This document shows, in pieces, positions 1-64,000 of a stretch of 64,000 bases of DNA. Every line of letters starts with the position of its first letter. Position 1 is the stretch's first letter. The stretch lies in contig CAWAOD010000013.1 of NCBI GenBank assembly GCA_963783575.1, positions 64,001 through 128,000 of the forward strand, read 5' to 3'. The position numbers and the translations under genes are program-made. Origin of the DNA: an uncultured Spirochaetota bacterium. Its GTDB lineage: Bacteria > Spirochaetota > Brevinematia > Brevinematales > JAOACQ01. Under the pieces are notes generated by a model. It worked only from the letters and a program-made list of their open reading frames with translations. It had not been told where the DNA came from and ran no database searches.

Positions 1-1
1 G

Positions 2-1048
2 ACGGATAAAGTTTCCGATGATATGATAACAGATATTGCATTGTCATATAAGAAATCGAAAAATCCCGTTGTTATAATCGGCGAAGATGTTTTTAAAAGT
101 ACCCTTTCGAAACCGGGATTTAAAGTTTTATCTGAAATTTTTCAAGGAAGGATATTTCCGCTTTTTACAATAAACAATATTCTCGGCGCTGTATCTTATG
201 GAATTTCACCTTATGCTGATAATAAATATTTAGCCGGGAAATGGAATGCAGAACTGCCGGCAGACAGGGGATTGAATATTTTCGAAATGCTTGATGCCTC
301 CAATAACGGCAGTATGAAATGTATGTATATAGTCGGTGAGGATTTGCTCGCTGATGCCGGGGATTATAGCAGAGTAAAAAAGTCTCTTGAAAATCTTGAA
401 TTCCTGGTCGTGCAGGATTTATTTATGACAGAAACCGCGAAATTGGCGGATGTCATTCTTCCCGCGGCCGGTTCTCTCGAGAAAAAAGGCACTTTTACAA
501 ATATGGAAGGAAAACGCCAGCATTTTATGCCCGTTATCGACCCTATCGGCGAATCGAAACCGGATTCGGAAATTTTTATGGAATTATCGGGAAGGTTGGG
601 AATTAAGCTTCCTTATGGCGATGTAAACGAAATAACCGAAGAAATTAAGGATATTGATTTATTTAAAAATAAAATTTTCATAACCGGAAATATATCCATT
701 CCTGAGGAAAACACCGGTGATAGTTTTCCCCTGTGGATAAAAGCGGACAATACCCGTCTGAAGTATCATTCCGGAAGCCTGCTTAAAAACTCGTATTTCT
801 TAGAGCGTGAAATGGAGCCTGCTGCCGTTCTGGTACATCCGGACCAGGCAAAGGCAAACCAGCTTAGAAATAACGAAAAAGTAAAAATTACTACAAAATA
901 CGGGGAAATATTAAGAAATGTCCTGATATCAAACGATATCCCGAAAGGAAGCATCGTTTTAAGAACAAATATCAGCGATTATTCCCATACCATGGTATTA
1001 CCGGCAGGGTTATTATGGACGCCGGGTAGATTGGAGAAATTATCATGA
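2..1048 (+). CDS. Molybdopterin-oxidoreductase-family (FdhF/NuoG-like) subunit, C-terminal part, 5'-truncated by the window edge; probably non-catalytic
   Basis: LEFLVVQDLFMTETAKLADVILPAA and EKKGTFTNMEG motifs plus a C-terminal Molydop_binding-like domain; frame open from position 2; PLFTINNILG replaces the FDH PLRGQNNVQG motif. Confidence 0.8.
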   Translation, partial: TDKVSDDMITDIALSYKKSKNPVVIIGEDVFKSTLSKPGFKVLSEIFQGRIFPLFTINNILGAVSYGISPYADNKYLAGKWNAELPADRGLNIFEMLDASNNGSMKCMYIVGEDLLADAGDYSRVKKSLENLEFLVVQDLFMTETAKLADVILPAAGSLEKKGTFTNMEGKRQHFMPVIDPIGESKPDSEIFMELSGRLGIKLPYGDVNEITEEIKDIDLFKNKIFITGNISIPEENTGDSFPLWIKADNTRLKYHSGSLLKNSYFLEREMEPAAVLVHPDQAKANQLRNNEKVKITTKYGEILRNVLISNDIPKGSIVLRTNISDYSHTMVLPAGLLWTPGRLEKLS

Positions 1049-2091
1049 ATAAAATAAAACTTATTGATAAAGGCAAACTTTCCGCCTGGATTGAAGGCAT
1101 CATAAAAAAATACAGGGTTTTCGCTCCTCAGAAAATCGGCGAAAATGAATATATTTTTAAGGACCTGGTTTCACCTGATAAAATCTCGCTTGATTATATC
1201 AACCCGGTTATTTCACCCATAAAAGATCTGCTTTTCCCGATGAATGAAAAATTGATAGATTACAAAAAAAAGGAAAACGGATGGGAAACAAAGACCGAAG
1301 AAATCAAAGAGAAAACCGTGCTTTTCGGAATGCGTTCATGTGATCTGTCGGCTTTAATATTCATGGATAAATTCTTCCTTGAAGGGTTTAAGGATAATTA
1401 TTACGCGGCAAGAAGGGAAAATCTTTTTACTGTAAATGTAAGCTGTCTTAATCCCGCGGAATACTGCTTCTGCGTCTGCGCGGATGCCGGACCATCTAAG
1501 GACGATGGTTTTGATGTTCAGCTAACCGATATCGGCGGTAAATACCTGGTCGAAATAGGTTCCGGAAAGGGCGAGGAACTTGTAAATATTGATTCTTCTT
1601 TATTTACAGAGGCATCCCCCGATGATCTTAAGAAAAAGCATGATTTGATTCTTGAAATAAGGAACAATAAATTCAAACTACCGACCACATATTTTTCCAA
1701 AGCGATCCGGCATGTAACAGCCGATGATATAAGCGAAAAGGAATGGAATAAGCTCGGGGCAAGGTGCATCGCCTGCGGAAGCTGTTCATACATCTGCCCG
1801 ACCTGTACCTGTTTTAATGTTATCGACATTGAGAAAAAACCCGGAGAGGGTTCGAGATACAGGACCTGGGATTCATGCATGTACGGCGGTTTTACCAGGG
1901 AAGTGTCGGGGCATAATCCCCGTCCGACTCAGAAGGAAAGGGTGAAAAGACGCTATTACCATAAGCTTAGCTATTATTACCTGAGGAAAATGGGAACACA
2001 TGGATGCGTGGGCTGCGGCAGGTGCGTTATATCCTGCCTGGGCAGCATTGATATGTTCGATGTCAGTAAAGATATCAGAAGGAACGGATAA
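1045..2091 (+). CDS. AsrA / sulfhydrogenase beta-like 4Fe-4S protein
   Basis: RSCD, CFC, CIACGSCSYICPTCTC, WDSC and CVGCGRCVISC motifs; ATGA overlap with upstream gene. Confidence 0.9.
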   Translation: MNKIKLIDKGKLSAWIEGIIKKYRVFAPQKIGENEYIFKDLVSPDKISLDYINPVISPIKDLLFPMNEKLIDYKKKENGWETKTEEIKEKTVLFGMRSCDLSALIFMDKFFLEGFKDNYYAARRENLFTVNVSCLNPAEYCFCVCADAGPSKDDGFDVQLTDIGGKYLVEIGSGKGEELVNIDSSLFTEASPDDLKKKHDLILEIRNNKFKLPTTYFSKAIRHVTADDISEKEWNKLGARCIACGSCSYICPTCTCFNVIDIEKKPGEGSRYRTWDSCMYGGFTREVSGHNPRPTQKERVKRRYYHKLSYYYLRKMGTHGCVGCGRCVISCLGSIDMFDVSKDIRRNG

Positions 2092-2919
2092 ATGGAAAAC
2101 ATATATTTATCGCAGGAAGCTGTAATCAGGGATATAAAACAGGAAACTTTCGACACAAAGACTTTTTTCCTTTCGTTCAGGGATAAAAATATTCAGAAAA
2201 ATTTTGAATACAAGCCGGGGCAGTTTATTGAAGCTTCCCTGTATGGATATGGTGAAGCTCCTTTCGGAATGGCCACATCCCCGACACGCAAAGATTATTT
2301 TATAACGACGATACGCTCGGTCGGTAAACTGACACAGGCCATCCATTCACTTAAAATCGGGGATACTATCGGCGTGAGGGGACCGTTTGGGAACAGTTTC
2401 CCATTTGAGGAAGTAAAAGGGAAAAATATTTTATTCATCGGGGGCGGCATCGGCCTTCCGCCTTTAAGGTCTCTCATACATTATATGATGGACAAACGTT
2501 CCGATTATAAAGATATTACGATACTCTACGGAGCAAGAACACCTAAAGACCTTGTTTATAAGGAAGAATTAAAGGAATGGGAAAACAGCAAAGATATTAG
2601 TTTTTATGTTACAGTAGATGCAGCCGATGGCGAATGGAAAGGAAACGTCGGAGTTGTTCCGCTTCTATTGAACAAAATAAAGCTTGATATTCCAAACACT
2701 GTGGCTTTTGTGTGCGGACCTCCTATTATGATAAAATTTGTTATCCAGGATCTTCTGAAATTGAATTTCGCCGAGGAAAATATTATTACAACCCTGGAAA
2801 GATATATGAAATGCGGAGTCGGTAAGTGCGGGCATTGCGCCATCGGATACAAATATGTCTGCATGGATGGGCCGGTTTTTAATTATAAACAGATAAAAAA
2901 CCTGCCGGAAAAGGCATAA
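2092..2919 (+). CDS. AsrB / sulfhydrogenase gamma-like FAD/NAD(P)-binding 2Fe-2S subunit
   Basis: PGQF, RGPFGN, GGGIGLPP, CGPP and MKCGVGKCGHC...C motifs. Confidence 0.9.
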   Translation: MENIYLSQEAVIRDIKQETFDTKTFFLSFRDKNIQKNFEYKPGQFIEASLYGYGEAPFGMATSPTRKDYFITTIRSVGKLTQAIHSLKIGDTIGVRGPFGNSFPFEEVKGKNILFIGGGIGLPPLRSLIHYMMDKRSDYKDITILYGARTPKDLVYKEELKEWENSKDISFYVTVDAADGEWKGNVGVVPLLLNKIKLDIPNTVAFVCGPPIMIKFVIQDLLKLNFAEENIITTLERYMKCGVGKCGHCAIGYKYVCMDGPVFNYKQIKNLPEKA

Positions 2920-2944
2920 TGATTATAAAATCAGGGATAAAAAA

Positions 2945-4966
2945 ATGATTGAATATTTAATTTACGCTGTAATCGCCGGGTTTATTCTTACCTGCTTTAC
3001 CGTAAGATTCAGGAAGCTTTGCGGGTATATAGCATTCTTTACCATATTATTAATAAGTATCGGCGTGTTCTATATTGTTTATCAGGTCTTCAGCACATCG
3101 TCGCCTGTAAAGATCGACGAACCTCTTATGATACTTCCGGTTATAGGGGCGCAGCTTGTTTTTAACATCGATAAAATGGGGGCTTTATTCCTATCGCTGA
3201 TCGCCGTAATCTCGCTGCTTGCTTCGCTTTATTCAATTGATTATATGGACAGCTACAAAGAAGAAAGCCTTTTAAGGTTCTATCCTTTTTTGATACTTTT
3301 TGTTCTCAGCATGATAGGGGTGGTTATTGTTTCCGACCTGTTTTTCTTTTTCGTATTCTGGGAGTTTATGACATTATCGTCATATTTTCTTGTTATTTTT
3401 GAAAAAAAAGACCCGGTAGTACTAAAAGCCGGGTTTAAATACTTTTTGATGACCCACATTGGAACAGCTTTAATGTTTATTGCAGCTTTCGTTCTTCAGT
3501 CCTATGCCGGTACATTCAGATTTGACGGCATTGAACAGGCCATTGGTTCAATGGCTGTAAAAGCCACATTCGGCCTGCATATTGTCCTGGCTTTGTTCTT
3601 TATCGGGTTTGCGACAAAATCGGGCGTTTACCCATTCGGAACATGGCTGCCGGATGCCCATCCCGCGGCTCCTTCCGGAATCTCCGCGATGCTGTCGGGA
3701 GTTATGATAAAAATGGGGATTTTCGGGATACTCCGCATTTTCTTGTATATACTCCCTGTTTCTGACTTTTCAGTGCTCTGGGGGATTATCATCGCTGTCT
3801 TTGGGACATTGTCAATTTTGATCGGCACATTTAACGCCCTTGTCCAGAAGGATTCTAAAAGACTGCTGGCTTTCCACAGCATCGGCCAGATCGGGTATGT
3901 TCTTCTGGCTGTCGGAATTGGTATAAGCTTTATGAAGGATAACCCGGCCATCGCAACGATAGCATTAATCGCAGGTTTATTCCATATGATAAACCATGCC
4001 TTCTTCAAGAGCCTTTTGTTTTTAAACGCCGGATCGATATTATTCAAAACCGGGATAAAAAACCTGAACAATCTTGGCGGATTATGGAACATCATTCCAC
4101 TTACGGCTGTGACAGCGCTTGTTGCCTCTCTTTCCATTTCAGGAATACCGCCGTTTAACGGATTTGTCAGCAAATGGCTTATCTATCAGGTATCCATCCT
4201 CGGGGGAATCAAGGTTCCTTTATTCGTATCATGCGGAGTCGTGGCGATTTTTTTATCGGCTATAACTATGGCTTCATTTATTAAGTTTTTCTCCACTTCA
4301 TTTCTCGGGGATTTACCATGTGACATTAAAGATCATATAACCGCAAAAAGAATGCCCGCGGGAATGAATATTTCACAAATAATCCTTGCGCTTATCTGCC
4401 TGGGGTTGGGTCTTGCGCCGTTGTTCCCGGTAAAACTTATTTATGACTCACTAGCCGGGTCAAAACTTGCCGATACTTTACCGCAATTCGGTTCAATATT
4501 CAACGGCAGCGCCGGCGGGATCGGGATCCTTATAGACGGTAAAGAAACCGGGGTATGGAAGCCTCTGGTAATAGTACTAATATTCCTGGGGCTGGTTCTT
4601 TTATCTTACTTAATTTCAAAACTTGGCGGCTCAAAAAAAAGGGTCGTACCGGTCTGGCTATGCGGAGAGGAATACGACAGGGAGCAGGTTCGGTACAGGG
4701 CTCATAGTTTTTATTTATCGCTGCAGCATCTTATTGAGGGGTGGTTTTTCCCCAAGATTTTGATACCGGGTAAAGAAAAACCGGAGCGAGTTTATAATTC
4801 AATGAATTTCGATAATATCGCGTTTTATCCTTTAGCCAGGTGGATAGTAAACCTCGCAGATAAAATAAAAAAGAGCCACAGCGGAATACCGCAAATCTAT
4901 ATGCTGTGGCAGGTTCTGGGTGTAATTATTGCGGTAACCCTTATAATCCTCGCTGGAGGTAAATAG
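2945..4966 (+). CDS. hyfB: Hydrogenase-4 component B / HycC-like antiporter-type membrane subunit
   Basis: Polytopic membrane protein; FWEFMT, WLPDAHPAAPS, KRLLAFHSIGQIG, GIPPFNGFVSKW. Confidence 0.85.
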   Translation: MIEYLIYAVIAGFILTCFTVRFRKLCGYIAFFTILLISIGVFYIVYQVFSTSSPVKIDEPLMILPVIGAQLVFNIDKMGALFLSLIAVISLLASLYSIDYMDSYKEESLLRFYPFLILFVLSMIGVVIVSDLFFFFVFWEFMTLSSYFLVIFEKKDPVVLKAGFKYFLMTHIGTALMFIAAFVLQSYAGTFRFDGIEQAIGSMAVKATFGLHIVLALFFIGFATKSGVYPFGTWLPDAHPAAPSGISAMLSGVMIKMGIFGILRIFLYILPVSDFSVLWGIIIAVFGTLSILIGTFNALVQKDSKRLLAFHSIGQIGYVLLAVGIGISFMKDNPAIATIALIAGLFHMINHAFFKSLLFLNAGSILFKTGIKNLNNLGGLWNIIPLTAVTALVASLSISGIPPFNGFVSKWLIYQVSILGGIKVPLFVSCGVVAIFLSAITMASFIKFFSTSFLGDLPCDIKDHITAKRMPAGMNISQIILALICLGLGLAPLFPVKLIYDSLAGSKLADTLPQFGSIFNGSAGGIGILIDGKETGVWKPLVIVLIFLGLVLLSYLISKLGGSKKRVVPVWLCGEEYDREQVRYRAHSFYLSLQHLIEGWFFPKILIPGKEKPERVYNSMNFDNIAFYPLARWIVNLADKIKKSHSGIPQIYMLWQVLGVIIAVTLIILAGGK

Positions 4967-4967
4967 T

Positions 4968-6659
4968 ATGAATGGAAATGAATTGATATCAAAATTAAAA
5001 AGCAAATTTAATGACAGCATAGTCAATGCGGTTGAAAAAACGCCTTCAAGGGTTTTTATTACTGTTCCAAAGAATAAAATCAAAGAAATTACAGGATATA
5101 TTTCAAAGGATATGAAAGCCCGGTTTCAGGTCAGCGTAGGGACCGACAGCAGGAATAAAAACGGGAATTTTCAGATTACGCATATTTTTTCACTGGATAA
5201 AGAAAAGCTTTACATTATTGTTCATGCCCTGGTTCATCCCGATGACCCGAATATAGACTCAATAGCGAATGATATTCCGGCGGCAAACTGGACCGAAAGG
5301 GAATTCAGGGATATGATCGGCGTCAACCCGGTTGGGCATCCTGACCCCAGAAGGCTTGTACTGGCTGATGATTGGCCGGATGATGTTTATCCTTTAAGGA
5401 AGGACTTCCCATACGACTGTAAAGTACCATCGGTGTCGCCCGGTTCTCCGGGACCGAGAATCGTAATGAAAGCGCCGCCCGAAGGGGCTTCGGTAATACC
5501 GATAGGCCCGTTTTACCCGGTGCTTGAGGAGCCTTCGCAGTGGAGAATTTTTGTCGAGGGTGAATCAATTGTCGGCTGCGATTACAGGGGATTTTACGTC
5601 CACAGGGGAATTGAAAAACTTGGAGACAGCGTACTGACATACAACCAGATTCCGTTTATCGCTGAAAGAATCTGCGGGATTTGCGGTTTCGTTCATTCCA
5701 GCTGCTACTGCCAGGCTGTTGAGAACGCGGCGGGAATTGAAATTCCGGAAAGATCGAAGTTTATAAGAAGCATTCTTCTTGAACTGGAAAGAATCCACAG
5801 CCATCTGTTGTGGCTCGGGATCGCCGGGCATATCATCGGCTTCGATACCGTTCTTATGCAAAGCTGGAGGATAAGGGAGCCTGTGATGTGGCTGACCGAA
5901 AGAATCACCGGGCATAGAAAAACTTATGGCATGAACCTCATCGGAGGTGTAAGGAGAGACATAACAAAAGAAATGTGCCAGGATATAACAAATGTTATAA
6001 ATAAAGTTGAAAAAGAATGGACTGCAGTGATTAACGCGATCGGAGGCGATACCCCGCTGTTTATGAGGCTCAGGAATGTCGGTGTGCTCAGCCATGAAAA
6101 CGCGCTTAAAACCTCTGTTCTGGGGCCGACGGCGAGAGGTTCCGGAGTGGATATAGACGCAAGGACGGATCACCCGTTCGCGGCTTATGAATATATCCCG
6201 GTCAACAGGATTGTTCATAATGAAGGCGATATAATGTCAAGGACTATGGTCAGGCTTGAAGAAACACTCGAATCAATAAGGATCATTAAAGAATGCATGA
6301 AGCTGATGCCGGAAGGCCCGATCATGGCGAAAGTTCCGGACACGATACCGGACGGACTTGAAGGCGTAAGCGTTGTCGAACCGCCCAGGGGCGAAGTGAT
6401 TCACTATATAATGACCGGGGGTGACAACCGTCCTTACAGGTGGCGTGTCAGGGCCCCTACATATTTTAACCTTCAGGCTGTTCCTATAATGATAGAAAAT
6501 GTTACAATCGCCGATGTCCCGATCACCCTTGGAAGCATTGACCCATGCTTTTCCTGCACCGAAAGGATGGAGGTCGTGGACGTTAAGAAAGGCGACATTA
6601 AAGTATATTCGCAGGATGACTTACTGGCGTTGTCAAGGAAGAAGTATGGTGATAAATGA
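4968..6659 (+). CDS. hycE: Group 4a [NiFe]-hydrogenase large subunit (NuoC+NuoD-like fusion, HycE/HyfG)
   Basis: N-terminal NuoC-like domain (ERE..DM.G, GHPDPRRL, YPLRKD); L1 ERICGICG and L2 DPCFSCTER with all four Cys; cleavable C-terminal tail after Arg. Confidence 0.92.
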   Translation: MNGNELISKLKSKFNDSIVNAVEKTPSRVFITVPKNKIKEITGYISKDMKARFQVSVGTDSRNKNGNFQITHIFSLDKEKLYIIVHALVHPDDPNIDSIANDIPAANWTEREFRDMIGVNPVGHPDPRRLVLADDWPDDVYPLRKDFPYDCKVPSVSPGSPGPRIVMKAPPEGASVIPIGPFYPVLEEPSQWRIFVEGESIVGCDYRGFYVHRGIEKLGDSVLTYNQIPFIAERICGICGFVHSSCYCQAVENAAGIEIPERSKFIRSILLELERIHSHLLWLGIAGHIIGFDTVLMQSWRIREPVMWLTERITGHRKTYGMNLIGGVRRDITKEMCQDITNVINKVEKEWTAVINAIGGDTPLFMRLRNVGVLSHENALKTSVLGPTARGSGVDIDARTDHPFAAYEYIPVNRIVHNEGDIMSRTMVRLEETLESIRIIKECMKLMPEGPIMAKVPDTIPDGLEGVSVVEPPRGEVIHYIMTGGDNRPYRWRVRAPTYFNLQAVPIMIENVTIADVPITLGSIDPCFSCTERMEVVDVKKGDIKVYSQDDLLALSRKKYGDK

Positions 6660-6670
6660 CAATTATGGGT

Positions 6671-6741
6671 CGAGCATCCTGCCTGGCCTGCCTACAACGG
6701 GATATCCGGCAGGTAGGCGGCAGACAGGTCATGCTTGCTCG
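6671..6741. repeat. GC-rich nested palindrome (REP-like CCTGCCT...AGGYAGG element)
   Basis: CGAGCA/TGCTCG, CCTGCCTG/CAGACAGG and GCCTGCCT/AGGTAGGC nested arms. Confidence 0.6.
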
Positions 6742-6753
6742 GGAGGAAAGTAA

Positions 6754-7653
6754 ATGGTTTGGTTAGCAATTATAAATGTTTTGCTTGTAATACTGCTTTC
6801 GCCGCTTTATGAAGGCATTATAAGAAAAGTGAAGGCTTTTGTCCATTCGAGAAAAGGCCCGCCGGTTTACCAACCTTACATTGACCTGTTAAAGCTTTTA
6901 GGTAAAGAGGATCTGCGGGTATCAGGCAATATCCTGATCGGCCTGGCTCCTGTGGTGTGTTTCGCAAGCGTGTTGATGGTTGCAATGCTGACTCCAATCG
7001 GAACAATAGTTTCTCCGCTGGGATTCGGCGGGGATGCCATTGTTATGATATATTTTATAGCTTTATCAGCTTTCGCTATTATGATCGGCGCGGCGGCAAC
7101 TGAAAACCCGTACGCCTTTGTCGGCTTAAACAGAAAGATGATGCTGTATCTTGTACTTGAAATTATAGTTGTAATAGCGATTCTCGCGGGAGTCATCAAA
7201 AGCGGTTCTTTCCAGATCTCGGATATTGTCAGGAGAGTTTTAAAAAACGGCATGTCTGTCTCGACCGTGCTTGCCGCGGCGGCGTTTTTCCTTGTAATCC
7301 AGGCTCAGCTCGCGAAACTGCCTTTTGATGTATCCGAAGCCGAGCAGGAATTGATGGAAGGTCCTTTTATAGAGGCTTCCGGCCCAAGGCTCGCCCTTTT
7401 TAAATGGAGCTTTTACGCGAAACAGATAATATATTCATCGCTGTTTCTGGAAATGTTCATCCCATGGCCGAAGACATACATTATACCGTTGGATATACTG
7501 ATAAACCTGGCTAAAGTATTGGCCGTGATGCTTCTGATAGGGGTCATTGACGTTGTAAATCCGAGGCTTCGTATAGACCAGGCTATAAAGTATTATACAG
7601 GAGTATCGATAGTAGCTTTGATCGGGCTTTCATTCGCGGTGATAGGAGCGTAA
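6754..7653 (+). CDS. hycD: HycD/HyfC (NuoH-like) membrane subunit
   Basis: RKGPP..QPY.DLLKL and KLPFDVSEAEQELMEG motifs; GGAGG RBS. Confidence 0.9.
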   Translation: MVWLAIINVLLVILLSPLYEGIIRKVKAFVHSRKGPPVYQPYIDLLKLLGKEDLRVSGNILIGLAPVVCFASVLMVAMLTPIGTIVSPLGFGGDAIVMIYFIALSAFAIMIGAAATENPYAFVGLNRKMMLYLVLEIIVVIAILAGVIKSGSFQISDIVRRVLKNGMSVSTVLAAAAFFLVIQAQLAKLPFDVSEAEQELMEGPFIEASGPRLALFKWSFYAKQIIYSSLFLEMFIPWPKTYIIPLDILINLAKVLAVMLLIGVIDVVNPRLRIDQAIKYYTGVSIVALIGLSFAVIGA

Positions 7654-7809
7654 ATTAGCGGCTAGATATTAGTCGCTATTCGTTAGCTATCTGATATAGT
7701 CAGTTTCTGTTTTTATTTATGTATAGTAGCGGAAAGCCAAATTGATTTGTAATCCTTCGTTCGGATAAGGATTATATAATGGTCAAGCGGCACGCTTGAG
7801 GAAAAGTTT

Positions 7810-8250
7810 ATGTTTTTAAGCAAGATTAAAGAAGCGATAATATGCTTCAAAGCCGGAAGGGTCACAATGCCCTACCCATTGGGCGCGGAAGGAAACCCTC
7901 CGAAGGAATGGTTCAGGGGAAGGGTCCATCTTGATCCAACTAAATGTATCGGCTGCGGCGGCTGTGCAAATGTTTGCCCACCGGGTTTGATAAAAATAAT
8001 CGATGTCGACGGCAAAAGGTTTATTGAAAGGGATCTTTTCCGCTGTATTTACTGCGGCAGGTGCGTTGAGGAATGCCCGGAAAAGGCCATCACAATGTCT
8101 GAGGATTATGAACTCGCAACCGATCATAAAGAAGATCTCTTAATCCGGCAGGAGATAGATATGGCGACCTGCCAGAGGTGCGGAAGATGTTTTGACCGGA
8201 ATTTAAAGAATCCGCTGGATAAAATGATGATAAAAGGCTTTAGAAGCTGA
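7810..8250 (+). CDS. hycF: HycF/HyfH (NuoI-like) 2x[4Fe-4S] subunit
   Basis: CIGCGGCANVCP, CIYCGRCVEECP and an extra CQRCG. Confidence 0.88.
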   Translation: MFLSKIKEAIICFKAGRVTMPYPLGAEGNPPKEWFRGRVHLDPTKCIGCGGCANVCPPGLIKIIDVDGKRFIERDLFRCIYCGRCVEECPEKAITMSEDYELATDHKEDLLIRQEIDMATCQRCGRCFDRNLKNPLDKMMIKGFRS

Positions 8251-8265
8251 TCCCGGAGGTTAAAG

Positions 8266-8931
8266 ATGGAACTTTCATATATAGTATCGCTGTTCTGCCT
8301 GTCTATGTTCATAACAACAATAGCGGTAATAGAAATAAGGAATTTAAAATACGCGGTTTACGCATATTGCCTGCAGGCAATTATTATGGCTGTTCTGTAT
8401 TTCTATCTTGCTTCTCATATAAATCCAAGATTTTTCGTCTGGTTTATTGAGGTTGTGGTTGTAAAAATTGTACTTATACCGATGTTTTTTTTGATATATA
8501 TAAGAAGAACTACCCAAATAGCTTTCAGACCTTTTATTGGCTATATCCCCTCGGTATTTCTGATGGCTTTTATAATAATAATCATGTTCTATATGATATA
8601 TACTAACATCAATTTTATAGCCCCAAGTGCCGAAGCCGTTCAGGACCCCGGAAGAACGCTTCTTTCCGTATCATTGACTGTTTTCACATTGGGATTGTAC
8701 GGGATTTTGACAAGACGCGACGCTATAAAAATGGTCTTAAGCCTCTGCGTGGTGGATAACGGCGTGCATTTATTCCTGGTAAGCACCGCCCTGTCAATGC
8801 CTGAAATAGCCGTCATCGGTATAACAACGGACGCGGTTATAGCCGTTTTACTGCTGCTTTACCTGGTAAGAGGAATATTCAATGAATTCGGGTCTGCCGA
8901 TACCAATGAACTGAAGAATCTAAGGTGGTAA
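8266..8931 (+). CDS. hyfE: HyfE-like (NuoK-related) membrane subunit
   Basis: About 7 TM helices, DNGVHL motif, operon position. Confidence 0.75.
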   Translation: MELSYIVSLFCLSMFITTIAVIEIRNLKYAVYAYCLQAIIMAVLYFYLASHINPRFFVWFIEVVVVKIVLIPMFFLIYIRRTTQIAFRPFIGYIPSVFLMAFIIIIMFYMIYTNINFIAPSAEAVQDPGRTLLSVSLTVFTLGLYGILTRRDAIKMVLSLCVVDNGVHLFLVSTALSMPEIAVIGITTDAVIAVLLLLYLVRGIFNEFGSADTNELKNLRW

Positions 8932-8933
8932 TT

Positions 8934-10475
8934 ATGCCTGAAGTTAATACTTTCTATTGTATTATATTATTTATAGTGCCTGCCGCAACGGCATTACTCA
9001 TTCTTATTCTTGGAAGATTCCGGATATTCAGGGAATGGCTGGCTTTAGCGGGTATGACTGCCACTTTTATAATTAGCGTATATATATTCCTTAATTCTCA
9101 AAGAACCATACAAAGCTATTTCAATAATAATCTCAGGATAGATGCTTTCAGCGGATTGATTATTGCTCTGATCAGTTTGATCGGACTGGCCGTTTTAGTT
9201 TATTCAGTAAAATATTTAAAAACCGAAAAAGAAAAAGGTATATTCAAGGAAAAAAAGCTGAAATCATTCTACTGGCAGTTTATGCTTCTCATAAGCGTTA
9301 TGCTGCTGCTTGCGACATCAAACAATATCGTTCTTTTATGGGTGGTGATAGAAGCGACTACCCTTGCCGCGACGATTCTCGTTTCATTCTACTGGAACAA
9401 AAACTCCCTTGAGGCGGGTTTTAAATTTGTTATGATTCTGACTGTCGGAATGTCAATAGCGCTTATCGGCTGTATTTTATTATATTCGGGAGTGGCCCAT
9501 AATGTTAAAGCCGGCGAAGACCCCCTGCAGATTACAACCATAATATCAGTCGTAAAATCTGGCATAATCCCGAAAAGCATATTGAGCCTGTCAGCGGCTT
9601 TTTTACTGGTTGGTTTCGGCACAAAAGCAGGGATCGCACCTTTTCATACCTGGATGCCCGATGCTTATGCCGAATCGCCGGTACCTGTCAGTTCCATTTT
9701 ATCCGGTGTTGTTGTTAATATGAGTATTTATGCCCTTATCAGGATTTTTTCGATATTTTATTCGGCTGTACCGGTTTTAAATATTTTTGTGATTGTTCTT
9801 GGGCTGTTCTCAATGCTTCTCGGTGTTTTAATGATGTTTGTCCAGGATGATATCAAAAGATTTCTGGCGTATTCTTCGGTCAGCCAGATCGGTTATATCA
9901 TATTAGGATTCGGTCTCGCAGGGTCACAGGCCCCGGCTATTGGAACAATGGTCAATAATGGGGCTTATCTCGGGATGTACGGCGCTATCTTTCATATTAT
10001 CAACCATGCCCTAATAAAGACGCTTTTATTTTTGAGCGCGGGCGCGGTAATTTACGCAACAGGAATACGCAGGATGAGCGAACTCGGAGGCCTTGGGAAA
10101 AAAATGCCAATAACCGCCGTCTGCTTTTTTATAGCAGGGTTATCCATTTCGGGGATTCCATTTTTGAACGGCTTTGCAAGTAAATTTATAATCTTCATGG
10201 CGGGAGCAAAAATTGATGGAATGATATGGACGACAGTCATAGCAATAATCTGCAGTATATTGACGCTTGCGAATATTATTATAATTCTTCATAAGATATT
10301 TATGGGAAATGTTTCAGAGAATTTAAATAATTATGAAGTAAAAGAAGTTCCTGCGTCACTATGGACAGTAATGGTTTTTTTATGTATGTTATGCATTTTA
10401 TTGGGTGTTTATCCTCAAATTATGAATCCGTTTCTGGATAAAGCCGCAAGTGTTATTTTATCGGTAATATATTGA
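8934..10475 (+). CDS. hyfF: HyfF-like antiporter-type membrane subunit
   Basis: IEATTLA, EAGFK, FGTKAGIAPFHTWMPDAY, KRFLAYSSV; start could be GTG at 8925. Confidence 0.82.
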   Translation: MPEVNTFYCIILFIVPAATALLILILGRFRIFREWLALAGMTATFIISVYIFLNSQRTIQSYFNNNLRIDAFSGLIIALISLIGLAVLVYSVKYLKTEKEKGIFKEKKLKSFYWQFMLLISVMLLLATSNNIVLLWVVIEATTLAATILVSFYWNKNSLEAGFKFVMILTVGMSIALIGCILLYSGVAHNVKAGEDPLQITTIISVVKSGIIPKSILSLSAAFLLVGFGTKAGIAPFHTWMPDAYAESPVPVSSILSGVVVNMSIYALIRIFSIFYSAVPVLNIFVIVLGLFSMLLGVLMMFVQDDIKRFLAYSSVSQIGYIILGFGLAGSQAPAIGTMVNNGAYLGMYGAIFHIINHALIKTLLFLSAGAVIYATGIRRMSELGGLGKKMPITAVCFFIAGLSISGIPFLNGFASKFIIFMAGAKIDGMIWTTVIAIICSILTLANIIIILHKIFMGNVSENLNNYEVKEVPASLWTVMVFLCMLCILLGVYPQIMNPFLDKAASVILSVIY

Positions 10476-10484
10476 GAGAGGAAA

Positions 10485-10973
10485 TTGATGTTTAAAAAAC
10501 TTTCGCATAAAGCATTCCCGAAATCGCTCTGGGTTTACCATGTCAACACCGGGGCATGCAACGGATGCGACATTGAAGTTATCGATACGCTGACGCCTTA
10601 CTATGACGCCGAAAGATTCGGAATCAAACTGGTGAGTTCTCCCAGGCATGCAGATGTCCTGCTTATTTCAGGCCCGATTACAAGGCAGATTTTACCGGCA
10701 TTTAAAAGGCTTTACGACGCTGTTCCATCCCCCAAGCTTGTTTTTGCCATAGGCGCTTGCGCTGCCGGGGGCGGGATCTGGAAGAATTCTTACAATGTTG
10801 TAGGCGGCGTGGATAATATAATAAAAGTAGATTATTACATCCCCGGATGTCCGCCCAGGCCGGAAGCAATTCTGCATGGAGTTGCCGTAGCACTCGGCCT
10901 TGTCCCAAAATCGGTAAAATCAGAAGAATATAAAGAAAAATCCCTTGATGAAATGTTCCCTCCGGAAGAATAA
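10485..10973 (+). CDS. hycG: [NiFe]-hydrogenase small subunit HycG/HyfI (NuoB-like)
   Basis: ACNGCDIE, DAERFG, SPRHAD, GACA, IPGCPPRP. Confidence 0.92.
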   Translation: MMFKKLSHKAFPKSLWVYHVNTGACNGCDIEVIDTLTPYYDAERFGIKLVSSPRHADVLLISGPITRQILPAFKRLYDAVPSPKLVFAIGACAAGGGIWKNSYNVVGGVDNIIKVDYYIPGCPPRPEAILHGVAVALGLVPKSVKSEEYKEKSLDEMFPPEE

Positions 10974-11057
10974 ACTGAATACTTTTTAAATCCATTCATC
11001 TTTTTAATACCTATCAAAGGGTCACGCTTGTTAAAATCTTGTTTGAGAATATTATTA

Positions 11058-11086
11058 TTGACATTTTTTGATATTTATTTTAAATT
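11058..11086 (+). promoter_or_regulatory. Sigma70-type promoter for hicBA
   Basis: TTGACA-N17-TAAATT upstream of GAGG RBS. Confidence 0.6.
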
Positions 11087-11111
11087 TAATAAAATATGAA
11101 CGAGGTTTTAA

Positions 11112-11318
11112 ATGACAAATGAATTTACAGCCTGCATCTGGAAAGAAGGAAATTGGTATATAGCTCAATGTATGGAAGTTGATATCGCGAGCCAGGGAGA
11201 ATCTTCCAAGGAAGCCGTTCTTAATTTAAAAGAAGCATTGGAACTATATTTTGAAGAACCTCATCCGACCTTATCCCCAATGATTAAAAAATTAAAAATT
11301 AATATCCATGCCGCTTAA
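11112..11318 (+). CDS. hicB: Short HicB-family antitoxin (no DNA-binding domain)
   Basis: WYIAQC..DIASQGES..EA..NLKEALELYFE. Confidence 0.88.
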   Translation: MTNEFTACIWKEGNWYIAQCMEVDIASQGESSKEAVLNLKEALELYFEEPHPTLSPMIKKLKINIHAA

Positions 11319-11529
11319 TCCGCAGCCTTATCGTGAAGTAAAACGGAAGCTTGAAACAGCCGGCTTTTATGAATATTCCCAAAAAGGAAGTCATGTAAAA
11401 TTAGTGAAAATAACCAGTGAAGGAACAAGAACCGCAATAATTCCAAAACATTCAGAAATTAGTGTCGGTACATTAAGAAGTATTCTGCGTCAGGCTGGTT
11501 TGACTATTGAAGAATTTGAATCTTTTTGA
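11308..11529 (+). CDS. hicA: HicA-family mRNA interferase toxin
   Basis: QKGSHVK, IPKH.EI..GTLRSILRQAGL. Confidence 0.9.
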   Translation: MPLNPQPYREVKRKLETAGFYEYSQKGSHVKLVKITSEGTRTAIIPKHSEISVGTLRSILRQAGLTIEEFESF

Positions 11530-11553
11530 CCACAAAATCAGGGTCATTAATAA

Positions 11554-12612
11554 TTGAATATCAGGAGTCAGAATCTGGATAGAACTGAAATCATCGATTT
11601 ATATAAAAACGGAAAATTCCCGGAATTAATCAGTCTTGCAAATAAGACATACCTGGAAAATTATGGAAATAAAGTATGGATCAGGGGTTTGATTGAATTT
11701 TCCAATTTTTGTAATATGAACTGCACTTATTGTGGTATCCGCATGGACAACCGCAAAATTAACCGTTACAGGCTCGAAGAAACGGAAATAATAAATATCG
11801 TACGGCAGGGTATGGAAGCCGGATTTAAAACATTCGTCCTTCAGAGCGGAGAGGACAATTTTTATACTATTAAAGTGCTATGCCGCCTTATTGAAAAAAT
11901 AAGGGATATTGCGTCCGGATCGATAGCAATTACACTAAGCTGCGGGTTGAAGACAAAATCTCAGTTTAAAGAACTGAAAAAAGCGGGCTGCAACCGTTAT
12001 CTGATGAGGTTTGAAACATCAGATGAAGCGCTTTTTTCGGGATTGAAAAACGGATTGTCGCTGAAAGACCGGTTAAAAGGACTTTATTATCTTAAAGAAC
12101 TGGGATTTGAGACAGGTTCCGGCTATATGGTAGGATTGCCAGGGGAAACCGGGGAAACCAGGATCAATAACGCTTTATTATGCGCCGATCTTGAGCTGGA
12201 TATGATCGGCATAGGGCCGTTCATTCCGCATCCGTATACGCCCCTGTATGATTCAGCAGTTCCTTGTATTGATGAGACTGTAAGGTCAACAGCGCTTTTA
12301 AGACTGCTTCTGCCAAAATCAAATATACCGGCGACAACTGCCGCCGGCAGCATCCATCCATCAGGAAGGGAAAAGATGCTTGAAGCGGGCGCGAACGTGC
12401 TTATGCCGAATATAACACCTGCGGAACACAAAAAGGACTATACCCTCTATCCGGGGAAAATTTGTATTGAAGAATCGGGGCTTCAATGCCTGGAATGCCT
12501 GGAAATAAGGGTTAGGAGCATCAATAAAACTATAGATATGGGGCGCGGTGATTCGAAAAACAAGGGGACTGATATTGGAAGAAAAGATTTATTATGGAGA
12601 GGAAACCGCTAA
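11554..12612 (+). CDS. hydE: [FeFe]-hydrogenase maturase HydE (radical SAM)
   Basis: RGLIEFSN, CNMNCTYC, IPATTA, GANVLMPN, YTLYPGK and C-x7-C-x2-C; TTG start. Confidence 0.9.
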   Translation: MNIRSQNLDRTEIIDLYKNGKFPELISLANKTYLENYGNKVWIRGLIEFSNFCNMNCTYCGIRMDNRKINRYRLEETEIINIVRQGMEAGFKTFVLQSGEDNFYTIKVLCRLIEKIRDIASGSIAITLSCGLKTKSQFKELKKAGCNRYLMRFETSDEALFSGLKNGLSLKDRLKGLYYLKELGFETGSGYMVGLPGETGETRINNALLCADLELDMIGIGPFIPHPYTPLYDSAVPCIDETVRSTALLRLLLPKSNIPATTAAGSIHPSGREKMLEAGANVLMPNITPAEHKKDYTLYPGKICIEESGLQCLECLEIRVRSINKTIDMGRGDSKNKGTDIGRKDLLWRGNR

Positions 12613-13924
12613 AGCGGTTCAAAATTTTGGGAGCGGTAATCTGCCGCCGGAACTTGTAATTGCTTACGCTTTAGTTAAAAAAGCCGTTCTAATAGCGGTT
12701 CAGGAATCAGAAAAAAAATACCCCGGCACAGTGTTTGAATGCCTGATTCTGGCAGTTGATGAAATTTGCGAGGGCAGGCATATGGAGCAATTTATCATTC
12801 CTCTCAAGCAGGGTGGTGCGGGTACAAGCATCAATATGAATATGAACGAGGTCATCGCAAACCTGGCGGGAGAAATTCACTTTTCTAAATACGGAAATAA
12901 AATCAGCCTCGACCCTATCGACGACATTAACCGCTACCAATCAACAAACGACACATTTCCGACGGCCGTAACTATTGTTGTTTATAACCGTCTGACAAGG
13001 CTTGAGAAATCCGTAATTGAGCTTCAGGAAACCCTGATAAAGAAGGAATCCGAATATTCTTTAATATTAATTACTGGAAGGACGGAAATGCAGTCTGCCC
13101 TGCCAATCACGCTTGGCCAGGTTTTTCCTCGTGGGCCGGGATGATCGAAAGGGATCGATGGAGGCTCAGTAAATTGAAGGATCGCGTGAGAACAATCGCT
13201 CTGGGCGGTACTGCCATAGGAACCTGCTTCAACGCCCCTCAAAAAACCGTTTTTTTATCCGAAAAAATCCTCCGGCAGATTACGGGTTTGCCTCTTTGCA
13301 GAAGCCAGAACCTTACAGACGAGGTTGCAGATCATGATAAGCTTTCGGAACTTGCAGGCGGGATAAAGCTCTGCGCTGAAAATATTTTTAAAATAACCGG
13401 GGATCTTCTGCTTTATTCTTCATCATTCATCGGCGAAATAAATCATCCTGATCTTCAGAAAGCTTCTACAATTATGCCTGCTAAGGTCAACCCGGTTATT
13501 CTTGAGTTTGTCAGGGGTCTGTCTGTCGAAGTACAGCATGAAATGCATGAAAATATCGGAATTTTGCAAAAACGGCCAGCTCCAGTTAAATCCTTATCTC
13601 CCGTTCATACTCGAGGCTTTTATAAATGCTTTTGATGATATGGAAAAAGCCATAAATTCTCTAATAGAAAAGTTTTTTAATAAAATGACAGTCAATGAAA
13701 AACAGGCCGGCCGGAACCTGGCACAGTCTCACGCTCTTCTTAACGCGTTATTGCCTGTCCTGGGATATCATCAAATAGAAAAGATATTTAAGACTGTTGA
13801 CGATAAAAATCCCAAAAGCATCAATGAATTAAAATTGATCATCGCGGAAATAACAGGACTGGACTTTAAAATACTTGATGAATACCTCGACCCTGTCCGT
13901 CTGACAACTTATAGGAAGGAATAA
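12575..13924 (+). CDS. aspA: Aspartate ammonia-lyase/fumarase-family lyase, split by two single-base frameshifts (~13122-13126 and ~13541-13543)
   Basis: QGGAGTSINMNMNEV, QSTNDTFPT, GRTEMQSALP, LGGTAIGT, STIMPAKVNP, GQLQLN spread over ORFs 12548-13144, 13141-13635 and 13502-13924. Confidence 0.8.
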
Positions 13925-13927
13925 AAA

Positions 13928-15145
13928 ATGCCTAACCAGAGCACACCTTTATCCGAACAGGTCCGGGTGGTTATTTTCGGGCTTCGAAACTCGGGAAAAT
14001 CCTCTTTTATAAATAATCTCTTTGAAAAAGATGTTTCCATTGTTTCGGAATCTCCAGGTACTACAACCGATCCGGTCACAAGGAGCATGGAAATACTGCC
14101 GGCCGGGCCGGTCGCTTTTACTGACACCGCCGGAATTGACGACACAGGAGAACTCGGAAGTCTTAGAATAAAAAAAAGCCTGGAAAAGCTTGATATCGCC
14201 GATCTGCCGGTATTTGTCTCTCGCGCCGACCGGCCTGTGTCGGACTTTGAAATCGAAATTGTCAATTCAATTTCACATAAAAAATCATTATTTATCGTTC
14301 TGACTTTCGGTGACATGATCGCTGATAAAGAAAAAATCGCATGGGCGGAAAAATATGATTATACTCTCATAGATAACATAAATAAAAAAGGTTTCGACGA
14401 CTTCAAAAAATTACTTATCAAAAAGATCAGTAAGACAGATTTTGAGATTACTCCGGTCGAAGGTCTTGTCAATGAAAACGACCTTGTTCTTCTTGTAACT
14501 CCAATTGACCTTGCCGCCCCGAAAGGCAGGCTCATCCTCCCGCAGGTTGAAACTATACGCGATCTTCTGGATAAAGACTGCGCGGTGCTTTTGGTTAAAG
14601 AGAGGGAATTGAAGTATTTCTATGATTCTTTAAAGATTAAACCGAAACTTGTGATCACCGACAGCCAGGCATTCAGCAAGGTCGCCGCCGATATTCCTGA
14701 GGATCAGCCGCTGACCTCATTCTCGATCCTTTTCGCAAGAAAAAAAGGCGATCTGGCAACGTTTGTGGAAGGAGCAAAACATTTAAAGAATGTCCCCGAG
14801 GGCGTTAAAATACTCATACTTGAATCATGCTCCCATCACCGCCAGGCTGACGATATAGGCACTGTCAAGATCCCAAGGCTTTTCCGCCAGCTCGTCCAGT
14901 CAAAAGCGGAGTTTGAATTTGCCAGGGAACTTCCGGAAGCCGGTAAATTGAAAGAATATTTCATGGTAATTAACTGCGCCGGCTGTATGGTTGGAAGGAA
15001 TCTCATTATGAGCCGTCTGCGAATTCTGAAAGAGAACAATGTGTTTGCCTGTAATTACGGCCTATTCCTCGCCTGGGTCAACGGCCTTTTACCGAGAGTA
15101 ATAGAACCTTTTCCTATGGAATGGGAGATTTATAATGAAGATTGA
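13928..15145 (+). CDS. hydF: [FeFe]-hydrogenase maturation GTPase HydF
   Basis: GLRNSGKSS, PGTTTDPV, DTAG, APKGRLILPQV, TDSQ, TSFSILFAR, CSHH...NCAGC. Confidence 0.93.
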   Translation: MPNQSTPLSEQVRVVIFGLRNSGKSSFINNLFEKDVSIVSESPGTTTDPVTRSMEILPAGPVAFTDTAGIDDTGELGSLRIKKSLEKLDIADLPVFVSRADRPVSDFEIEIVNSISHKKSLFIVLTFGDMIADKEKIAWAEKYDYTLIDNINKKGFDDFKKLLIKKISKTDFEITPVEGLVNENDLVLLVTPIDLAAPKGRLILPQVETIRDLLDKDCAVLLVKERELKYFYDSLKIKPKLVITDSQAFSKVAADIPEDQPLTSFSILFARKKGDLATFVEGAKHLKNVPEGVKILILESCSHHRQADDIGTVKIPRLFRQLVQSKAEFEFARELPEAGKLKEYFMVINCAGCMVGRNLIMSRLRILKENNVFACNYGLFLAWVNGLLPRVIEPFPMEWEIYNED

Positions 15146-15172
15146 AATCTTAAAGATTGAAATCTTAAAGAT
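15138..15172. repeat. 15-bp tandem duplication AAGATTGAAATCTTA x2 plus a partial copy
   Basis: Read directly; each unit is self-palindromic (AAGATT/AATCTT) and the first overlaps the hydF stop. Confidence 0.75.
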
Positions 15173-15213
15173 AAACTATAATTCTTACCTTGATTATATA
15201 AAACATATTCGGA

Positions 15214-15645
15214 TTATGATAAATCCAATGGATTGAATGTAAAATTCATGAGTCCATGATAGAAATTAGCCGTTACGGCGTTAAATTCAAAAACAGTGTA
15301 ATCGTCATCATTTACACCATTTTGATAATACATCTCACAACCGTTTCTCCATAGTTTTTTTCTTGATTCAGCATCCTGTCTTATAGTAATACTTCCAATC
15401 AGAAGCAATCCTTCAAAAGTTTGTTCATTGCAATAATATACGCAGGCATTTGGGTTTTCCTTGAATTGACTTACTCTTTTCGATGATGTATTAGTACTGA
15501 ACCATATTCTCGCAAGACTTTCCGGTTCAAGATTCATCATTGCTTTAATATATGGAGAACCGCCAGGGCCTATAGACCCGATAAATGCAATTTTCGCACA
15601 TTTTATTAGGTTTCTGCTTCTGTCTAAAACTTCTTTTTTATTCAT
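15214..15645 (-). CDS. Pyridoxamine 5'-phosphate oxidase-like FMN-binding protein (general stress protein 26 type)
   Basis: PYIKAMM, IWFSTNTSSKRV, NPNACVY, DDDY; likely start MNKKEV after a GAGG RBS. Confidence 0.8.
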   Translation of the reverse strand: MNKKEVLDRSRNLIKCAKIAFIGSIGPGGSPYIKAMMNLEPESLARIWFSTNTSSKRVSQFKENPNACVYYCNEQTFEGLLLIGSITIRQDAESRKKLWRNGCEMYYQNGVNDDDYTVFEFNAVTANFYHGLMNFTFNPLDLS

Positions 15646-15697
15646 AACGACACCCTCATTAGTAAATATTACTCTGTACTTCAAAAATTTTTCGCTT

Positions 15698-16151
15698 TTA
15701 TTTACGTTTCTGCCCGGCAGTGTCATTCAGGTTGTTTAATATGCGACGCAGATATTCCTCGAAGCGGTCTATTTCATTCTCTGAAAATCCTTCATAATAA
15801 ATATCATTCATCCTTTGAGAACACTTCCCTGTATGAATTTTGAAGGTTTTTATATTTTTCAGATAAGAATATCATGACCTTCCGGCGGTCTTCTTCCGGA
15901 TAGTTCCTTTTAATTTTGCCTTCGATTTCCATTCTATCAAGCATGTTCGATAGTGTTGATTTTTCAAGGCCAGTTTTATCCGAGAGTTCCCGAATATTAA
16001 TTCCATCTTTTTGCCAGAGTCTGTATAGTATTCTACCCTGACCGGGGTTAATGTCATTGAGATGGGTTTCCTTCAATAGTCTATTAAAAATCCTCCCGGA
16101 CACCTGATGTATTTTATTTAAGATAAATCCACCCTCTCGAAAATCTTTCAT
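15698..16151 (-). CDS. MarR-family regulator, one frameshift near 15820
   Basis: QGRILY.LW, KSTLS.MLDRME, DRR wing; shifted frame continues SQRMNDIYYEGFSENEIDRFEEYLRRILNNL, a typical MarR C-terminus. Confidence 0.82.
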
Positions 16152-16189
16152 TTTTATCCCTAATAGTTTTATAACATATTATTGTATAT

Positions 16190-16218
16190 AGTATAGTTGT
16201 ATATAAAACATTTGTCAA
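16190..16218 (-). promoter_or_regulatory. Sigma70 promoter with palindromic, probably MarR, operator in the spacer
   Basis: Minus strand TTGACA-N17-TATACT; spacer holds the near-palindrome GTTTTATATACAAC. Confidence 0.75.
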
Positions 16219-16483
16219 GTAAAATATTCTATCAAATAAACTAATTTACATTCTAACATTAAAATCCTATCAATAACTTTGGAAGAATTATTGATAAGCC
16301 CATTGCCTGTTTTAATTCAATTCTTAGTATATCCCACACTTATCTGGTATTTGACTTTTGATATGATTATGATGAAATTACAACTGGTGAAACCCTATTA
16401 TTTGTGAATATTGATCTGATTTTTATATAAATACAAGGCTTAATTTTTTAGGAAAAAGAGTTAAAAAACAAAGGGGGTGCCTT

Positions 16484-18166
16484 ATGGATTTTTTTACCAG
16501 GCTTTATCAGCAGGAATCCTTCAGAGGCGAACGGACAGCATATATTTTCAGGTGGGTTCTGGTCGGAGTACTTTTTTTACTGGCTTTTGTGCTTTTTACA
16601 GTTCAACACCAGATTGCAGGGCTTTACGGTATTTATATCTGCCTGGCAGGCTTAATTTATAACGGTTTTATGACATATTTTATCATAAAAAAGAAAAATC
16701 CCGGTTGGATACGCTATTCTTCAATAACCATAGACATCCTTTTTTTAACCGCATATAATTATATTGACGCTTTTTTCAATTCTCCGCTGGTACCGGTAAC
16801 AACCGCAACTCTATTAATTTATCCGATTTTGATATTTCTGGCATCATTACGCCAGGATAGAAATTTGATAATTTTCGCCTCAATACTGGCTGTTATATCA
16901 ATGGACACAATATATATAATAGAATATTTTAATTTTGACAGAAATATTGCCTCGAAATTGGTCTCAGCCGATCCAATGGGGCAACTCTACAGAACTGTTT
17001 ATATTCTGCTGTTCGGTTTTCTTCTACTTATTATTCCAAGAACGATAAGAAGGCTTCTGAATAAGCAAAAAGAGATGTTTGATGAGGCCTTCACAAATTT
17101 CGGTACACTTTCCAGGAGCGTCCAGGCAAGGATGGATGAGCTGCAAGCGAAAGGCGGTGAGTTGATGGTGAGGATGGAGGAAACAGCCGGCGTTACGGAA
17201 AAGATTTACTCTGATGTTGAAAAGTCCGGCGAGGCTTTCGGTATCCAGGAGAAGTCAATTAAGGAAACGATGGATATGGCCGGAAAACTTGCCTTAACAC
17301 TACCTGATGTTATCCGTGAATTGGAGAAGCAGGAGGAGGCAATTGTCTCATCGGTATTATCCATAAAAAAACTGGTGTCCGGATTTGAAGATATCCGGTC
17401 TCATTCGGAAAGTGCGGCTGATAAAGCGCAAAACCTTGGCTCAGTTTCCGGAGAGGGGCAAAATATTCTGTCAAATATGGTTGCCTCCATGAAAGATGTC
17501 ACGGAAAAATCCGATCGCCTGGGCGAGACCGTTATTATCATTAAGAGTATAGCAGAGTCGACAGATATGCTATCAATAAATGCTGCAATTGAGGCTGCCC
17601 ATGCAGGGAATGTTGGGCTTGGATTTGCCGTTGTTGCGGAAGAAATCCGCAATCTGGCTGTTTTATCCAAAGGAGAGTCTGAAAAAATCGAGCATAATCT
17701 TGATGATATACGCCGGAGAATATTCAATCTCGATGAAAGTGCCAGAAAGTCCGGCAATTCTTTTTCTGAGATTATGAACAGAATCAATGAACTTCTTTCA
17801 GACATCGGAGACATAAAAAATGCAACCGGTATTTTTGGAAATCAGATCAATAAAGTACTGGAACTGATGAACGGAATGGAAAAGACAACACAGTTTGTAC
17901 ATGAATGTTCCCGGGAAATGTCAAAAGGAAGCGAATCAATAAGTATGGCCGTAAACGATGTGAATCAACTCCAGGATGAGGTTAGAGGAATTCTTAATAA
18001 TATAACTTCCACTATCGGAATGATCCGCCAGACATACCAGCTTGCTAATCAGATGACCATGCAGAATAAAGACCTTATTGATTCAGTTAGTACAGAGGTT
18101 AGGAAGTTTACAATTATTCAAACAGAAACTGAAAGTATTGGTATAAATAGCAACAGTAATGTTTAA
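16484..18166 (+). CDS. Methyl-accepting chemotaxis protein with polytopic membrane N-terminus
   Basis: MLSINAAIEAAHAG..G.GFAVVAEEIRNLA; 5-6 N-terminal TM helices. Confidence 0.88.
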   Translation: MDFFTRLYQQESFRGERTAYIFRWVLVGVLFLLAFVLFTVQHQIAGLYGIYICLAGLIYNGFMTYFIIKKKNPGWIRYSSITIDILFLTAYNYIDAFFNSPLVPVTTATLLIYPILIFLASLRQDRNLIIFASILAVISMDTIYIIEYFNFDRNIASKLVSADPMGQLYRTVYILLFGFLLLIIPRTIRRLLNKQKEMFDEAFTNFGTLSRSVQARMDELQAKGGELMVRMEETAGVTEKIYSDVEKSGEAFGIQEKSIKETMDMAGKLALTLPDVIRELEKQEEAIVSSVLSIKKLVSGFEDIRSHSESAADKAQNLGSVSGEGQNILSNMVASMKDVTEKSDRLGETVIIIKSIAESTDMLSINAAIEAAHAGNVGLGFAVVAEEIRNLAVLSKGESEKIEHNLDDIRRRIFNLDESARKSGNSFSEIMNRINELLSDIGDIKNATGIFGNQINKVLELMNGMEKTTQFVHECSREMSKGSESISMAVNDVNQLQDEVRGILNNITSTIGMIRQTYQLANQMTMQNKDLIDSVSTEVRKFTIIQTETESIGINSNSNV

Positions 18167-18366
18167 TACAAATAAGAAAGCCTTTATGGAGTTAACATTC
18201 TATATAAAATTCATTTTAACTTTCTATGAACAAAATCATTTTTTGTCTTTTTCTTATGAAATATTAAAATATGTTATTGGAAAGAAAATGACAGCAAAAA
18301 TTATTAATATATTATTTTTATGCTCGGTACAGCTTCATGTCTAAACTTAATCATATAGATAATTCT

Positions 18367-19509
<1,143 letters not shown>

Positions 19510-19658
19510 TTATATTGAGGGTTTTATTTAACGAAATTGTCATTGAATATATTTCAAGATTGATATCATAAAGATGGGTTAAATTAAAATTAGTTCGATG
19601 GATTATTGAAATAACTATTCTTAACTGAATTCAGCTCGTATAGATATGGTAAAATATG

Positions 19659-20507
19659 TCACATTTCGGTACCATTCCAGACTGAAATATTTTCAAGCAA
19701 ATATATCGATCCGGGAGCCTGAAGTTTGATTATCAGTCCTTTTTCAGATTCATCGATCCAGAAAAAGCCTTCTTTAGAATAGCTTTCCATTAATTTTGCC
19801 AGGAAAGGGTCTGCGCCATAAAATCCAACCTTTCTAGTATTGAATTTACCCGCTTTTGTTTCAATTATCTCTTTGCCTATATATTTAAATCCAATTTCAA
19901 CTGGCATTTTAAGAATATTGGGTATTATCGCATAAACAATGCCAGGAGTTTTCAAGTCAAAAAACCTGGCTCCAAGGAAAATTAATGAACCCATATCCCA
20001 AACCGGAAAGTTAGTTTTGATCTTAATTATGCTGTGCCTTGTCCTAAGGGCATTACCATCCCATACTGTTTCCCAATAACTGGCGATTTGTTTTGTTTTA
20101 TCAATTTGAAGATCGGATTGAACTATGCCTTTTTTATTTTCCAGGATAAAATTGGATAATTCATCGGAATGGTAAGCTATAAGGTTATAATCACTTAAAG
20201 ATACTTTTTTATAATCTGTAAAATTTGTAAAATATCGCGGTATGGGTATTGCGGAACCTTCTGAAAAACGCTGCTGATAAATAGTTACAATATTTTCTTT
20301 ATAATTAATATCATAAACTTGTAAAAGCACATAATCAATTTCATTTCCTGCATATTTTACATATTTTAGATATTCATGGTTCTGTATCAATAATTTTTTA
20401 GGCTTCATCGGCTCCATTTCTATCTTACCCGTCATCGAATAAGTAGAAATAGTAAAGTATGTTATAATTATTGCAACTCTTAATACAATTTTAAAATTGA
20501 AAATCAT
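19659..20507 (-). CDS. Secreted hypothetical protein (DUF3108-like beta-rich C-terminus)
   Basis: Signal-peptide-like N-terminus; GKE.I.T.AG.F.T.K and WID motifs; GGAGG RBS. Confidence 0.6.
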   Translation of the reverse strand: MIFNFKIVLRVAIIITYFTISTYSMTGKIEMEPMKPKKLLIQNHEYLKYVKYAGNEIDYVLLQVYDINYKENIVTIYQQRFSEGSAIPIPRYFTNFTDYKKVSLSDYNLIAYHSDELSNFILENKKGIVQSDLQIDKTKQIASYWETVWDGNALRTRHSIIKIKTNFPVWDMGSLIFLGARFFDLKTPGIVYAIIPNILKMPVEIGFKYIGKEIIETKAGKFNTRKVGFYGADPFLAKLMESYSKEGFFWIDESEKGLIIKLQAPGSIYLLENISVWNGTEM

Positions 20508-20562
20508 ATTTTCCTCCAGAATTATTCTGAAGGAAATTTTATCATAGTTTGATAAAAATGAT

Positions 20563-20606
20563 ATGTATCGACGGATACAATTTGACTACATCTTTGGATA
20601 CAATTT
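20563..20606 (-). promoter_or_regulatory. Tandem putative LuxR-family operator overlapping the -35 region of the 20507 gene
   Basis: TGTATC-N4-GATACA inverted repeat; GGATACAATTT repeated 23 bp apart; minus-strand TATGAT -10 at 20541-20546. Confidence 0.55.
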
Positions 20607-21512
20607 TATTTGCCTGATCATATTTATTAATTTTATTCTCCCGTTCACTCCTGTTTTTTCATAAATATTATGTACATGCCTTTTAACGGTTCCGGTAGTA
20701 ATAAAAAGCTTATTTCCGATCAATTTATTACTATAACCTTCAAATAATAATATTAAAATATCTTTTTCCCTTTCCGAAATTCCATATTTTTGGCAGAAAA
20801 GACTATAATATTGCCTGATATCTTTGTCCGCTTCCTTAAAAAACAGGTTCTGGACAAAATAATATACTGATAATAAATTCCAGATAAGATATATGGCAGG
20901 ACCTACTCTAAAACTTCCTGGTATTGATGAAAATTTAATTTTATAGTTTAATATTGAATCAATTCCCAACGCAAAAAATATTAGAATACTGGAAATCAAT
21001 AAAGCCCGGCTAAACAATCTTACCTGAATAATTACTATTTTATGGAAATTAATCAAAACCGTTATACAGCTATACAGGCCGGTCATTATCAATAATATAA
21101 ATAAAAAAATATTGGTTAAAGGCATAAATATTTTAACGAAATAGTTTATCATAGTTATAATAAAACATATGATTGACAATATTCCAAAAAATTTGTTCAT
21201 TTTTATTAATTTTAAATATGGAAATAAACTATTCGTAAAGATTGGGACCGCGGCTATAAGGAGTGTTTCTCCAAAAAGGAAGAAAATATCCAGAACTATT
21301 GTTAGATTATCAGGTGATATTTGGTTGATATCAATATAATTTTTAATTGTACTGGATAATATCAGAATTGTGAGAGCTGACAACAATAAAATATAATATT
21401 TAAGTAATTCATTTTTTCTTTTCAGATAAATTAAAATAGAAGCTATTAATACTGTAAATCCGGCTGCAAAAGATAAAATCCAGTAAATCAGAAGTAAATG
21501 TTCCATACCCAT
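20586..21512 (-). CDS. Membrane-embedded (about 7 TM) LuxR/GerE-family regulator
   Basis: C-terminal ISEREKDI...GYSNK.I...LFIT.GTVKRHVHNIYEK HTH. Confidence 0.88.
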   Translation of the reverse strand: MGMEHLLLIYWILSFAAGFTVLIASILIYLKRKNELLKYYILLLSALTILILSSTIKNYIDINQISPDNLTIVLDIFFLFGETLLIAAVPIFTNSLFPYLKLIKMNKFFGILSIICFIITMINYFVKIFMPLTNIFLFILLIMTGLYSCITVLINFHKIVIIQVRLFSRALLISSILIFFALGIDSILNYKIKFSSIPGSFRVGPAIYLIWNLLSVYYFVQNLFFKEADKDIRQYYSLFCQKYGISEREKDILILLFEGYSNKLIGNKLFITTGTVKRHVHNIYEKTGVNGRIKLINMIRQIKLYPKM

Positions 21513-21815
21513 CCTTACTTTTTATCATAAATATTATAATCTTCAAAAATAATTCATGCAACAGGGTTTTGAAATTTATCAATATTTTAGTAGAGCCAAT
21601 AATTATAAAAATATACAATATTCACTAATTAACCGGATTTTATTTTATAGATATTTTCCCATTTCTTTGTTTTATGATTATTATTAATTAGACAGTATTA
21701 TATATTTTATTAATGAAAAATAAATCGAAATTAAAAATTCACCATTATCATAATATTTTTAGTTATTGCTTTTTATCTGTTTGTTTTATCTATGATGCTT
21801 TTACAGGAGGTATCT

Positions 21816-22322
21816 ATGATTTTAACGAACATGATAATAAGCACTATTTTATCTCTTCAGGATTTCAATTCTAACGGTTTTTTCAAAAACAATTCATTTG
21901 ATAGCATGTTTTCGAATAAGATAATTGTTTCAGATCAAAATGATTTGCATAATAATAGTATGTTCAACAATGACGTTCAGCTTGAGAAGATTATATATTA
22001 TTTAAAATCGGTTAACCTTATTTATGAGGATATTTATGATTACACCAAGCCTAATTTATACAAAAGGTACTCATATAACGGCAGTAATTATATCTCACAT
22101 GAATTAAATCCTATTGCAAATTTATTTTTTAAGAATAATTTGTGGGATCTGGCATTTGTAAGCGCTAATTTATTTAATTATATGATTTATAATGTGGATG
22201 CCATATCTTATTTCTATGCAGTGGGATTAAATATAGCGGAAATTTTTGCAATATCTTCATGGAGTCCTCTTGCAACCGCTGAAATAAACGTTTATACTCC
22301 GGTATTCATCTATATGTTTTAA
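21816..22322 (+). CDS. Hypothetical protein
   Basis: ORF preceded by AGGAGG; no recognised family. Confidence 0.5.
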   Translation: MILTNMIISTILSLQDFNSNGFFKNNSFDSMFSNKIIVSDQNDLHNNSMFNNDVQLEKIIYYLKSVNLIYEDIYDYTKPNLYKRYSYNGSNYISHELNPIANLFFKNNLWDLAFVSANLFNYMIYNVDAISYFYAVGLNIAEIFAISSWSPLATAEINVYTPVFIYMF

Positions 22323-22381
22323 AAATCTGTTAATTTAATAATAAGATAGTATAATTCAAAATTTTCAATTAAATTTTATCT

Positions 22382-22410
22382 TTGACTAATATTCAACAGC
22401 AGTATAGAAT
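22382..22410 (+). promoter_or_regulatory. Sigma70-type promoter for the MCP gene
   Basis: TTGACT-N17-TAGAAT. Confidence 0.6.
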
Positions 22411-22476
22411 ATTTATCATAAAGGAATAATAGTAATTTAAAAAATAATTTTATTACTATTTGAAGGCGGTTTTCAA

Positions 22477-24180
22477 ATGGATGGTTTAAATCAGGATATT
22501 ATTTTTCAATCCAGGATAAAAGCGGAGAAATTAGTGGCATATATCCGTGTAATACTTGTTTTGATATTCCTGATTATTGCCGTAATGATATTGTTTAATA
22601 TTAAGGCTCAGGGTTTATCCGATTCTGAGGTAGTAAGAAACAATATAATTGAGTTTGCGGCCATAATCAGTTCTATTATTGTAACGGCAGTATCTTTTTA
22701 TTTTTTATTGAAAAACAAATATTCCATCCTTATGAGCTTCCTTCTGATTACTCATGATATTATTATTTTAACTGTTGTAGATTATGTGCTCAGTATTAAC
22801 GCGCCTTTTCTATCATTAACCACGGGCTTAATAACCGCCATGGTTATGATTGTTGTTTTATCGGGGCTGCGTTATTCCTTTGGGCTCTCGCTTTATTCTG
22901 GGATTTTGGCTTCTCTTGGATATTTAATTGTAATTATTATTAACGGCTCGGACATAATAAGGATTTTCGGGCAAAATATATCTGTTTTTACAGGAATAGG
23001 CCATGCAGGGAAAAATGTAAATATTTATTTTGATATGGATGATATAACGATCCATTTTATTTTATTTAATATTATAGGTTATGCAACTGGAAAAATCGCT
23101 TCAAACAGTAAAAAATTGATTTACGAACAGGCCGAACTGGCTTCCAAACACAGCAGCCTGCAAAATGCTTTTATTGAAAATTCACAGACATCTATAGAAG
23201 CAAATTCCAGAAGCACTCAATCCCTTCAGGATTCCATAGAAATCTTCGATCAAAGAATGGGAAGCCTGATAAGAATACTTGAAAACATTTCTAGTAATTC
23301 CCGGCTGCAAAACGAGTATATCTCCGATTCAGTACTTCAGTTAAGCAGGATTGACGAATCTTTTATAAGAATTGACAGTGAGGTTACAAATCAGTCAGGC
23401 AGTATAAATATTGTATCGGAAAAGATAGCACGCCTTGCTTCAAATATTAGTGAAATAAACAGATCGACTATTGCAGCAAAAGAAGAATCGAAAATTCTGG
23501 CAGATACTGCGCACAGCGGACAGGATACGGTTAAAGAATCTATTTCCGCGGTTAAAGATATTGAAAAAGATTCAAAACAAATTGAAACAATTATTAAATT
23601 AATTACAGATATATCGGATACAACAAATATCTTATCGATGAACGCCGCAATTGAAGCGGCAAATTCAGGCTCATCCGGCAAAGGATTCGCAATAATTGCA
23701 GGAGAGATTCGCAAACTGGCCATCAACTCATCGCAGAATGCAAAGCAGATCAAAGATATAATCAACAGGATCATTCACAAGATAATTGCCGCCGCGGCTT
23801 TATCAGAGGATGTGGGCGCTTTAATACAGAAAATACTTCAGGGCATTGATTCCGTAGATAATTTGATACTTTCAATATCCGGATCAGCCCAATCCCAGTC
23901 GGAAACTGCTTCAATAATTGAAAATAACGCAGGCGAGATAGTCAAGAAAACAGAGGCAATAAAAGAGAACATCAAGATTGAAAGAGGCATTTCAAATAAT
24001 ATAATAGAAAAAGTAAAAGATGTTAAAAAAATTGCCGATCAAACTGAAGAGGAAGTTCGTAATGAAGTTGAACTTAGCAAAGATATAAATATTACGGTAA
24101 AAAAGATATCTGAAATCGTAAGTGAAAACAGGAAGCTGGCGGTTAAATTGAAAGAGAATTTAAGCACTTATAATCTATAA
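22477..24180 (+). CDS. Methyl-accepting chemotaxis protein with polytopic membrane N-terminus
   Basis: TNILSMNAAIEAA..G..GKGFAIIAGEIRKLA; about 6 TM helices. Confidence 0.88.
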   Translation: MDGLNQDIIFQSRIKAEKLVAYIRVILVLIFLIIAVMILFNIKAQGLSDSEVVRNNIIEFAAIISSIIVTAVSFYFLLKNKYSILMSFLLITHDIIILTVVDYVLSINAPFLSLTTGLITAMVMIVVLSGLRYSFGLSLYSGILASLGYLIVIIINGSDIIRIFGQNISVFTGIGHAGKNVNIYFDMDDITIHFILFNIIGYATGKIASNSKKLIYEQAELASKHSSLQNAFIENSQTSIEANSRSTQSLQDSIEIFDQRMGSLIRILENISSNSRLQNEYISDSVLQLSRIDESFIRIDSEVTNQSGSINIVSEKIARLASNISEINRSTIAAKEESKILADTAHSGQDTVKESISAVKDIEKDSKQIETIIKLITDISDTTNILSMNAAIEAANSGSSGKGFAIIAGEIRKLAINSSQNAKQIKDIINRIIHKIIAAAALSEDVGALIQKILQGIDSVDNLILSISGSAQSQSETASIIENNAGEIVKKTEAIKENIKIERGISNNIIEKVKDVKKIADQTEEEVRNEVELSKDINITVKKISEIVSENRKLAVKLKENLSTYNL

Positions 24181-24252
24181 ATTAAAATAATTATTCCCGC
24201 AGGTTCTTTTATTTCTGCATGTTCGAAGCTCTAAAAACCATCTGGATGTTTT

Positions 24253-24900
24253 ATGTTTTTTGGAAATCTAAATAATAATATTCCGGCTGTCATGATCTTG
24301 CGGCATGCCGAACGGTTTACCGTTGACAATATTTATAATCATAAAGAGATACTGCTGACTGATAAAGGTATTTACGATTCGCTATCGCTTGGGAAAGAAA
24401 TTAAAAAACATTTCACAAAAATAAAAATATATCATACTCCTGTTAAAAGATGTAAGCAAACAGCTTATTATATCGCCCTGGGAATCGATGCTGATATAGA
24501 AATAGAGGAGTTAAATTTACTTGATGATGCCGGTTATTTTTATAAATATGATGAAATTGTAGAAATTATAAAAGAAAACGGCCCGGCGGGATTTGCCGAA
24601 AAATGGTGTAATAGGGAACTATCAAACGAAATAATTATTCCATATGACAAATTGTCTATGTTTCAGCTTAATTTATTATTAGATCAATTGAAACAAAATT
24701 TTGATTTAGTCATAAATGTAGTTCATGATTGGAATATTTATGCTTTATTAAAATTTTATTTTAAATTATCAATTGAAGAGATCGGCGTTCCCCCTTATTT
24801 ATCCGGGATAATTCTTTATAAGAACGAAACGGGAGAAATTTGTATGCAATATTCCGAAAAACCGGATATCATCAAGCTGCCGCATCCGGGAAAGGCTTAA
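24253..24900 (+). CDS. Histidine phosphatase superfamily protein
   Basis: LRHAER, LT.KG, P..RC.QTA, VVHD. Confidence 0.8.
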   Translation: MFFGNLNNNIPAVMILRHAERFTVDNIYNHKEILLTDKGIYDSLSLGKEIKKHFTKIKIYHTPVKRCKQTAYYIALGIDADIEIEELNLLDDAGYFYKYDEIVEIIKENGPAGFAEKWCNRELSNEIIIPYDKLSMFQLNLLLDQLKQNFDLVINVVHDWNIYALLKFYFKLSIEEIGVPPYLSGIILYKNETGEICMQYSEKPDIIKLPHPGKA

Positions 24901-24901
24901 T

Positions 24902-26239
24902 ATGGACAATAAAAAGATTCCTTTAACGGATATTGAATTATTTTGTTTAAAGCTGCATCAGCACCTGCCTTTTCATGTAATAATAAGTGTGAATTTTGAC
25001 GGCAATTTTGATTTGGGATCACTGGAAAAAGCCGTTAAGATTGTAAAAGACCGTCATCCTTACCTTAACTATAATATAGAGTTTGAAGATTCTGTCCCTT
25101 ATTTTAATTATTATCCCGATGTGCCGATAAAAATAAGTTTTTTTAGCGGCAATTATGAGACCTGGATATCTCTCTGTGAAAATGAAATGAATAATCCGAT
25201 TGATGTTTCTATAGCGCCGTTATTCCGAATATCATTGCTTAATAGAGGAAGCAATAATTATGATTTAATTATTAATATTTCACATATTATTTCGGATGGA
25301 ATATGCGTCCTCAATTTTGTTAAAGATATAATATTTGTTTTGAATAAATCATTAAACAATGAAATTATCGGATTAAAGCCTTTTAATTTATTAAGGCCAT
25401 CGCTGAATTTGTATCCGGATATTACAAAAGGAAATACTTCAATCGTTATCGACAAATGGTATTCATCGGGTTTTATATTAAATACAATAAATAATAGCTC
25501 AAATTCACTTCAAAATAATAATACAATTTCTTTACCGAAAGAATTGAGAAGATCAAAATTAATAAATTATATTTTCTCGGGAAAAGAAACAGTAAATATT
25601 ATCCAAAAATGCAAAAATAAGAACTTATCCGTCAATTCTTTACTTGCCACAGCATTGATCTTTTCCCTGCGGGATTATTGTTATAAAAACGGTCATGGAT
25701 TTTCACGGATTAAAAGTAATTCCGGCATAAATATCAGGGACTGTTTGAGAGATATTAAAATTCCGGCCCGGCAGTTCGGTGCCTGGGCAGGCTATGGATA
25801 TATTTATGCTGATTTGTATGAAACTGCGGACCCGGCGAATTTTGCAATTTCATACGGAAAGATATTATCCGATAGTATAAAAAACAGCGTCCCTTTTTAC
25901 ACGATAAAAAATCTCGCGGATAATTCTTTGATGAAATCATTTAACGAATATGCTCCGAAACATACTGAAAATCTCCCATACGCCATTCTAACAAATCTGG
26001 GAAAAATTACAATGGATGAGAAGGAAGGCAAGCAGAATAAAATCAGGGTAAATTACTATAATTTTATGACGCCTATGCATAGAAACTGGAATAATGACTT
26101 GGGTTTTGGGGTTTGTTCCTCTTCATTTAACAATGAATTAAATTTAAATTTTATCTATATGGAACCGTTTTGGACAAAAAATAAGGCTTATAAGTTCATT
26201 TCAGAATTCTTATATTATATTTATTTTATATGCTGTTAA
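24902..26239 (+). CDS. Stand-alone condensation-domain / PapA5-alcohol acyltransferase-like protein
   Basis: RHPYL, PLFR, SHIISDG (HxxxDG), LTNLG. Confidence 0.75.
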   Translation: MDNKKIPLTDIELFCLKLHQHLPFHVIISVNFDGNFDLGSLEKAVKIVKDRHPYLNYNIEFEDSVPYFNYYPDVPIKISFFSGNYETWISLCENEMNNPIDVSIAPLFRISLLNRGSNNYDLIINISHIISDGICVLNFVKDIIFVLNKSLNNEIIGLKPFNLLRPSLNLYPDITKGNTSIVIDKWYSSGFILNTINNSSNSLQNNNTISLPKELRRSKLINYIFSGKETVNIIQKCKNKNLSVNSLLATALIFSLRDYCYKNGHGFSRIKSNSGINIRDCLRDIKIPARQFGAWAGYGYIYADLYETADPANFAISYGKILSDSIKNSVPFYTIKNLADNSLMKSFNEYAPKHTENLPYAILTNLGKITMDEKEGKQNKIRVNYYNFMTPMHRNWNNDLGFGVCSSSFNNELNLNFIYMEPFWTKNKAYKFISEFLYYIYFICC

Positions 26240-26250
26240 TATTTTGTTTT

Positions 26251-27027
26251 TTAATTTATTTTTCTGTTTTCACCGGCAAGATAACCGCCGTCAATCGGCA
26301 GAGCCAGCCCTGTCAGATACGAAGCTTCATCACTGCAAAGCCATGCTACTGCATTTGCGATATCCTCAACTTCCCCAAGCCGGTTTAATGGATTCAACCC
26401 TGCCCTGATTTTTTTTAAAGCCGGATCTTTATCATATGTTTTATCCGTCATTTCAGTATTTATAAAGCCGGGGCAGATTACGTTAATTCGAATCCCTGAA
26501 TCGGCATATTCAAGCGCCGCCGCCTTGGACAAACCTACTACTCCGAACTTACTTGCCACATAAGCTCCAATATTTTTTACCGCGTATAATCCGGCCGCAG
26601 ATGAATTATTGATTATTACCCCGCCATTATTCTCAAGCATTTGACTGATTTCATATTTCATGCAGAGCCAGACGCCTTTTAAATTTATATCAATTACATT
26701 ATCCCAGTTTTCTTCAGTCGAATCCGAAATCATGGCTTTTTTTGAACTTATGCCGGCGTTATTAAACGCATAATCGATACGGCCAAATTTATCCGTAATT
26801 TTTATGAACATATTTCTTACATCTTCATCTTTTGAAACATCGCACCTGAAAAAAACGCCTTCGGCCTCAAAAGCAATAATGTTTTTTAAAACTTCATCCC
26901 CTTTTTCTTCGTTTCTTCCGCAAATGATAACAATAGCCCCTTCTTTTGCAAACTTTAATGCGGTAGCTTTACCCATACCGGATGTTCCCCCGGTTATCAG
27001 AGCGACTTTATTTAGAAACCTTTTCAT
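26251..27027 (-). CDS. Classical SDR oxidoreductase
   Basis: TGGTSGMG, NNAG, YVASK, ICPG. Confidence 0.92.
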   Translation of the reverse strand: MKRFLNKVALITGGTSGMGKATALKFAKEGAIVIICGRNEEKGDEVLKNIIAFEAEGVFFRCDVSKDEDVRNMFIKITDKFGRIDYAFNNAGISSKKAMISDSTEENWDNVIDINLKGVWLCMKYEISQMLENNGGVIINNSSAAGLYAVKNIGAYVASKFGVVGLSKAAALEYADSGIRINVICPGFINTEMTDKTYDKDPALKKIRAGLNPLNRLGEVEDIANAVAWLCSDEASYLTGLALPIDGGYLAGENRKIN

Positions 27028-27055
27028 TTTAACCTGCCTTAATCTAATTTGTCTA

Positions 27056-27781
27056 TCATTTTAAATGCGCTCCGCCGTCAAGATATATAATATTTCCGGT
27101 CATATATTGATTTTTTAATAAGGAATCAACCATTTGCGTTATGTCATCAATCTCGCAAATTCTCTTTAAAGGAATAGATTTTTCAATTGAATTGATATAT
27201 TCCTTTTTTTCTTCAGGGGATTTATATTTCCTCATTGGTGTGTCGACCCATCCCGGAGAAATGGCGTTAATCCTTACCGGAGCGATTTCTAATGCCATTC
27301 CTTTTACAAAACAATCGATGGCCGCATTTATTGCCGCCAGTGTAATGGAACCGATCTGCGGTTTAACTCCATAAACTCCCGAAAAGAGGACGATTGAGCC
27401 GTTTTGTTTAATCTTTTCGGTTCCATATTTTACAGCCATAACCTGGCCCCAGAATTTTGTCTGGAACGCATTTTGCATATCGGGAATTGTTAAATCTTTC
27501 AATAATCCGGTAACATACTGAAACGAGGTAAAAATTAGAAAATCATATTCATCGATTGTTGAAAAGAAATTCTTAATTTCATATTCATTCTGTACATTAA
27601 CTTTAAAGATAGAAATATCGCTGCCGATTTCATTTTTTATTTTTTCTAAATTCTCAGTATTATGAGAAGCCGCTAAGATTTTAGCTTTCTTTGAAAATAA
27701 ATACCGTACAATCCCGTAACCTATGCCGGATGTTCCGCCGAATATTATTACTTTTTTATCTTTATAAAAATCGTCAGCCAT
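27056..27781 (-). CDS. Atypical SDR oxidoreductase
   Basis: GGTSGIG, KFWG, RINAISPG; canonical YxxxK absent (LAAIN). Confidence 0.85.
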   Translation of the reverse strand: MADDFYKDKKVIIFGGTSGIGYGIVRYLFSKKAKILAASHNTENLEKIKNEIGSDISIFKVNVQNEYEIKNFFSTIDEYDFLIFTSFQYVTGLLKDLTIPDMQNAFQTKFWGQVMAVKYGTEKIKQNGSIVLFSGVYGVKPQIGSITLAAINAAIDCFVKGMALEIAPVRINAISPGWVDTPMRKYKSPEEKKEYINSIEKSIPLKRICEIDDITQMVDSLLKNQYMTGNIIYLDGGAHLK

Positions 27782-28055
27782 TTTTAATTTCTCCTCTCAC
27801 CCAACAATACAATATTATATTCGATTGCAGTAATACTGTCAAAATATGAATTTGGATATACTAATTTTATGTTTACTCAATCGCTTTATTATAAAATGCA
27901 GTTTTTATTAGAAATTAAGTAAATTTATTATTTCAGTAACTCAGGGATTAAATCTTTTATAAAATTAGTCTTGACATTAAAATATTTTTAATTAAAATAA
28001 TTAAAAAAGTTAGAATTAGAAATATTAAAGTATTATTATATATCGGGGGTTTTTT

Positions 28056-29159
28056 ATGATTATGAAGAAAGTAAGTAAAAGGAAATTTATTAATCGGATC
28101 AATGTTGCTATTGCAACAGTAATATTTGTATTGATTTCCGGATGTGCCGATCCCAGTATAGAAATGCAAAAAAGTTTAAGCGCTAAAGCAAAAACCATAA
28201 ATGAAGGATTCATAAAAGTGAAGGTAAACGCAATACGAGTAGCCGATCTTGTAAGTAATAAATCAAGCGGGTTTAATCAAAATGCAATTGATCTTTCAGT
28301 TCTTGAATCAGAGCGGACCGGAGGCTACAAACTTTTTAATAAATTTATGTACATTAATGCAAAAAATAATGATAATGTATTTGTCTGTACATATTCAGGA
28401 AAATCAAAATATACGGAAGGGAATACTTCATATTTATTCGGAAAGAAAATATGCGCGTATTTCTGGAAAGAAATAATGAATGAATTTTTACCGATTGTTA
28501 AGGATAAAGCGGAATATGTTACCGGGAATAGTATCTTTTTGCAGGATATTTTTAATGGCAGTGGAGATTTTTATGTTTGTTCATCTCCATGGCAGGACTT
28601 TGCATCTTTAATTCCACCCGGAATACCTGATATTCATATTTTTGACTGGTTTAATATAATTACTCCTGAAAAAGATCCTGATCGAAGTCCCAGATGGACA
28701 CCCGAACCGTTTGTTTCAATCGGGGCACAGGGTGAAGGTGGATGGATTCAAACTGTTTCAGTCCCTATCTATTTAAAAGATGGGAGATTCTTTGGAGATT
28801 CCACAAGTGATATGCTTATAATACCTTTTACAAAAGTATATTTTGATAATGAGAAGAAAGCGATGCTTATGTTATCGCATAACATGTTACCTATTTCATT
28901 AACAAAGGCTGCTGAAGATATAATAGGGGTAAAAGGAATTGTAGATTATTATTACTTAAATCAATTAATTAAAAATCCAAAGGCTGCGGATAACGCATAT
29001 TTTACCCATGTTTCTCAACCTGAAGATATAAAAGAATTGGCAGGTAAAATTTCCGGCAACTCGAAATTTGAACAAAAAGTAAAAGGGAAGACATATATTT
29101 TCATTGTAGAAAAAATTCCCGAAGTAAATTCCTATCTTTTAGGTATTGTTAATAAATAA
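28056..29159 (+). CDS. Lipoprotein with Cache/PDC-like sensor domain and no output domain
   Basis: Lipobox LISGC; P..DP.R.PRWT...PF...G...TVSVPIY..G.F.G resembles dCache. Confidence 0.62.
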   Translation: MIMKKVSKRKFINRINVAIATVIFVLISGCADPSIEMQKSLSAKAKTINEGFIKVKVNAIRVADLVSNKSSGFNQNAIDLSVLESERTGGYKLFNKFMYINAKNNDNVFVCTYSGKSKYTEGNTSYLFGKKICAYFWKEIMNEFLPIVKDKAEYVTGNSIFLQDIFNGSGDFYVCSSPWQDFASLIPPGIPDIHIFDWFNIITPEKDPDRSPRWTPEPFVSIGAQGEGGWIQTVSVPIYLKDGRFFGDSTSDMLIIPFTKVYFDNEKKAMLMLSHNMLPISLTKAAEDIIGVKGIVDYYYLNQLIKNPKAADNAYFTHVSQPEDIKELAGKISGNSKFEQKVKGKTYIFIVEKIPEVNSYLLGIVNK

Positions 29160-29196
29160 TTTGTTTCCGGATAAATCTGTAAAACTTACGGGAATT

Positions 29197-29547
29197 TCAG
29201 CCCATGAAATTCATAGCTTCCTCCATGGAATAGGAATTCCCGAAATACTGCATTAATCCAACCAGTTCAAATACTCTTCGTATCTCCGGCTTCAAATTGA
29301 TAAAGCAAATTTTACCGCCTTTATTAGTATATTTTTCATATAAATCCATAAACACACCAATCCCGGCACTGGAAACATATTCTAATTTTGTAACATCAAA
29401 AATAAATTTCTTACAGTTGTTTTTTGAAATCATATTTCCGATCTGTTCAACCAAATCATCCGATGTATCCATATTAATATAACCTTCCAGTATTACAAAA
29501 GCCACTTCATTTTCAACTTTTCCTATAAATTTTAATTCTTCCTGCAC
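29197..29547 (-). CDS. STAS anti-sigma factor antagonist (RsbV/SpoIIAA-like)
   Basis: LEYVSSAGIG phospho-Ser motif, VFELVGL. Confidence 0.9.
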   Translation of the reverse strand: MQEELKFIGKVENEVAFVILEGYINMDTSDDLVEQIGNMISKNNCKKFIFDVTKLEYVSSAGIGVFMDLYEKYTNKGGKICFINLKPEIRRVFELVGLMQYFGNSYSMEEAMNFMG

Positions 29548-29562
29548 ACTGAGCCTCCAATA

Positions 29563-30138
29563 TTAAAAAGTCTTTATCATTGTGATCCGGTTATATTCAC
29601 CGTGTCTCACTTCATATTTCACATCATCCATAAGCTTTCGGATCAGATATATTCCTATGCCTCCATGAGTTTCTTTTACTTTTTCTTTCAACTCCTCATG
29701 TGACGAGTAATTTCCTTTGTTTCCCAGCTTAAATTTTCTTCCTTTTTCGCCAAAATCATCAATATTGATAATTATTTTTGAAGAATAAAGAATAAACTGG
29801 AATTTAATGATTAATTCATCATCATTATGATAAGAATGCTCGTAAATATTGGCAATTGCTTCTTCAATAGATATTAAAATATCGTTGAGTATAACACTAT
29901 TTGGCATTAAAAGTGAAAGGACTTCATTGACTCTTTTTTTAATAAAACCTAATCTGATAGGCCGGGGAAAATCTTTAGTGGAAAAAACAATAGAAATTGA
30001 TGAATTCTCAATACAGGCCCTATTAAAGCTTTCTTTAATTTTGTTTTTTGTTTTATCATCCAGTACAAAATCTGTAGATTCCGATTCCTTCTGAAGTTTT
30101 TTGAAAAGTTTATATTTTACACTCATCCGAATCTCCAC
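29563..30138 (-). CDS. Anti-sigma factor Ser/Thr kinase (RsbW/SpoIIAB-like)
   Basis: EEAIANIYEHSY, DDFG, GGIGIYLIRKLMDDV. Confidence 0.88.
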   Translation of the reverse strand: MEIRMSVKYKLFKKLQKESESTDFVLDDKTKNKIKESFNRACIENSSISIVFSTKDFPRPIRLGFIKKRVNEVLSLLMPNSVILNDILISIEEAIANIYEHSYHNDDELIIKFQFILYSSKIIINIDDFGEKGRKFKLGNKGNYSSHEELKEKVKETHGGIGIYLIRKLMDDVKYEVRHGEYNRITMIKTF

Positions 30139-30178
30139 AAAATTAATAATGAATCAATAATCGAAAAATATTTTCTTC

Positions 30179-32101
30179 TTACTGAAACCGTTTTGCGACA
30201 AAATTAATGTTGCTTCTTGCTTTATAATTATCGGGGTCCAGATCCAATACCATCTGCCAGTATTTTAAAGCATCCTCTATTCTATCTGTTTTGTAATAAG
30301 AGAATGCCAAAAGATTGTATAATTTTATCTTTTCATCTTTTCTTTTCATAAAAGGGATTATTCCTTCTACAATGGGAAATATATCATTATATTTTCCCTT
30401 TTTATAAAATGTCAGTGCTTTAATGTATTTTTCCATGCCTTCAATAAAATTTGATTCCATTTCAGCCTGCGGGTTACTTGAAATTTTAGTTGTGTTTAAG
30501 ATTTCCAGGTCTACTTTCAAGCCTTCCGGGGCAAAAAGCATTTCTACTATCAGGAGCGTAATATCATCCCTTACCGGAGCATTTCCTATAAAAAGATATA
30601 CTTCATCGAAAACTTTTAAAACCATTTCCTGAACTGATAAGCGGCAATTCTGCAATAGAGAAGTTTTAAATTTTTTCATTCCAAAAAATTCCGAATTATT
30701 GTTTCGCGCTTCGGGAATACCGTCAGTATAGAGAACCAGTTTATCCCCTTCATTTAATTTTGCAACTGACGTCGAATAAACCTGTTTGTTATTATTACCG
30801 ACAATAGGTGAGTTTGTTTTTAATTCGATCAATTCTTTGTTATTTCTTATAATAAAAATCTCATCATGGCCGGCATTACAATATTGAATCTCATCTAACC
30901 GGGTATCGATAATACAATAAAAAACGGTAAGATATTGGGACAAATCCTCGATTGCAGAACAGAGTTCTTTGTTTACATGTCCGACAATTTCTCCAGCCTG
31001 CCTGCCGGGTATCGAATTAGTTGTAAAAGATATTTTTGCCATTGCTGTAACCAAAGCCGCGGGTACGCCATGACCGCTGACATCCGCAATAACAATTCCC
31101 ACTTTTTTTTCATCTATGTTAAATACATCATAAAAATCACCTCCTAGATCTTCCATTGGTGAGTAGTTGCCTCCAATGCTGAGCTTTTCATTGTCCGGAA
31201 AATTGGAAGGAATCAATGCCTGTTGTATTGCGCGAGCCATTTTTAATTCCTTTTTCATGGTGCCGTTGGCTGCAGTAAGCATCTTATTAGATTCATTAAG
31301 TTCTTCAGTTCGTTTTTTTACAAGATCTTCCATATGATCACTGTATTCCTCAATTTCTTTAAGCATATTATTAAATGTATTTGCCAGAACCAGTACTTCC
31401 CCATGCGTACTTACGGAAGCACGAATTTTATAATCCCCATCAGCCACTTTCCGTGCTATAGATGTCAGGTATTCAATAGGCCTGGTTAATCTACCCGCCA
31501 GGAACAAAGCGATAAAAACAGCAATAATAATAACTATAATAGTCAAAATTGCAGTAATAAATCCGATATTCCTGAAGCTATTGTTTAATTCTAAAAGTGA
31601 CTGTTCAAAACCTTTTTTTGAAGCGCTTACTGTTTTATCCAATAGAACGGTTAATTGTGTTTTATTTTCTTTAAACTTATTCACAGTATCAATTTGATTT
31701 TTAAATTCCTGCAGATCCTTTAGTTTCAAAATGGTTGAACCAAAAACATAATAGGTACGGAATATATCACTGATTTGTTTTAAAGAAGAATTTTCACCGG
31801 GTATCTGTTTTGACAGATCATGCAGATTATTATAGAATGCCTTAGCCTTTTCATTTAAATCATTTATAGCGCTTTGTCTGTTTTCCGGGCTAAACAGCAT
31901 AGTATCCCATATATCAGCATGAATCGCTAAAATAATCTGATATGAATCCTGAATATATTTCTCTGTTATAAATTTTGTATCAACAATATTATGTATTCGC
32001 TGCGCAGTATGATTCAGAAAAACCAGGTTAAAAATAATGACAAATATAAAAATAATGATAAAAACACCGAAACCCAATAAAATTCTGTATTTGAATTTCA
32101 C
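30179..32101 (-). CDS. RsbU/SpoIIE-like PP2C phosphatase with periplasmic sensor, HAMP and C-terminal TPR
   Basis: Two TM helices, HAMP, GGDFYD, ADVSGHGVPAA, YTDG, DDIT; TPR-like tail. Confidence 0.9.
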   Translation of the reverse strand: MKFKYRILLGFGVFIIIFIFVIIFNLVFLNHTAQRIHNIVDTKFITEKYIQDSYQIILAIHADIWDTMLFSPENRQSAINDLNEKAKAFYNNLHDLSKQIPGENSSLKQISDIFRTYYVFGSTILKLKDLQEFKNQIDTVNKFKENKTQLTVLLDKTVSASKKGFEQSLLELNNSFRNIGFITAILTIIVIIIAVFIALFLAGRLTRPIEYLTSIARKVADGDYKIRASVSTHGEVLVLANTFNNMLKEIEEYSDHMEDLVKKRTEELNESNKMLTAANGTMKKELKMARAIQQALIPSNFPDNEKLSIGGNYSPMEDLGGDFYDVFNIDEKKVGIVIADVSGHGVPAALVTAMAKISFTTNSIPGRQAGEIVGHVNKELCSAIEDLSQYLTVFYCIIDTRLDEIQYCNAGHDEIFIIRNNKELIELKTNSPIVGNNNKQVYSTSVAKLNEGDKLVLYTDGIPEARNNNSEFFGMKKFKTSLLQNCRLSVQEMVLKVFDEVYLFIGNAPVRDDITLLIVEMLFAPEGLKVDLEILNTTKISSNPQAEMESNFIEGMEKYIKALTFYKKGKYNDIFPIVEGIIPFMKRKDEKIKLYNLLAFSYYKTDRIEDALKYWQMVLDLDPDNYKARSNINFVAKRFQ

Positions 32102-32554
32102 TTTTACCCCCGGCCGATAATAATTTTTGCTTTTTTTATGGTATTGTTATCGGCTTATTTAGATTGGATTTATAATATAAAAAGATTTTCTTGAAAATTA
32201 TTTAATCAATCTAAATTAATTTGTTTACATCAAAATATAATCTTATTTTACCGTTAAAAAATTAGGAATATCAGAATAAATCAATCAATTCGTTTATTTG
32301 ACAGATTATATGAGTTTATTTTAAAATAGAATTGTATTGAATAAAATATCTGGAAGATTTCAATTTATTAGAAATTATTACTCATCATTATCTAATATTT
32401 TTCGAAAGAGAATCAAGATTCCAGTTCAATTAGAGCAATTTGGACAATGAAAAAATAATTAGAAATCACCGGTTCCAATATTAATAACTTACTATTTCAG
32501 TTGAATTAATAGAAAAAATAATGAATTTTACTTATGATTTAAATATAAGCAGGT

Positions 32555-34888
32555 ATGGAAATGATTATGATATTTTTATTTGCCGCATTAATCTTTATTT
32601 CTTTTACTTCTATTATATTTCTTGTTATTAGGAATATTTATTTCAATTCTATCATTATGAATATCAACCAGGGAATAATTATTTTTAAATCGAACGGTAA
32701 AATTATAAAATACAACAAAGCTTTTTTAGATATTTATAGGTACGAGAGGCAGGATATTAAAAACATCCGTATAAACGATCTTTTTTCAGGACAGAAAATT
32801 GAGAGTTTAATTAGAGATATTAATTTATATAAGACGATGCAAGTCAACGGCTCCGGAAAAAATAAAGACACCATTTTTTTAAATCTTAGTTTGCAAAAAT
32901 TACCATATTTCGGCAGGCAAAAATTTCTTGCTCTCATTACCGATATTAAAAATCAAAGTTCCAATGAAAGTAAGTTAAGGGAAGGGCAGAGGTTAATATC
33001 TATTTTAATGAGCAATTTACCGGGTTTGATTTATCTGGCTTATTTTGACCCGGATTTAACTCTTGAATTTGTAAGCGACGGGTGCTATGAACTGACCGGG
33101 TATAGTCCATCAGATTTCATTAATAATAGAAGAGATTTTATGTCTATTGTTCATCCCGATGATAAAAACATAGTGATTCAGGGAAGGCAAAAAGCTATCA
33201 TCAACAAAGCGGAGTTTCAAATAACCTATAGAATAATTACAGGTAAAAATGAGGAGAAGATTGTCTGGGAAAGAGGTAAACCGATTTTTGATATACTGCA
33301 TAATTTTGTTGCGATCGGAGGTTCGATCAATGATGTGACCGAATACAGGGAAATGGAGAATAAGCTTGCCGAGGAAAAGGAAAGGCTGTTTGTTACTTTA
33401 CGCAGTATTGGAGACGGTGTGATTACAACCGATATCAAAGGGAATGTTGTCTTATTAAACAATGTGGCTGAAAAATTGACGGGATGGGCGCAGGAAGAAG
33501 CCATGAATAAGCATATCGGGGAGGTTTTTCATATTATCAATGAAAATACAAGAGTAAAAGTTGCGAACCCGATTGATGCGGTTCTGAAAAACGGACTGGT
33601 TGTCGGGCTGGCGAATCATACTGCGCTGATCTCAAAAGACGGGACGGAAAGGCTGATAGCCGACAGCGGCGCGCCGATCAAGGATAAGCAGAGCAAATTG
33701 ATCGGGGTTGTCCTGGTCTTCAGGGATGTGACTGAAAAGCATAAAATGGAAATGGAGATGTCAAAAATAATCAAATTGGAGTCTTTAGGTGTACTGGCCG
33801 GTGGGATTGCACATGATTTCAACAACATCCTGACAGCAATACTGGGAAATATTAATCTGGCTAGATTCTATACAAGCGATAAAAAAATTCTTGATCTGCT
33901 AATTGAGGCGGAAAAAGCAACTTATAATTCAAAGAGCCTGACCGATCAGTTGCTGACGTTTGCGAAAGGCGGCGAACCGGTCAAGAAAATTGGGAATATT
34001 AATAAAGTCTTGAAGGAATGTGTCCTTTTCTCACTAAGGGGTACAATTATAAAAATTGAGTTTAATCTTGATGATAATATTCAGCTTCTAGAATTTGATG
34101 AAGGTCAGATGAATCAGGTATTCAATAATTTATCAATTAATGCCAGACAGGCAATGCCAGACGGCGGGTTATTAAAAATCACTTCCGGAATATTTGTATG
34201 TGATGATAACCAATCCTTAATCAGAAAAGGTGAATATTTACAAATTATTTTTGAGGATCAGGGAGGCGGAATTTCCAAAGAAAATATGCAAAAGATTTTC
34301 GATCCTTTTTTTACTACAAAGAAAGAAGGTAAAGGATTGGGTTTATCATCCTGTTATTCCATTATAAATAAACATAATGGATATATTACAGTAGAATCGG
34401 AAGTAAACAAAGGATCGAAATTTTTTATCTATTTGCCGATTATACAAAATCCTATAAATAGTAATGCGGTTTTACCGGTAAAAAACGAAGAAATAGTTAG
34501 CGGCAAAGGCAGGATTTTATTCATGGACGATGAGGCGGATATCCGTTCTTATGCAAAAAAAGCTTTGGAATTTCTAGGTTATGAAGTTGAATTGGCAAGG
34601 GATGGGAAGGAAGCCGTTGAAATATTCCGGAGCATGTTAATTTCTAACATTCGTTTTGATTGTGTTGTACTGGATATTACCATACAGGGCGGCATGGGCG
34701 GGAAAGAAACCCTGTCGGAATTAAAGAAGATTGATCCGGATATCGTGACTATAGTCATTAGCGGTTATTCAAATGACCCGGTTATCGCGAATTATAAAGA
34801 ATACGGTTTTACAAATGTCCTGATAAAACCTTTTAAAATTGAAGATTTGAGTAATGTACTTGCTAAGGTATTAAAATTAAAAAAGTAA
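32555..34888 (+). CDS. Multi-PAS hybrid sensor histidine kinase/response regulator
   Basis: PAS repeats, AHDFNN H-box, FDPFFTTK, GLGL, receiver MDDE...D...KPF. Confidence 0.92.
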   Translation: MEMIMIFLFAALIFISFTSIIFLVIRNIYFNSIIMNINQGIIIFKSNGKIIKYNKAFLDIYRYERQDIKNIRINDLFSGQKIESLIRDINLYKTMQVNGSGKNKDTIFLNLSLQKLPYFGRQKFLALITDIKNQSSNESKLREGQRLISILMSNLPGLIYLAYFDPDLTLEFVSDGCYELTGYSPSDFINNRRDFMSIVHPDDKNIVIQGRQKAIINKAEFQITYRIITGKNEEKIVWERGKPIFDILHNFVAIGGSINDVTEYREMENKLAEEKERLFVTLRSIGDGVITTDIKGNVVLLNNVAEKLTGWAQEEAMNKHIGEVFHIINENTRVKVANPIDAVLKNGLVVGLANHTALISKDGTERLIADSGAPIKDKQSKLIGVVLVFRDVTEKHKMEMEMSKIIKLESLGVLAGGIAHDFNNILTAILGNINLARFYTSDKKILDLLIEAEKATYNSKSLTDQLLTFAKGGEPVKKIGNINKVLKECVLFSLRGTIIKIEFNLDDNIQLLEFDEGQMNQVFNNLSINARQAMPDGGLLKITSGIFVCDDNQSLIRKGEYLQIIFEDQGGGISKENMQKIFDPFFTTKKEGKGLGLSSCYSIINKHNGYITVESEVNKGSKFFIYLPIIQNPINSNAVLPVKNEEIVSGKGRILFMDDEADIRSYAKKALEFLGYEVELARDGKEAVEIFRSMLISNIRFDCVVLDITIQGGMGGKETLSELKKIDPDIVTIVISGYSNDPVIANYKEYGFTNVLIKPFKIEDLSNVLAKVLKLKK

Positions 34889-34968
34889 ATAATTCAGAAC
34901 CTGTAAAAAAATCATTGGCAATTGTTAATGGAGGAATTTTCAAATTTATACAATAGAATTCAGAACTT

Positions 34969-34999
34969 AAAAAAGCCGCCGTTCTCCGGCGGCTTTTTT
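34969..34999. terminator. Bidirectional intrinsic terminator
   Basis: AAAAAAGCCGCCG-TTCTC-CGGCGGCTTTTTT between convergent genes. Confidence 0.88.
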
Positions 35000-35013
35000 A
35001 AAAAATTAAAAAT

Positions 35014-35448
35014 TTATTGGGGTTGCATTTCTTTTTCAACAATTGAAGAAACAATGATCGATTTTTTTGATTTTTTTCCGCTCACTTCAACATACATTCC
35101 ATTCTGCCGCTTTGTGCTTTTTGCCAGAGCCAGAGCTTTTTCATCCCCTTGCTTATCGAATTTGACGAACGAGTATGTCCCATCCTTTCCCTTGAGCATA
35201 ATTCCATATCCGGATTTCACGCAAGGATCCTGGAGCAAGCAAGCCACAGTATGATTTTCAGGATTTGTCTTCATGTTTGCACCGTCGGCAGAAATACCGT
35301 TTGCCGTTGTAGCGCAAAGCTTATCAGCCAAATACCCGGACCACACAACCGATTTTCCACTTTTTTTTGACTCCTTTGCGCCGGTAAAAGAAACAAAACA
35401 TACGATCAATAAACCGGCAATAATACCTAACACAGCCAGTTTTTTCAT
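35014..35448 (-). CDS. Small exported protein with Cys/His motif, possibly metal-binding
   Basis: Signal peptide; D..C ... H...C....PC..SGYG; GGAGG RBS. Confidence 0.65.
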   Translation of the reverse strand: MKKLAVLGIIAGLLIVCFVSFTGAKESKKSGKSVVWSGYLADKLCATTANGISADGANMKTNPENHTVACLLQDPCVKSGYGIMLKGKDGTYSFVKFDKQGDEKALALAKSTKRQNGMYVEVSGKKSKKSIIVSSIVEKEMQPQ

Positions 35449-35799
35449 GTTTTCCTCCTTACCATTCCGTTTACCAGAATGATTTAAATTATTAAAAATT
35501 AGTAATTGATTAATAATTTGTCAAATTGAAAATAGTATTTTTCAGACAGTTAATATTATTTTAATCTCTATTTTGATTTTTTTTCTCATTTTGATTATTA
35601 TTTGTAAAATTGATACTTAATAAGAAGTATTATTAAACCCTCTCAGCTCGCTGGGAAAATAGTTGATAATATTCAGTGAGGTAATTTTGTGATATCAAAA
35701 AATAAAGTTTGATTATCTGAAGGTTGGATAAATGGATAAATTGTCACAGCATACATATGGAAATTGATTATATTATATTTCATAAACCGGAGAAATAAT

Positions 35800-37236
35800 A
35801 TGAAACGTTTTATTTTTTCATCCATACAGACTAAAATCCTATCAATGTTGTTGATAATTTTGACGGCTACAATCATTATAGTTGTTTATTTTGTTTACAC
35901 ATCACAGAGATCCAGCCTGATTTCAACCATGAACAGAGGGATTTACCTTAATACAGAAACGCTTGAAACGGCGCTGAAGATAATGATGCTTGATGGTAAG
36001 GCACCTTTACTGGTCAGGACTATGGCTGAGTTAAAGAGCCTGGGCGATTATAAAGAGGTTGCAATATATAGAACAAACGGCGTTCTCGCCTTCAGCGACT
36101 ATTCTACTCTTGAACATGTAAACCTCAATCAGACCAATATAACGTTTCTTCAAACTCCGAGGATTGCTGATGACAGGAAGGATATTGAAAAAACGGAAGG
36201 CACTTCCAATATTAATATTGTTTTGGAAAAAAAGTTACCGCTACGAAAATTTCTAAGCGCGACAAGGGAACTTGAATATTATTCGCTAATAGAGAATAAA
36301 TCCGATTGTATGCGCTGTCATGGGAGTGAATATCCTTATCGAGGTGTGATTCATTTCAAACTGTCAATAGCCGGGACTTATGCTCAGATTGATAAAACCA
36401 GGAATTTCCTAATTCTTTTTTTTATAGGGGTCGGTTTGATCGTGGGCACAAGTCTATTAATACTGATCCGGACATTGATCCTGTCTCCGGTCTTCAGGAT
36501 AGGAGATGCTGTTAGAGAACTCGGAGCCGGGGATTTTAAAGCCCGTGTAAATTTGAAAAGCAGGGACGAGCTGGGTGAGTTGGCCGGAGAGATCAATAAA
36601 ATGATAAAAGGGCTTGAAGAAAGGTTTAAGCTTTCAAAATACGTTTCATCTTCGACAAGGGATATTGTAGCAAGCGATGAAACAACCGAAGAGACAAAAA
36701 AAGTTAATGTGACTGTACTGTTCTCTGATGTCCGCGGATTTACTTCTTATTCTGAATCCCATCCGCCAGAGGTTGTAATAGAAAATCTCAACCGCATTCT
36801 TGAAGTTCAAGCTGAAATCATAGAAAAAGAGGGCGGCGACATAGATAAATTTGTGGGCGACGAAATAATGGCCGTTTTCAAAAATGAATATACGGCGATT
36901 GTATGCGCAGCCAGGATGATCAAAGCTGTTTTAGATTCAGATAAGGGTCTTAATATAGGACTTCGGATCGGCATCGGGATTAATTCGGGAGAAGCCGTTG
37001 CCGGTCATATCGGAAGCAAAAACAGGCGTGAATATGCAATGATCGGAGACACAGTCAATGTGGCTTCCAGACTTTGTTCCATAGCTCAACCGAACAGTGT
37101 TTTACTTTCGGAAGGAATATATAAAAAAACATCCGATAAAGTTCAGGCCGAACTCTTGAAGGGACAAAAGATCAAAGGGAAAAAAGAACTCATTGATGTT
37201 TACATACTCAAATCCGTTTCAGTAAAAGAGCAATAA
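35800..37236 (+). CDS. Class III adenylate cyclase with HAMP and periplasmic CxxCH sensor domain
   Basis: FSDVRGFT, DKFVGD, GDTVNVASRL; HAMP; CMRCH between two TM helices. Confidence 0.9.
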   Translation: MKRFIFSSIQTKILSMLLIILTATIIIVVYFVYTSQRSSLISTMNRGIYLNTETLETALKIMMLDGKAPLLVRTMAELKSLGDYKEVAIYRTNGVLAFSDYSTLEHVNLNQTNITFLQTPRIADDRKDIEKTEGTSNINIVLEKKLPLRKFLSATRELEYYSLIENKSDCMRCHGSEYPYRGVIHFKLSIAGTYAQIDKTRNFLILFFIGVGLIVGTSLLILIRTLILSPVFRIGDAVRELGAGDFKARVNLKSRDELGELAGEINKMIKGLEERFKLSKYVSSSTRDIVASDETTEETKKVNVTVLFSDVRGFTSYSESHPPEVVIENLNRILEVQAEIIEKEGGDIDKFVGDEIMAVFKNEYTAIVCAARMIKAVLDSDKGLNIGLRIGIGINSGEAVAGHIGSKNRREYAMIGDTVNVASRLCSIAQPNSVLLSEGIYKKTSDKVQAELLKGQKIKGKKELIDVYILKSVSVKEQ

Positions 37237-37263
37237 AGAAATATAATTTGGTAGCCTCAAAGC

Positions 37264-37692
37264 TCATTTCCATGTACTTTTAACTTTCATATTAATATAA
37301 TCGAAAAGCTGATCAGCCTGTTTACCACTGATTTTACCTGCCGGGAATGGGGGCATTTTCCCATGTGAATTGTCCGACATTCTGGGGTCTCTTATAAAAG
37401 CCAGGAATTCTTTAAAATTATCCAGTTCGTCGGTTTTCTTCAATGGAAGGCTTGAAACCACAACATTCCCTCCATTTGCATGACATCCCTGGCAATTATT
37501 TAAAAAGATTAATTTTCCTTCTTCCAAATCCGCAGTTGAATTTGTTTGCCCGCCTTTCTCAGGCTCGCTCTTAGCCGAAACCGCTGTATTCCAGTTGCCG
37601 TATACAAGTTTTCCTCCGAACCACCCCAGCCCCGCTATGGCTGAGAATGAGAGCGAATAATAAGAAATTGAATATTAAAATTTATGATTTCA
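37264..37692 (-). CDS. Monohaem c-type cytochrome with membrane anchor; 5' end disrupted (pseudogene or sequencing error)
   Basis: CQGCH and MP ligand motif; frame extends upstream through AGLGWFGGKLVYG (DUF2231-like); ATG overlapping the hycI stop is followed by a stop. Confidence 0.7.
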
Positions 37693-38151
37693 TCACCCCA
37701 ATATTTCAATTAAAATATCCTTCAAATAATCCAATGTCTTTTCCACTTTCGGGCTGATTTGACCGTTGTTTATTGATTCGGGCTGGATGCCGATTAAAAA
37801 GATGTCGGCTTTTGTTTCAATGAATAAATAATCGGCTAAGACCTTTAATGGAATATTATGTGTGGTGTAAAGAGCAAGATCATTGAGCTTTTGCCTTTCG
37901 ATAATACTCATAGAACCGGGTTCTGCTCCCATATCAACCGCATCAACCATAATAACTGTATCCGGAGTCAACTCTTTAATTTTGCCTGTATAATTCTCAG
38001 GAGTTTCTTCACAATTAATAATATTTGCTTTAACCTTTCCTTCAATCTTTTCCGAAAGGGCCGGGCCGGCCCCGTCATCACCCCTCATTCTATTTCCTAT
38101 GCAGAGGATAACTGTTTTTGCTTTTAATCTCTTTTCTAACTGTTCAATCAT
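37693..38151 (-). CDS. hycI: Hydrogenase-3-type maturation endopeptidase
   Basis: GNRMRGDDGAGP, TPEN, VDAVDMG, TTHNIPL, GIQP. Confidence 0.88.
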   Translation of the reverse strand: MIEQLEKRLKAKTVILCIGNRMRGDDGAGPALSEKIEGKVKANIINCEETPENYTGKIKELTPDTVIMVDAVDMGAEPGSMSIIERQKLNDLALYTTHNIPLKVLADYLFIETKADIFLIGIQPESINNGQISPKVEKTLDYLKDILIEILG

Positions 38152-38632
38152 ATATATCCTTCAATTTGAAATTGTTCAATTTAAAATTATTTTAAGTTTA
38201 CTTTTTTGTTTTAATGATAGGCACTTCTAATAACTCATTATTAGGAATGCCTGTTTAAATATTGATGAAGTTTTTGTCTTTCTTTCATATTTACAAAAAC
38301 TTTAGGGCAGTCCATTTTCTTAAAAACTGGTTTTAATGAGATTTTCGAACTGCCCAGATATAATAATATCCTAAAGCCGTTATAATATCAAAATATAAAG
38401 GGCCAAAATTTTAATAATAATTATTTTAACTGCTATAATAATGGATTATTATAATGTTTTTTGTGTTATTTTATATTTAATGCTATAATACAAGATTCTA
38501 AATATGGATACAATAGAATCTTTATTATATGCAAATCAGTTGTTCGAGCAGAGTAACAATGAAAATTACAAATCAATAAAGCATACAAAATAATTTTTTA
38601 CTCACATTATACAATTTAAATCGGAGGAAATT

Positions 38633-39118
38633 ATGTTTGAGAAAAAAGAAGCGGCGGTTCGGTTTACCGATGAGCTGATTCAATATATAGATAAATGGAA
38701 AAATAAAGAGGGGAATCTGATAATGATTCTCCACAGGGTTCAGGAAGAATATGGATATATTCCCAGGGAAGTCGCGCTGCAGATATCCAGGCAGCTTAAT
38801 GTTCCCCTTGCTAAAATTTATGGTGTTATTACTTTCTATCATTACTTCAGGCTTACCAAGCCCGGCAAGCACACAATCTCGGTATGTCTGGGTACAGCCT
38901 GCTATTTAAAAGACGGTGAAGATATTACAAAAGAGCTTGAATCCGATCTCGGGATCGGAGTTGGCGGAACAACCGAAGATAATGTTTTTTCGCTTCAGGC
39001 TGTTAGATGTGTCGGATGCTGCGGACTTGCGCCGGTTGTGGTAATCGATAACGAAGTATTCGGCAGGCTAAAAAAAGACGATCTGCCCCAGCTTCTTTCT
39101 AAATACAGAACAAAATAA
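38633..39118 (+). CDS. hndA: NuoE-like 2Fe-2S subunit of multimeric [FeFe]-hydrogenase (HndA/HydC)
   Basis: VCLGTAC, RCVGCCGLAP. Confidence 0.9.
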   Translation: MFEKKEAAVRFTDELIQYIDKWKNKEGNLIMILHRVQEEYGYIPREVALQISRQLNVPLAKIYGVITFYHYFRLTKPGKHTISVCLGTACYLKDGEDITKELESDLGIGVGGTTEDNVFSLQAVRCVGCCGLAPVVVIDNEVFGRLKKDDLPQLLSKYRTK

Positions 39119-39591
39119 TGTTTGGAAGAATTTCGGAAATAATATATAAACTAATTAATAATTCGATAGAATCAAAAGCTTCATTGATAATTCTGGATTA
39201 TATTGAAATAAATAGAAAAGAGCTTAAAATTTTTATTTTCGATAACCGGATAATTGATGAGACAAGTAAAAACGATGATGGTCTTCAGATCAAAAAAGAA
39301 TGCGATACATTGGCAGTAAAATTAGAGATTGAGGCGGGACAGAAGGAAGGAAATTCGATATATCTTGAACTGAATTTATTAAAACCGGAAAATCCTTCCG
39401 AATTATTTACGAAAATCATGACGATAAAAGGAAATTTAGAATTGGTAATCAATCGTATAAAAGATAAAAATAAATATTCTTTAATAAGAAGTGAAATTAT
39501 TGCGGAAGCAGGTAGTTCACTGGAAAATATTGATGAATCATCAATAAAAAAATATATTATAGAATTGGAGAAATTATTATGGGAAAAATGA
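39118..39591 (+). CDS. Degenerate HATPase_c-like protein
   Basis: N-box-like LINNSIE and operon position; DxGxG and G2 boxes missing. Confidence 0.5.
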   Translation: MFGRISEIIYKLINNSIESKASLIILDYIEINRKELKIFIFDNRIIDETSKNDDGLQIKKECDTLAVKLEIEAGQKEGNSIYLELNLLKPENPSELFTKIMTIKGNLELVINRIKDKNKYSLIRSEIIAEAGSSLENIDESSIKKYIIELEKLLWEK

Positions 39592-40002
39592 ATTTGAAAG
39601 GCCTTCAAAGTTTAAGAGAAAATTTGAAAAATGATTTTGAAAAAAAGGTCAATGAAAATAAAGAAATAACAATACTGGTAGGAATGGGAACCTGCGGAAT
39701 AGCTGCTGGTGCTAAAGAAACCATGCTCGACTTTTACAGATCAAATTGAAAAAATGGGGATGAAAAATGTAAAAATCAAACCGACCGGGTGCATGGGTTC
39801 ATGCTACGTGGAACCCACCGTAGAGGTTATTGTGCCGGGTATGCCGCAAATATTATACGGCAAGGTTAATCCCGAGACAGCGAAAAAAATTATGGAACAG
39901 CATATACTTCAAAAACAGCTTGTAAACGATCATATCTATGATAAACCGGCGATTGATATAATAAATCCGGCAACGCCGGTAAAGTTAAAACAGGATAAAT
40001 AA
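39579..40002 (+). CDS. hndB: Thioredoxin-like 2Fe-2S subunit (HndB/HydD), one frameshift at ~39732-39735
   Basis: VGMGTCGIAAGA in the first frame, TGCMGSCYVEP in the second. Confidence 0.85.
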
Positions 40003-40070
40003 TTTTATGAATAAAGATAGCTTCGTTATTATCATCATGTTCAACCGTTCGAAGGTCTTCAGAGGAGGAA

Positions 40071-41861
40071 ATGATGGCTTATAAGAAGTATGTTCTGGTT
40101 TGCGGTGGCGGAAAATGCGAATCGAACAGGTCGAATGAAATTTTTGAAAATATAAATAAAGAATTGATTTCACATGGAATAAAAGATGAAGTACAGGTTG
40201 TAAAAACCGGGTGCTTCGGCTTTTGTGAAGAAGGCCCGGTTGTAAAAATACTTCCGGATGAGATTTTTTACACGAAAGTCAAGCCTGAAGATGCATCGGA
40301 AATTGTTTCCGAACATCTTTTGAAAGGCAGGCCTGTTGCAAGAATTTTGTATGATAATAAATTGAGCAAAACAAATGTAAAAATCGATAATCTTGATTTT
40401 TACCAGAAGCAATTTCGTATTGTGTTGCGGAATTGCGGGGTAATAAATCCTGAAGATATAAATGAATATATCGCAAGGGACGGGTACCTTGGTCTTGAAA
40501 AAGCCCTTTTCGCAATGAAACCAGATGACATTATAAGCGAACTAAAAATTTCAGGCCTCCGCGGAAGAGGCGGCGCCGGGTTCCCGACTTGGCAAAAATG
40601 GATCCTAACCAAACAGGAAAAAGAAAAAACAAAATATGTCGTCTGTAACGCCGATGAAGGTGATCCGGGCGCTTATATGAACAGAAGCACAATCGAGGGC
40701 GACCCGCATTCGCTTCTTGAAGCAATGATAATATGCGGATATACGGTAGGTTCGAATGATGGTTATATCTACATCCGCGCAGAATATCCACTGGCGATAA
40801 AGAGGCTTGAAATAGCCATCGAACAGGCAAAGGAACTTGGACTTCTAGGGAAAAACATCCTTGGAAGCGGCTTTGATTTCGATATTGAGATCCGTCTTGG
40901 AGCGGGGGCTTATGTTTGCGGTGAAGAAACTGCACTGCTCGCTTCAATAGAAGGCAACCGCGGTATGCCAAGGGTAAGGCCTCCATTCCCGGCGACAAAG
41001 GGATTATGGGGGAAGCCAACGGTCATAAACAATGTCGAAACATATGTAAATATTCCGGTTATTATTGCAAGAGGCGGGAAATGGTTCGCCGGTATAGGTA
41101 CCGAAACATCTAAAGGAACAAAGGTCTTTGCACTAACCGGGAAAGTTAACAATTCTGGCCTTGTTGAAGTACCGCTTGGCTTAACGCTTCGTGAGATTAT
41201 ATTCGATATAGGCGGCGGAATAAAAGACGGGAAAAAGTTCAAAGCCATCCAGAGCGGCGGACCTTCCGGAGGGGTAATTCCGGAAGAAATCCTGGATACG
41301 CAGATCGATTATGAAAACCTGAGAAAACTAGGCGCCATAATGGGCTCCGGTGGATTGATAGTGATGGATGAAGACGATTGTATGATAGATATAGCTAAGT
41401 TTTATATAAAGTTTGCCGTAGACGAATCATGCGGGAAATGCTCGCCATGCCGGATCGGAGGAAGACAGCTTCTTGAAATACTCGACAGGATAAGTATCGG
41501 AAAAGGCGAAATGGATTACCTTGACGATATGAAGCGTATATGCTTTGCAATGCAGAAGGCTTCCCTGTGCGGGCTGGGGCAGAACACGCCAAATCCTGTT
41601 TTATCGACTATAAAATATTTCAATGAAGAATATATCGACCATATAAAAAATAAAAAATGTACTTCGGGATCATGCCGAAACCTGATAACATATCTTATCG
41701 ATCCTGATAAATGCGTCGGTTGCGGTCTTTGCGCTATGAAATGCCCCGTGAACTGCATAAGCGGCGAAAAGCGGAAACCGCATACAATTGATCAGATTAA
41801 ATGCATTAAGTGCGGTAACTGCTTCCAGGTATGTAAATTCGGTGCTGTTCTGAAGAGCTGA
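40071..41861 (+). CDS. hndC: NuoF-like FMN/NADH-binding subunit (HndC/HydB)
   Basis: GLRGRGGAGFPT, NADEGDPGAYM, CGEETAL, GGPSGG, ESCGKCSPCR, C-terminal 2x4Fe-4S. Confidence 0.93.
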   Translation: MMAYKKYVLVCGGGKCESNRSNEIFENINKELISHGIKDEVQVVKTGCFGFCEEGPVVKILPDEIFYTKVKPEDASEIVSEHLLKGRPVARILYDNKLSKTNVKIDNLDFYQKQFRIVLRNCGVINPEDINEYIARDGYLGLEKALFAMKPDDIISELKISGLRGRGGAGFPTWQKWILTKQEKEKTKYVVCNADEGDPGAYMNRSTIEGDPHSLLEAMIICGYTVGSNDGYIYIRAEYPLAIKRLEIAIEQAKELGLLGKNILGSGFDFDIEIRLGAGAYVCGEETALLASIEGNRGMPRVRPPFPATKGLWGKPTVINNVETYVNIPVIIARGGKWFAGIGTETSKGTKVFALTGKVNNSGLVEVPLGLTLREIIFDIGGGIKDGKKFKAIQSGGPSGGVIPEEILDTQIDYENLRKLGAIMGSGGLIVMDEDDCMIDIAKFYIKFAVDESCGKCSPCRIGGRQLLEILDRISIGKGEMDYLDDMKRICFAMQKASLCGLGQNTPNPVLSTIKYFNEEYIDHIKNKKCTSGSCRNLITYLIDPDKCVGCGLCAMKCPVNCISGEKRKPHTIDQIKCIKCGNCFQVCKFGAVLKS

Positions 41862-41872
41862 GGAGGAAAATA

Positions 41873-43633
41873 ATGGACAAACCAAAAAAAATAAATATTA
41901 AAATAAATGATATTCCGCTCATAGTTGAACAGGGGATATCTATTCTTGAAGCGGCAAAAAGGGTACAGATAAATATACCTAAACTTTGCCACCATCCCGA
42001 TCTTCCCCCGAGTGCCGCATGCGGATTATGTATCGTTAAGATCAAAGGTTCTGCGAAAATGACTCGTTCATGCGCGACTCAAGCTGAAGAGGGAATGGAA
42101 ATCATTACACATGACCCCGAGATTTATGAAATACGGAGAACTGTCCTCGAACTCATACTTTCAAATCATCCGAACGATTGTCTTCAATGCCCGAGAAACG
42201 GGAATTGTGAACTACAGCAGCTTGCCGGGGATTTCGGGATACGAGAAGTGCCTTTTACACGAATGCTTTCGAATATTCCGGCCGATCATTCTACAGCGTC
42301 ACTTGTTTTAAATCCTGAAAAATGCGTCAAATGCGGGCGGTGTGTGGAAGTCTGCCAGATTATGCAGAATGTCTGGGCGATAGAATTCATAGGCAGAGGC
42401 TACGATATGAGAATTGCTCCTTCAGCCGATGTAAGACTGAACGACAGCCCATGCATAAAGTGCGGCCAGTGTACGGCTCATTGTCCTGTCGGCGCTTTAT
42501 ACGAAAAGAGCGATAATACAAGGGTCTGGGAAGGTCTCAGAAACCCGGATTTACACAAAGTCGTACAGATTGCGCCGGCGACAAGGGTCGCTCTTGGAGA
42601 GGCGTTCGGACTTGAACCGGGCGTTGTTACAACTAAAAAAATGTATACAATATTAAGGCGTCTGGGCTTTGATGCCATATTTGACACAAACTTCGGCGCC
42701 GACCTGACAATTATGGAAGAAGCCTCCGAGTTCGTAGAGCGTTTTGTCAATAAAAAAGGGTGTATGCCTCTCATAACCACATGCTGCCCGGCCTGGGTCG
42801 ATTATCTTGAAAAATTCTACCCCGAGATGATCCCCCATTTTTCCTCGGCTAAATCCCCTCATGAAATGACCGGAGTACTTTCAAAAACATATTATGCGGA
42901 AAAGAATGAAATCGATCCATCCAGGATATTTATGGTTTCAATAATGCCCTGTACAGCTAAAAAATATGAGATTTCCAGAACTGACGAAATGTTTGCAAGC
43001 GGTTATCAGGATATTGACGTGGTTTTGACCACCCGCGAACTTTCCAGAATGATAAAGGCATCTGGAATAGACTTCTTAAAACTGCCCGATTCCGAACCGG
43101 ATTCGATCCTCGGCGATTATTCAGGTGCAGGAACCATCTTCGGAGCAACCGGGGGAGTCATGGAAGCTGCCCTGCGGACAGCTTATCATTTGATCACCGG
43201 TAATGAGCTTCAGAATGTGGATTTGATGGAAACAAGAGGGCTTGCAGGTATTAAAACCGCTACTATTGACATTAATGGTACCGATGTAAAAATAGCCATA
43301 GCTCATGGATTAGCTAATGTGGCTGCTATACTTGAGGAAGTCAAAAAAGCTCAAAAGAACGGTTCTGAAATGCCCTATGACTTTATAGAAGTTATGGCCT
43401 GCAGGGGCGGTTGTGTCGGTGGTGGAGGACAGCCATACGGAGCCACCGATGAGATACGTAAAATGAGAGCTATGGGACTTTATGAAGACGACCGGGATCA
43501 TAAAATCAGGTGTTCACATCAAAACCCTTATATAAAGCAGCTTTATGATGAATTTCTCGGTACGCCGTTATCCGAGAAGTGCCATAAGCTTTTGCACACA
43601 AAGTATCATGAAAGGCCATTATATAATAAATAA
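41873..43633 (+). CDS. hndD: Group A3 [FeFe]-hydrogenase catalytic subunit (HndD/HydA)
   Basis: H-cluster motifs TTCCPAW, MPCTAKKYE, EVMACRGGCVGGGGQP; N-terminal 2Fe-2S, His-ligated and 2x4Fe-4S clusters. Confidence 0.95.
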   Translation: MDKPKKINIKINDIPLIVEQGISILEAAKRVQINIPKLCHHPDLPPSAACGLCIVKIKGSAKMTRSCATQAEEGMEIITHDPEIYEIRRTVLELILSNHPNDCLQCPRNGNCELQQLAGDFGIREVPFTRMLSNIPADHSTASLVLNPEKCVKCGRCVEVCQIMQNVWAIEFIGRGYDMRIAPSADVRLNDSPCIKCGQCTAHCPVGALYEKSDNTRVWEGLRNPDLHKVVQIAPATRVALGEAFGLEPGVVTTKKMYTILRRLGFDAIFDTNFGADLTIMEEASEFVERFVNKKGCMPLITTCCPAWVDYLEKFYPEMIPHFSSAKSPHEMTGVLSKTYYAEKNEIDPSRIFMVSIMPCTAKKYEISRTDEMFASGYQDIDVVLTTRELSRMIKASGIDFLKLPDSEPDSILGDYSGAGTIFGATGGVMEAALRTAYHLITGNELQNVDLMETRGLAGIKTATIDINGTDVKIAIAHGLANVAAILEEVKKAQKNGSEMPYDFIEVMACRGGCVGGGGQPYGATDEIRKMRAMGLYEDDRDHKIRCSHQNPYIKQLYDEFLGTPLSEKCHKLLHTKYHERPLYNK

Positions 43634-43751
43634 ACAGGGAATATTTTGACCAAACCTGTAATGTCAATTAAAATAATTAAACTTTGTTTGGGTTTGATTT
43701 ACTTTATAGTAACTATATTTTTAAGATCTTAATAAAACAGGTTTAGTTAAA

Positions 43752-44246
43752 ATGGATGAATACCGTTTCCTTGAAATGACTGAAAATCATATAATTGATG
43801 TTCTTGAAATTTATAATTATTATATCCTCAACTCTACGGCAACCTTTCACATGCATCCGCTTTCAAAAGAAGAAATTAAACATCTTTTATTTTTTGACAA
43901 TCCCAAACACAGGTCTTTTAAAATAGAAAGCAATGGAAAAACTTGCGGTTACTGCATTCTGCATGGTTATTCCCCCCGTGAGGCTTATGATGGGACCGCG
44001 GAGGTTTCCGTATATTTGAAACCCGGATTTACCGGTAAAGGAATCGGGAGCCTGGCCGTCGATTTTCTTGAAGAATGGGGTAAGAAACAGGAATTACATG
44101 TTCTGATTGCCGGAATTTGCGCTGAAAACACAGCCAGCATTAACCTATTCAAAAAGAAGGGCTTTATTCAGCGCAGTCATTTTAAGGAAACGGGGTATAA
44201 GTTCGGAAGATGGCTGGATGTTTTCCATTTTGAAAAAATTATATAA
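43752..44246 (+). CDS. GNAT N-acetyltransferase (phosphinothricin/YncA type)
   Basis: IYNYYI.NSTATF, SVY, GKGIG, N.AS, G.KFGRWLD. Confidence 0.88.
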   Translation: MDEYRFLEMTENHIIDVLEIYNYYILNSTATFHMHPLSKEEIKHLLFFDNPKHRSFKIESNGKTCGYCILHGYSPREAYDGTAEVSVYLKPGFTGKGIGSLAVDFLEEWGKKQELHVLIAGICAENTASINLFKKKGFIQRSHFKETGYKFGRWLDVFHFEKII

Positions 44247-44294
44247 CCCTTCGATACTTCGACATGTTCAGTACAGGCTCAGCTCAGGGCAGGC
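44247..44294. repeat. Nested REP-like element (CTTCGA..GCTCAG..CAGGC type)
   Basis: Outer CCCTTCGA...GCTCAGGGCAGGC with inner TACTTCGACATGTTCAGTACAGGC. Confidence 0.55.
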
Positions 44295-44371
44295 TTCTTG
44301 ATTAATGTATTTAAGAAAATACTTTATATTAAAATATGGATGCAACATCATGTTGCCAAGTGAGGTAGATT

Positions 44372-45214
44372 ATGTTCAGGATTTTGGAAAAATATCCGCT
44401 GGGACCAAAGATACACTTTGCGTTGATGGAAGCGCCTTTGATAGCCCGTAAGGCAGAAGCCGGCCAGTTTGTAATTGTCAGGGCATCTGAAAAGGGGGAA
44501 AGAATCCCCCTGACAATAGCGGATTTTGACAGGAAAGCAGGTACGATCAGCCTTGTGTTTCAGGAGATGGGAAAATCGACACATCAGCTCGGCGCTCTGA
44601 AAGCAGGGGATCATTTATTGGATTTGCTGGGCCCGCAGGGAAACCCGACTGAGGTTGAAAATTTCGGTAATGTTGTTCTAATTGGAGGCGGCATTGGAAT
44701 TGCGCCTGTTTATCCGCTTGCTAAAAAATTAAGGGAAAATGGGAACAGGGTTATTACGATCATCGGTTACCGCTCAAAAGAATATGTTTTCTGGGAAGAT
44801 AAAATGAAAGCGTCCTCCGATAGTCTTATTATAGCTACTAATGACGGCTCATACGGGGAAAAAGGGTTCGTTACGGATATGCTAAAAAAATTGATGGAAA
44901 ATAATGATAAAATAGAAAGAATTTTCGCAATTGGTCCTGCGGTCATGATGAAAGCAGTTGCCGATATGACGAGAGAGACAGGTATAACAACTATTGTAAG
45001 CCTGAACTCTCTTATGGTTTGTGGTATGGGTATGTGCGGCGCATGCCGTGTCACCGTAGACAGTAGGACAAAATTCACCTGCATGGATGGCCCGGATTTT
45101 GACGGTCACAAAGTTAATTTCAAAGAATTGATGCAGAGACTTTCAACTTATAAGGACGATGAATTTCAATGCCTAGAAACATGGAAAAGGGAGTGTCAAT
45201 ATGTCGGACAATAA
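44372..45214 (+). CDS. nfnA: NfnA/SudB small subunit of NADH-dependent ferredoxin:NADP oxidoreductase
   Basis: GQFVIVR, GERIPLTIAD, GGGIGIAP, MVCGMGMCGACRV...CMDGPDF. Confidence 0.9.
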   Translation: MFRILEKYPLGPKIHFALMEAPLIARKAEAGQFVIVRASEKGERIPLTIADFDRKAGTISLVFQEMGKSTHQLGALKAGDHLLDLLGPQGNPTEVENFGNVVLIGGGIGIAPVYPLAKKLRENGNRVITIIGYRSKEYVFWEDKMKASSDSLIIATNDGSYGEKGFVTDMLKKLMENNDKIERIFAIGPAVMMKAVADMTRETGITTIVSLNSLMVCGMGMCGACRVTVDSRTKFTCMDGPDFDGHKVNFKELMQRLSTYKDDEFQCLETWKRECQYVGQ

Positions 45215-46652
45215 TATGAATAAGACGCCAATCCGTCCAAAACCTGCAGGTCCTAAAAAAACAGCCGTACCTATGAGGGAGCAGCCGCCGGAAGTAAGAA
45301 AAAGAAATTTTGATGAAGTCCCTTATGGATATTCGGAAGAAGAGGCAATGGAAGAGGCGGCACGCTGCCTTCAATGTAAAAATAAACCCTGCATTGCCGG
45401 GTGCCCTGTCTCTATTGAAATACCGGCATTCATTAAAGCCATCCGCAGTAAGGATTATCAAAAAGCCATTGACATTATTCATGAAACCGACTCGCTTCCA
45501 TGTGTTACCGGAAGGGTTTGTCCCCAGGAAGATCAATGCCAGGCTTTTTGTGTTGTAGGTAAAATAGGAGAACCGGTATCAATAGGCAGATTGGAGCGTT
45601 TTGCCGCGGATTGGGAAATGAACCTTAAAACCGGCCAGACTAATTCAACACCGGTTACTTCTACTTTAAAAAATACTAAAGTCGCAATTATCGGGTCAGG
45701 ACCGGCTGGAGTTACATGTGCCGCCGATCTTGCCAGGATGGGATATGAAGTAACTGTCTTTGAGGGCTTTCATAAACTTGGAGGAGTTCTGGTTTACGGC
45801 ATACCGGAGTTCCGTCTTCCTAAGGCTATAGTCCAGGCTGAAATAATAGCCCTTGAAAGAATGGGGGTAAAGTTTGTCACCAATGCACTGATCGGAAGGG
45901 TCTTTACGATTGAGGACCTTATCAAACATATGAATTTTAAAGCCGTATTTATTGCAACCGGTGCCGGGCTTCCGAATTTTATGAACATCCCCGGTGAAAA
46001 TTTAAACGGGGTTTATTCAGCGAATGAATTCCTTACACGTGTAAATCTTATGAAGGCTTATCTTTCAGGGGAATACGATACGCCTGTTATGCGCGGCAGG
46101 AATGTGGCAGTTATAGGCGGCGGAAATGTGGCCATGGATGCGGCGAGAACAGCTTTAAGGCTTGGAGCAGAACATGTTTATCTCGTTTACAGGAGAACCG
46201 AGAAAGAGATGCCCGCAAGGATTGAGGAAGTCCACCATGCGAAGGAAGAAGGAATTGAGTTTATGATTTTAACCGCGCCAATACGCTATATTGGTGATGA
46301 AAAAGGCTTTATCAGGCAGATGGAATGTCTGAAAATGGAATTGGGAGAACCGGATGAATCGGGAAGAAGAAGCCCTATTCCTGTAAAAGGCTCCGAACTC
46401 ATTACTAATGTGGATGAAGCTATTGTCGCGATAGGAACTACTCCAAATCCAATGATACAAAGGACAACCCCGGGCTTGAATTTTAAACGCAAGGGAGAAA
46501 TCGAGGCTGATGAATGGGGGAAAACTTCCATGCCCGGTGTTTATGCCGGGGGCGACATCGTTACCGGCGCCGCTACGGTTGTAACAGCTATGGGAGCAGG
46601 AAGGAAAGCTGCTGTTGCTATTAACCGTTATTTATCTGAATTATTCCGGTAA
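45201..46652 (+). CDS. nfnB: NfnB/SudA large subunit (GltD-like)
   Basis: EAARCLQC, CPV, GRVCPQEDQC, GSGPAG, YGIPEFRLPK, GGGNVAMD, GGDIVTGAATV. Confidence 0.9.
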   Translation: MSDNNMNKTPIRPKPAGPKKTAVPMREQPPEVRKRNFDEVPYGYSEEEAMEEAARCLQCKNKPCIAGCPVSIEIPAFIKAIRSKDYQKAIDIIHETDSLPCVTGRVCPQEDQCQAFCVVGKIGEPVSIGRLERFAADWEMNLKTGQTNSTPVTSTLKNTKVAIIGSGPAGVTCAADLARMGYEVTVFEGFHKLGGVLVYGIPEFRLPKAIVQAEIIALERMGVKFVTNALIGRVFTIEDLIKHMNFKAVFIATGAGLPNFMNIPGENLNGVYSANEFLTRVNLMKAYLSGEYDTPVMRGRNVAVIGGGNVAMDAARTALRLGAEHVYLVYRRTEKEMPARIEEVHHAKEEGIEFMILTAPIRYIGDEKGFIRQMECLKMELGEPDESGRRSPIPVKGSELITNVDEAIVAIGTTPNPMIQRTTPGLNFKRKGEIEADEWGKTSMPGVYAGGDIVTGAATVVTAMGAGRKAAVAINRYLSELFR

Positions 46653-46858
46653 TTTTATCAGCATCTAATCTGATGACTTCATGATTGTATTCTAACCTAT
46701 TTATAATTAAAGCGGTTATTATTTAACCACGTATTCCCATCATGATTAATTATTAAACATTCTTTTATTCATATTAGTATAATCTTCAGCACTCAATTAT
46801 AAACCTATCTATATGCCGGGAATTAAGTTAAAAATTTACACGATAAAATAATACAAAT

Positions 46859-46874
46859 TGGCATAGTATTTGAT
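46859..46874 (+). promoter_or_regulatory. Putative sigma54 (-24/-12) promoter of amtB-glnK
   Basis: TGGCATAGTATTTGAT: GG and GA at exact -24/-12 spacing, one deviation from TTGC. Confidence 0.5.
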
Positions 46875-46909
46875 ATAGAAACAAAAATGTATATTTGGAG
46901 GTACCCGGC

Positions 46910-48244
46910 ATGAAGGTATATAAAAAGATAATAATAATTTTAATGATTGTATTTTCGGCAGCCATAATATATGGTCAGGATACAGCCGCGGCGGTAATAA
47001 ATTCCGGCGATACATCCTGGCTTTTAATGTCAAGTGCTCTTGTTTTATTAATGACGGTTCCCGGGCTGGCCCTTTTTTACGGCGGTATGGTCAGGCATAA
47101 AAATATTTTGTCAACGTTTTACTACAGCTTCAGTTCGGCTATTATTGTCAGCGCTCTCTGGGTAATAGTTCAGTATACCCTGGCTTTCGGAAAAGACGCA
47201 GGCGGCATTATCGGATCGCTTGAAAAGGCCTTTTTTAATGGGATCGGAAACAATACCGTTTATCCGGGACAGACCATACCGGAATATGTGTTTTCGGCAT
47301 TTCAAATGATGTTTGCTATAATCACGGTTGCTCTTATATCCGGATCAGTTGTTGAAAGAATGAATTTTAAAGCATGGATACTGTTTGTCATTTTATGGTC
47401 ATTACTGGTTTATACTCCTCTTGCTCATTGGGTCTGGGGCGGAGGCTGGCTATCCAGCATCGGGAAACTTTTCGGCAAACCGGATTTAGGTGTCCTGGAT
47501 TTTGCCGGAGGTCTTGTTGTTCATATTTCATCAGGGATCTCCGCATTAGTTGCTGCGATTTACCTGGGAAAAAGGATCGGTTACCCGAAGGAAGCGATTT
47601 TGCCTAATAATGTGGCAATGACCTTTATCGGAACAGGGCTTCTCTGGTTCGGATGGTTCGGATTCAACGCAGGAAGTGCCATTGCCTCCAACGGACAGGC
47701 GGGAAGCGCCTTTCTGGTCACAAACACCGCGGCTGTTTTTGCATCGATTACCTGGATAATAATAGAATGGATCAGGAATAAAAAACCCAGTATGATCGGT
47801 GGAGTAAGCGGTCTTGTGGCTGGTCTTGCAACAATCACTCCGGCCTCTGGTTTTGTAAGCATCAGGACCGCAATATTAATAGGCATTGCCGCCTCCCTCA
47901 TATCATATTATTTTGTGGCAATTGTGAAGAATCACTTTAAATACGATGATTCACTTGATGTTTTCGGAGTTCATGGAATTGGGGGCACAATTGGAATATT
48001 ATTCGCAGGTCTTTTTGCAAACCCTTCTATCGGAGGAAAAGCTGGACTTTTCTTTGGAGTTCCGGTACAATTTATCATACAGATTATAGGTGCGGCGGCA
48101 GGTTATCTTTTAGCAATTTGTGGTACAATAATAATTCTCTTTTTAATTGAAAAAGTATTCCGTATACCTTTGCGGGTTGTATCGGCAGAAGAAGTAACCG
48201 GTCTCGACCTTGCTCAACACGGTGAAAGGGCTGAAACAAAATAA
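46910..48244 (+). CDS. amtB: Ammonium transporter
   Basis: PGLALFYGG, FQMMFA, DFAGGLVVH, WFGWFGFNAGS, DDSLDVFGVHG. Confidence 0.95.
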   Translation: MKVYKKIIIILMIVFSAAIIYGQDTAAAVINSGDTSWLLMSSALVLLMTVPGLALFYGGMVRHKNILSTFYYSFSSAIIVSALWVIVQYTLAFGKDAGGIIGSLEKAFFNGIGNNTVYPGQTIPEYVFSAFQMMFAIITVALISGSVVERMNFKAWILFVILWSLLVYTPLAHWVWGGGWLSSIGKLFGKPDLGVLDFAGGLVVHISSGISALVAAIYLGKRIGYPKEAILPNNVAMTFIGTGLLWFGWFGFNAGSAIASNGQAGSAFLVTNTAAVFASITWIIIEWIRNKKPSMIGGVSGLVAGLATITPASGFVSIRTAILIGIAASLISYYFVAIVKNHFKYDDSLDVFGVHGIGGTIGILFAGLFANPSIGGKAGLFFGVPVQFIIQIIGAAAGYLLAICGTIIILFLIEKVFRIPLRVVSAEEVTGLDLAQHGERAETK

Positions 48245-48255
48245 ATGGAGGATTT

Positions 48256-48594
48256 ATGAAAAAAATTGAGGCAATAATACGGCCTGAAAAGTTGGAAAGC
48301 CTGATTGAAAAATTCGACGAGCTTGGATATACCGGAGTAACAGTTACAAACGTAGAAGGTCATGGAAGGCAGAAGGGCGTTAAAGAAATTTTTCGGGGAA
48401 GGGAATATGATATAAAATTCATACCGAAAACTAAAGTAGAGATAATTACTACGGATGAAAAAGCAGAAAAGATAATCAACGCGATTGTCACAACCTCTCA
48501 AACCGGGCAGATCGGTGATGGGAAAATATTTGTAATAAATGTGGAAGACGTTATAAGGGTGAGGACAAAAGAGAGGGGAGAAGCTGCAGTTTAG
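48256..48594 (+). CDS. glnK: P-II nitrogen regulatory protein
   Basis: MKKIEAIIRP, G.GRQKG, RG.EY, TGQIGDGKIF; adjacent to amtB. Confidence 0.93.
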   Translation: MKKIEAIIRPEKLESLIEKFDELGYTGVTVTNVEGHGRQKGVKEIFRGREYDIKFIPKTKVEIITTDEKAEKIINAIVTTSQTGQIGDGKIFVINVEDVIRVRTKERGEAAV

Positions 48595-48611
48595 TCATGG
48601 TAAACCCGGTA

Positions 48612-48896
48612 TTAATAGAACTTGATAGTAAAAGAATCGTACTCATTATTGTCAACATTTTCCAGAGTGTATTTCACATCCTCTATATATGACATCTCCG
48701 GGCCTTCCTGCAGTTTAAAGATCAGTTCCGCGATGTTAGCTGGAGTTCCCACGCCCAGGACTTTAACATTACCGTCTGGCAGATTACATACCCAGCCGGT
48801 AATTCCAAGCGAATTCGCTGCTCTTTCGACAAAATACCGGAATCCAACACCCTGAACCCTTCCAATCACAACTGCTTCCAGTTTTTTAAATGCCAT
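48612..48896 (-). CDS. acyP: Acylphosphatase
   Basis: GRVQGVGFR, GWVCNLPDG.V. Confidence 0.92.
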   Translation of the reverse strand: MAFKKLEAVVIGRVQGVGFRYFVERAANSLGITGWVCNLPDGNVKVLGVGTPANIAELIFKLQEGPEMSYIEDVKYTLENVDNNEYDSFTIKFY

Positions 48897-48911
48897 CTTA
48901 ATACCTGTGAT

Positions 48912-49523
48912 TCATTTTGTGAATAATACCGCGCATGCTTCGGAAAATAAATTTGGGTAAAACATATTTTTATGATAACCATTCCCTGTAATATAAAAAG
49001 TTTTAAGAATCTTTATGTCCCTTTTTTTACAAAAATGCTTAAAATCCGCAAGGGTTAATAAATGAATATTCGGCGTATCATACCACTCATAAGGGAGCGT
49101 TTTTGATTTAGGCATTCTACCTGAAAACAATAGATTTTTCCTTACTTTATAATAACCGAAATTCGGAAAACTGACAAGCCCGAATTTTCCGATGCGAAGT
49201 ATCTCATCGATCAATTTATCGGGATATTTTACTTCCTGGATTGTCTGGCTCAATATGACATAATCATAGGTTTTATCGTTAATTCCATTGAATCTCTGGT
49301 TAAGATCATGCTCGATCACCGGAATTCCCTTATCGATACAGCTCATCATTCTTTTAAGATCGATCTCAATTCCCATTCCTTTAACATTCTTCCGATTTAT
49401 CAGATAATCAAGCAGGCTCCCGTCTCCGCAGCCCAGGTCAAGGACGCTGCTGCCCGGCTCGATCCAGTCGGCGATTATAGACAGGTCAAAACGGTTATCA
49501 AGAACCGATAATAATTTTTTCAT
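48912..49523 (-). CDS. metW: Methionine biosynthesis protein MetW
   Basis: VLDLGCGDG, SQT.Q, FPNFG, WYDTPNIH; downstream of metX. Confidence 0.92.
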   Translation of the reverse strand: MKKLLSVLDNRFDLSIIADWIEPGSSVLDLGCGDGSLLDYLINRKNVKGMGIEIDLKRMMSCIDKGIPVIEHDLNQRFNGINDKTYDYVILSQTIQEVKYPDKLIDEILRIGKFGLVSFPNFGYYKVRKNLLFSGRMPKSKTLPYEWYDTPNIHLLTLADFKHFCKKRDIKILKTFYITGNGYHKNMFYPNLFSEACAVLFTK

Positions 49524-49550
49524 TTAATTCTCCAATAATCCCTTTATATA

Positions 49551-50715
49551 TCATGAAGTACGCGGATTGTGCAGATTATAAGTTGCGGATAAAAATGTAC
49601 CGACTATTTCGGATTCAGTCTTTATTTCAAGTAAAAAAGCGTCATGCCCGCAGGATGATTCGATATTTACATATGTTACATCCTTATTCCGTTTGAGAAG
49701 GGCATCAACGATTTCTTCCGATTGATACGGAGGGAACAGCCAGTCCGAACTAAAAGAAACCAGAAGAATCCTGGCCTTGATCCTTTCAAAGGCCTTTTCA
49801 AGTATGCCATCCCCGTAAACCTGTGCGGCATCGAAATAAGCCATAGCTTTTGTGATGTAAAGATAGGTGTTGGCATCGAATCTTTCGACAAACTTTGACC
49901 CCTGATAATCAAGGTAGCTTTCCACCTGGAATTCGTTTGAAAAATCATAGCTGAACTGCTCCTTACTCTGGAGCCTCCTGCCGAATTTCCTGTGCATAGA
50001 TTCATCGCTTAAATATGTAATATGCCCGATCATCCTCGCGATCGATAAACCGTTGGAAGGTAAATCTTTATCATAATAATCGCCATTCATCCAGTTTCTA
50101 TCTGAAATGATGGCATTCCTTCCGACAGCGTCAAAAGCGATGCTCTGCGCTGATAGGCGGCTAGTTGCAGCTATAATTATACTGGATTGAGGCGTATCGG
50201 GATATCTGAGAGCCCATTCCAGGGCCTGCATACCGCCCATCGAACCCCCGATTACGGACAGAAGCTTTTGAATGTCCATATGTTCCAGCAAGACCTTCTG
50301 GCACTTAACCATATCCCCGATCGTAACAACGGGAAAGCGGATTCCATAAGGATTACCGGTTTTGGGGTCAATTGATTTAGGGCCGGTTGAACCCATACAA
50401 CCGCCAATTGTATTTGAACAGACAACAAAATATTTATCCGTATCAAGCATTTTACCTGGCCCGATAGCGTCATCCCACCAGCCGGGTTTATTCCCTATAC
50501 TGACTTGAAAACCGGCGGCATGCGCATCCCCGGACGAGGGCATGGCAGACCAAAATCGCGTTGCTTCTCTCTGGGTTCAATTTTCCGTAGGTTTCATAAG
50601 CAATTGTTATGGGTCCGAAGCGTTTCCCCGAATCCAGTTCAAGAAAGTCTTCTTCTTTTTCGGCAAAAGTAAAATATTGTGTTTCGACAATTCCCATGCT
50701 ATTATTATTGTCCAT
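49551..50715 (-). CDS. metX: Homoserine O-acyltransferase, one frameshift near 50535
   Basis: [37 protein letters not shown]. Confidence 0.9.
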
Positions 50716-50891
50716 TAATCTAATACCTCTCATATATATTTTAACAGTATAATGAAATTCTGTAAAAGAAAGTAAAATTCAACAAATCTTAAACAAAACG
50801 ATTTTAAAAGAGTTTACTACACTATTCTTTGCGCTTGTCTCTGCGGCACTTTATAATTTTTAATTATAATATTCAAAATTGGCGGATTTTT

Positions 50892-51356
50892 ATGATTGGA
50901 AACGGATTTATCATTACATTGCTGATATTTTTACCGAACATTTTGTTTTTATTATTTAAACCCGTTGAAATTCCGGAAGATTCTTCAAAAAAAACAGGAC
51001 TTTATAATTTTATGACTGCCATCGAATGGATAGGACGGGCGGGAGTTTTGATCTTACCCTTTTTCTATTCTTTCAGATTAATAAATCCCATCAGCTTGTT
51101 TGCATTGTTTTTATTTATAATATTTTTAATTTTTTATTATGCAGGATGGATGCGCTATATTATTTACGGTAGAAAATACAAATTATTATTTGCCCCGTTA
51201 TTTCTGAATATTCCCGTCCCGATGGCCATCTGCCCGGTTTTAGCATTTTTTGCAGGGTCAATTATTCTTGCTTCCTGGCCGCTTGGCGTTGCAAACATTT
51301 TTCTGGGAGTAGGCCATATTTACATCAGTTATACAGATTTTAAAAGAATAAAATGA
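50892..51356 (+). CDS. Hypothetical membrane protein
   Basis: 4-5 hydrophobic helices. Confidence 0.65.
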   Translation: MIGNGFIITLLIFLPNILFLLFKPVEIPEDSSKKTGLYNFMTAIEWIGRAGVLILPFFYSFRLINPISLFALFLFIIFLIFYYAGWMRYIIYGRKYKLLFAPLFLNIPVPMAICPVLAFFAGSIILASWPLGVANIFLGVGHIYISYTDFKRIK

Positions 51357-51373
51357 CAAATTCCTAAGAAAAA

Positions 51374-51400
51374 ATGGGCAAGCCCATAAAACCTGCCCAT
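51374..51400. terminator. Probable terminator hairpin between convergent genes
   Basis: ATGGGCA...TGCCCAT inverted repeat flanked by A/T tracts. Confidence 0.5.
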
Positions 51401-51438
51401 AATTTTAATAATGATAATCTGAAAAATTTCAGTCTCTT

Positions 51439-54120
51439 TTATTTATACTCGATTCGGTCTATATACCAGTCTGTATAATTAACGATACCATCGCTTATAA
51501 ATTGAAATCGGATTGTATCTCCGCTTACCGAACCTGATGCCATGTTACCGAGATTACCTGTATACGAGTAAAGATGATTCCCGAATGAATCATTAATGTA
51601 AAAATAATTCCAATAATCTCCGATATAGAAAGTAGAAAAATGCAGCCGGACTTGAGTAACACCAGGAATTGTGACAGTATAACTAATATTGCAGCAAGAA
51701 GGGTAATTTTGTGAACTAATATTTGTTAGTATTGCTGACCAGCCAACATCTAATGTTGTGAATTGATAATTCGTAGATACAAGGCTTTCTTCATATTGGT
51801 TTGTTGATTTTATTTGATAAAAGTAAGTTGTGGAAGGGATTAGTCCGGAATCCGTATAATTAGTTAACGGGGTATTGTAAATTAACTGGAACGGTCCCGA
51901 TTGTGATAATGCATGATAAACGTTATATCCATTTGCTCCTGCAACCGGATCCCAGCTTAACACTATGCTGTTTGAGGTAATATTTCCGACAGAAATATTA
52001 GTTGGAGCCAGAAGAGAGTATATTTTTACACAATCTACCCATCCGCAACCAGTATTATCAAAATCGTAATCTTTATATATCCATCTGATTGTATGATAAC
52101 CGTATTGTAAATAGAAATTTGTATAAGACCAATTATTTTCACCACCTATAGAATCGATGGCATTGCCATCTATCCAAATTGATAAAGCAGCATAAATACC
52201 ACAAGATACTTTCCAGTAGAATGAAATACCGCAGCCCGTAAAAGATGTTTCAATATAACTGGATTGACCTTTAACATTACGTAAAGAACTGTTTCCAGAA
52301 ATAAAATTACTATAATCAATTATCCAATTAGTTGAACCTCCTGAATCCCATAATGACTTCGTATTGATATCCAATACATCGTTAAATATTCCATAATCAA
52401 ATAACGTATTAGTTGAAAGAATATCAGAAGAAATTGATTCCTCCTGATTGCCGACAGCCGTTACTTTATAATAGTATTTTGTCGCCGGTTTTAAGCCAAA
52501 ATTTATAAAAGAATTTCCTGTTGTGGTGACGATATTACTGAAAATTCCATATGATAGTTCGGATCTGTATATATGATATTCTTCCGCTCCATCAACCGGG
52601 TTCCAGAATATTGAAATGCTATTAGAAGTAATATTAGATAGGTAACAATTTGTTGGGTAAAATAATTGACTGAAATTTACGCCATCTAACCATCCGCAAT
52701 CGGAACCTGTATTTCCTCCATTATTAATATATTCCCAGTGTGCCGTATGGTTTCCATTATTAAATTTAAAATTTGTCCGGTTCCAATCTATATTCCCGTT
52801 TATTGATGCAAGTTTATTATTATCGATATAAAAGTTAAAATTATCACAACTCGCGCAGGATACTTTCCACCAGAAAGAAATTATACTGCCGGTAAAATTC
52901 ATTTCAATATAGTTGGAATGATCTAAATATTTATCATAACCGCTATTTAAAGAACAAGTACCATTTGCAAAATTAGAATAATCTATATTCCATGGTGAAA
53001 AAATATTAATGCTGGAAGCAATATTAGTACAATCGATGGCTTTTCCATACTGCAACTGCAATTGGTCAAATAAATCCTTTCTTATTGCGTACAAACCAAG
53101 TGATGAATCGGACAATCCGCATACTTCAATAATAATTCTTCCATTATTTGAGGGAACTATCAGACATGATGCTTTATCGTGAGAACTGATGTCTTTAAAA
53201 TAATATGAGCCTGAATTTTCATCATAAGCGCTGACTTTGATATCGGCCTTATACTTTCCTAAAGCGGAAGAGTAACAGTCCCAGGATATATAATTACTGA
53301 TTCCAGTCTGGGTATCGAAAAAGTAAACATTTGTAATATTGGAAATGATAGAACTAATTCTGTATACCCCATTGTCCGTAAGTCGGATTTTCCCTTCCTT
53401 TGTAAAAGTCCAGGTTTCCTTATCACCCTCTCCGTAGCTGTTAGTAGAGCTTATCCTGTAATAATAATCCTTTGCTTCCTGAATACCGTAATCAATATAA
53501 TCCGTGGCGGAAGTTGCACCGATTAATATGTATTGATCAAACATCATCATAGACCTGTATATTTTATAGCCGGTTGCTCCAGATACAGAAGTCCAGAATA
53601 AATGAACGGAATTATCGTTTGACGAATATTTTCCGGAAATGTTTTCAACATTCGGTAAAATTCTGTTAGTGTCATTTTTCCAGAAAGTTAGAAAGTTTAC
53701 AGAATTGGGAAATTTCCATCGCATAATCGTAGTATAACCTTGTCTTGTTATTTCATACATATAGTAATCCGCTCCTGTCTTTGAATTATCGAAGTCTCCC
53801 TCCTCCGCGGTTCCTGTAACGACAAGCTGGTTCCTCCCGGTAAAGCTGTATTTAAATCCGTTACCGTAAGTATTTCCCAGATACTTGAAGCTCCCGTTAC
53901 CGGAACTTAAAGTATATTCGTAACCTCCAAAAGTTGTTTCATCCGGTGTGCCTTCTCCAACCATTACCAGAAGCCAAGGACCGTCGATATAGTTTCCCGT
54001 ATGGTCGTTATTTGATTCCTGATTACCATTCTTATTCGAACCGGGTGAAATCGCGCAGCCTGAAATTAAGAACATTGTAAGAATAACAATTAAAATAAAA
54101 TATACTTTTTTCATTTTCAT
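51439..54120 (-). CDS. Large surface lipoprotein with three FN3 domains, two repeated beta-sandwich modules and a C-terminal CUB-like domain
   Basis: Lipobox LISGC; W..V.GA..Y.IYR..Y.Y FN3 repeats; ISF.WKVSC...H...W.Y...GW.D repeats; RLHF..F...F.SD. Confidence 0.75.
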   Translation of the reverse strand: MKMKKVYFILIVILTMFLISGCAISPGSNKNGNQESNNDHTGNYIDGPWLLVMVGEGTPDETTFGGYEYTLSSGNGSFKYLGNTYGNGFKYSFTGRNQLVVTGTAEEGDFDNSKTGADYYMYEITRQGYTTIMRWKFPNSVNFLTFWKNDTNRILPNVENISGKYSSNDNSVHLFWTSVSGATGYKIYRSMMMFDQYILIGATSATDYIDYGIQEAKDYYYRISSTNSYGEGDKETWTFTKEGKIRLTDNGVYRISSIISNITNVYFFDTQTGISNYISWDCYSSALGKYKADIKVSAYDENSGSYYFKDISSHDKASCLIVPSNNGRIIIEVCGLSDSSLGLYAIRKDLFDQLQLQYGKAIDCTNIASSINIFSPWNIDYSNFANGTCSLNSGYDKYLDHSNYIEMNFTGSIISFWWKVSCASCDNFNFYIDNNKLASINGNIDWNRTNFKFNNGNHTAHWEYINNGGNTGSDCGWLDGVNFSQLFYPTNCYLSNITSNSISIFWNPVDGAEEYHIYRSELSYGIFSNIVTTTGNSFINFGLKPATKYYYKVTAVGNQEESISSDILSTNTLFDYGIFNDVLDINTKSLWDSGGSTNWIIDYSNFISGNSSLRNVKGQSSYIETSFTGCGISFYWKVSCGIYAALSIWIDGNAIDSIGGENNWSYTNFYLQYGYHTIRWIYKDYDFDNTGCGWVDCVKIYSLLAPTNISVGNITSNSIVLSWDPVAGANGYNVYHALSQSGPFQLIYNTPLTNYTDSGLIPSTTYFYQIKSTNQYEESLVSTNYQFTTLDVGWSAILTNISSQNYPSCCNISYTVTIPGVTQVRLHFSTFYIGDYWNYFYINDSFGNHLYSYTGNLGNMASGSVSGDTIRFQFISDGIVNYTDWYIDRIEYK

Positions 54121-54128
54121 CTCCGATT

Positions 54129-55835
54129 TTAATGTACTGAAAAAGATATACTATCGCCTTTCGATCCTATATTTTCAATGGAATATGAAGCCTCGGCGGT
54201 ATCGTTATTGGTTGAAGGGTAGTAATAGGCTACCGGTGCGCTGTTAATGTTTAAAGAACTGTTGTTTCCGCTGAAATAAGGGTCGGTCGGATCACCGTAG
54301 GTATATGGAAGCCAGAGGTTGAAATTATTATCCGCCTCGACGATCTCGACTCCATGAGGCATGTCGAAAAAGCAGTCCACCATGTTCGATTGGATTGATT
54401 GGGCAGTGAGATACCTTTCATAAATAAAACTGATCAGGAGGCCGTCGCCGGGAAGGAATTCAGTCCATGTCCCGGATTTACGGACTTTATTTTCAATCAG
54501 AAGATATTGCTGAGTCCCATAAACCGGCACTTTTACGGCCCGATGACCGCTCTCAATATCCTTCAGGGAATAATGACTAACGGGCGAAGAGGAACTGGAA
54601 CTATCCGAGCCGGGACTGTTAGTGCAGGAAGTAAGTGGAATGGCGTTCAGAATCAAAAAACCGCAGAATAGCGAAGCCAGAATAATTGAATAACCCAGTG
54701 CAAAGGATTTCTTACGGACAACAAAAAAGAAGAAGGCCATTGTTAGAATCAAAGCTGGTATGATTAAAGGAATTTTTAGCTTTCCTTTTTTATTGAACAT
54801 TGGTTTATTATTGCTGTGGCCGGTCATACCATAGATATTTTTGACAAGCGTAGAATCGGCGGTATCGATTGAAATCCAGCCAAGGTATACTTTTTCCCAG
54901 GCAAGAAGCGGCGCCGGCATTTCACCGTTATTCTGCGGGCCTAACCAGGCACCAGAAGACATTAAGCTCCAATCACCTACTCCGGAAGTTTCGTAGCTTA
55001 CATCATATAGGTCAGGCAGTCCCAATTTATGGCCGAATTCATGCGCGAACACCCCGATACCTGAATCCCCGGCAGCAAATGTGAATTCCGGTTCTATCGT
55101 GAATCCGTTGATTGTTTTGCCGTTGTAAACCCTTGGGCCTGAGCCGTCATTTAGATTAGTCGCTTTATCAAGGTCCCAGCTCTGGGACCAGATCGCGTTA
55201 TCCTGTAAGCCGATCTCTTCACCCGGGCCGGAATGTATAATCATTACCGTTTCCACAATACCGTCGCCGTCATTATCGTAAGGTGTGAAATTAATACCGT
55301 TCGAAGCCGCCAGATCGACTGCCTCGCCGGCAAGTTCGGCCGGATGAGCATCGTATGTAACACTATAACTATTTCCGTTGATATTTGTCGTCATTGTTGA
55401 GTTTGCTCCGTAATAAACAGAAGGCTTACTAACGGTATAAGGGCCGACGACGGTGAAATTCAGGTTCAAAAGATTCTGCGACATATCCTGATAATATTTT
55501 TTAACTGACACAGAGTTGTCGGCATTCAGCAGGTTACTATAAAACTGTACTGTAGAAATTGCATCGAGAGGCAAGTCAGGATATTGGGTCAGAATGACAA
55601 GGACATTGCAATTTCCATGTGATGGGAATGTACTCCGGGCAGGTGATTCCAGTTGGGACATTATTGAAGAACGAAATCCGCCACGCATAGCTTTCTGGTG
55701 TAAACCAGCTTTTATCAGTTTAATTAGCCTCGGATGTGGTGGCATTGAAAATATTTGTCCGGCTGTATAAAATATAATGATAAGCATAGTAATTATAAAC
55801 AAAAAACTTTTTCTTAACATAAGCATGGCCTCCAA
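54129..55835 (-). CDS. M6-family (immune inhibitor A-like) metalloprotease with internal membrane hairpin
   Basis: YDNDGDG, IHSG.GEE, IWS, HEFGHKLGLPDLYD, WSLMSSGAW, LGW. Confidence 0.88.
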   Translation of the reverse strand: MEAMLMLRKSFLFIITMLIIIFYTAGQIFSMPPHPRLIKLIKAGLHQKAMRGGFRSSIMSQLESPARSTFPSHGNCNVLVILTQYPDLPLDAISTVQFYSNLLNADNSVSVKKYYQDMSQNLLNLNFTVVGPYTVSKPSVYYGANSTMTTNINGNSYSVTYDAHPAELAGEAVDLAASNGINFTPYDNDGDGIVETVMIIHSGPGEEIGLQDNAIWSQSWDLDKATNLNDGSGPRVYNGKTINGFTIEPEFTFAAGDSGIGVFAHEFGHKLGLPDLYDVSYETSGVGDWSLMSSGAWLGPQNNGEMPAPLLAWEKVYLGWISIDTADSTLVKNIYGMTGHSNNKPMFNKKGKLKIPLIIPALILTMAFFFFVVRKKSFALGYSIILASLFCGFLILNAIPLTSCTNSPGSDSSSSSSPVSHYSLKDIESGHRAVKVPVYGTQQYLLIENKVRKSGTWTEFLPGDGLLISFIYERYLTAQSIQSNMVDCFFDMPHGVEIVEADNNFNLWLPYTYGDPTDPYFSGNNSSLNINSAPVAYYYPSTNNDTAEASYSIENIGSKGDSISFSVH

Positions 55836-55943
55836 AAAATTAATTAATATTAATTTCTAATTTTATTATATTTAGAAACTAAAGCAATCAAATTTTGAGT
55901 AAATAAATATTTGCATTATTTATTATAACATAATTTAGGTTTT

Positions 55944-55972
55944 TTTATATCACCCATGATGGGTGATATAAA
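55944..55972. promoter_or_regulatory. Perfect 14-bp inverted repeat, putative operator
   Basis: TTTATATCACCCAT-G-ATGGGTGATATAAA. Confidence 0.65.
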
Positions 55973-56300
55973 GATTTATAAATCTGATTTTATTTATATC
56001 AGTTATGAAGATTATAAAAGAATAAAATGACAGATCCAAAATCCATCAATAATATAAATACTCGAATATTTTGATAATTTTGAAATATAATTATTTATTG
56101 ATTTATCTTTATTGTTAATTTAAAATTCTTGGTAAGATTGTAAAAATTTTATTAACACAAAATTCACGAAGAACACTATGCACATGATGTTGATAAATTG
56201 TTACCTATTATTATAAAATAGGGTGTAAAAAACCAGCTTTATGATCTTTGTTAATTTTGTATAAATATCATTCATTTATAAATAATGTGGGAGGTACTTT

Positions 56301-56843
56301 ATGGCTATGTTTAAAACATTGGCGCCAGGTGTGGAAGTTAATGGGGAGACAGTTCTATCGATTGTAAACAGAATGGGGATTTTTAAGAAACAGGCTTATG
56401 AAATCCTGCGTAAAAATGGAATCGTCGATCCTAAACCCGGACAATGGTATTCTCAACAATCATGGTTGAATGCCTTTAAAACAATATCAGATGAATTGGG
56501 GCAGGCTACTTTATCAATAATCGGAAAAAAAATTCCCGATAACGCTCAGTGGCCGCCGGAAGTCGACAATATTGAAAAAGCTCTTGGGTCAATCGATGTT
56601 GCTTATCATATGAATCATAGAAACGGAGAGATTGGGCATTATAAATTTGAGAAAGTCGGAGACCGCGAATTTAAAATTACCTGTAATAATCCATACCCAT
56701 GTGATTTTGATAAAGGATTAATAGAAGCTGTTGCCCTGAAATTTAAACCGGCTGATGTTATAGGCCTTCGGGTCAAGCACGATGATTCTAAGCCATGCCG
56801 TAAAAAAGGCCATGATTCTTGCACTTATATTGTAACCTGGTAA
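56301..56843 (+). CDS. Stand-alone V4R/H-NOX-like small-molecule-binding protein
   Basis: WY..Q.WL, Y.MNHR.G.IG.Y, NPYPC.FD.G, CR..G.DSC.Y...W. Confidence 0.65.
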   Translation: MAMFKTLAPGVEVNGETVLSIVNRMGIFKKQAYEILRKNGIVDPKPGQWYSQQSWLNAFKTISDELGQATLSIIGKKIPDNAQWPPEVDNIEKALGSIDVAYHMNHRNGEIGHYKFEKVGDREFKITCNNPYPCDFDKGLIEAVALKFKPADVIGLRVKHDDSKPCRKKGHDSCTYIVTW

Positions 56844-56898
56844 TTTCTTTTAATAAAGATCATCGAGGCAGAGCCTCGAGGTATTAAAAGGGAGTTTT

Positions 56899-57522
56899 AT
56901 GGAAATCGATAAAACAAATTTAAATGCTGAAAAATGGAGCAGAAGGTCACTGAATTATGATAATAGGAAATTCGGCTATTTCCGTTATATGCAGAAGAAA
57001 ACAATTTATGCGACCGGATTAAAAGAGGGCGATATTTTCCTGGATATCGGCTGCGGAACCGGTTGGGCTGTGCTTTATGCTTCTACAATAGTTAAAGAAA
57101 GCGGCTTTTGTTATGGGATTGACATTTCACACGCTATGATTGAAAAAGCGAATGAAAAAGCCGGAAATTATAAAAATGTTAAATTCCAGGAAGCGGGTTC
57201 TGAAAACCTTCCCTTTGAAGATAATTTTTTCAATACAATAATATGCACCAATTCTTTTCATCATTACCCGCATCCTGAAAAAGCCGTTATTGAGATGAAC
57301 CGGGTATTGAAAAATTATGGGAGAGTATATATTGCTGATGTCACTGCCGATAGTTTTATTACCCGCTGGGCTGACCGGTATACAGCTAAAAAAGAAAAAG
57401 AACATGTGAAATTTTACAGTACCGATGAATTTTCGTTATTTTTTAATAATGCCGGGTTATATTATCTTGAGAGTAGGCGGCTTACAGGGCCGATCAAAAT
57501 TCATACCGGAGAAAAACGATAA
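56899..57522 (+). CDS. Class I SAM-dependent methyltransferase
   Basis: LDIGCGTG, GIDIS, LPFED, SFHHY. Confidence 0.9.
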   Translation: MEIDKTNLNAEKWSRRSLNYDNRKFGYFRYMQKKTIYATGLKEGDIFLDIGCGTGWAVLYASTIVKESGFCYGIDISHAMIEKANEKAGNYKNVKFQEAGSENLPFEDNFFNTIICTNSFHHYPHPEKAVIEMNRVLKNYGRVYIADVTADSFITRWADRYTAKKEKEHVKFYSTDEFSLFFNNAGLYYLESRRLTGPIKIHTGEKR

Positions 57523-57569
57523 AAAAGGGCATCTTCATAAAAAATTACTTTTTATTGATGCCCTTTTTT
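57521..57569. terminator. Bidirectional terminator
   Basis: AAAAAAGGGCATC...GATGCCCTTTTTT between convergent genes. Confidence 0.75.
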
Positions 57570-57600
57570 TATTATGCACTCAGGCGGTATGATTAGCTGG

Positions 57601-58059
57601 TCACTTTTTTTCTTCCTGTTTTGGTTCTTCGCTCTGATGTTTTCTTTCCAGGTAGTTTTCAAATGCGGCTTTTCCTTCTTCTCTCCAATAGTCCCTGTAA
57701 TATTTCCACTGCCTATAGCCGCCTTTTATCCGCCAATCATCTCCACTGCCCCAATCCCAGTCATTTTCCCAGTCACCGGGTCTGCGGTAATATTCCATCC
57801 TTTTCCAATGCCTATGATTCCCGCCATGTCCGAATGAACCGAAAATCAGCCTCGCAAGCAGGATTATTCCGAACCCCTGCCAGTAATCAATCTTTCCAAG
57901 ATTAAATAAGGCCGGCATTAACCAGTTCCATAAAAGCTGAACAAAATAACCGAAGACAAAAGCCAGCACCACCGCGCTGACGAGTGCAATAACTACTCCT
58001 GCTGCTATTCCCCAGCCTTTATGCCAGAACCTCCAGTGATTATGATTATGGTAATTCAT
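57601..58059 (-). CDS. Membrane protein co-transcribed with the ECF sigma factor
   Basis: LLWNWLMP.LF.L..I.YWQ..G...LARLIFG motif. Confidence 0.7.
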   Translation of the reverse strand: MNYHNHNHWRFWHKGWGIAAGVVIALVSAVVLAFVFGYFVQLLWNWLMPALFNLGKIDYWQGFGIILLARLIFGSFGHGGNHRHWKRMEYYRRPGDWENDWDWGSGDDWRIKGGYRQWKYYRDYWREEGKAAFENYLERKHQSEEPKQEEKK

Positions 58060-58111
58060 AAATAACCTCCTATTTTAGAATAATTACATGAATTTCAATT
58101 TATTTTCAACA

Positions 58112-58684
58112 CTAATCAAAATGTTCTTTTTTTAAATCTGTTAATTCTTCCCTTAATGCAAGAACAGCCCTATGTTTCTGCGCCAGAAGGGTACCGATGG
58201 GCTTCTGCCAGAAGACTGACAGTTCATCAAAGCTGTAATTCTCAATTTCCGTTGCGATCCAGATTGCTTTTTGCTCTGGTTTTAGATGATCTACAGCCTT
58301 AAATATCCTGTCGAAAATCTCTTTTTTTTCTGCCTCACTATGAGTGTCGTATCTGGTATCGGCCAGAATATCAGCTAATGTATTTCCGCCCATTTCATCA
58401 AGAGCATCCTCAAAATATACAGGTTTTTCCTTTATTTTCCGGTAATAATCTACAATCCTGTTTTTAATGGATCTGTAAATATAGGCCAGTATATTTCCGA
58501 TCGGCATTGCAGGATCAAGGTTATCATAAACGGAAAGCATAACATCCTGGATAATATCCTCGGCATCCCTTTCCCCTGCATCCTTCAGCCACTTTCTTAC
58601 ATAATTGATCAATTTGGGATGCTCCGATTGAAAAACCCGGGTTAGTTGTAATGCCTGAGATTCTGCTGTATTTTGGACTTCCAT
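58112..58684 (-). CDS. ECF-family RNA polymerase sigma factor
   Basis: DAEDIIQDV, region 2 Y...KNRIVDYYR, region 4 PIGTLLA.KHRA. Confidence 0.9.
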   Translation of the reverse strand: MEVQNTAESQALQLTRVFQSEHPKLINYVRKWLKDAGERDAEDIIQDVMLSVYDNLDPAMPIGNILAYIYRSIKNRIVDYYRKIKEKPVYFEDALDEMGGNTLADILADTRYDTHSEAEKKEIFDRIFKAVDHLKPEQKAIWIATEIENYSFDELSVFWQKPIGTLLAQKHRAVLALREELTDLKKEHFD

Positions 58685-58703
58685 ATTTCCTCACCTATTA
58701 TTT

Positions 58704-58732
58704 ATGACGGTAGTAATTGTTTTTTTATTTCA
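58704..58732 (-). promoter_or_regulatory. Putative autoregulatory ECF promoter
   Basis: Minus strand TGAAAT-N17-CGTCAT just upstream of the sigma gene. Confidence 0.5.
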
Positions 58733-58862
58733 AAATTATTAAAAATATTTTTAATAATATGTAAAGAAGTAAAATCAATAATAATTAATTTCTATCATAA
58801 AGACAAAATATCATTCGGCAGCTGATTCTGATATTAAATAATTCTCTTTGATATAAAATAGA

Positions 58863-58891
58863 TTGAAGCATATTTTTCAATATGTTATAAT
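58863..58891 (+). promoter_or_regulatory. Sigma70-type promoter with extended -10
   Basis: TTGAAG-N17-TATAAT with TGn. Confidence 0.6.
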
Positions 58892-58953
58892 AGTTAATAT
58901 CCTTGTTTTTATTTACTGCCGGAAGTAGCCTAAATAAAATTTTTGGATGGATT

Positions 58954-60828
58954 ATGATTTTACTTGCATTACTTTTTTTATGCGTATGTATTATTTATCT
59001 GGAAATGGGAATATATGCGATATCATTGAACCCAAAATCCTTATTAAACAGGTTATTTTTAATTCTGTGTATATTTTTTTCGATATGGTCTTTTGATAAT
59101 GTTTTATTTAATATTATAAAAGAAAAAGATAAAATGATGTTTTTTCACAGTATGTTTGCTTTTAGCTGGTGTATATATCCGGGAATATCACTCCATCTGG
59201 CACTCATTTTAACAAAAAAAAATAATTTACTGAAAAAATGGCTGATATATCCCGCCATTTATCTGCCCGGCCTGCTGTTTACAATTCAGGAAATTGTTAA
59301 GGACAGGATTGTCAGTGATTTCATACCATATCAATACGGCTGGAAAGCTATTTATGATCTTAATTCGGCCTGGTATTGGTCTTATCAGATTTATTACTTT
59401 ATGTATGTTTTTATTGCTATTGTAATCGCCGGTTTATGGGGCAGAAAGAGCCCTTCATTAAGGGAAAAAAAACAGACAAGAATAATTATTTTATGCACTT
59501 CTATCAGTCTTTTCCTTGCTTTTACAATAGATTCTTTACTGCCTAATTTAAACATCAGGTTTTTACCGCCTTTAAACACATTTTTTATACTTATATGGTG
59601 TTATGGAATTTGGTACGCGATTGTAAAATATAAACTTATGTATTTGACGCCTGAAATCGCTACCGAAGAAATTATATCAAAGATGATGGACCTGCTTTTC
59701 TTTATTAATCCCGAAACATCAATTACAAGAATAAATAAGCAAGCTGAAATTTTACTTGGTTATAAAGATTCGGAATTATATAACACGTCAATAATAGATT
59801 TATTGAAAGACAAGCAGCTATTTTCCGGAGAATTTATAAAAATGAAAAGCCTGAAAAATTATGAAATAAAGCAGGAAAATTATTTAAAGACAAAGGGAGG
59901 AGGACTTATTCCAGTTGAAATTCTTTGTTCGGCTCTTAAAGACGAAGCCGGTGAAATTCTCGGCGCGGTCGTTGTTGTTCATGACCTCATTCAGATGAAA
60001 CAATTGATTAAAGAAGTCCAGGAAAGGAAGAAAGCCGAGGAAGATTTGACTAAAGCACTTATTAATCTGAAAACACGAAATGATATCATGGAAAACGACC
60101 TTTTTATGGCCAGAAAAATCCAGCAGCAATTTATTCCTTCGGTAAGTCCGGCTCCGAATATAGCATTTTATTATAAACCGACGGAAAGCGTCGGTGGGGA
60201 TTTTTATGATTTTATAAAATTCGATGAACCTGATAAATACGGTATATTTTTAAGCGATGTATCAGGTCATGGTGTTCCGGCAGCATTTATCACATCAATG
60301 ATCAAGAGTTTTTTACTGCAGGCCGGCGGCATAAAAAATGATCCCGCAGAATTGTTAAAAAACCTGAATGACCACCTCAGGGGCCAGGTCGGCGGTAACT
60401 TTATTACGGCTTTTTACGGAGTATTTGATGAAGCGGATAAATCAATGCTTTATGCAAGCGCCGGGCACAATTCACCGTATATAATAACAGGCAATTCCAT
60501 TACAGTATTGGAAACAAAATATAAGGGAATCCCGCTTGCCATACTAAGCGATCCAGAGATGTCAAATATTAATAAAATATATAAAAATAATTCAATCCGC
60601 TTTGAAAAAGGCAGTAAAATCATTTTGTATACCGATGGAATTATAGAAGCTGTAAATATCAATAATGACGTTATTAATTTTGAGGACAACAGCATTATAG
60701 ATGTATTTCTGAGTTTTAAAGAACTTAAGCCAAAGGATTTTGTTTTGAATGTTTATATGCGGCTTGTTGAATTCAGGGGAAGCGATAAATTCGAAGACGA
60801 CATCTGCCTTATCTGTGCTCAGTGCTGA
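58954..60828 (+). CDS. 7TM (HisKA_7TM-like)-PAS-PP2C (SpoIIE/RsbU-like) phosphatase
   Basis: About 7 TM helices, PAS, GGDFYD, DVSGHGVPAA, YTDG, DDI. Confidence 0.88.
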   Translation: MILLALLFLCVCIIYLEMGIYAISLNPKSLLNRLFLILCIFFSIWSFDNVLFNIIKEKDKMMFFHSMFAFSWCIYPGISLHLALILTKKNNLLKKWLIYPAIYLPGLLFTIQEIVKDRIVSDFIPYQYGWKAIYDLNSAWYWSYQIYYFMYVFIAIVIAGLWGRKSPSLREKKQTRIIILCTSISLFLAFTIDSLLPNLNIRFLPPLNTFFILIWCYGIWYAIVKYKLMYLTPEIATEEIISKMMDLLFFINPETSITRINKQAEILLGYKDSELYNTSIIDLLKDKQLFSGEFIKMKSLKNYEIKQENYLKTKGGGLIPVEILCSALKDEAGEILGAVVVVHDLIQMKQLIKEVQERKKAEEDLTKALINLKTRNDIMENDLFMARKIQQQFIPSVSPAPNIAFYYKPTESVGGDFYDFIKFDEPDKYGIFLSDVSGHGVPAAFITSMIKSFLLQAGGIKNDPAELLKNLNDHLRGQVGGNFITAFYGVFDEADKSMLYASAGHNSPYIITGNSITVLETKYKGIPLAILSDPEMSNINKIYKNNSIRFEKGSKIILYTDGIIEAVNINNDVINFEDNSIIDVFLSFKELKPKDFVLNVYMRLVEFRGSDKFEDDICLICAQC

Positions 60829-60841
60829 GCTTAAAAATCTA

Positions 60842-63561
60842 TTATTTCAGGTTCTTTTTGATTTCGGATAAAAATGTGATTGCTTCTATAGGTGTGATCG
60901 AATTGATATCAAGATTTTTTATTTTATCAGCTAGGTTTTTATAAGGATCTTCGGGAAATAACTCAAGCTCCGAAGCCTTTTTCGGATTTGACTCTGTTCT
61001 CCCAAACTGCCTGTCGAAGGCGCTCTCTATCCTGTTTTTTGCCTGGTTCCCTCCTGTTTCCAGGGCTTCCAGAATTATTTTCGATCTTTCTATAATCTCT
61101 GAAGGAATACCCGCCAGCTTGGCCACATAAATACCGTAACTTTTGTCCGCAGGCCCCGCAATCACCTTCCTTAAAAAAACAAGCTCGTCATTATATTCTC
61201 TAACGGCTATATTATAATTTATGATCCCTTTCTTTTCACCCAGTTTTGTCAGTTCATGATAATGTGTGGCGAAAAGGGTTTTACCGCCCTTTTCAGGATG
61301 CTCGTGAAGGTATTCTATAACCGACCATGCAATTGAAAGCCCGTCGAATGTTGATGTGCCGCGCCCCAATTCGTCCATTATAATAAGGCTTCTTGAGGTC
61401 GAATTCCTCAAAATGTTAGCGGCCTCCTGCATCTCGACAAGGAAAGTTGACTGGCCCTGGGAAAGGTTGTCCGAAGCTCCGATCCTTGTAAAAATCTTAT
61501 CAATAATTCCGATCTTTGCTTTCCTTGCCGGGACAAAGCTGCCCATCTGGGCCATAACCGCAATCAGGGCATTCTGCCGTAAGTATGTCGATTTACCGGC
61601 CATATTCGGCCCGGTAAGTATCATAATACGATTATCGCCGTTGTCCAGGTTCACATCATTCGGGACGAAGAGATTATGCCCCAGGTATTTTTCAACTACC
61701 GGATGCCTTCCCTCAAGAACCTGAAAATCATCTTCCATATCTACAACGGGTTTTATATAATTATTTTCTTTTGCAGTTACGGCGAGGCAGGAGTAAACAT
61801 CTATCAGGGCGGTAAGTCCGGATATTTTCTGAAGGTTTGTCGTGAACTCGCCGATTTTCTCCAGAACATCGTTAAACAATTCCTCCTCAAGCTTCGCTAT
61901 CTTTTCACCGGCAGCCGAAATTTGCGCCTCATAATCCGACAATTCGGGAACCGTGTACCTTTCAGCGTTCACAAGACTCTGTTTGCGGATGTAATGTGAA
62001 GGGACACTCTCAATGTTCGCCTTGCTTACTTCAATAAAATAACCGAAAATGTTATTGTATTTTATTTTGAGAGATGAAATCCCGGTTTTCTCCCTTTCAA
62101 GGTTCTGAAGGCGGATAATCCAGTTTTTCCCTTCTTTAAGAACCTTCCTGTATTTATCCAGCTCCTCATGGTACCCTTCTCGGATAACCTCGCCGTTGAA
62201 AACCGTGGAAGGCTCATCATTTATCGCAAGATCGATTAAACCGGATACTGAAGGCAATTCCTCAATCTGTCCCGCAAGGACTTTCAATTCTCCATTCAAA
62301 ATAAGGAGATTTTTGAGCTCTATTGTTTTTTTTAGCGATATGGAAAGCGCAGGAAGGTCCTGGGAATAGCTTTTTTCAGCGCTATCCTTGCGGTAAGCCT
62401 GTCAAGATCGTTAATTCGCTTCAGGATTTCACGGGTATTTGCGGTAAGGATGGTATCGTCAAAAAAAGCCTCTGTGTAATTCTGTCTTTCGTAGATTTTT
62501 TTGCAGTCGCTTAATGGCATCACGATCCAGCGCCGCAGGAGCCTGCCACCCATCGGAGTTACGGTGGAATCCAGGATTTCAAGAAGTGTGAAGTTCCTGC
62601 CGCCATCCTGCATATTTTTTACAAGCTCAAGATTTTTGACTGTAAAATCATCCATTTCAACAACGGCGTTTTTGTTAAGGATCCTGATATTGGACAGAAC
62701 AAGATTTATCTTATTTATAAAATCCGGCGCGCCGATACCCTGGGTTTCGTAAAGATAATGAAAAGCCCCCAGGATTGATTTATAGGCCGGTTTATCGTCA
62801 TTAATTTCCACAGGCAGTTTTACGGCTTTACTTTCCAGAGAATTAATATAATCATCGTTAAAATACCACTCGGGATAGCTCCCTGTAAGTGTACCGGTTT
62901 TAGTCAACTCATTTATTATGGCTTTGTCTTCGGATAGTTTTTCATTATATATGATCTCCGACGGAAAAAACCCGGACAATTCGTCCTGAAGACTCCTGTA
63001 TTTATCCAGCGGGTCGGAAAACCACCCGGAGGTTAAGACATTAAAATCCCCTGTCGATATATCGATAAATGTGACCGCAAGGCTTGAAGCCGAGCCGTAA
63101 ACCGAGCAGAGATAATTATTCTTCTTTACATCGATGTAGTTATCGTCTATAACAGTACCGGGCGTTATCACATTCACAATATCACGCTTAACAAGTCCCT
63201 TTGCTTTTGATGGGTCTTCAAGCTGCTCGCAGACGGCCACCTTCTTTCCGGCGCTTATCAATTTAAAGATATAATGGTCGGCGGCATGGTAAGGAAACCC
63301 GGCCATAGGCATTTCATTGCGGGAGGTCAGCGTAATGTGAAGGATTGATACGGCTTCTTTAGCGTCCTCAAAGAACATTTCATAAAAGTCCCCAACCCTG
63401 AAGAGGAGAATTTTGTCGCGGTGCCGTGATTTTATCTCCTGGTACTGCCTGACCATGGGGGTTGAAGGAATTTGCGGGGCCGGTGTGATGCCGGTTTTTT
63501 CACCGGAATCTTCATTTCCCGGTTCTTTTATATCATTTTTTATTTCTTCATCATTTTGCAT
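60842..63561 (-). CDS. mutS: DNA mismatch repair protein MutS, one frameshift near 62359
   Basis: TPMVRQY, GDFYEMF, TPGT in the 5' ORF; TGPNMAGKSTY, STFLVEM, DELGRGTS, FATHYHEL in the 3' ORF. Confidence 0.93.
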
Positions 63562-63645
63562 TGATTATTACCCGGCCTTTTTTTGTAATAGATATTTTAT
63601 ATTCCCGGATAGAAAATAACAAAAAAGATGGAAAGCATTTTTCTT

Positions 63646-63832
63646 TTTCCCTGAAAAGCTGCTTCGAACAGATCTGCGGGCACACCAACGTCCTGTTGGC
63701 TCGTAAAAGTAACATTCTTTCCGGGGAAGTCTTACCAAAAGTTGGGGGACTCATCCCCTCTCGAAAAAAATATCTCAAAACAATTTAACAATGTCATGAG
63801 TGCGCCGATACTTTCAACAACGCCAATCTTGA
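63646..63832. ncRNA. Candidate structured RNA / leader element, family unassigned
   Basis: GC-rich multi-stem region in an AT-rich intergenic stretch. Confidence 0.3.
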
Positions 63833-63938
63833 CAGCAATGGAGAAATAACTGCGTTTGATATAGACTGGATATTAAAGCCAATTTAAAAAATTTATTTAA
63901 TGTTTATAGTACAATATTAAAATCCGGGAGGTTAGAAA

Positions 63939-64000
63939 ATGGATATTTTTGAAGCTGCTGAAAATGGCAATATTGCTTTTATTAAACATTTTCGAGGCGA
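63939..64000 (+). CDS. Probable ankyrin-repeat protein, 3'-truncated by the window edge
   Basis: GGAGG RBS then MDIFEAAENGNIAFIK. Confidence 0.5.
   Translation, partial: MDIFEAAENGNIAFIKHFRG

Follow-up and report, generated by a model that had tools for sequence, protein, structure and literature searches.

What delivers electrons to a membrane-bound [NiFe]-hydrogenase whose operon begins with a formate dehydrogenase (Fdh)-like gene followed by asrA- and asrB-like genes? We examined this question in a 64,000-nucleotide stretch of DNA from an uncultured Spirochaetota bacterium (hereafter the window) and in the genome of its host, which is 89.85% complete; genes missing from it are therefore described as not found rather than absent.

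A ten-gene operon for a membrane-bound [NiFe]-hydrogenase

The original prediction described a tightly coupled ten-gene operon with intact Ni-binding cysteine motifs, and our analysis confirmed that this operon is real. All ten open reading frames were recovered at the same coordinates on the plus strand, in the order Fdh-like, asrA-like, asrB-like, hyfB, hycE, hycD, hycF, hyfE, hyfF and hycG, and their labels agreed with family scans, in which only the HycG-like protein passed its NCBIfam curated cut-off. Seven of the nine gene junctions lie between -7 and 25 bp, whereas the hycE-hycD (94 bp) and hycD-hycF (156 bp) gaps are wider. Neither hycB/hyfA, hyfD nor hycI was found inside the operon. 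Retrieval of the upstream contig, as had been proposed, completed the first gene, which starts 677 bases 5' of the window (C13:63324 of the host genome). Since the preceding gene is on the opposite strand, the operon has no further upstream members. A scan for promoters and terminators gave numbers close to shuffle levels (46 versus 36.1 +/- 6.4 and 14 versus 13.2 +/- 3.7, respectively).

Hydrogenase core, membrane arm and class

The NuoCD-fused [NiFe] large subunit HycE (4968..6659) is 40% identical to E. coli HycE/HyfG. Its L1 and L2 motifs are intact, RICGICGFVH (C236/C239) and DPCFSCTER (C527/C530), and it ends in a 30-residue C-terminal extension, the cleavable tail. The HycG/NuoB-type small subunit (10485..10973; PF01058) has four cysteines (25, 28, 92, 122). 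The HycF/NuoI-type 2x[4Fe-4S] subunit (7810..8250) is short, with 146 aa compared to 180 in E. coli, and carries an extra conserved CxxCxxC at 121-127. The membrane arm consists of HycD/HyfC (NuoH-type; 6754..7653; PF00146), HyfE (NuoK-type; 8266..8931; NF008556, PF00420) and two antiporter-like subunits, HyfB-type (2945..4966; 673 aa) with its conserved charged residues present and HyfF-type (8925..10475; 516 aa), whose TM8 position holds Asn, like that of E. coli HyfF, where relatives have Lys. A hyfD-like gene is missing from this copy, whereas close relatives have three antiporter-like subunits and hyfD is kept in all 12 full relatives. The two intact CxxC Ni motifs of the large subunit, and NuoB-, NuoI- and NuoH-type subunits with antiporter-like subunits in one cluster, fit a group 4 enzyme.

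Within group 4, the E. coli formate hydrogenlyases FHL-1 and FHL-2 (FdhF-HycBCDEFG, PDB 7Z0S/7Z0T; Hyf) have homologues of HycE, HycG, HycF, HycD and HyfB/E/F at 25-49% identity, and their large subunit is likewise a NuoCD-type fusion whose tail is cleavable. In contrast to them, the present operon has no active Fdh and no HycB/HyfA, its HycF lacks the second half of the Cys quartet, an FAD/NAD(P) module is added, and the large subunit groups apart from HycE/HyfG. The best HycB match in the host genome (31%, on contig C11) adjoins glutamate-synthase-like genes, as judged from open reading frames. In an 18-row HycE tree with only two group 4a references, a clade with E. coli HycE/HyfG was rejected (AU p=0.00127), as was a grouping with just two archaeal relatives (p=0.0045). 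Moreover, the exact 10-residue HycE motif is common to 8 rows of Table 1 of Takano et al. 2026 (PMC13582414), of which the 7 rows shown are all assigned to 4b by HydDB; the same paper describes group 4b as paraphyletic. The AU test thus speaks against the earlier group 4a label, and the exact-motif relatives suggest a group 4b-type hydrogenase. The operon does not fit a group 4a formate hydrogenlyase, given that the catalytic FdhF and HycB/HyfA are missing and the large subunit falls outside HycE/HyfG.

The Fdh-like subunit has lost its catalytic site

The 574-aa FdhF-fold subunit, whose 3' part occupies 2..1048 of the window, keeps an N-terminal CxxCxxxC...C motif with the [4Fe-4S] ligands C8/C11/C15/C43. 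Its catalytic residues are gone: Sec140/His141 align with His132/Tyr133 and Arg333 with Phe. Among 19 aligned Fdh-like proteins, none has Cys in the Sec140 column and none has Arg333, while the cluster cysteines are kept in 19, 19, 19 and 18 of them. In homologue L051, a Cys lies one column away from the Sec position, and 13 of the 19 have an Arg two columns off Arg333. A hidden selenocysteine was ruled out for this gene and for hycE, both frames being open under table 11. The AlphaFold model (pLDDT 89.8) matches the fold of FdhH (1fdi, TMq 0.88), and the fold matches also included the comparable C-terminal domain of NuoG of complex I. The degeneracy proposed at the outset thus holds for this protein and for its relatives.

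The host genome points in the same direction. The Fdh-like subunit is its sole PF00384 protein; of the molybdenum cofactor (Moco) pathway, MoaC was not found and E. coli moaB/C/E, moeA and modA had no match, nor did E. coli pflB and focA. We infer that the subunit is a cofactor-less scaffold holding one [4Fe-4S] cluster, not a formate enzyme.

Such a cluster could nevertheless be an entry point. Low-potential electrons from reduced ferredoxin or another donor might enter there, one share driving H2 evolution with ion pumping and the other reducing NAD(P)+, a possibility to which we give a real but minor share of probability. The gene and its cluster ligands are kept across relatives, and NAD(P)H alone provides too little energy to pump; a version of this scheme, as bifurcation or confurcation, was proposed by Takano et al. 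with the substrate left unnamed, and their published AlphaFold model has three branches (PMC13582414). Against it, a Mo-dependent third substrate is unlikely in a host in which no Moco pathway was found, and MoaC was also missing from 2 of 4 other operon-bearing genomes searched, whose completeness is not given. The equivalent cluster N7 of complex I is an off-path relic (PMC9474812). It should also be noted that AsrB falls in the PyrK/FNR-like family. That family is not known to hold a bifurcating flavin site. A complex prediction for the Fdh-like subunit (1-450) and AsrA (1-346) with HycF as partner scored 0.02, the fold of the partner being uncertain, and speaks neither for nor against binding.

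The AsrAB-type module is the probable electron input

AsrA (1045..2091; 348 aa, 16 Cys), an Fe-S subunit of the sulfhydrogenase-beta/FlxB type with invariant cysteines, matched NF040833 (E 1e-60, below cut-off) and PDB 9nez_B (E 2e-53). AsrB (2092..2919; 275 aa; PF00970, PF00175, PF10418), an FAD, NAD(P) and [2Fe-2S] subunit of the sulfhydrogenase-gamma/FlxA type, matched PDB 9nez_C (E 2e-63). Both fall below their TIGR cut-offs. The same two-subunit flavin/Fe-S diaphorase module is found in Pyrococcus furiosus sulfhydrogenase I (beta/gamma; PDB 9NEZ), AsrAB and FlxA/FlxB, which serve soluble enzymes, whereas here it is attached to a membrane arm.

We asked whether the host encodes another partner for this module. 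AsrA is present as a single copy. Across the host genome, TIGR02912 (the siroheme subunit AsrC) had no match, the soluble alpha/delta subunits of group 3b had none when queried with those of a relative, and FlxC and FlxD had none; HdrA, HdrB and HdrC gave weak partial matches elsewhere only (69 residues for HdrA). The absence of asrC and group 3b subunits reported before thus extends to the genome as far as searched, and membership of AsrAB in an upstream soluble complex was ruled out, with nothing co-directional upstream and no partners in the genome. Given that no Moco pathway, pyruvate formate-lyase, AsrC, group 3b or Flx-Hdr partner was found, the flavin module most likely feeds the hydrogenase. 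The proposal that a flavin NAD(P)H module replaces the formate input is supported by the dead Fdh-like site, by a genome in which neither Moco nor pyruvate formate-lyase genes nor another AsrAB partner were found, and by conserved synteny.

The operon would then encode one membrane-bound group 4b-type [NiFe]-hydrogenase complex working as a reversible NAD(P)H:H+ oxidoreductase, a reading that we consider reasonably probable; by sequence, every subunit is present with its ligands. AsrB would exchange hydride with NAD(P)H through its FAD and [2Fe-2S] cluster, and the [4Fe-4S] clusters of AsrA would replace HycB and pass electrons via HycF and HycG to the NiFe site of HycE. HycD, HyfE, HyfB and HyfF would couple turnover to ion movement. 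As to the nucleotide, AsrB has Asp where the NAD-specific PyrK has Asp, a residue associated with NAD specificity. Since AsrB homologues of the group 3b-linked and Flx kinds carry the motif too, it does not decide between NAD and NADP, and NADH appears somewhat more likely than NADPH.

Recurrence in other genomes and described relatives

The conserved asrAB-hyf synteny expected from the original prediction was recovered. Among the best 80 of 198 AsrB loci, the contig extends far enough to include a full hyf-type hydrogenase in 12 metagenome loci, an antiporter gene in 13 and hycI in 6. Of these loci, 19 have 2 kb or more of upstream sequence, and the Fdh-like gene is present in 17 of them. In genome loci found with HycE, asrAB is in the same cluster in 3 of 13. 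Although many of these loci are close relatives of one another and not independent, the arrangement recurs in unrelated contigs and is therefore far beyond chance. Other near AsrB homologues lie in Hdr-Flx-type loci; the AsrB tree has 11 rows labelled Flx, with two loci checked by Pfam (L059, L086). In this tree, hyf-linked rows are mingled with Flx-type and 3b-type ones at weakly supported nodes, and it gave no clear origin for the module.

The design as such is not new, having been described in silico in 2019 and 2026. In the accessible text of Takano et al. 2026 (PMC13582414), group 4b clusters combine an Fdh lacking Cys/Sec with SHI-beta and SHI-gamma homologues, HyfE-like, HyfC-like and multiple antiporter subunits, and an AlphaFold 3 assembly of such a complex is given. 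The subunit set and the lost Fdh Mo ligand are the same here; compared with those clusters, the present copy is Cys-type and has neither a separate HycB-type ferredoxin nor an in-operon protease. The 'enigmatic' group 4 hydrogenase of Saganbacteria RX5A (Matheus Carnevali et al. 2019, PMC6349859) likewise has antiporter-like subunits, asrA and asrB as proposed oxidoreductase module, and an unclassifiable molybdopterin-type protein with one [4Fe-4S] domain, comparable to the Fdh-like subunit; it also has a CooF-like gene, absent here. Its authors likened it to Mbh and, in the text available, named no electron donor. Particular to the present copy are the loss of hyfD, the displacement of hycI and a host without detectable HypD, HypE or full HypF. 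No characterised NAD(P)H-linked group 4 hydrogenase was found in the literature searched.

The comparison extends to respiratory complex I, which shares the flavin NAD(H) input, a cofactor-less FdhF-fold domain, the NuoBCDI core, NuoH and antiporter-like subunits. However, the input here is AsrAB-type and not NuoEF, and electrons end on H+ at a NiFe site instead of on quinone; the operon complex is a parallel assembly, not a member.

Maturation of the NiFe site

Of the maturation proteins, HypA, HypB and HycI were found in the host genome. Searches for HypD, HypE and full HypF gave no match there, and HypC occurs only in a HypC-HydE-like fusion, so the canonical HypA-F set appears incomplete. 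By comparison, about 80-86% of the genomes in the available part of Takano et al. (PMC13582414) have hypABCDEF, with one gene possibly missing; in the present host, neither HypDEF nor a Moco pathway was found. With no canonical HypD, HypE or full HypF found, the hydrogenase may not be matured, and the operon could be a passenger, gained by horizontal transfer and partly decayed, whose product never receives its Ni-Fe site. In keeping with this, hyfD is lost, no close copy of the operon was found among 40 relatives, and the GC content is 42.3% versus 37.6% for the contig, with a mild shift in mean GC3 (0.449 versus 0.385, sd 0.067). A search of 251 genomes of the phylum for the Fdh-like protein retrieved the host only, at a threshold (E<=1e-95) that is blind to relatives at 25-30% identity. 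However, the ten frames are intact with conserved ligands, and HypA, HypB and a matching HycI are retained. This HycI (37693..38151, minus strand; PF01750), located ~27 kb downstream of the operon, shares 59% identity with the HycI next to the closest operon relative (L038), its next matches being operon HycIs, and is probably the operon's own protease. Moreover, HypD, HypE and full HypF are likewise missing from all relatives whose group 3b and group 4 NiFe enzymes are intact, a pattern indicating that another route has taken over and not that the system has decayed. We consider the passenger explanation very unlikely.

Among the 251 genomes, HypD is present in all 68 with plain HypC and in none of the 15 with the HypC-HydE-like fusion, an exclusion that suggests a radical-SAM route to the NiFe site. 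The operon itself does not depend on the fusion, since the five genomes behind L011, L012, L016, L021 and L018 have short HypC and HypD. A truncated HypF-like gene (C9) was rejected as maturase; it is present in 23 genomes of the order, some without HypC. No published HypC-radical SAM fusion was found in the open literature, judged by titles and abstract openings. NiFe-site assembly in this host would have to do without HypD, HypE or HypF and would probably proceed via HypA/HypB, the HypC-HydE-like fusion, HydG and the displaced HycI.

A more far-reaching hypothesis, which we regard as tentative, is that sulfhydrogenase/Flx parts and a dead formate dehydrogenase came together independently to form an ion-coupled NADH:H+ oxidoreductase resembling complex I. 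Its NiFe site would, in this lineage, be made without HypD/HypE/HypF: HydG would generate an Fe(CO)x(CN)y unit using tyrosine, and the fusion would tailor this unit and deliver it to the large subunit, perhaps carrying ligands that differ from Fe(CN)2CO.

Energetics and direction of coupling

At NADH/NAD+ = 1, H2 formation from NADH yields -4.7 kJ/mol at 10 Pa and -10.4 kJ/mol at 1 Pa H2, whereas moving one ion at 150 mV takes ~14.5 kJ. Because so little energy is available, NAD(P)H-driven H2 production sits uneasily with tight coupling via two antiporter-like subunits. Two modes had been suggested before: H2 production from NAD(P)H powered by the ion gradient, or NAD(P)+ reduction by H2 with outward ion pumping. 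This is thermodynamically tidy at high H2 (+18 kJ/mol at 1 bar, ~1.25 ions); since no complete Rnf was found in the host (RnfC/RnfD-like matches only), a reverse-electron-transport outlet for NADH would also be useful. Nonetheless, both modes invert the polarity of group 4 enzymes, which are described, in the passages available, as creating a gradient during H2 production (PMC6349859; HydDB table), and the membrane subunits keep their usual charged residues, with no sign of a reversed module. Inverted coupling thus seems improbable.

Given the polarity of other group 4 enzymes, the NAD(P)H:H+ oxidoreductase would rather work near equilibrium. The direction we prefer is NAD(P)H to H2 with at most ~1 ion pumped out, at H2 of ~10 Pa or less; provided that the complex is such an oxidoreductase, this comes close to an even chance without exceeding it. 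In the other direction, ion influx would be used to reduce NAD(P)+ with trace H2.

If real, the complex would connect the pyridine nucleotide pool of anaerobes with H2 directly and in a membrane-coupled way, and would offer a present-day parallel to the possible assembly of complex I. A host in which no Moco pathway was found argues against a Mo-dependent third substrate, and this minimal ten-gene version is suited to expression. Its near-zero driving force also makes it a clean test case for the polarity of coupling. Finally, the strict exclusion between HypD and the HypC-HydE-like fusion, together with the apparent lack of HypDEF, would make the building of NiFe sites through radical-SAM chemistry directly testable.

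Organisation of the operon and its surroundings

The ten genes named in the original prediction were all found on the + strand at 2–10973, in the order Fdh-like, asrA-like, asrB-like, hyfB, hycE, hycD, hycF, hyfE, hyfF and hycG, each label being backed by family scans. The operon is real, with successive junction gaps of -4, 0, 25, 1, 94, 156, 15, -7 and 9 bp. The window spans C13:64001–128000 (contig coordinates); reading upstream of it placed the start of the Fdh-like gene (574 aa) at C13:63324, and the operon begins there, because the preceding short ORF lies on the opposite strand. HycE carries both Ni-binding Cys motifs and a C-terminal tail of 30 residues, and its closest solved relative is E. 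coli HycE (40% identity).

Immediately 3' of the operon, HydE (TIGR03956) and HydF (TIGR03918), both above cut-off, are encoded at 11554–15145, flanking an aspartase-like gene (labelled by reading) that is broken into three ORFs (12548–13924). Two short ORFs at ~11112–11530 resemble a HicB/HicA-type antitoxin-toxin pair. A multi-subunit [FeFe]-hydrogenase cluster occupies 38633–46652, with a Pfam-confirmed catalytic subunit (41873–43633) and, after the hydrogenase genes, an NfnAB-like pair labelled by reading (44372–46652).

Conservation of the cluster and class of the hydrogenase

Searching metagenomes with AsrB yielded 198 relatives, and the analysis continued with the best 80. Among these 80 loci, 12 continue into a full hyf-type hydrogenase, while in 13 the contig runs as far as an antiporter gene, and in 6 as far as hycI, before breaking off. 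Group 3b loci account for 2 and other contexts for 33, and a further 14 lack the length needed for judgement. Seven of the eight 'other' loci displayed look Hdr-Flx by reading, two of them Pfam-checked. HycE searches located 13 genome loci, 3 of which (L011, L012 and L021) have asrAB inside the cluster. The asrAB-hyf-hycE synteny is thus conserved, even if these counts overstate independence because several loci are near-identical.

The usual order in relatives is Fdh-like, asrA, asrB, hycI, hyfD-like, hyfB, hycE, hycD, hycF, hyfE, hyfF and hycG. At least 2 kb of upstream sequence is available in 19 of the 31 hyf-type loci, and an Fdh-like gene is present in 17 of those 19. The hyfD-like gene occurs in 12/12 full loci and an in-operon hycI in 11/12; the window operon has neither. 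What is probably its own hycI lies at 37693–38151 (- strand), the product being 59% identical to the HycI beside the closest relative, L038. Two of the genome loci are rearranged: L012 (5486–15059) carries Fdh-like, asrA, asrB, hycF, hycE, hycG, hycD and one antiporter match, and L021 (1874–13576) joins asrAB to an Mrp-type hydrogenase. Because the latter belongs to a different tree branch, it suggests that the asrAB module was attached to hydrogenases more than once.

Large subunits linked to asrAB cluster together in a 38-row tree (support 97/88) and in an 18-row tree (83/91), with that of L021 outside the group. The enzyme had been labelled group 4a; this assignment was dropped, since a clade with E. 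coli HycE and HyfG was rejected by the AU test (p=0.00127). A clade with two archaeal relatives alone was also rejected (p=0.0045). An exact 10-residue stretch of the window HycE recurs in 8 rows of the PMC13582414 supplement, the 7 rows shown being HydDB group 4b, and judged by this shared motif the enzyme is likely group 4b.

The host genome encodes other complexes. A second group 4 [NiFe]-hydrogenase (C14:382366–392261), whose motifs are intact and whose genes include those for three antiporter-like subunits and a separate hycI, adjoins V-type ATPase genes and is conserved in family relatives. An Ehr-type complex (C18:144333–153632) has a large subunit without Ni motifs. RnfC- and RnfD-like genes (C9:434536–436930) have no further Rnf genes alongside, and rsxA and rsxE queries found no match in the genome. 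Contigs C7 and C17 have a GC content of 52% and 49% vs ~37% elsewhere and are possibly contamination or mobile DNA.

The flavin module and the Fdh-like subunit

The top matches of AsrA and AsrB among solved structures are the beta and gamma subunits of P. furiosus sulfhydrogenase I. As predicted, a genome-wide search of the host (89.85% complete) found no asrC or group 3b subunits; FlxC and FlxD also had no match in it, and AsrA is present in one copy. A ~30%-identity AsrA homologue occurs in 13 of 40 relatives and, where read, lies in a group 3b operon; the window operon is therefore separate. Since none of the 40 relatives has a close HycE homologue and the operon shows a mild GC shift, it was probably acquired horizontally. 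An Asp of AsrB aligns with the Asp of NAD-specific PyrK. Asp at this position goes with NAD preference, a rule that weakly favours NADH as the substrate, but the aligned homologues have this Asp too.

The predicted structure of the Fdh-like subunit (pLDDT 89.8; Foldseek top match FdhH, 1fdi, TMq 0.88) assigns it an FdhH-type fold. Its alignment with FdhF bears out the proposed degeneracy: the Sec-His pair aligns with His132-Tyr133, the catalytic Arg aligns with Phe, and there are five deletions of at least 8 residues. Across 19 sequences with an N-terminus (the window copy plus 18 taken from syntenic loci), Cys never occupies the Sec column, with L051 carrying one a column off, and Arg333 is likewise missing from all, with 13/19 carrying an Arg two columns off. 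The four [4Fe-4S] cysteines are retained in 19/19, 19/19, 19/19 and 18/19.

This subunit is the sole molybdopterin-oxidoreductase-family protein found in the host genome, where (at 89.85% completeness) MoaC had no match, E. coli moaB, moaC, moaE, moeA, modA, pflB and focA gave no tblastn match, and moaA matched only weakly; the controls uvrB and nth matched. Given the degenerate site and no Moco or PFL genes found, formate is an unlikely input.

Electron path and energetics

Electrons would pass from NAD(P)H through FAD, a [2Fe-2S] cluster, the AsrA clusters, HycF and HycG to the NiFe site, AsrA taking the place of HycB, which in FHL bridges FdhF and HycF (PMC9474812). The NAD(P)H-linked wiring originally proposed is probably right, if by a modest margin; the enzyme class and energetics proposed with it needed correction. 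A conserved extra CxxCxxC in HycF may, speculatively, hold an additional cluster at the AsrA-HycF interface.

HyfB and HyfF have their conserved charged residues. The original prediction had the ion gradient driving H2 formation, or H2 oxidation pumping ions. Both modes need inverted coupling, because in published descriptions (PMC6349859) group 4 enzymes build up a gradient as they produce H2. At normal polarity and NADH/NAD+ = 1, the calculated energy of NADH-driven H2 formation is +18 kJ/mol at 1 bar, about zero at 100 Pa, -4.7 kJ/mol at 10 Pa and -10.4 kJ/mol at 1 Pa. Set against ~14.5 kJ per ion, very low H2 would allow pumping of, at best, between a fraction of an ion and one ion for each H2. 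Alternatively, in reverse, ion influx would drive NAD(P)+ reduction with trace H2. The main rival to NAD(P)H as the driving donor is ferredoxin entering through the cluster of the Fdh-like subunit, which would lift this energy limit.

Maturation background

Searches of the host genome (89.85% complete) found hypA and hypB (C12:282–1341), and no HypD, HypE or full-length HypF. The next gene (C12:1338–2645) encodes a HypC domain, starting Met-Cys, fused to a radical-SAM domain that among solved structures is closest to HydE (predicted model, pLDDT 91; rmsd 1.6 A); hydG adjoins it convergently. This arrangement, which lies outside the window at C12:282–4054 (L010, L143), includes a fusion of 433–435 aa.

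None of the 35 genomes of the order has HypD, HypE or full HypF; the fusion occurs in 13, all with HydG and HydF. In the six genomes of the sister family group, HypC is plain and accompanied by HypD, and HydG is missing. HypC matched in 83 of the 251 genomes of the phylum, HypD accompanying ordinary HypC in 68/68 and the fusion in 0/15; in this set HypD and the fusion are mutually exclusive. The two fusions outside the class were confirmed, both with HydG. In G012, G013, G015, G017 and G063 the fusion is the last gene of a group 3b operon, after hycI, and both Ni motifs are intact in the 4/4 enzymes checked. Saganbacteria, Margulisbacteria and Omnitrophota are the named sources of homologues with 59–69% identity. 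Judged by titles and the openings of abstracts, literature searches met no description of a HypC-radical SAM fusion.

From these patterns we infer a route to the NiFe iron that bypasses HypDEF, HydG making the HydE substrate Fe(CN)(CO)2(cysteinate) (PMC8855341). However, 13 of the 15 fusion genomes belong to one order; HydG needs no NiFe role there, because all 13 have FeFe maturases; and the CO/CN ratio of its product is wrong for a canonical NiFe site. The window operon does not depend on the fusion.

A ~530-aa protein (C9:460331–461944) corresponds to a degenerate C-terminal half of HypF only and is conserved across 23 of the order's genomes, with or without HypC. In another phylum genome, HypC and HypD share a single 483-aa frame (G065:C82:5831–7237), a possible HypC-HypD fusion.

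Relation to described complexes

An 'enigmatic' Saganbacteria group 4 hydrogenase, accompanied by asrA, asrB, cooF and a molybdopterin protein that defied classification, was described by Matheus Carnevali et al. 2019 (PMC6349859). In the group 4b clusters of Takano et al. 2026 (PMC13582414), roughly half of all Fdh subunits are reported to be without the Mo-ligating Cys/Sec and to occur together with SHI-beta/gamma homologues; the authors built a model of the complex and proposed bifurcation with an unspecified substrate. Both descriptions are in silico. The window operon is a further example of this type, distinguished by its apparently Moco-less host, minimal gene set and unusual maturation background.
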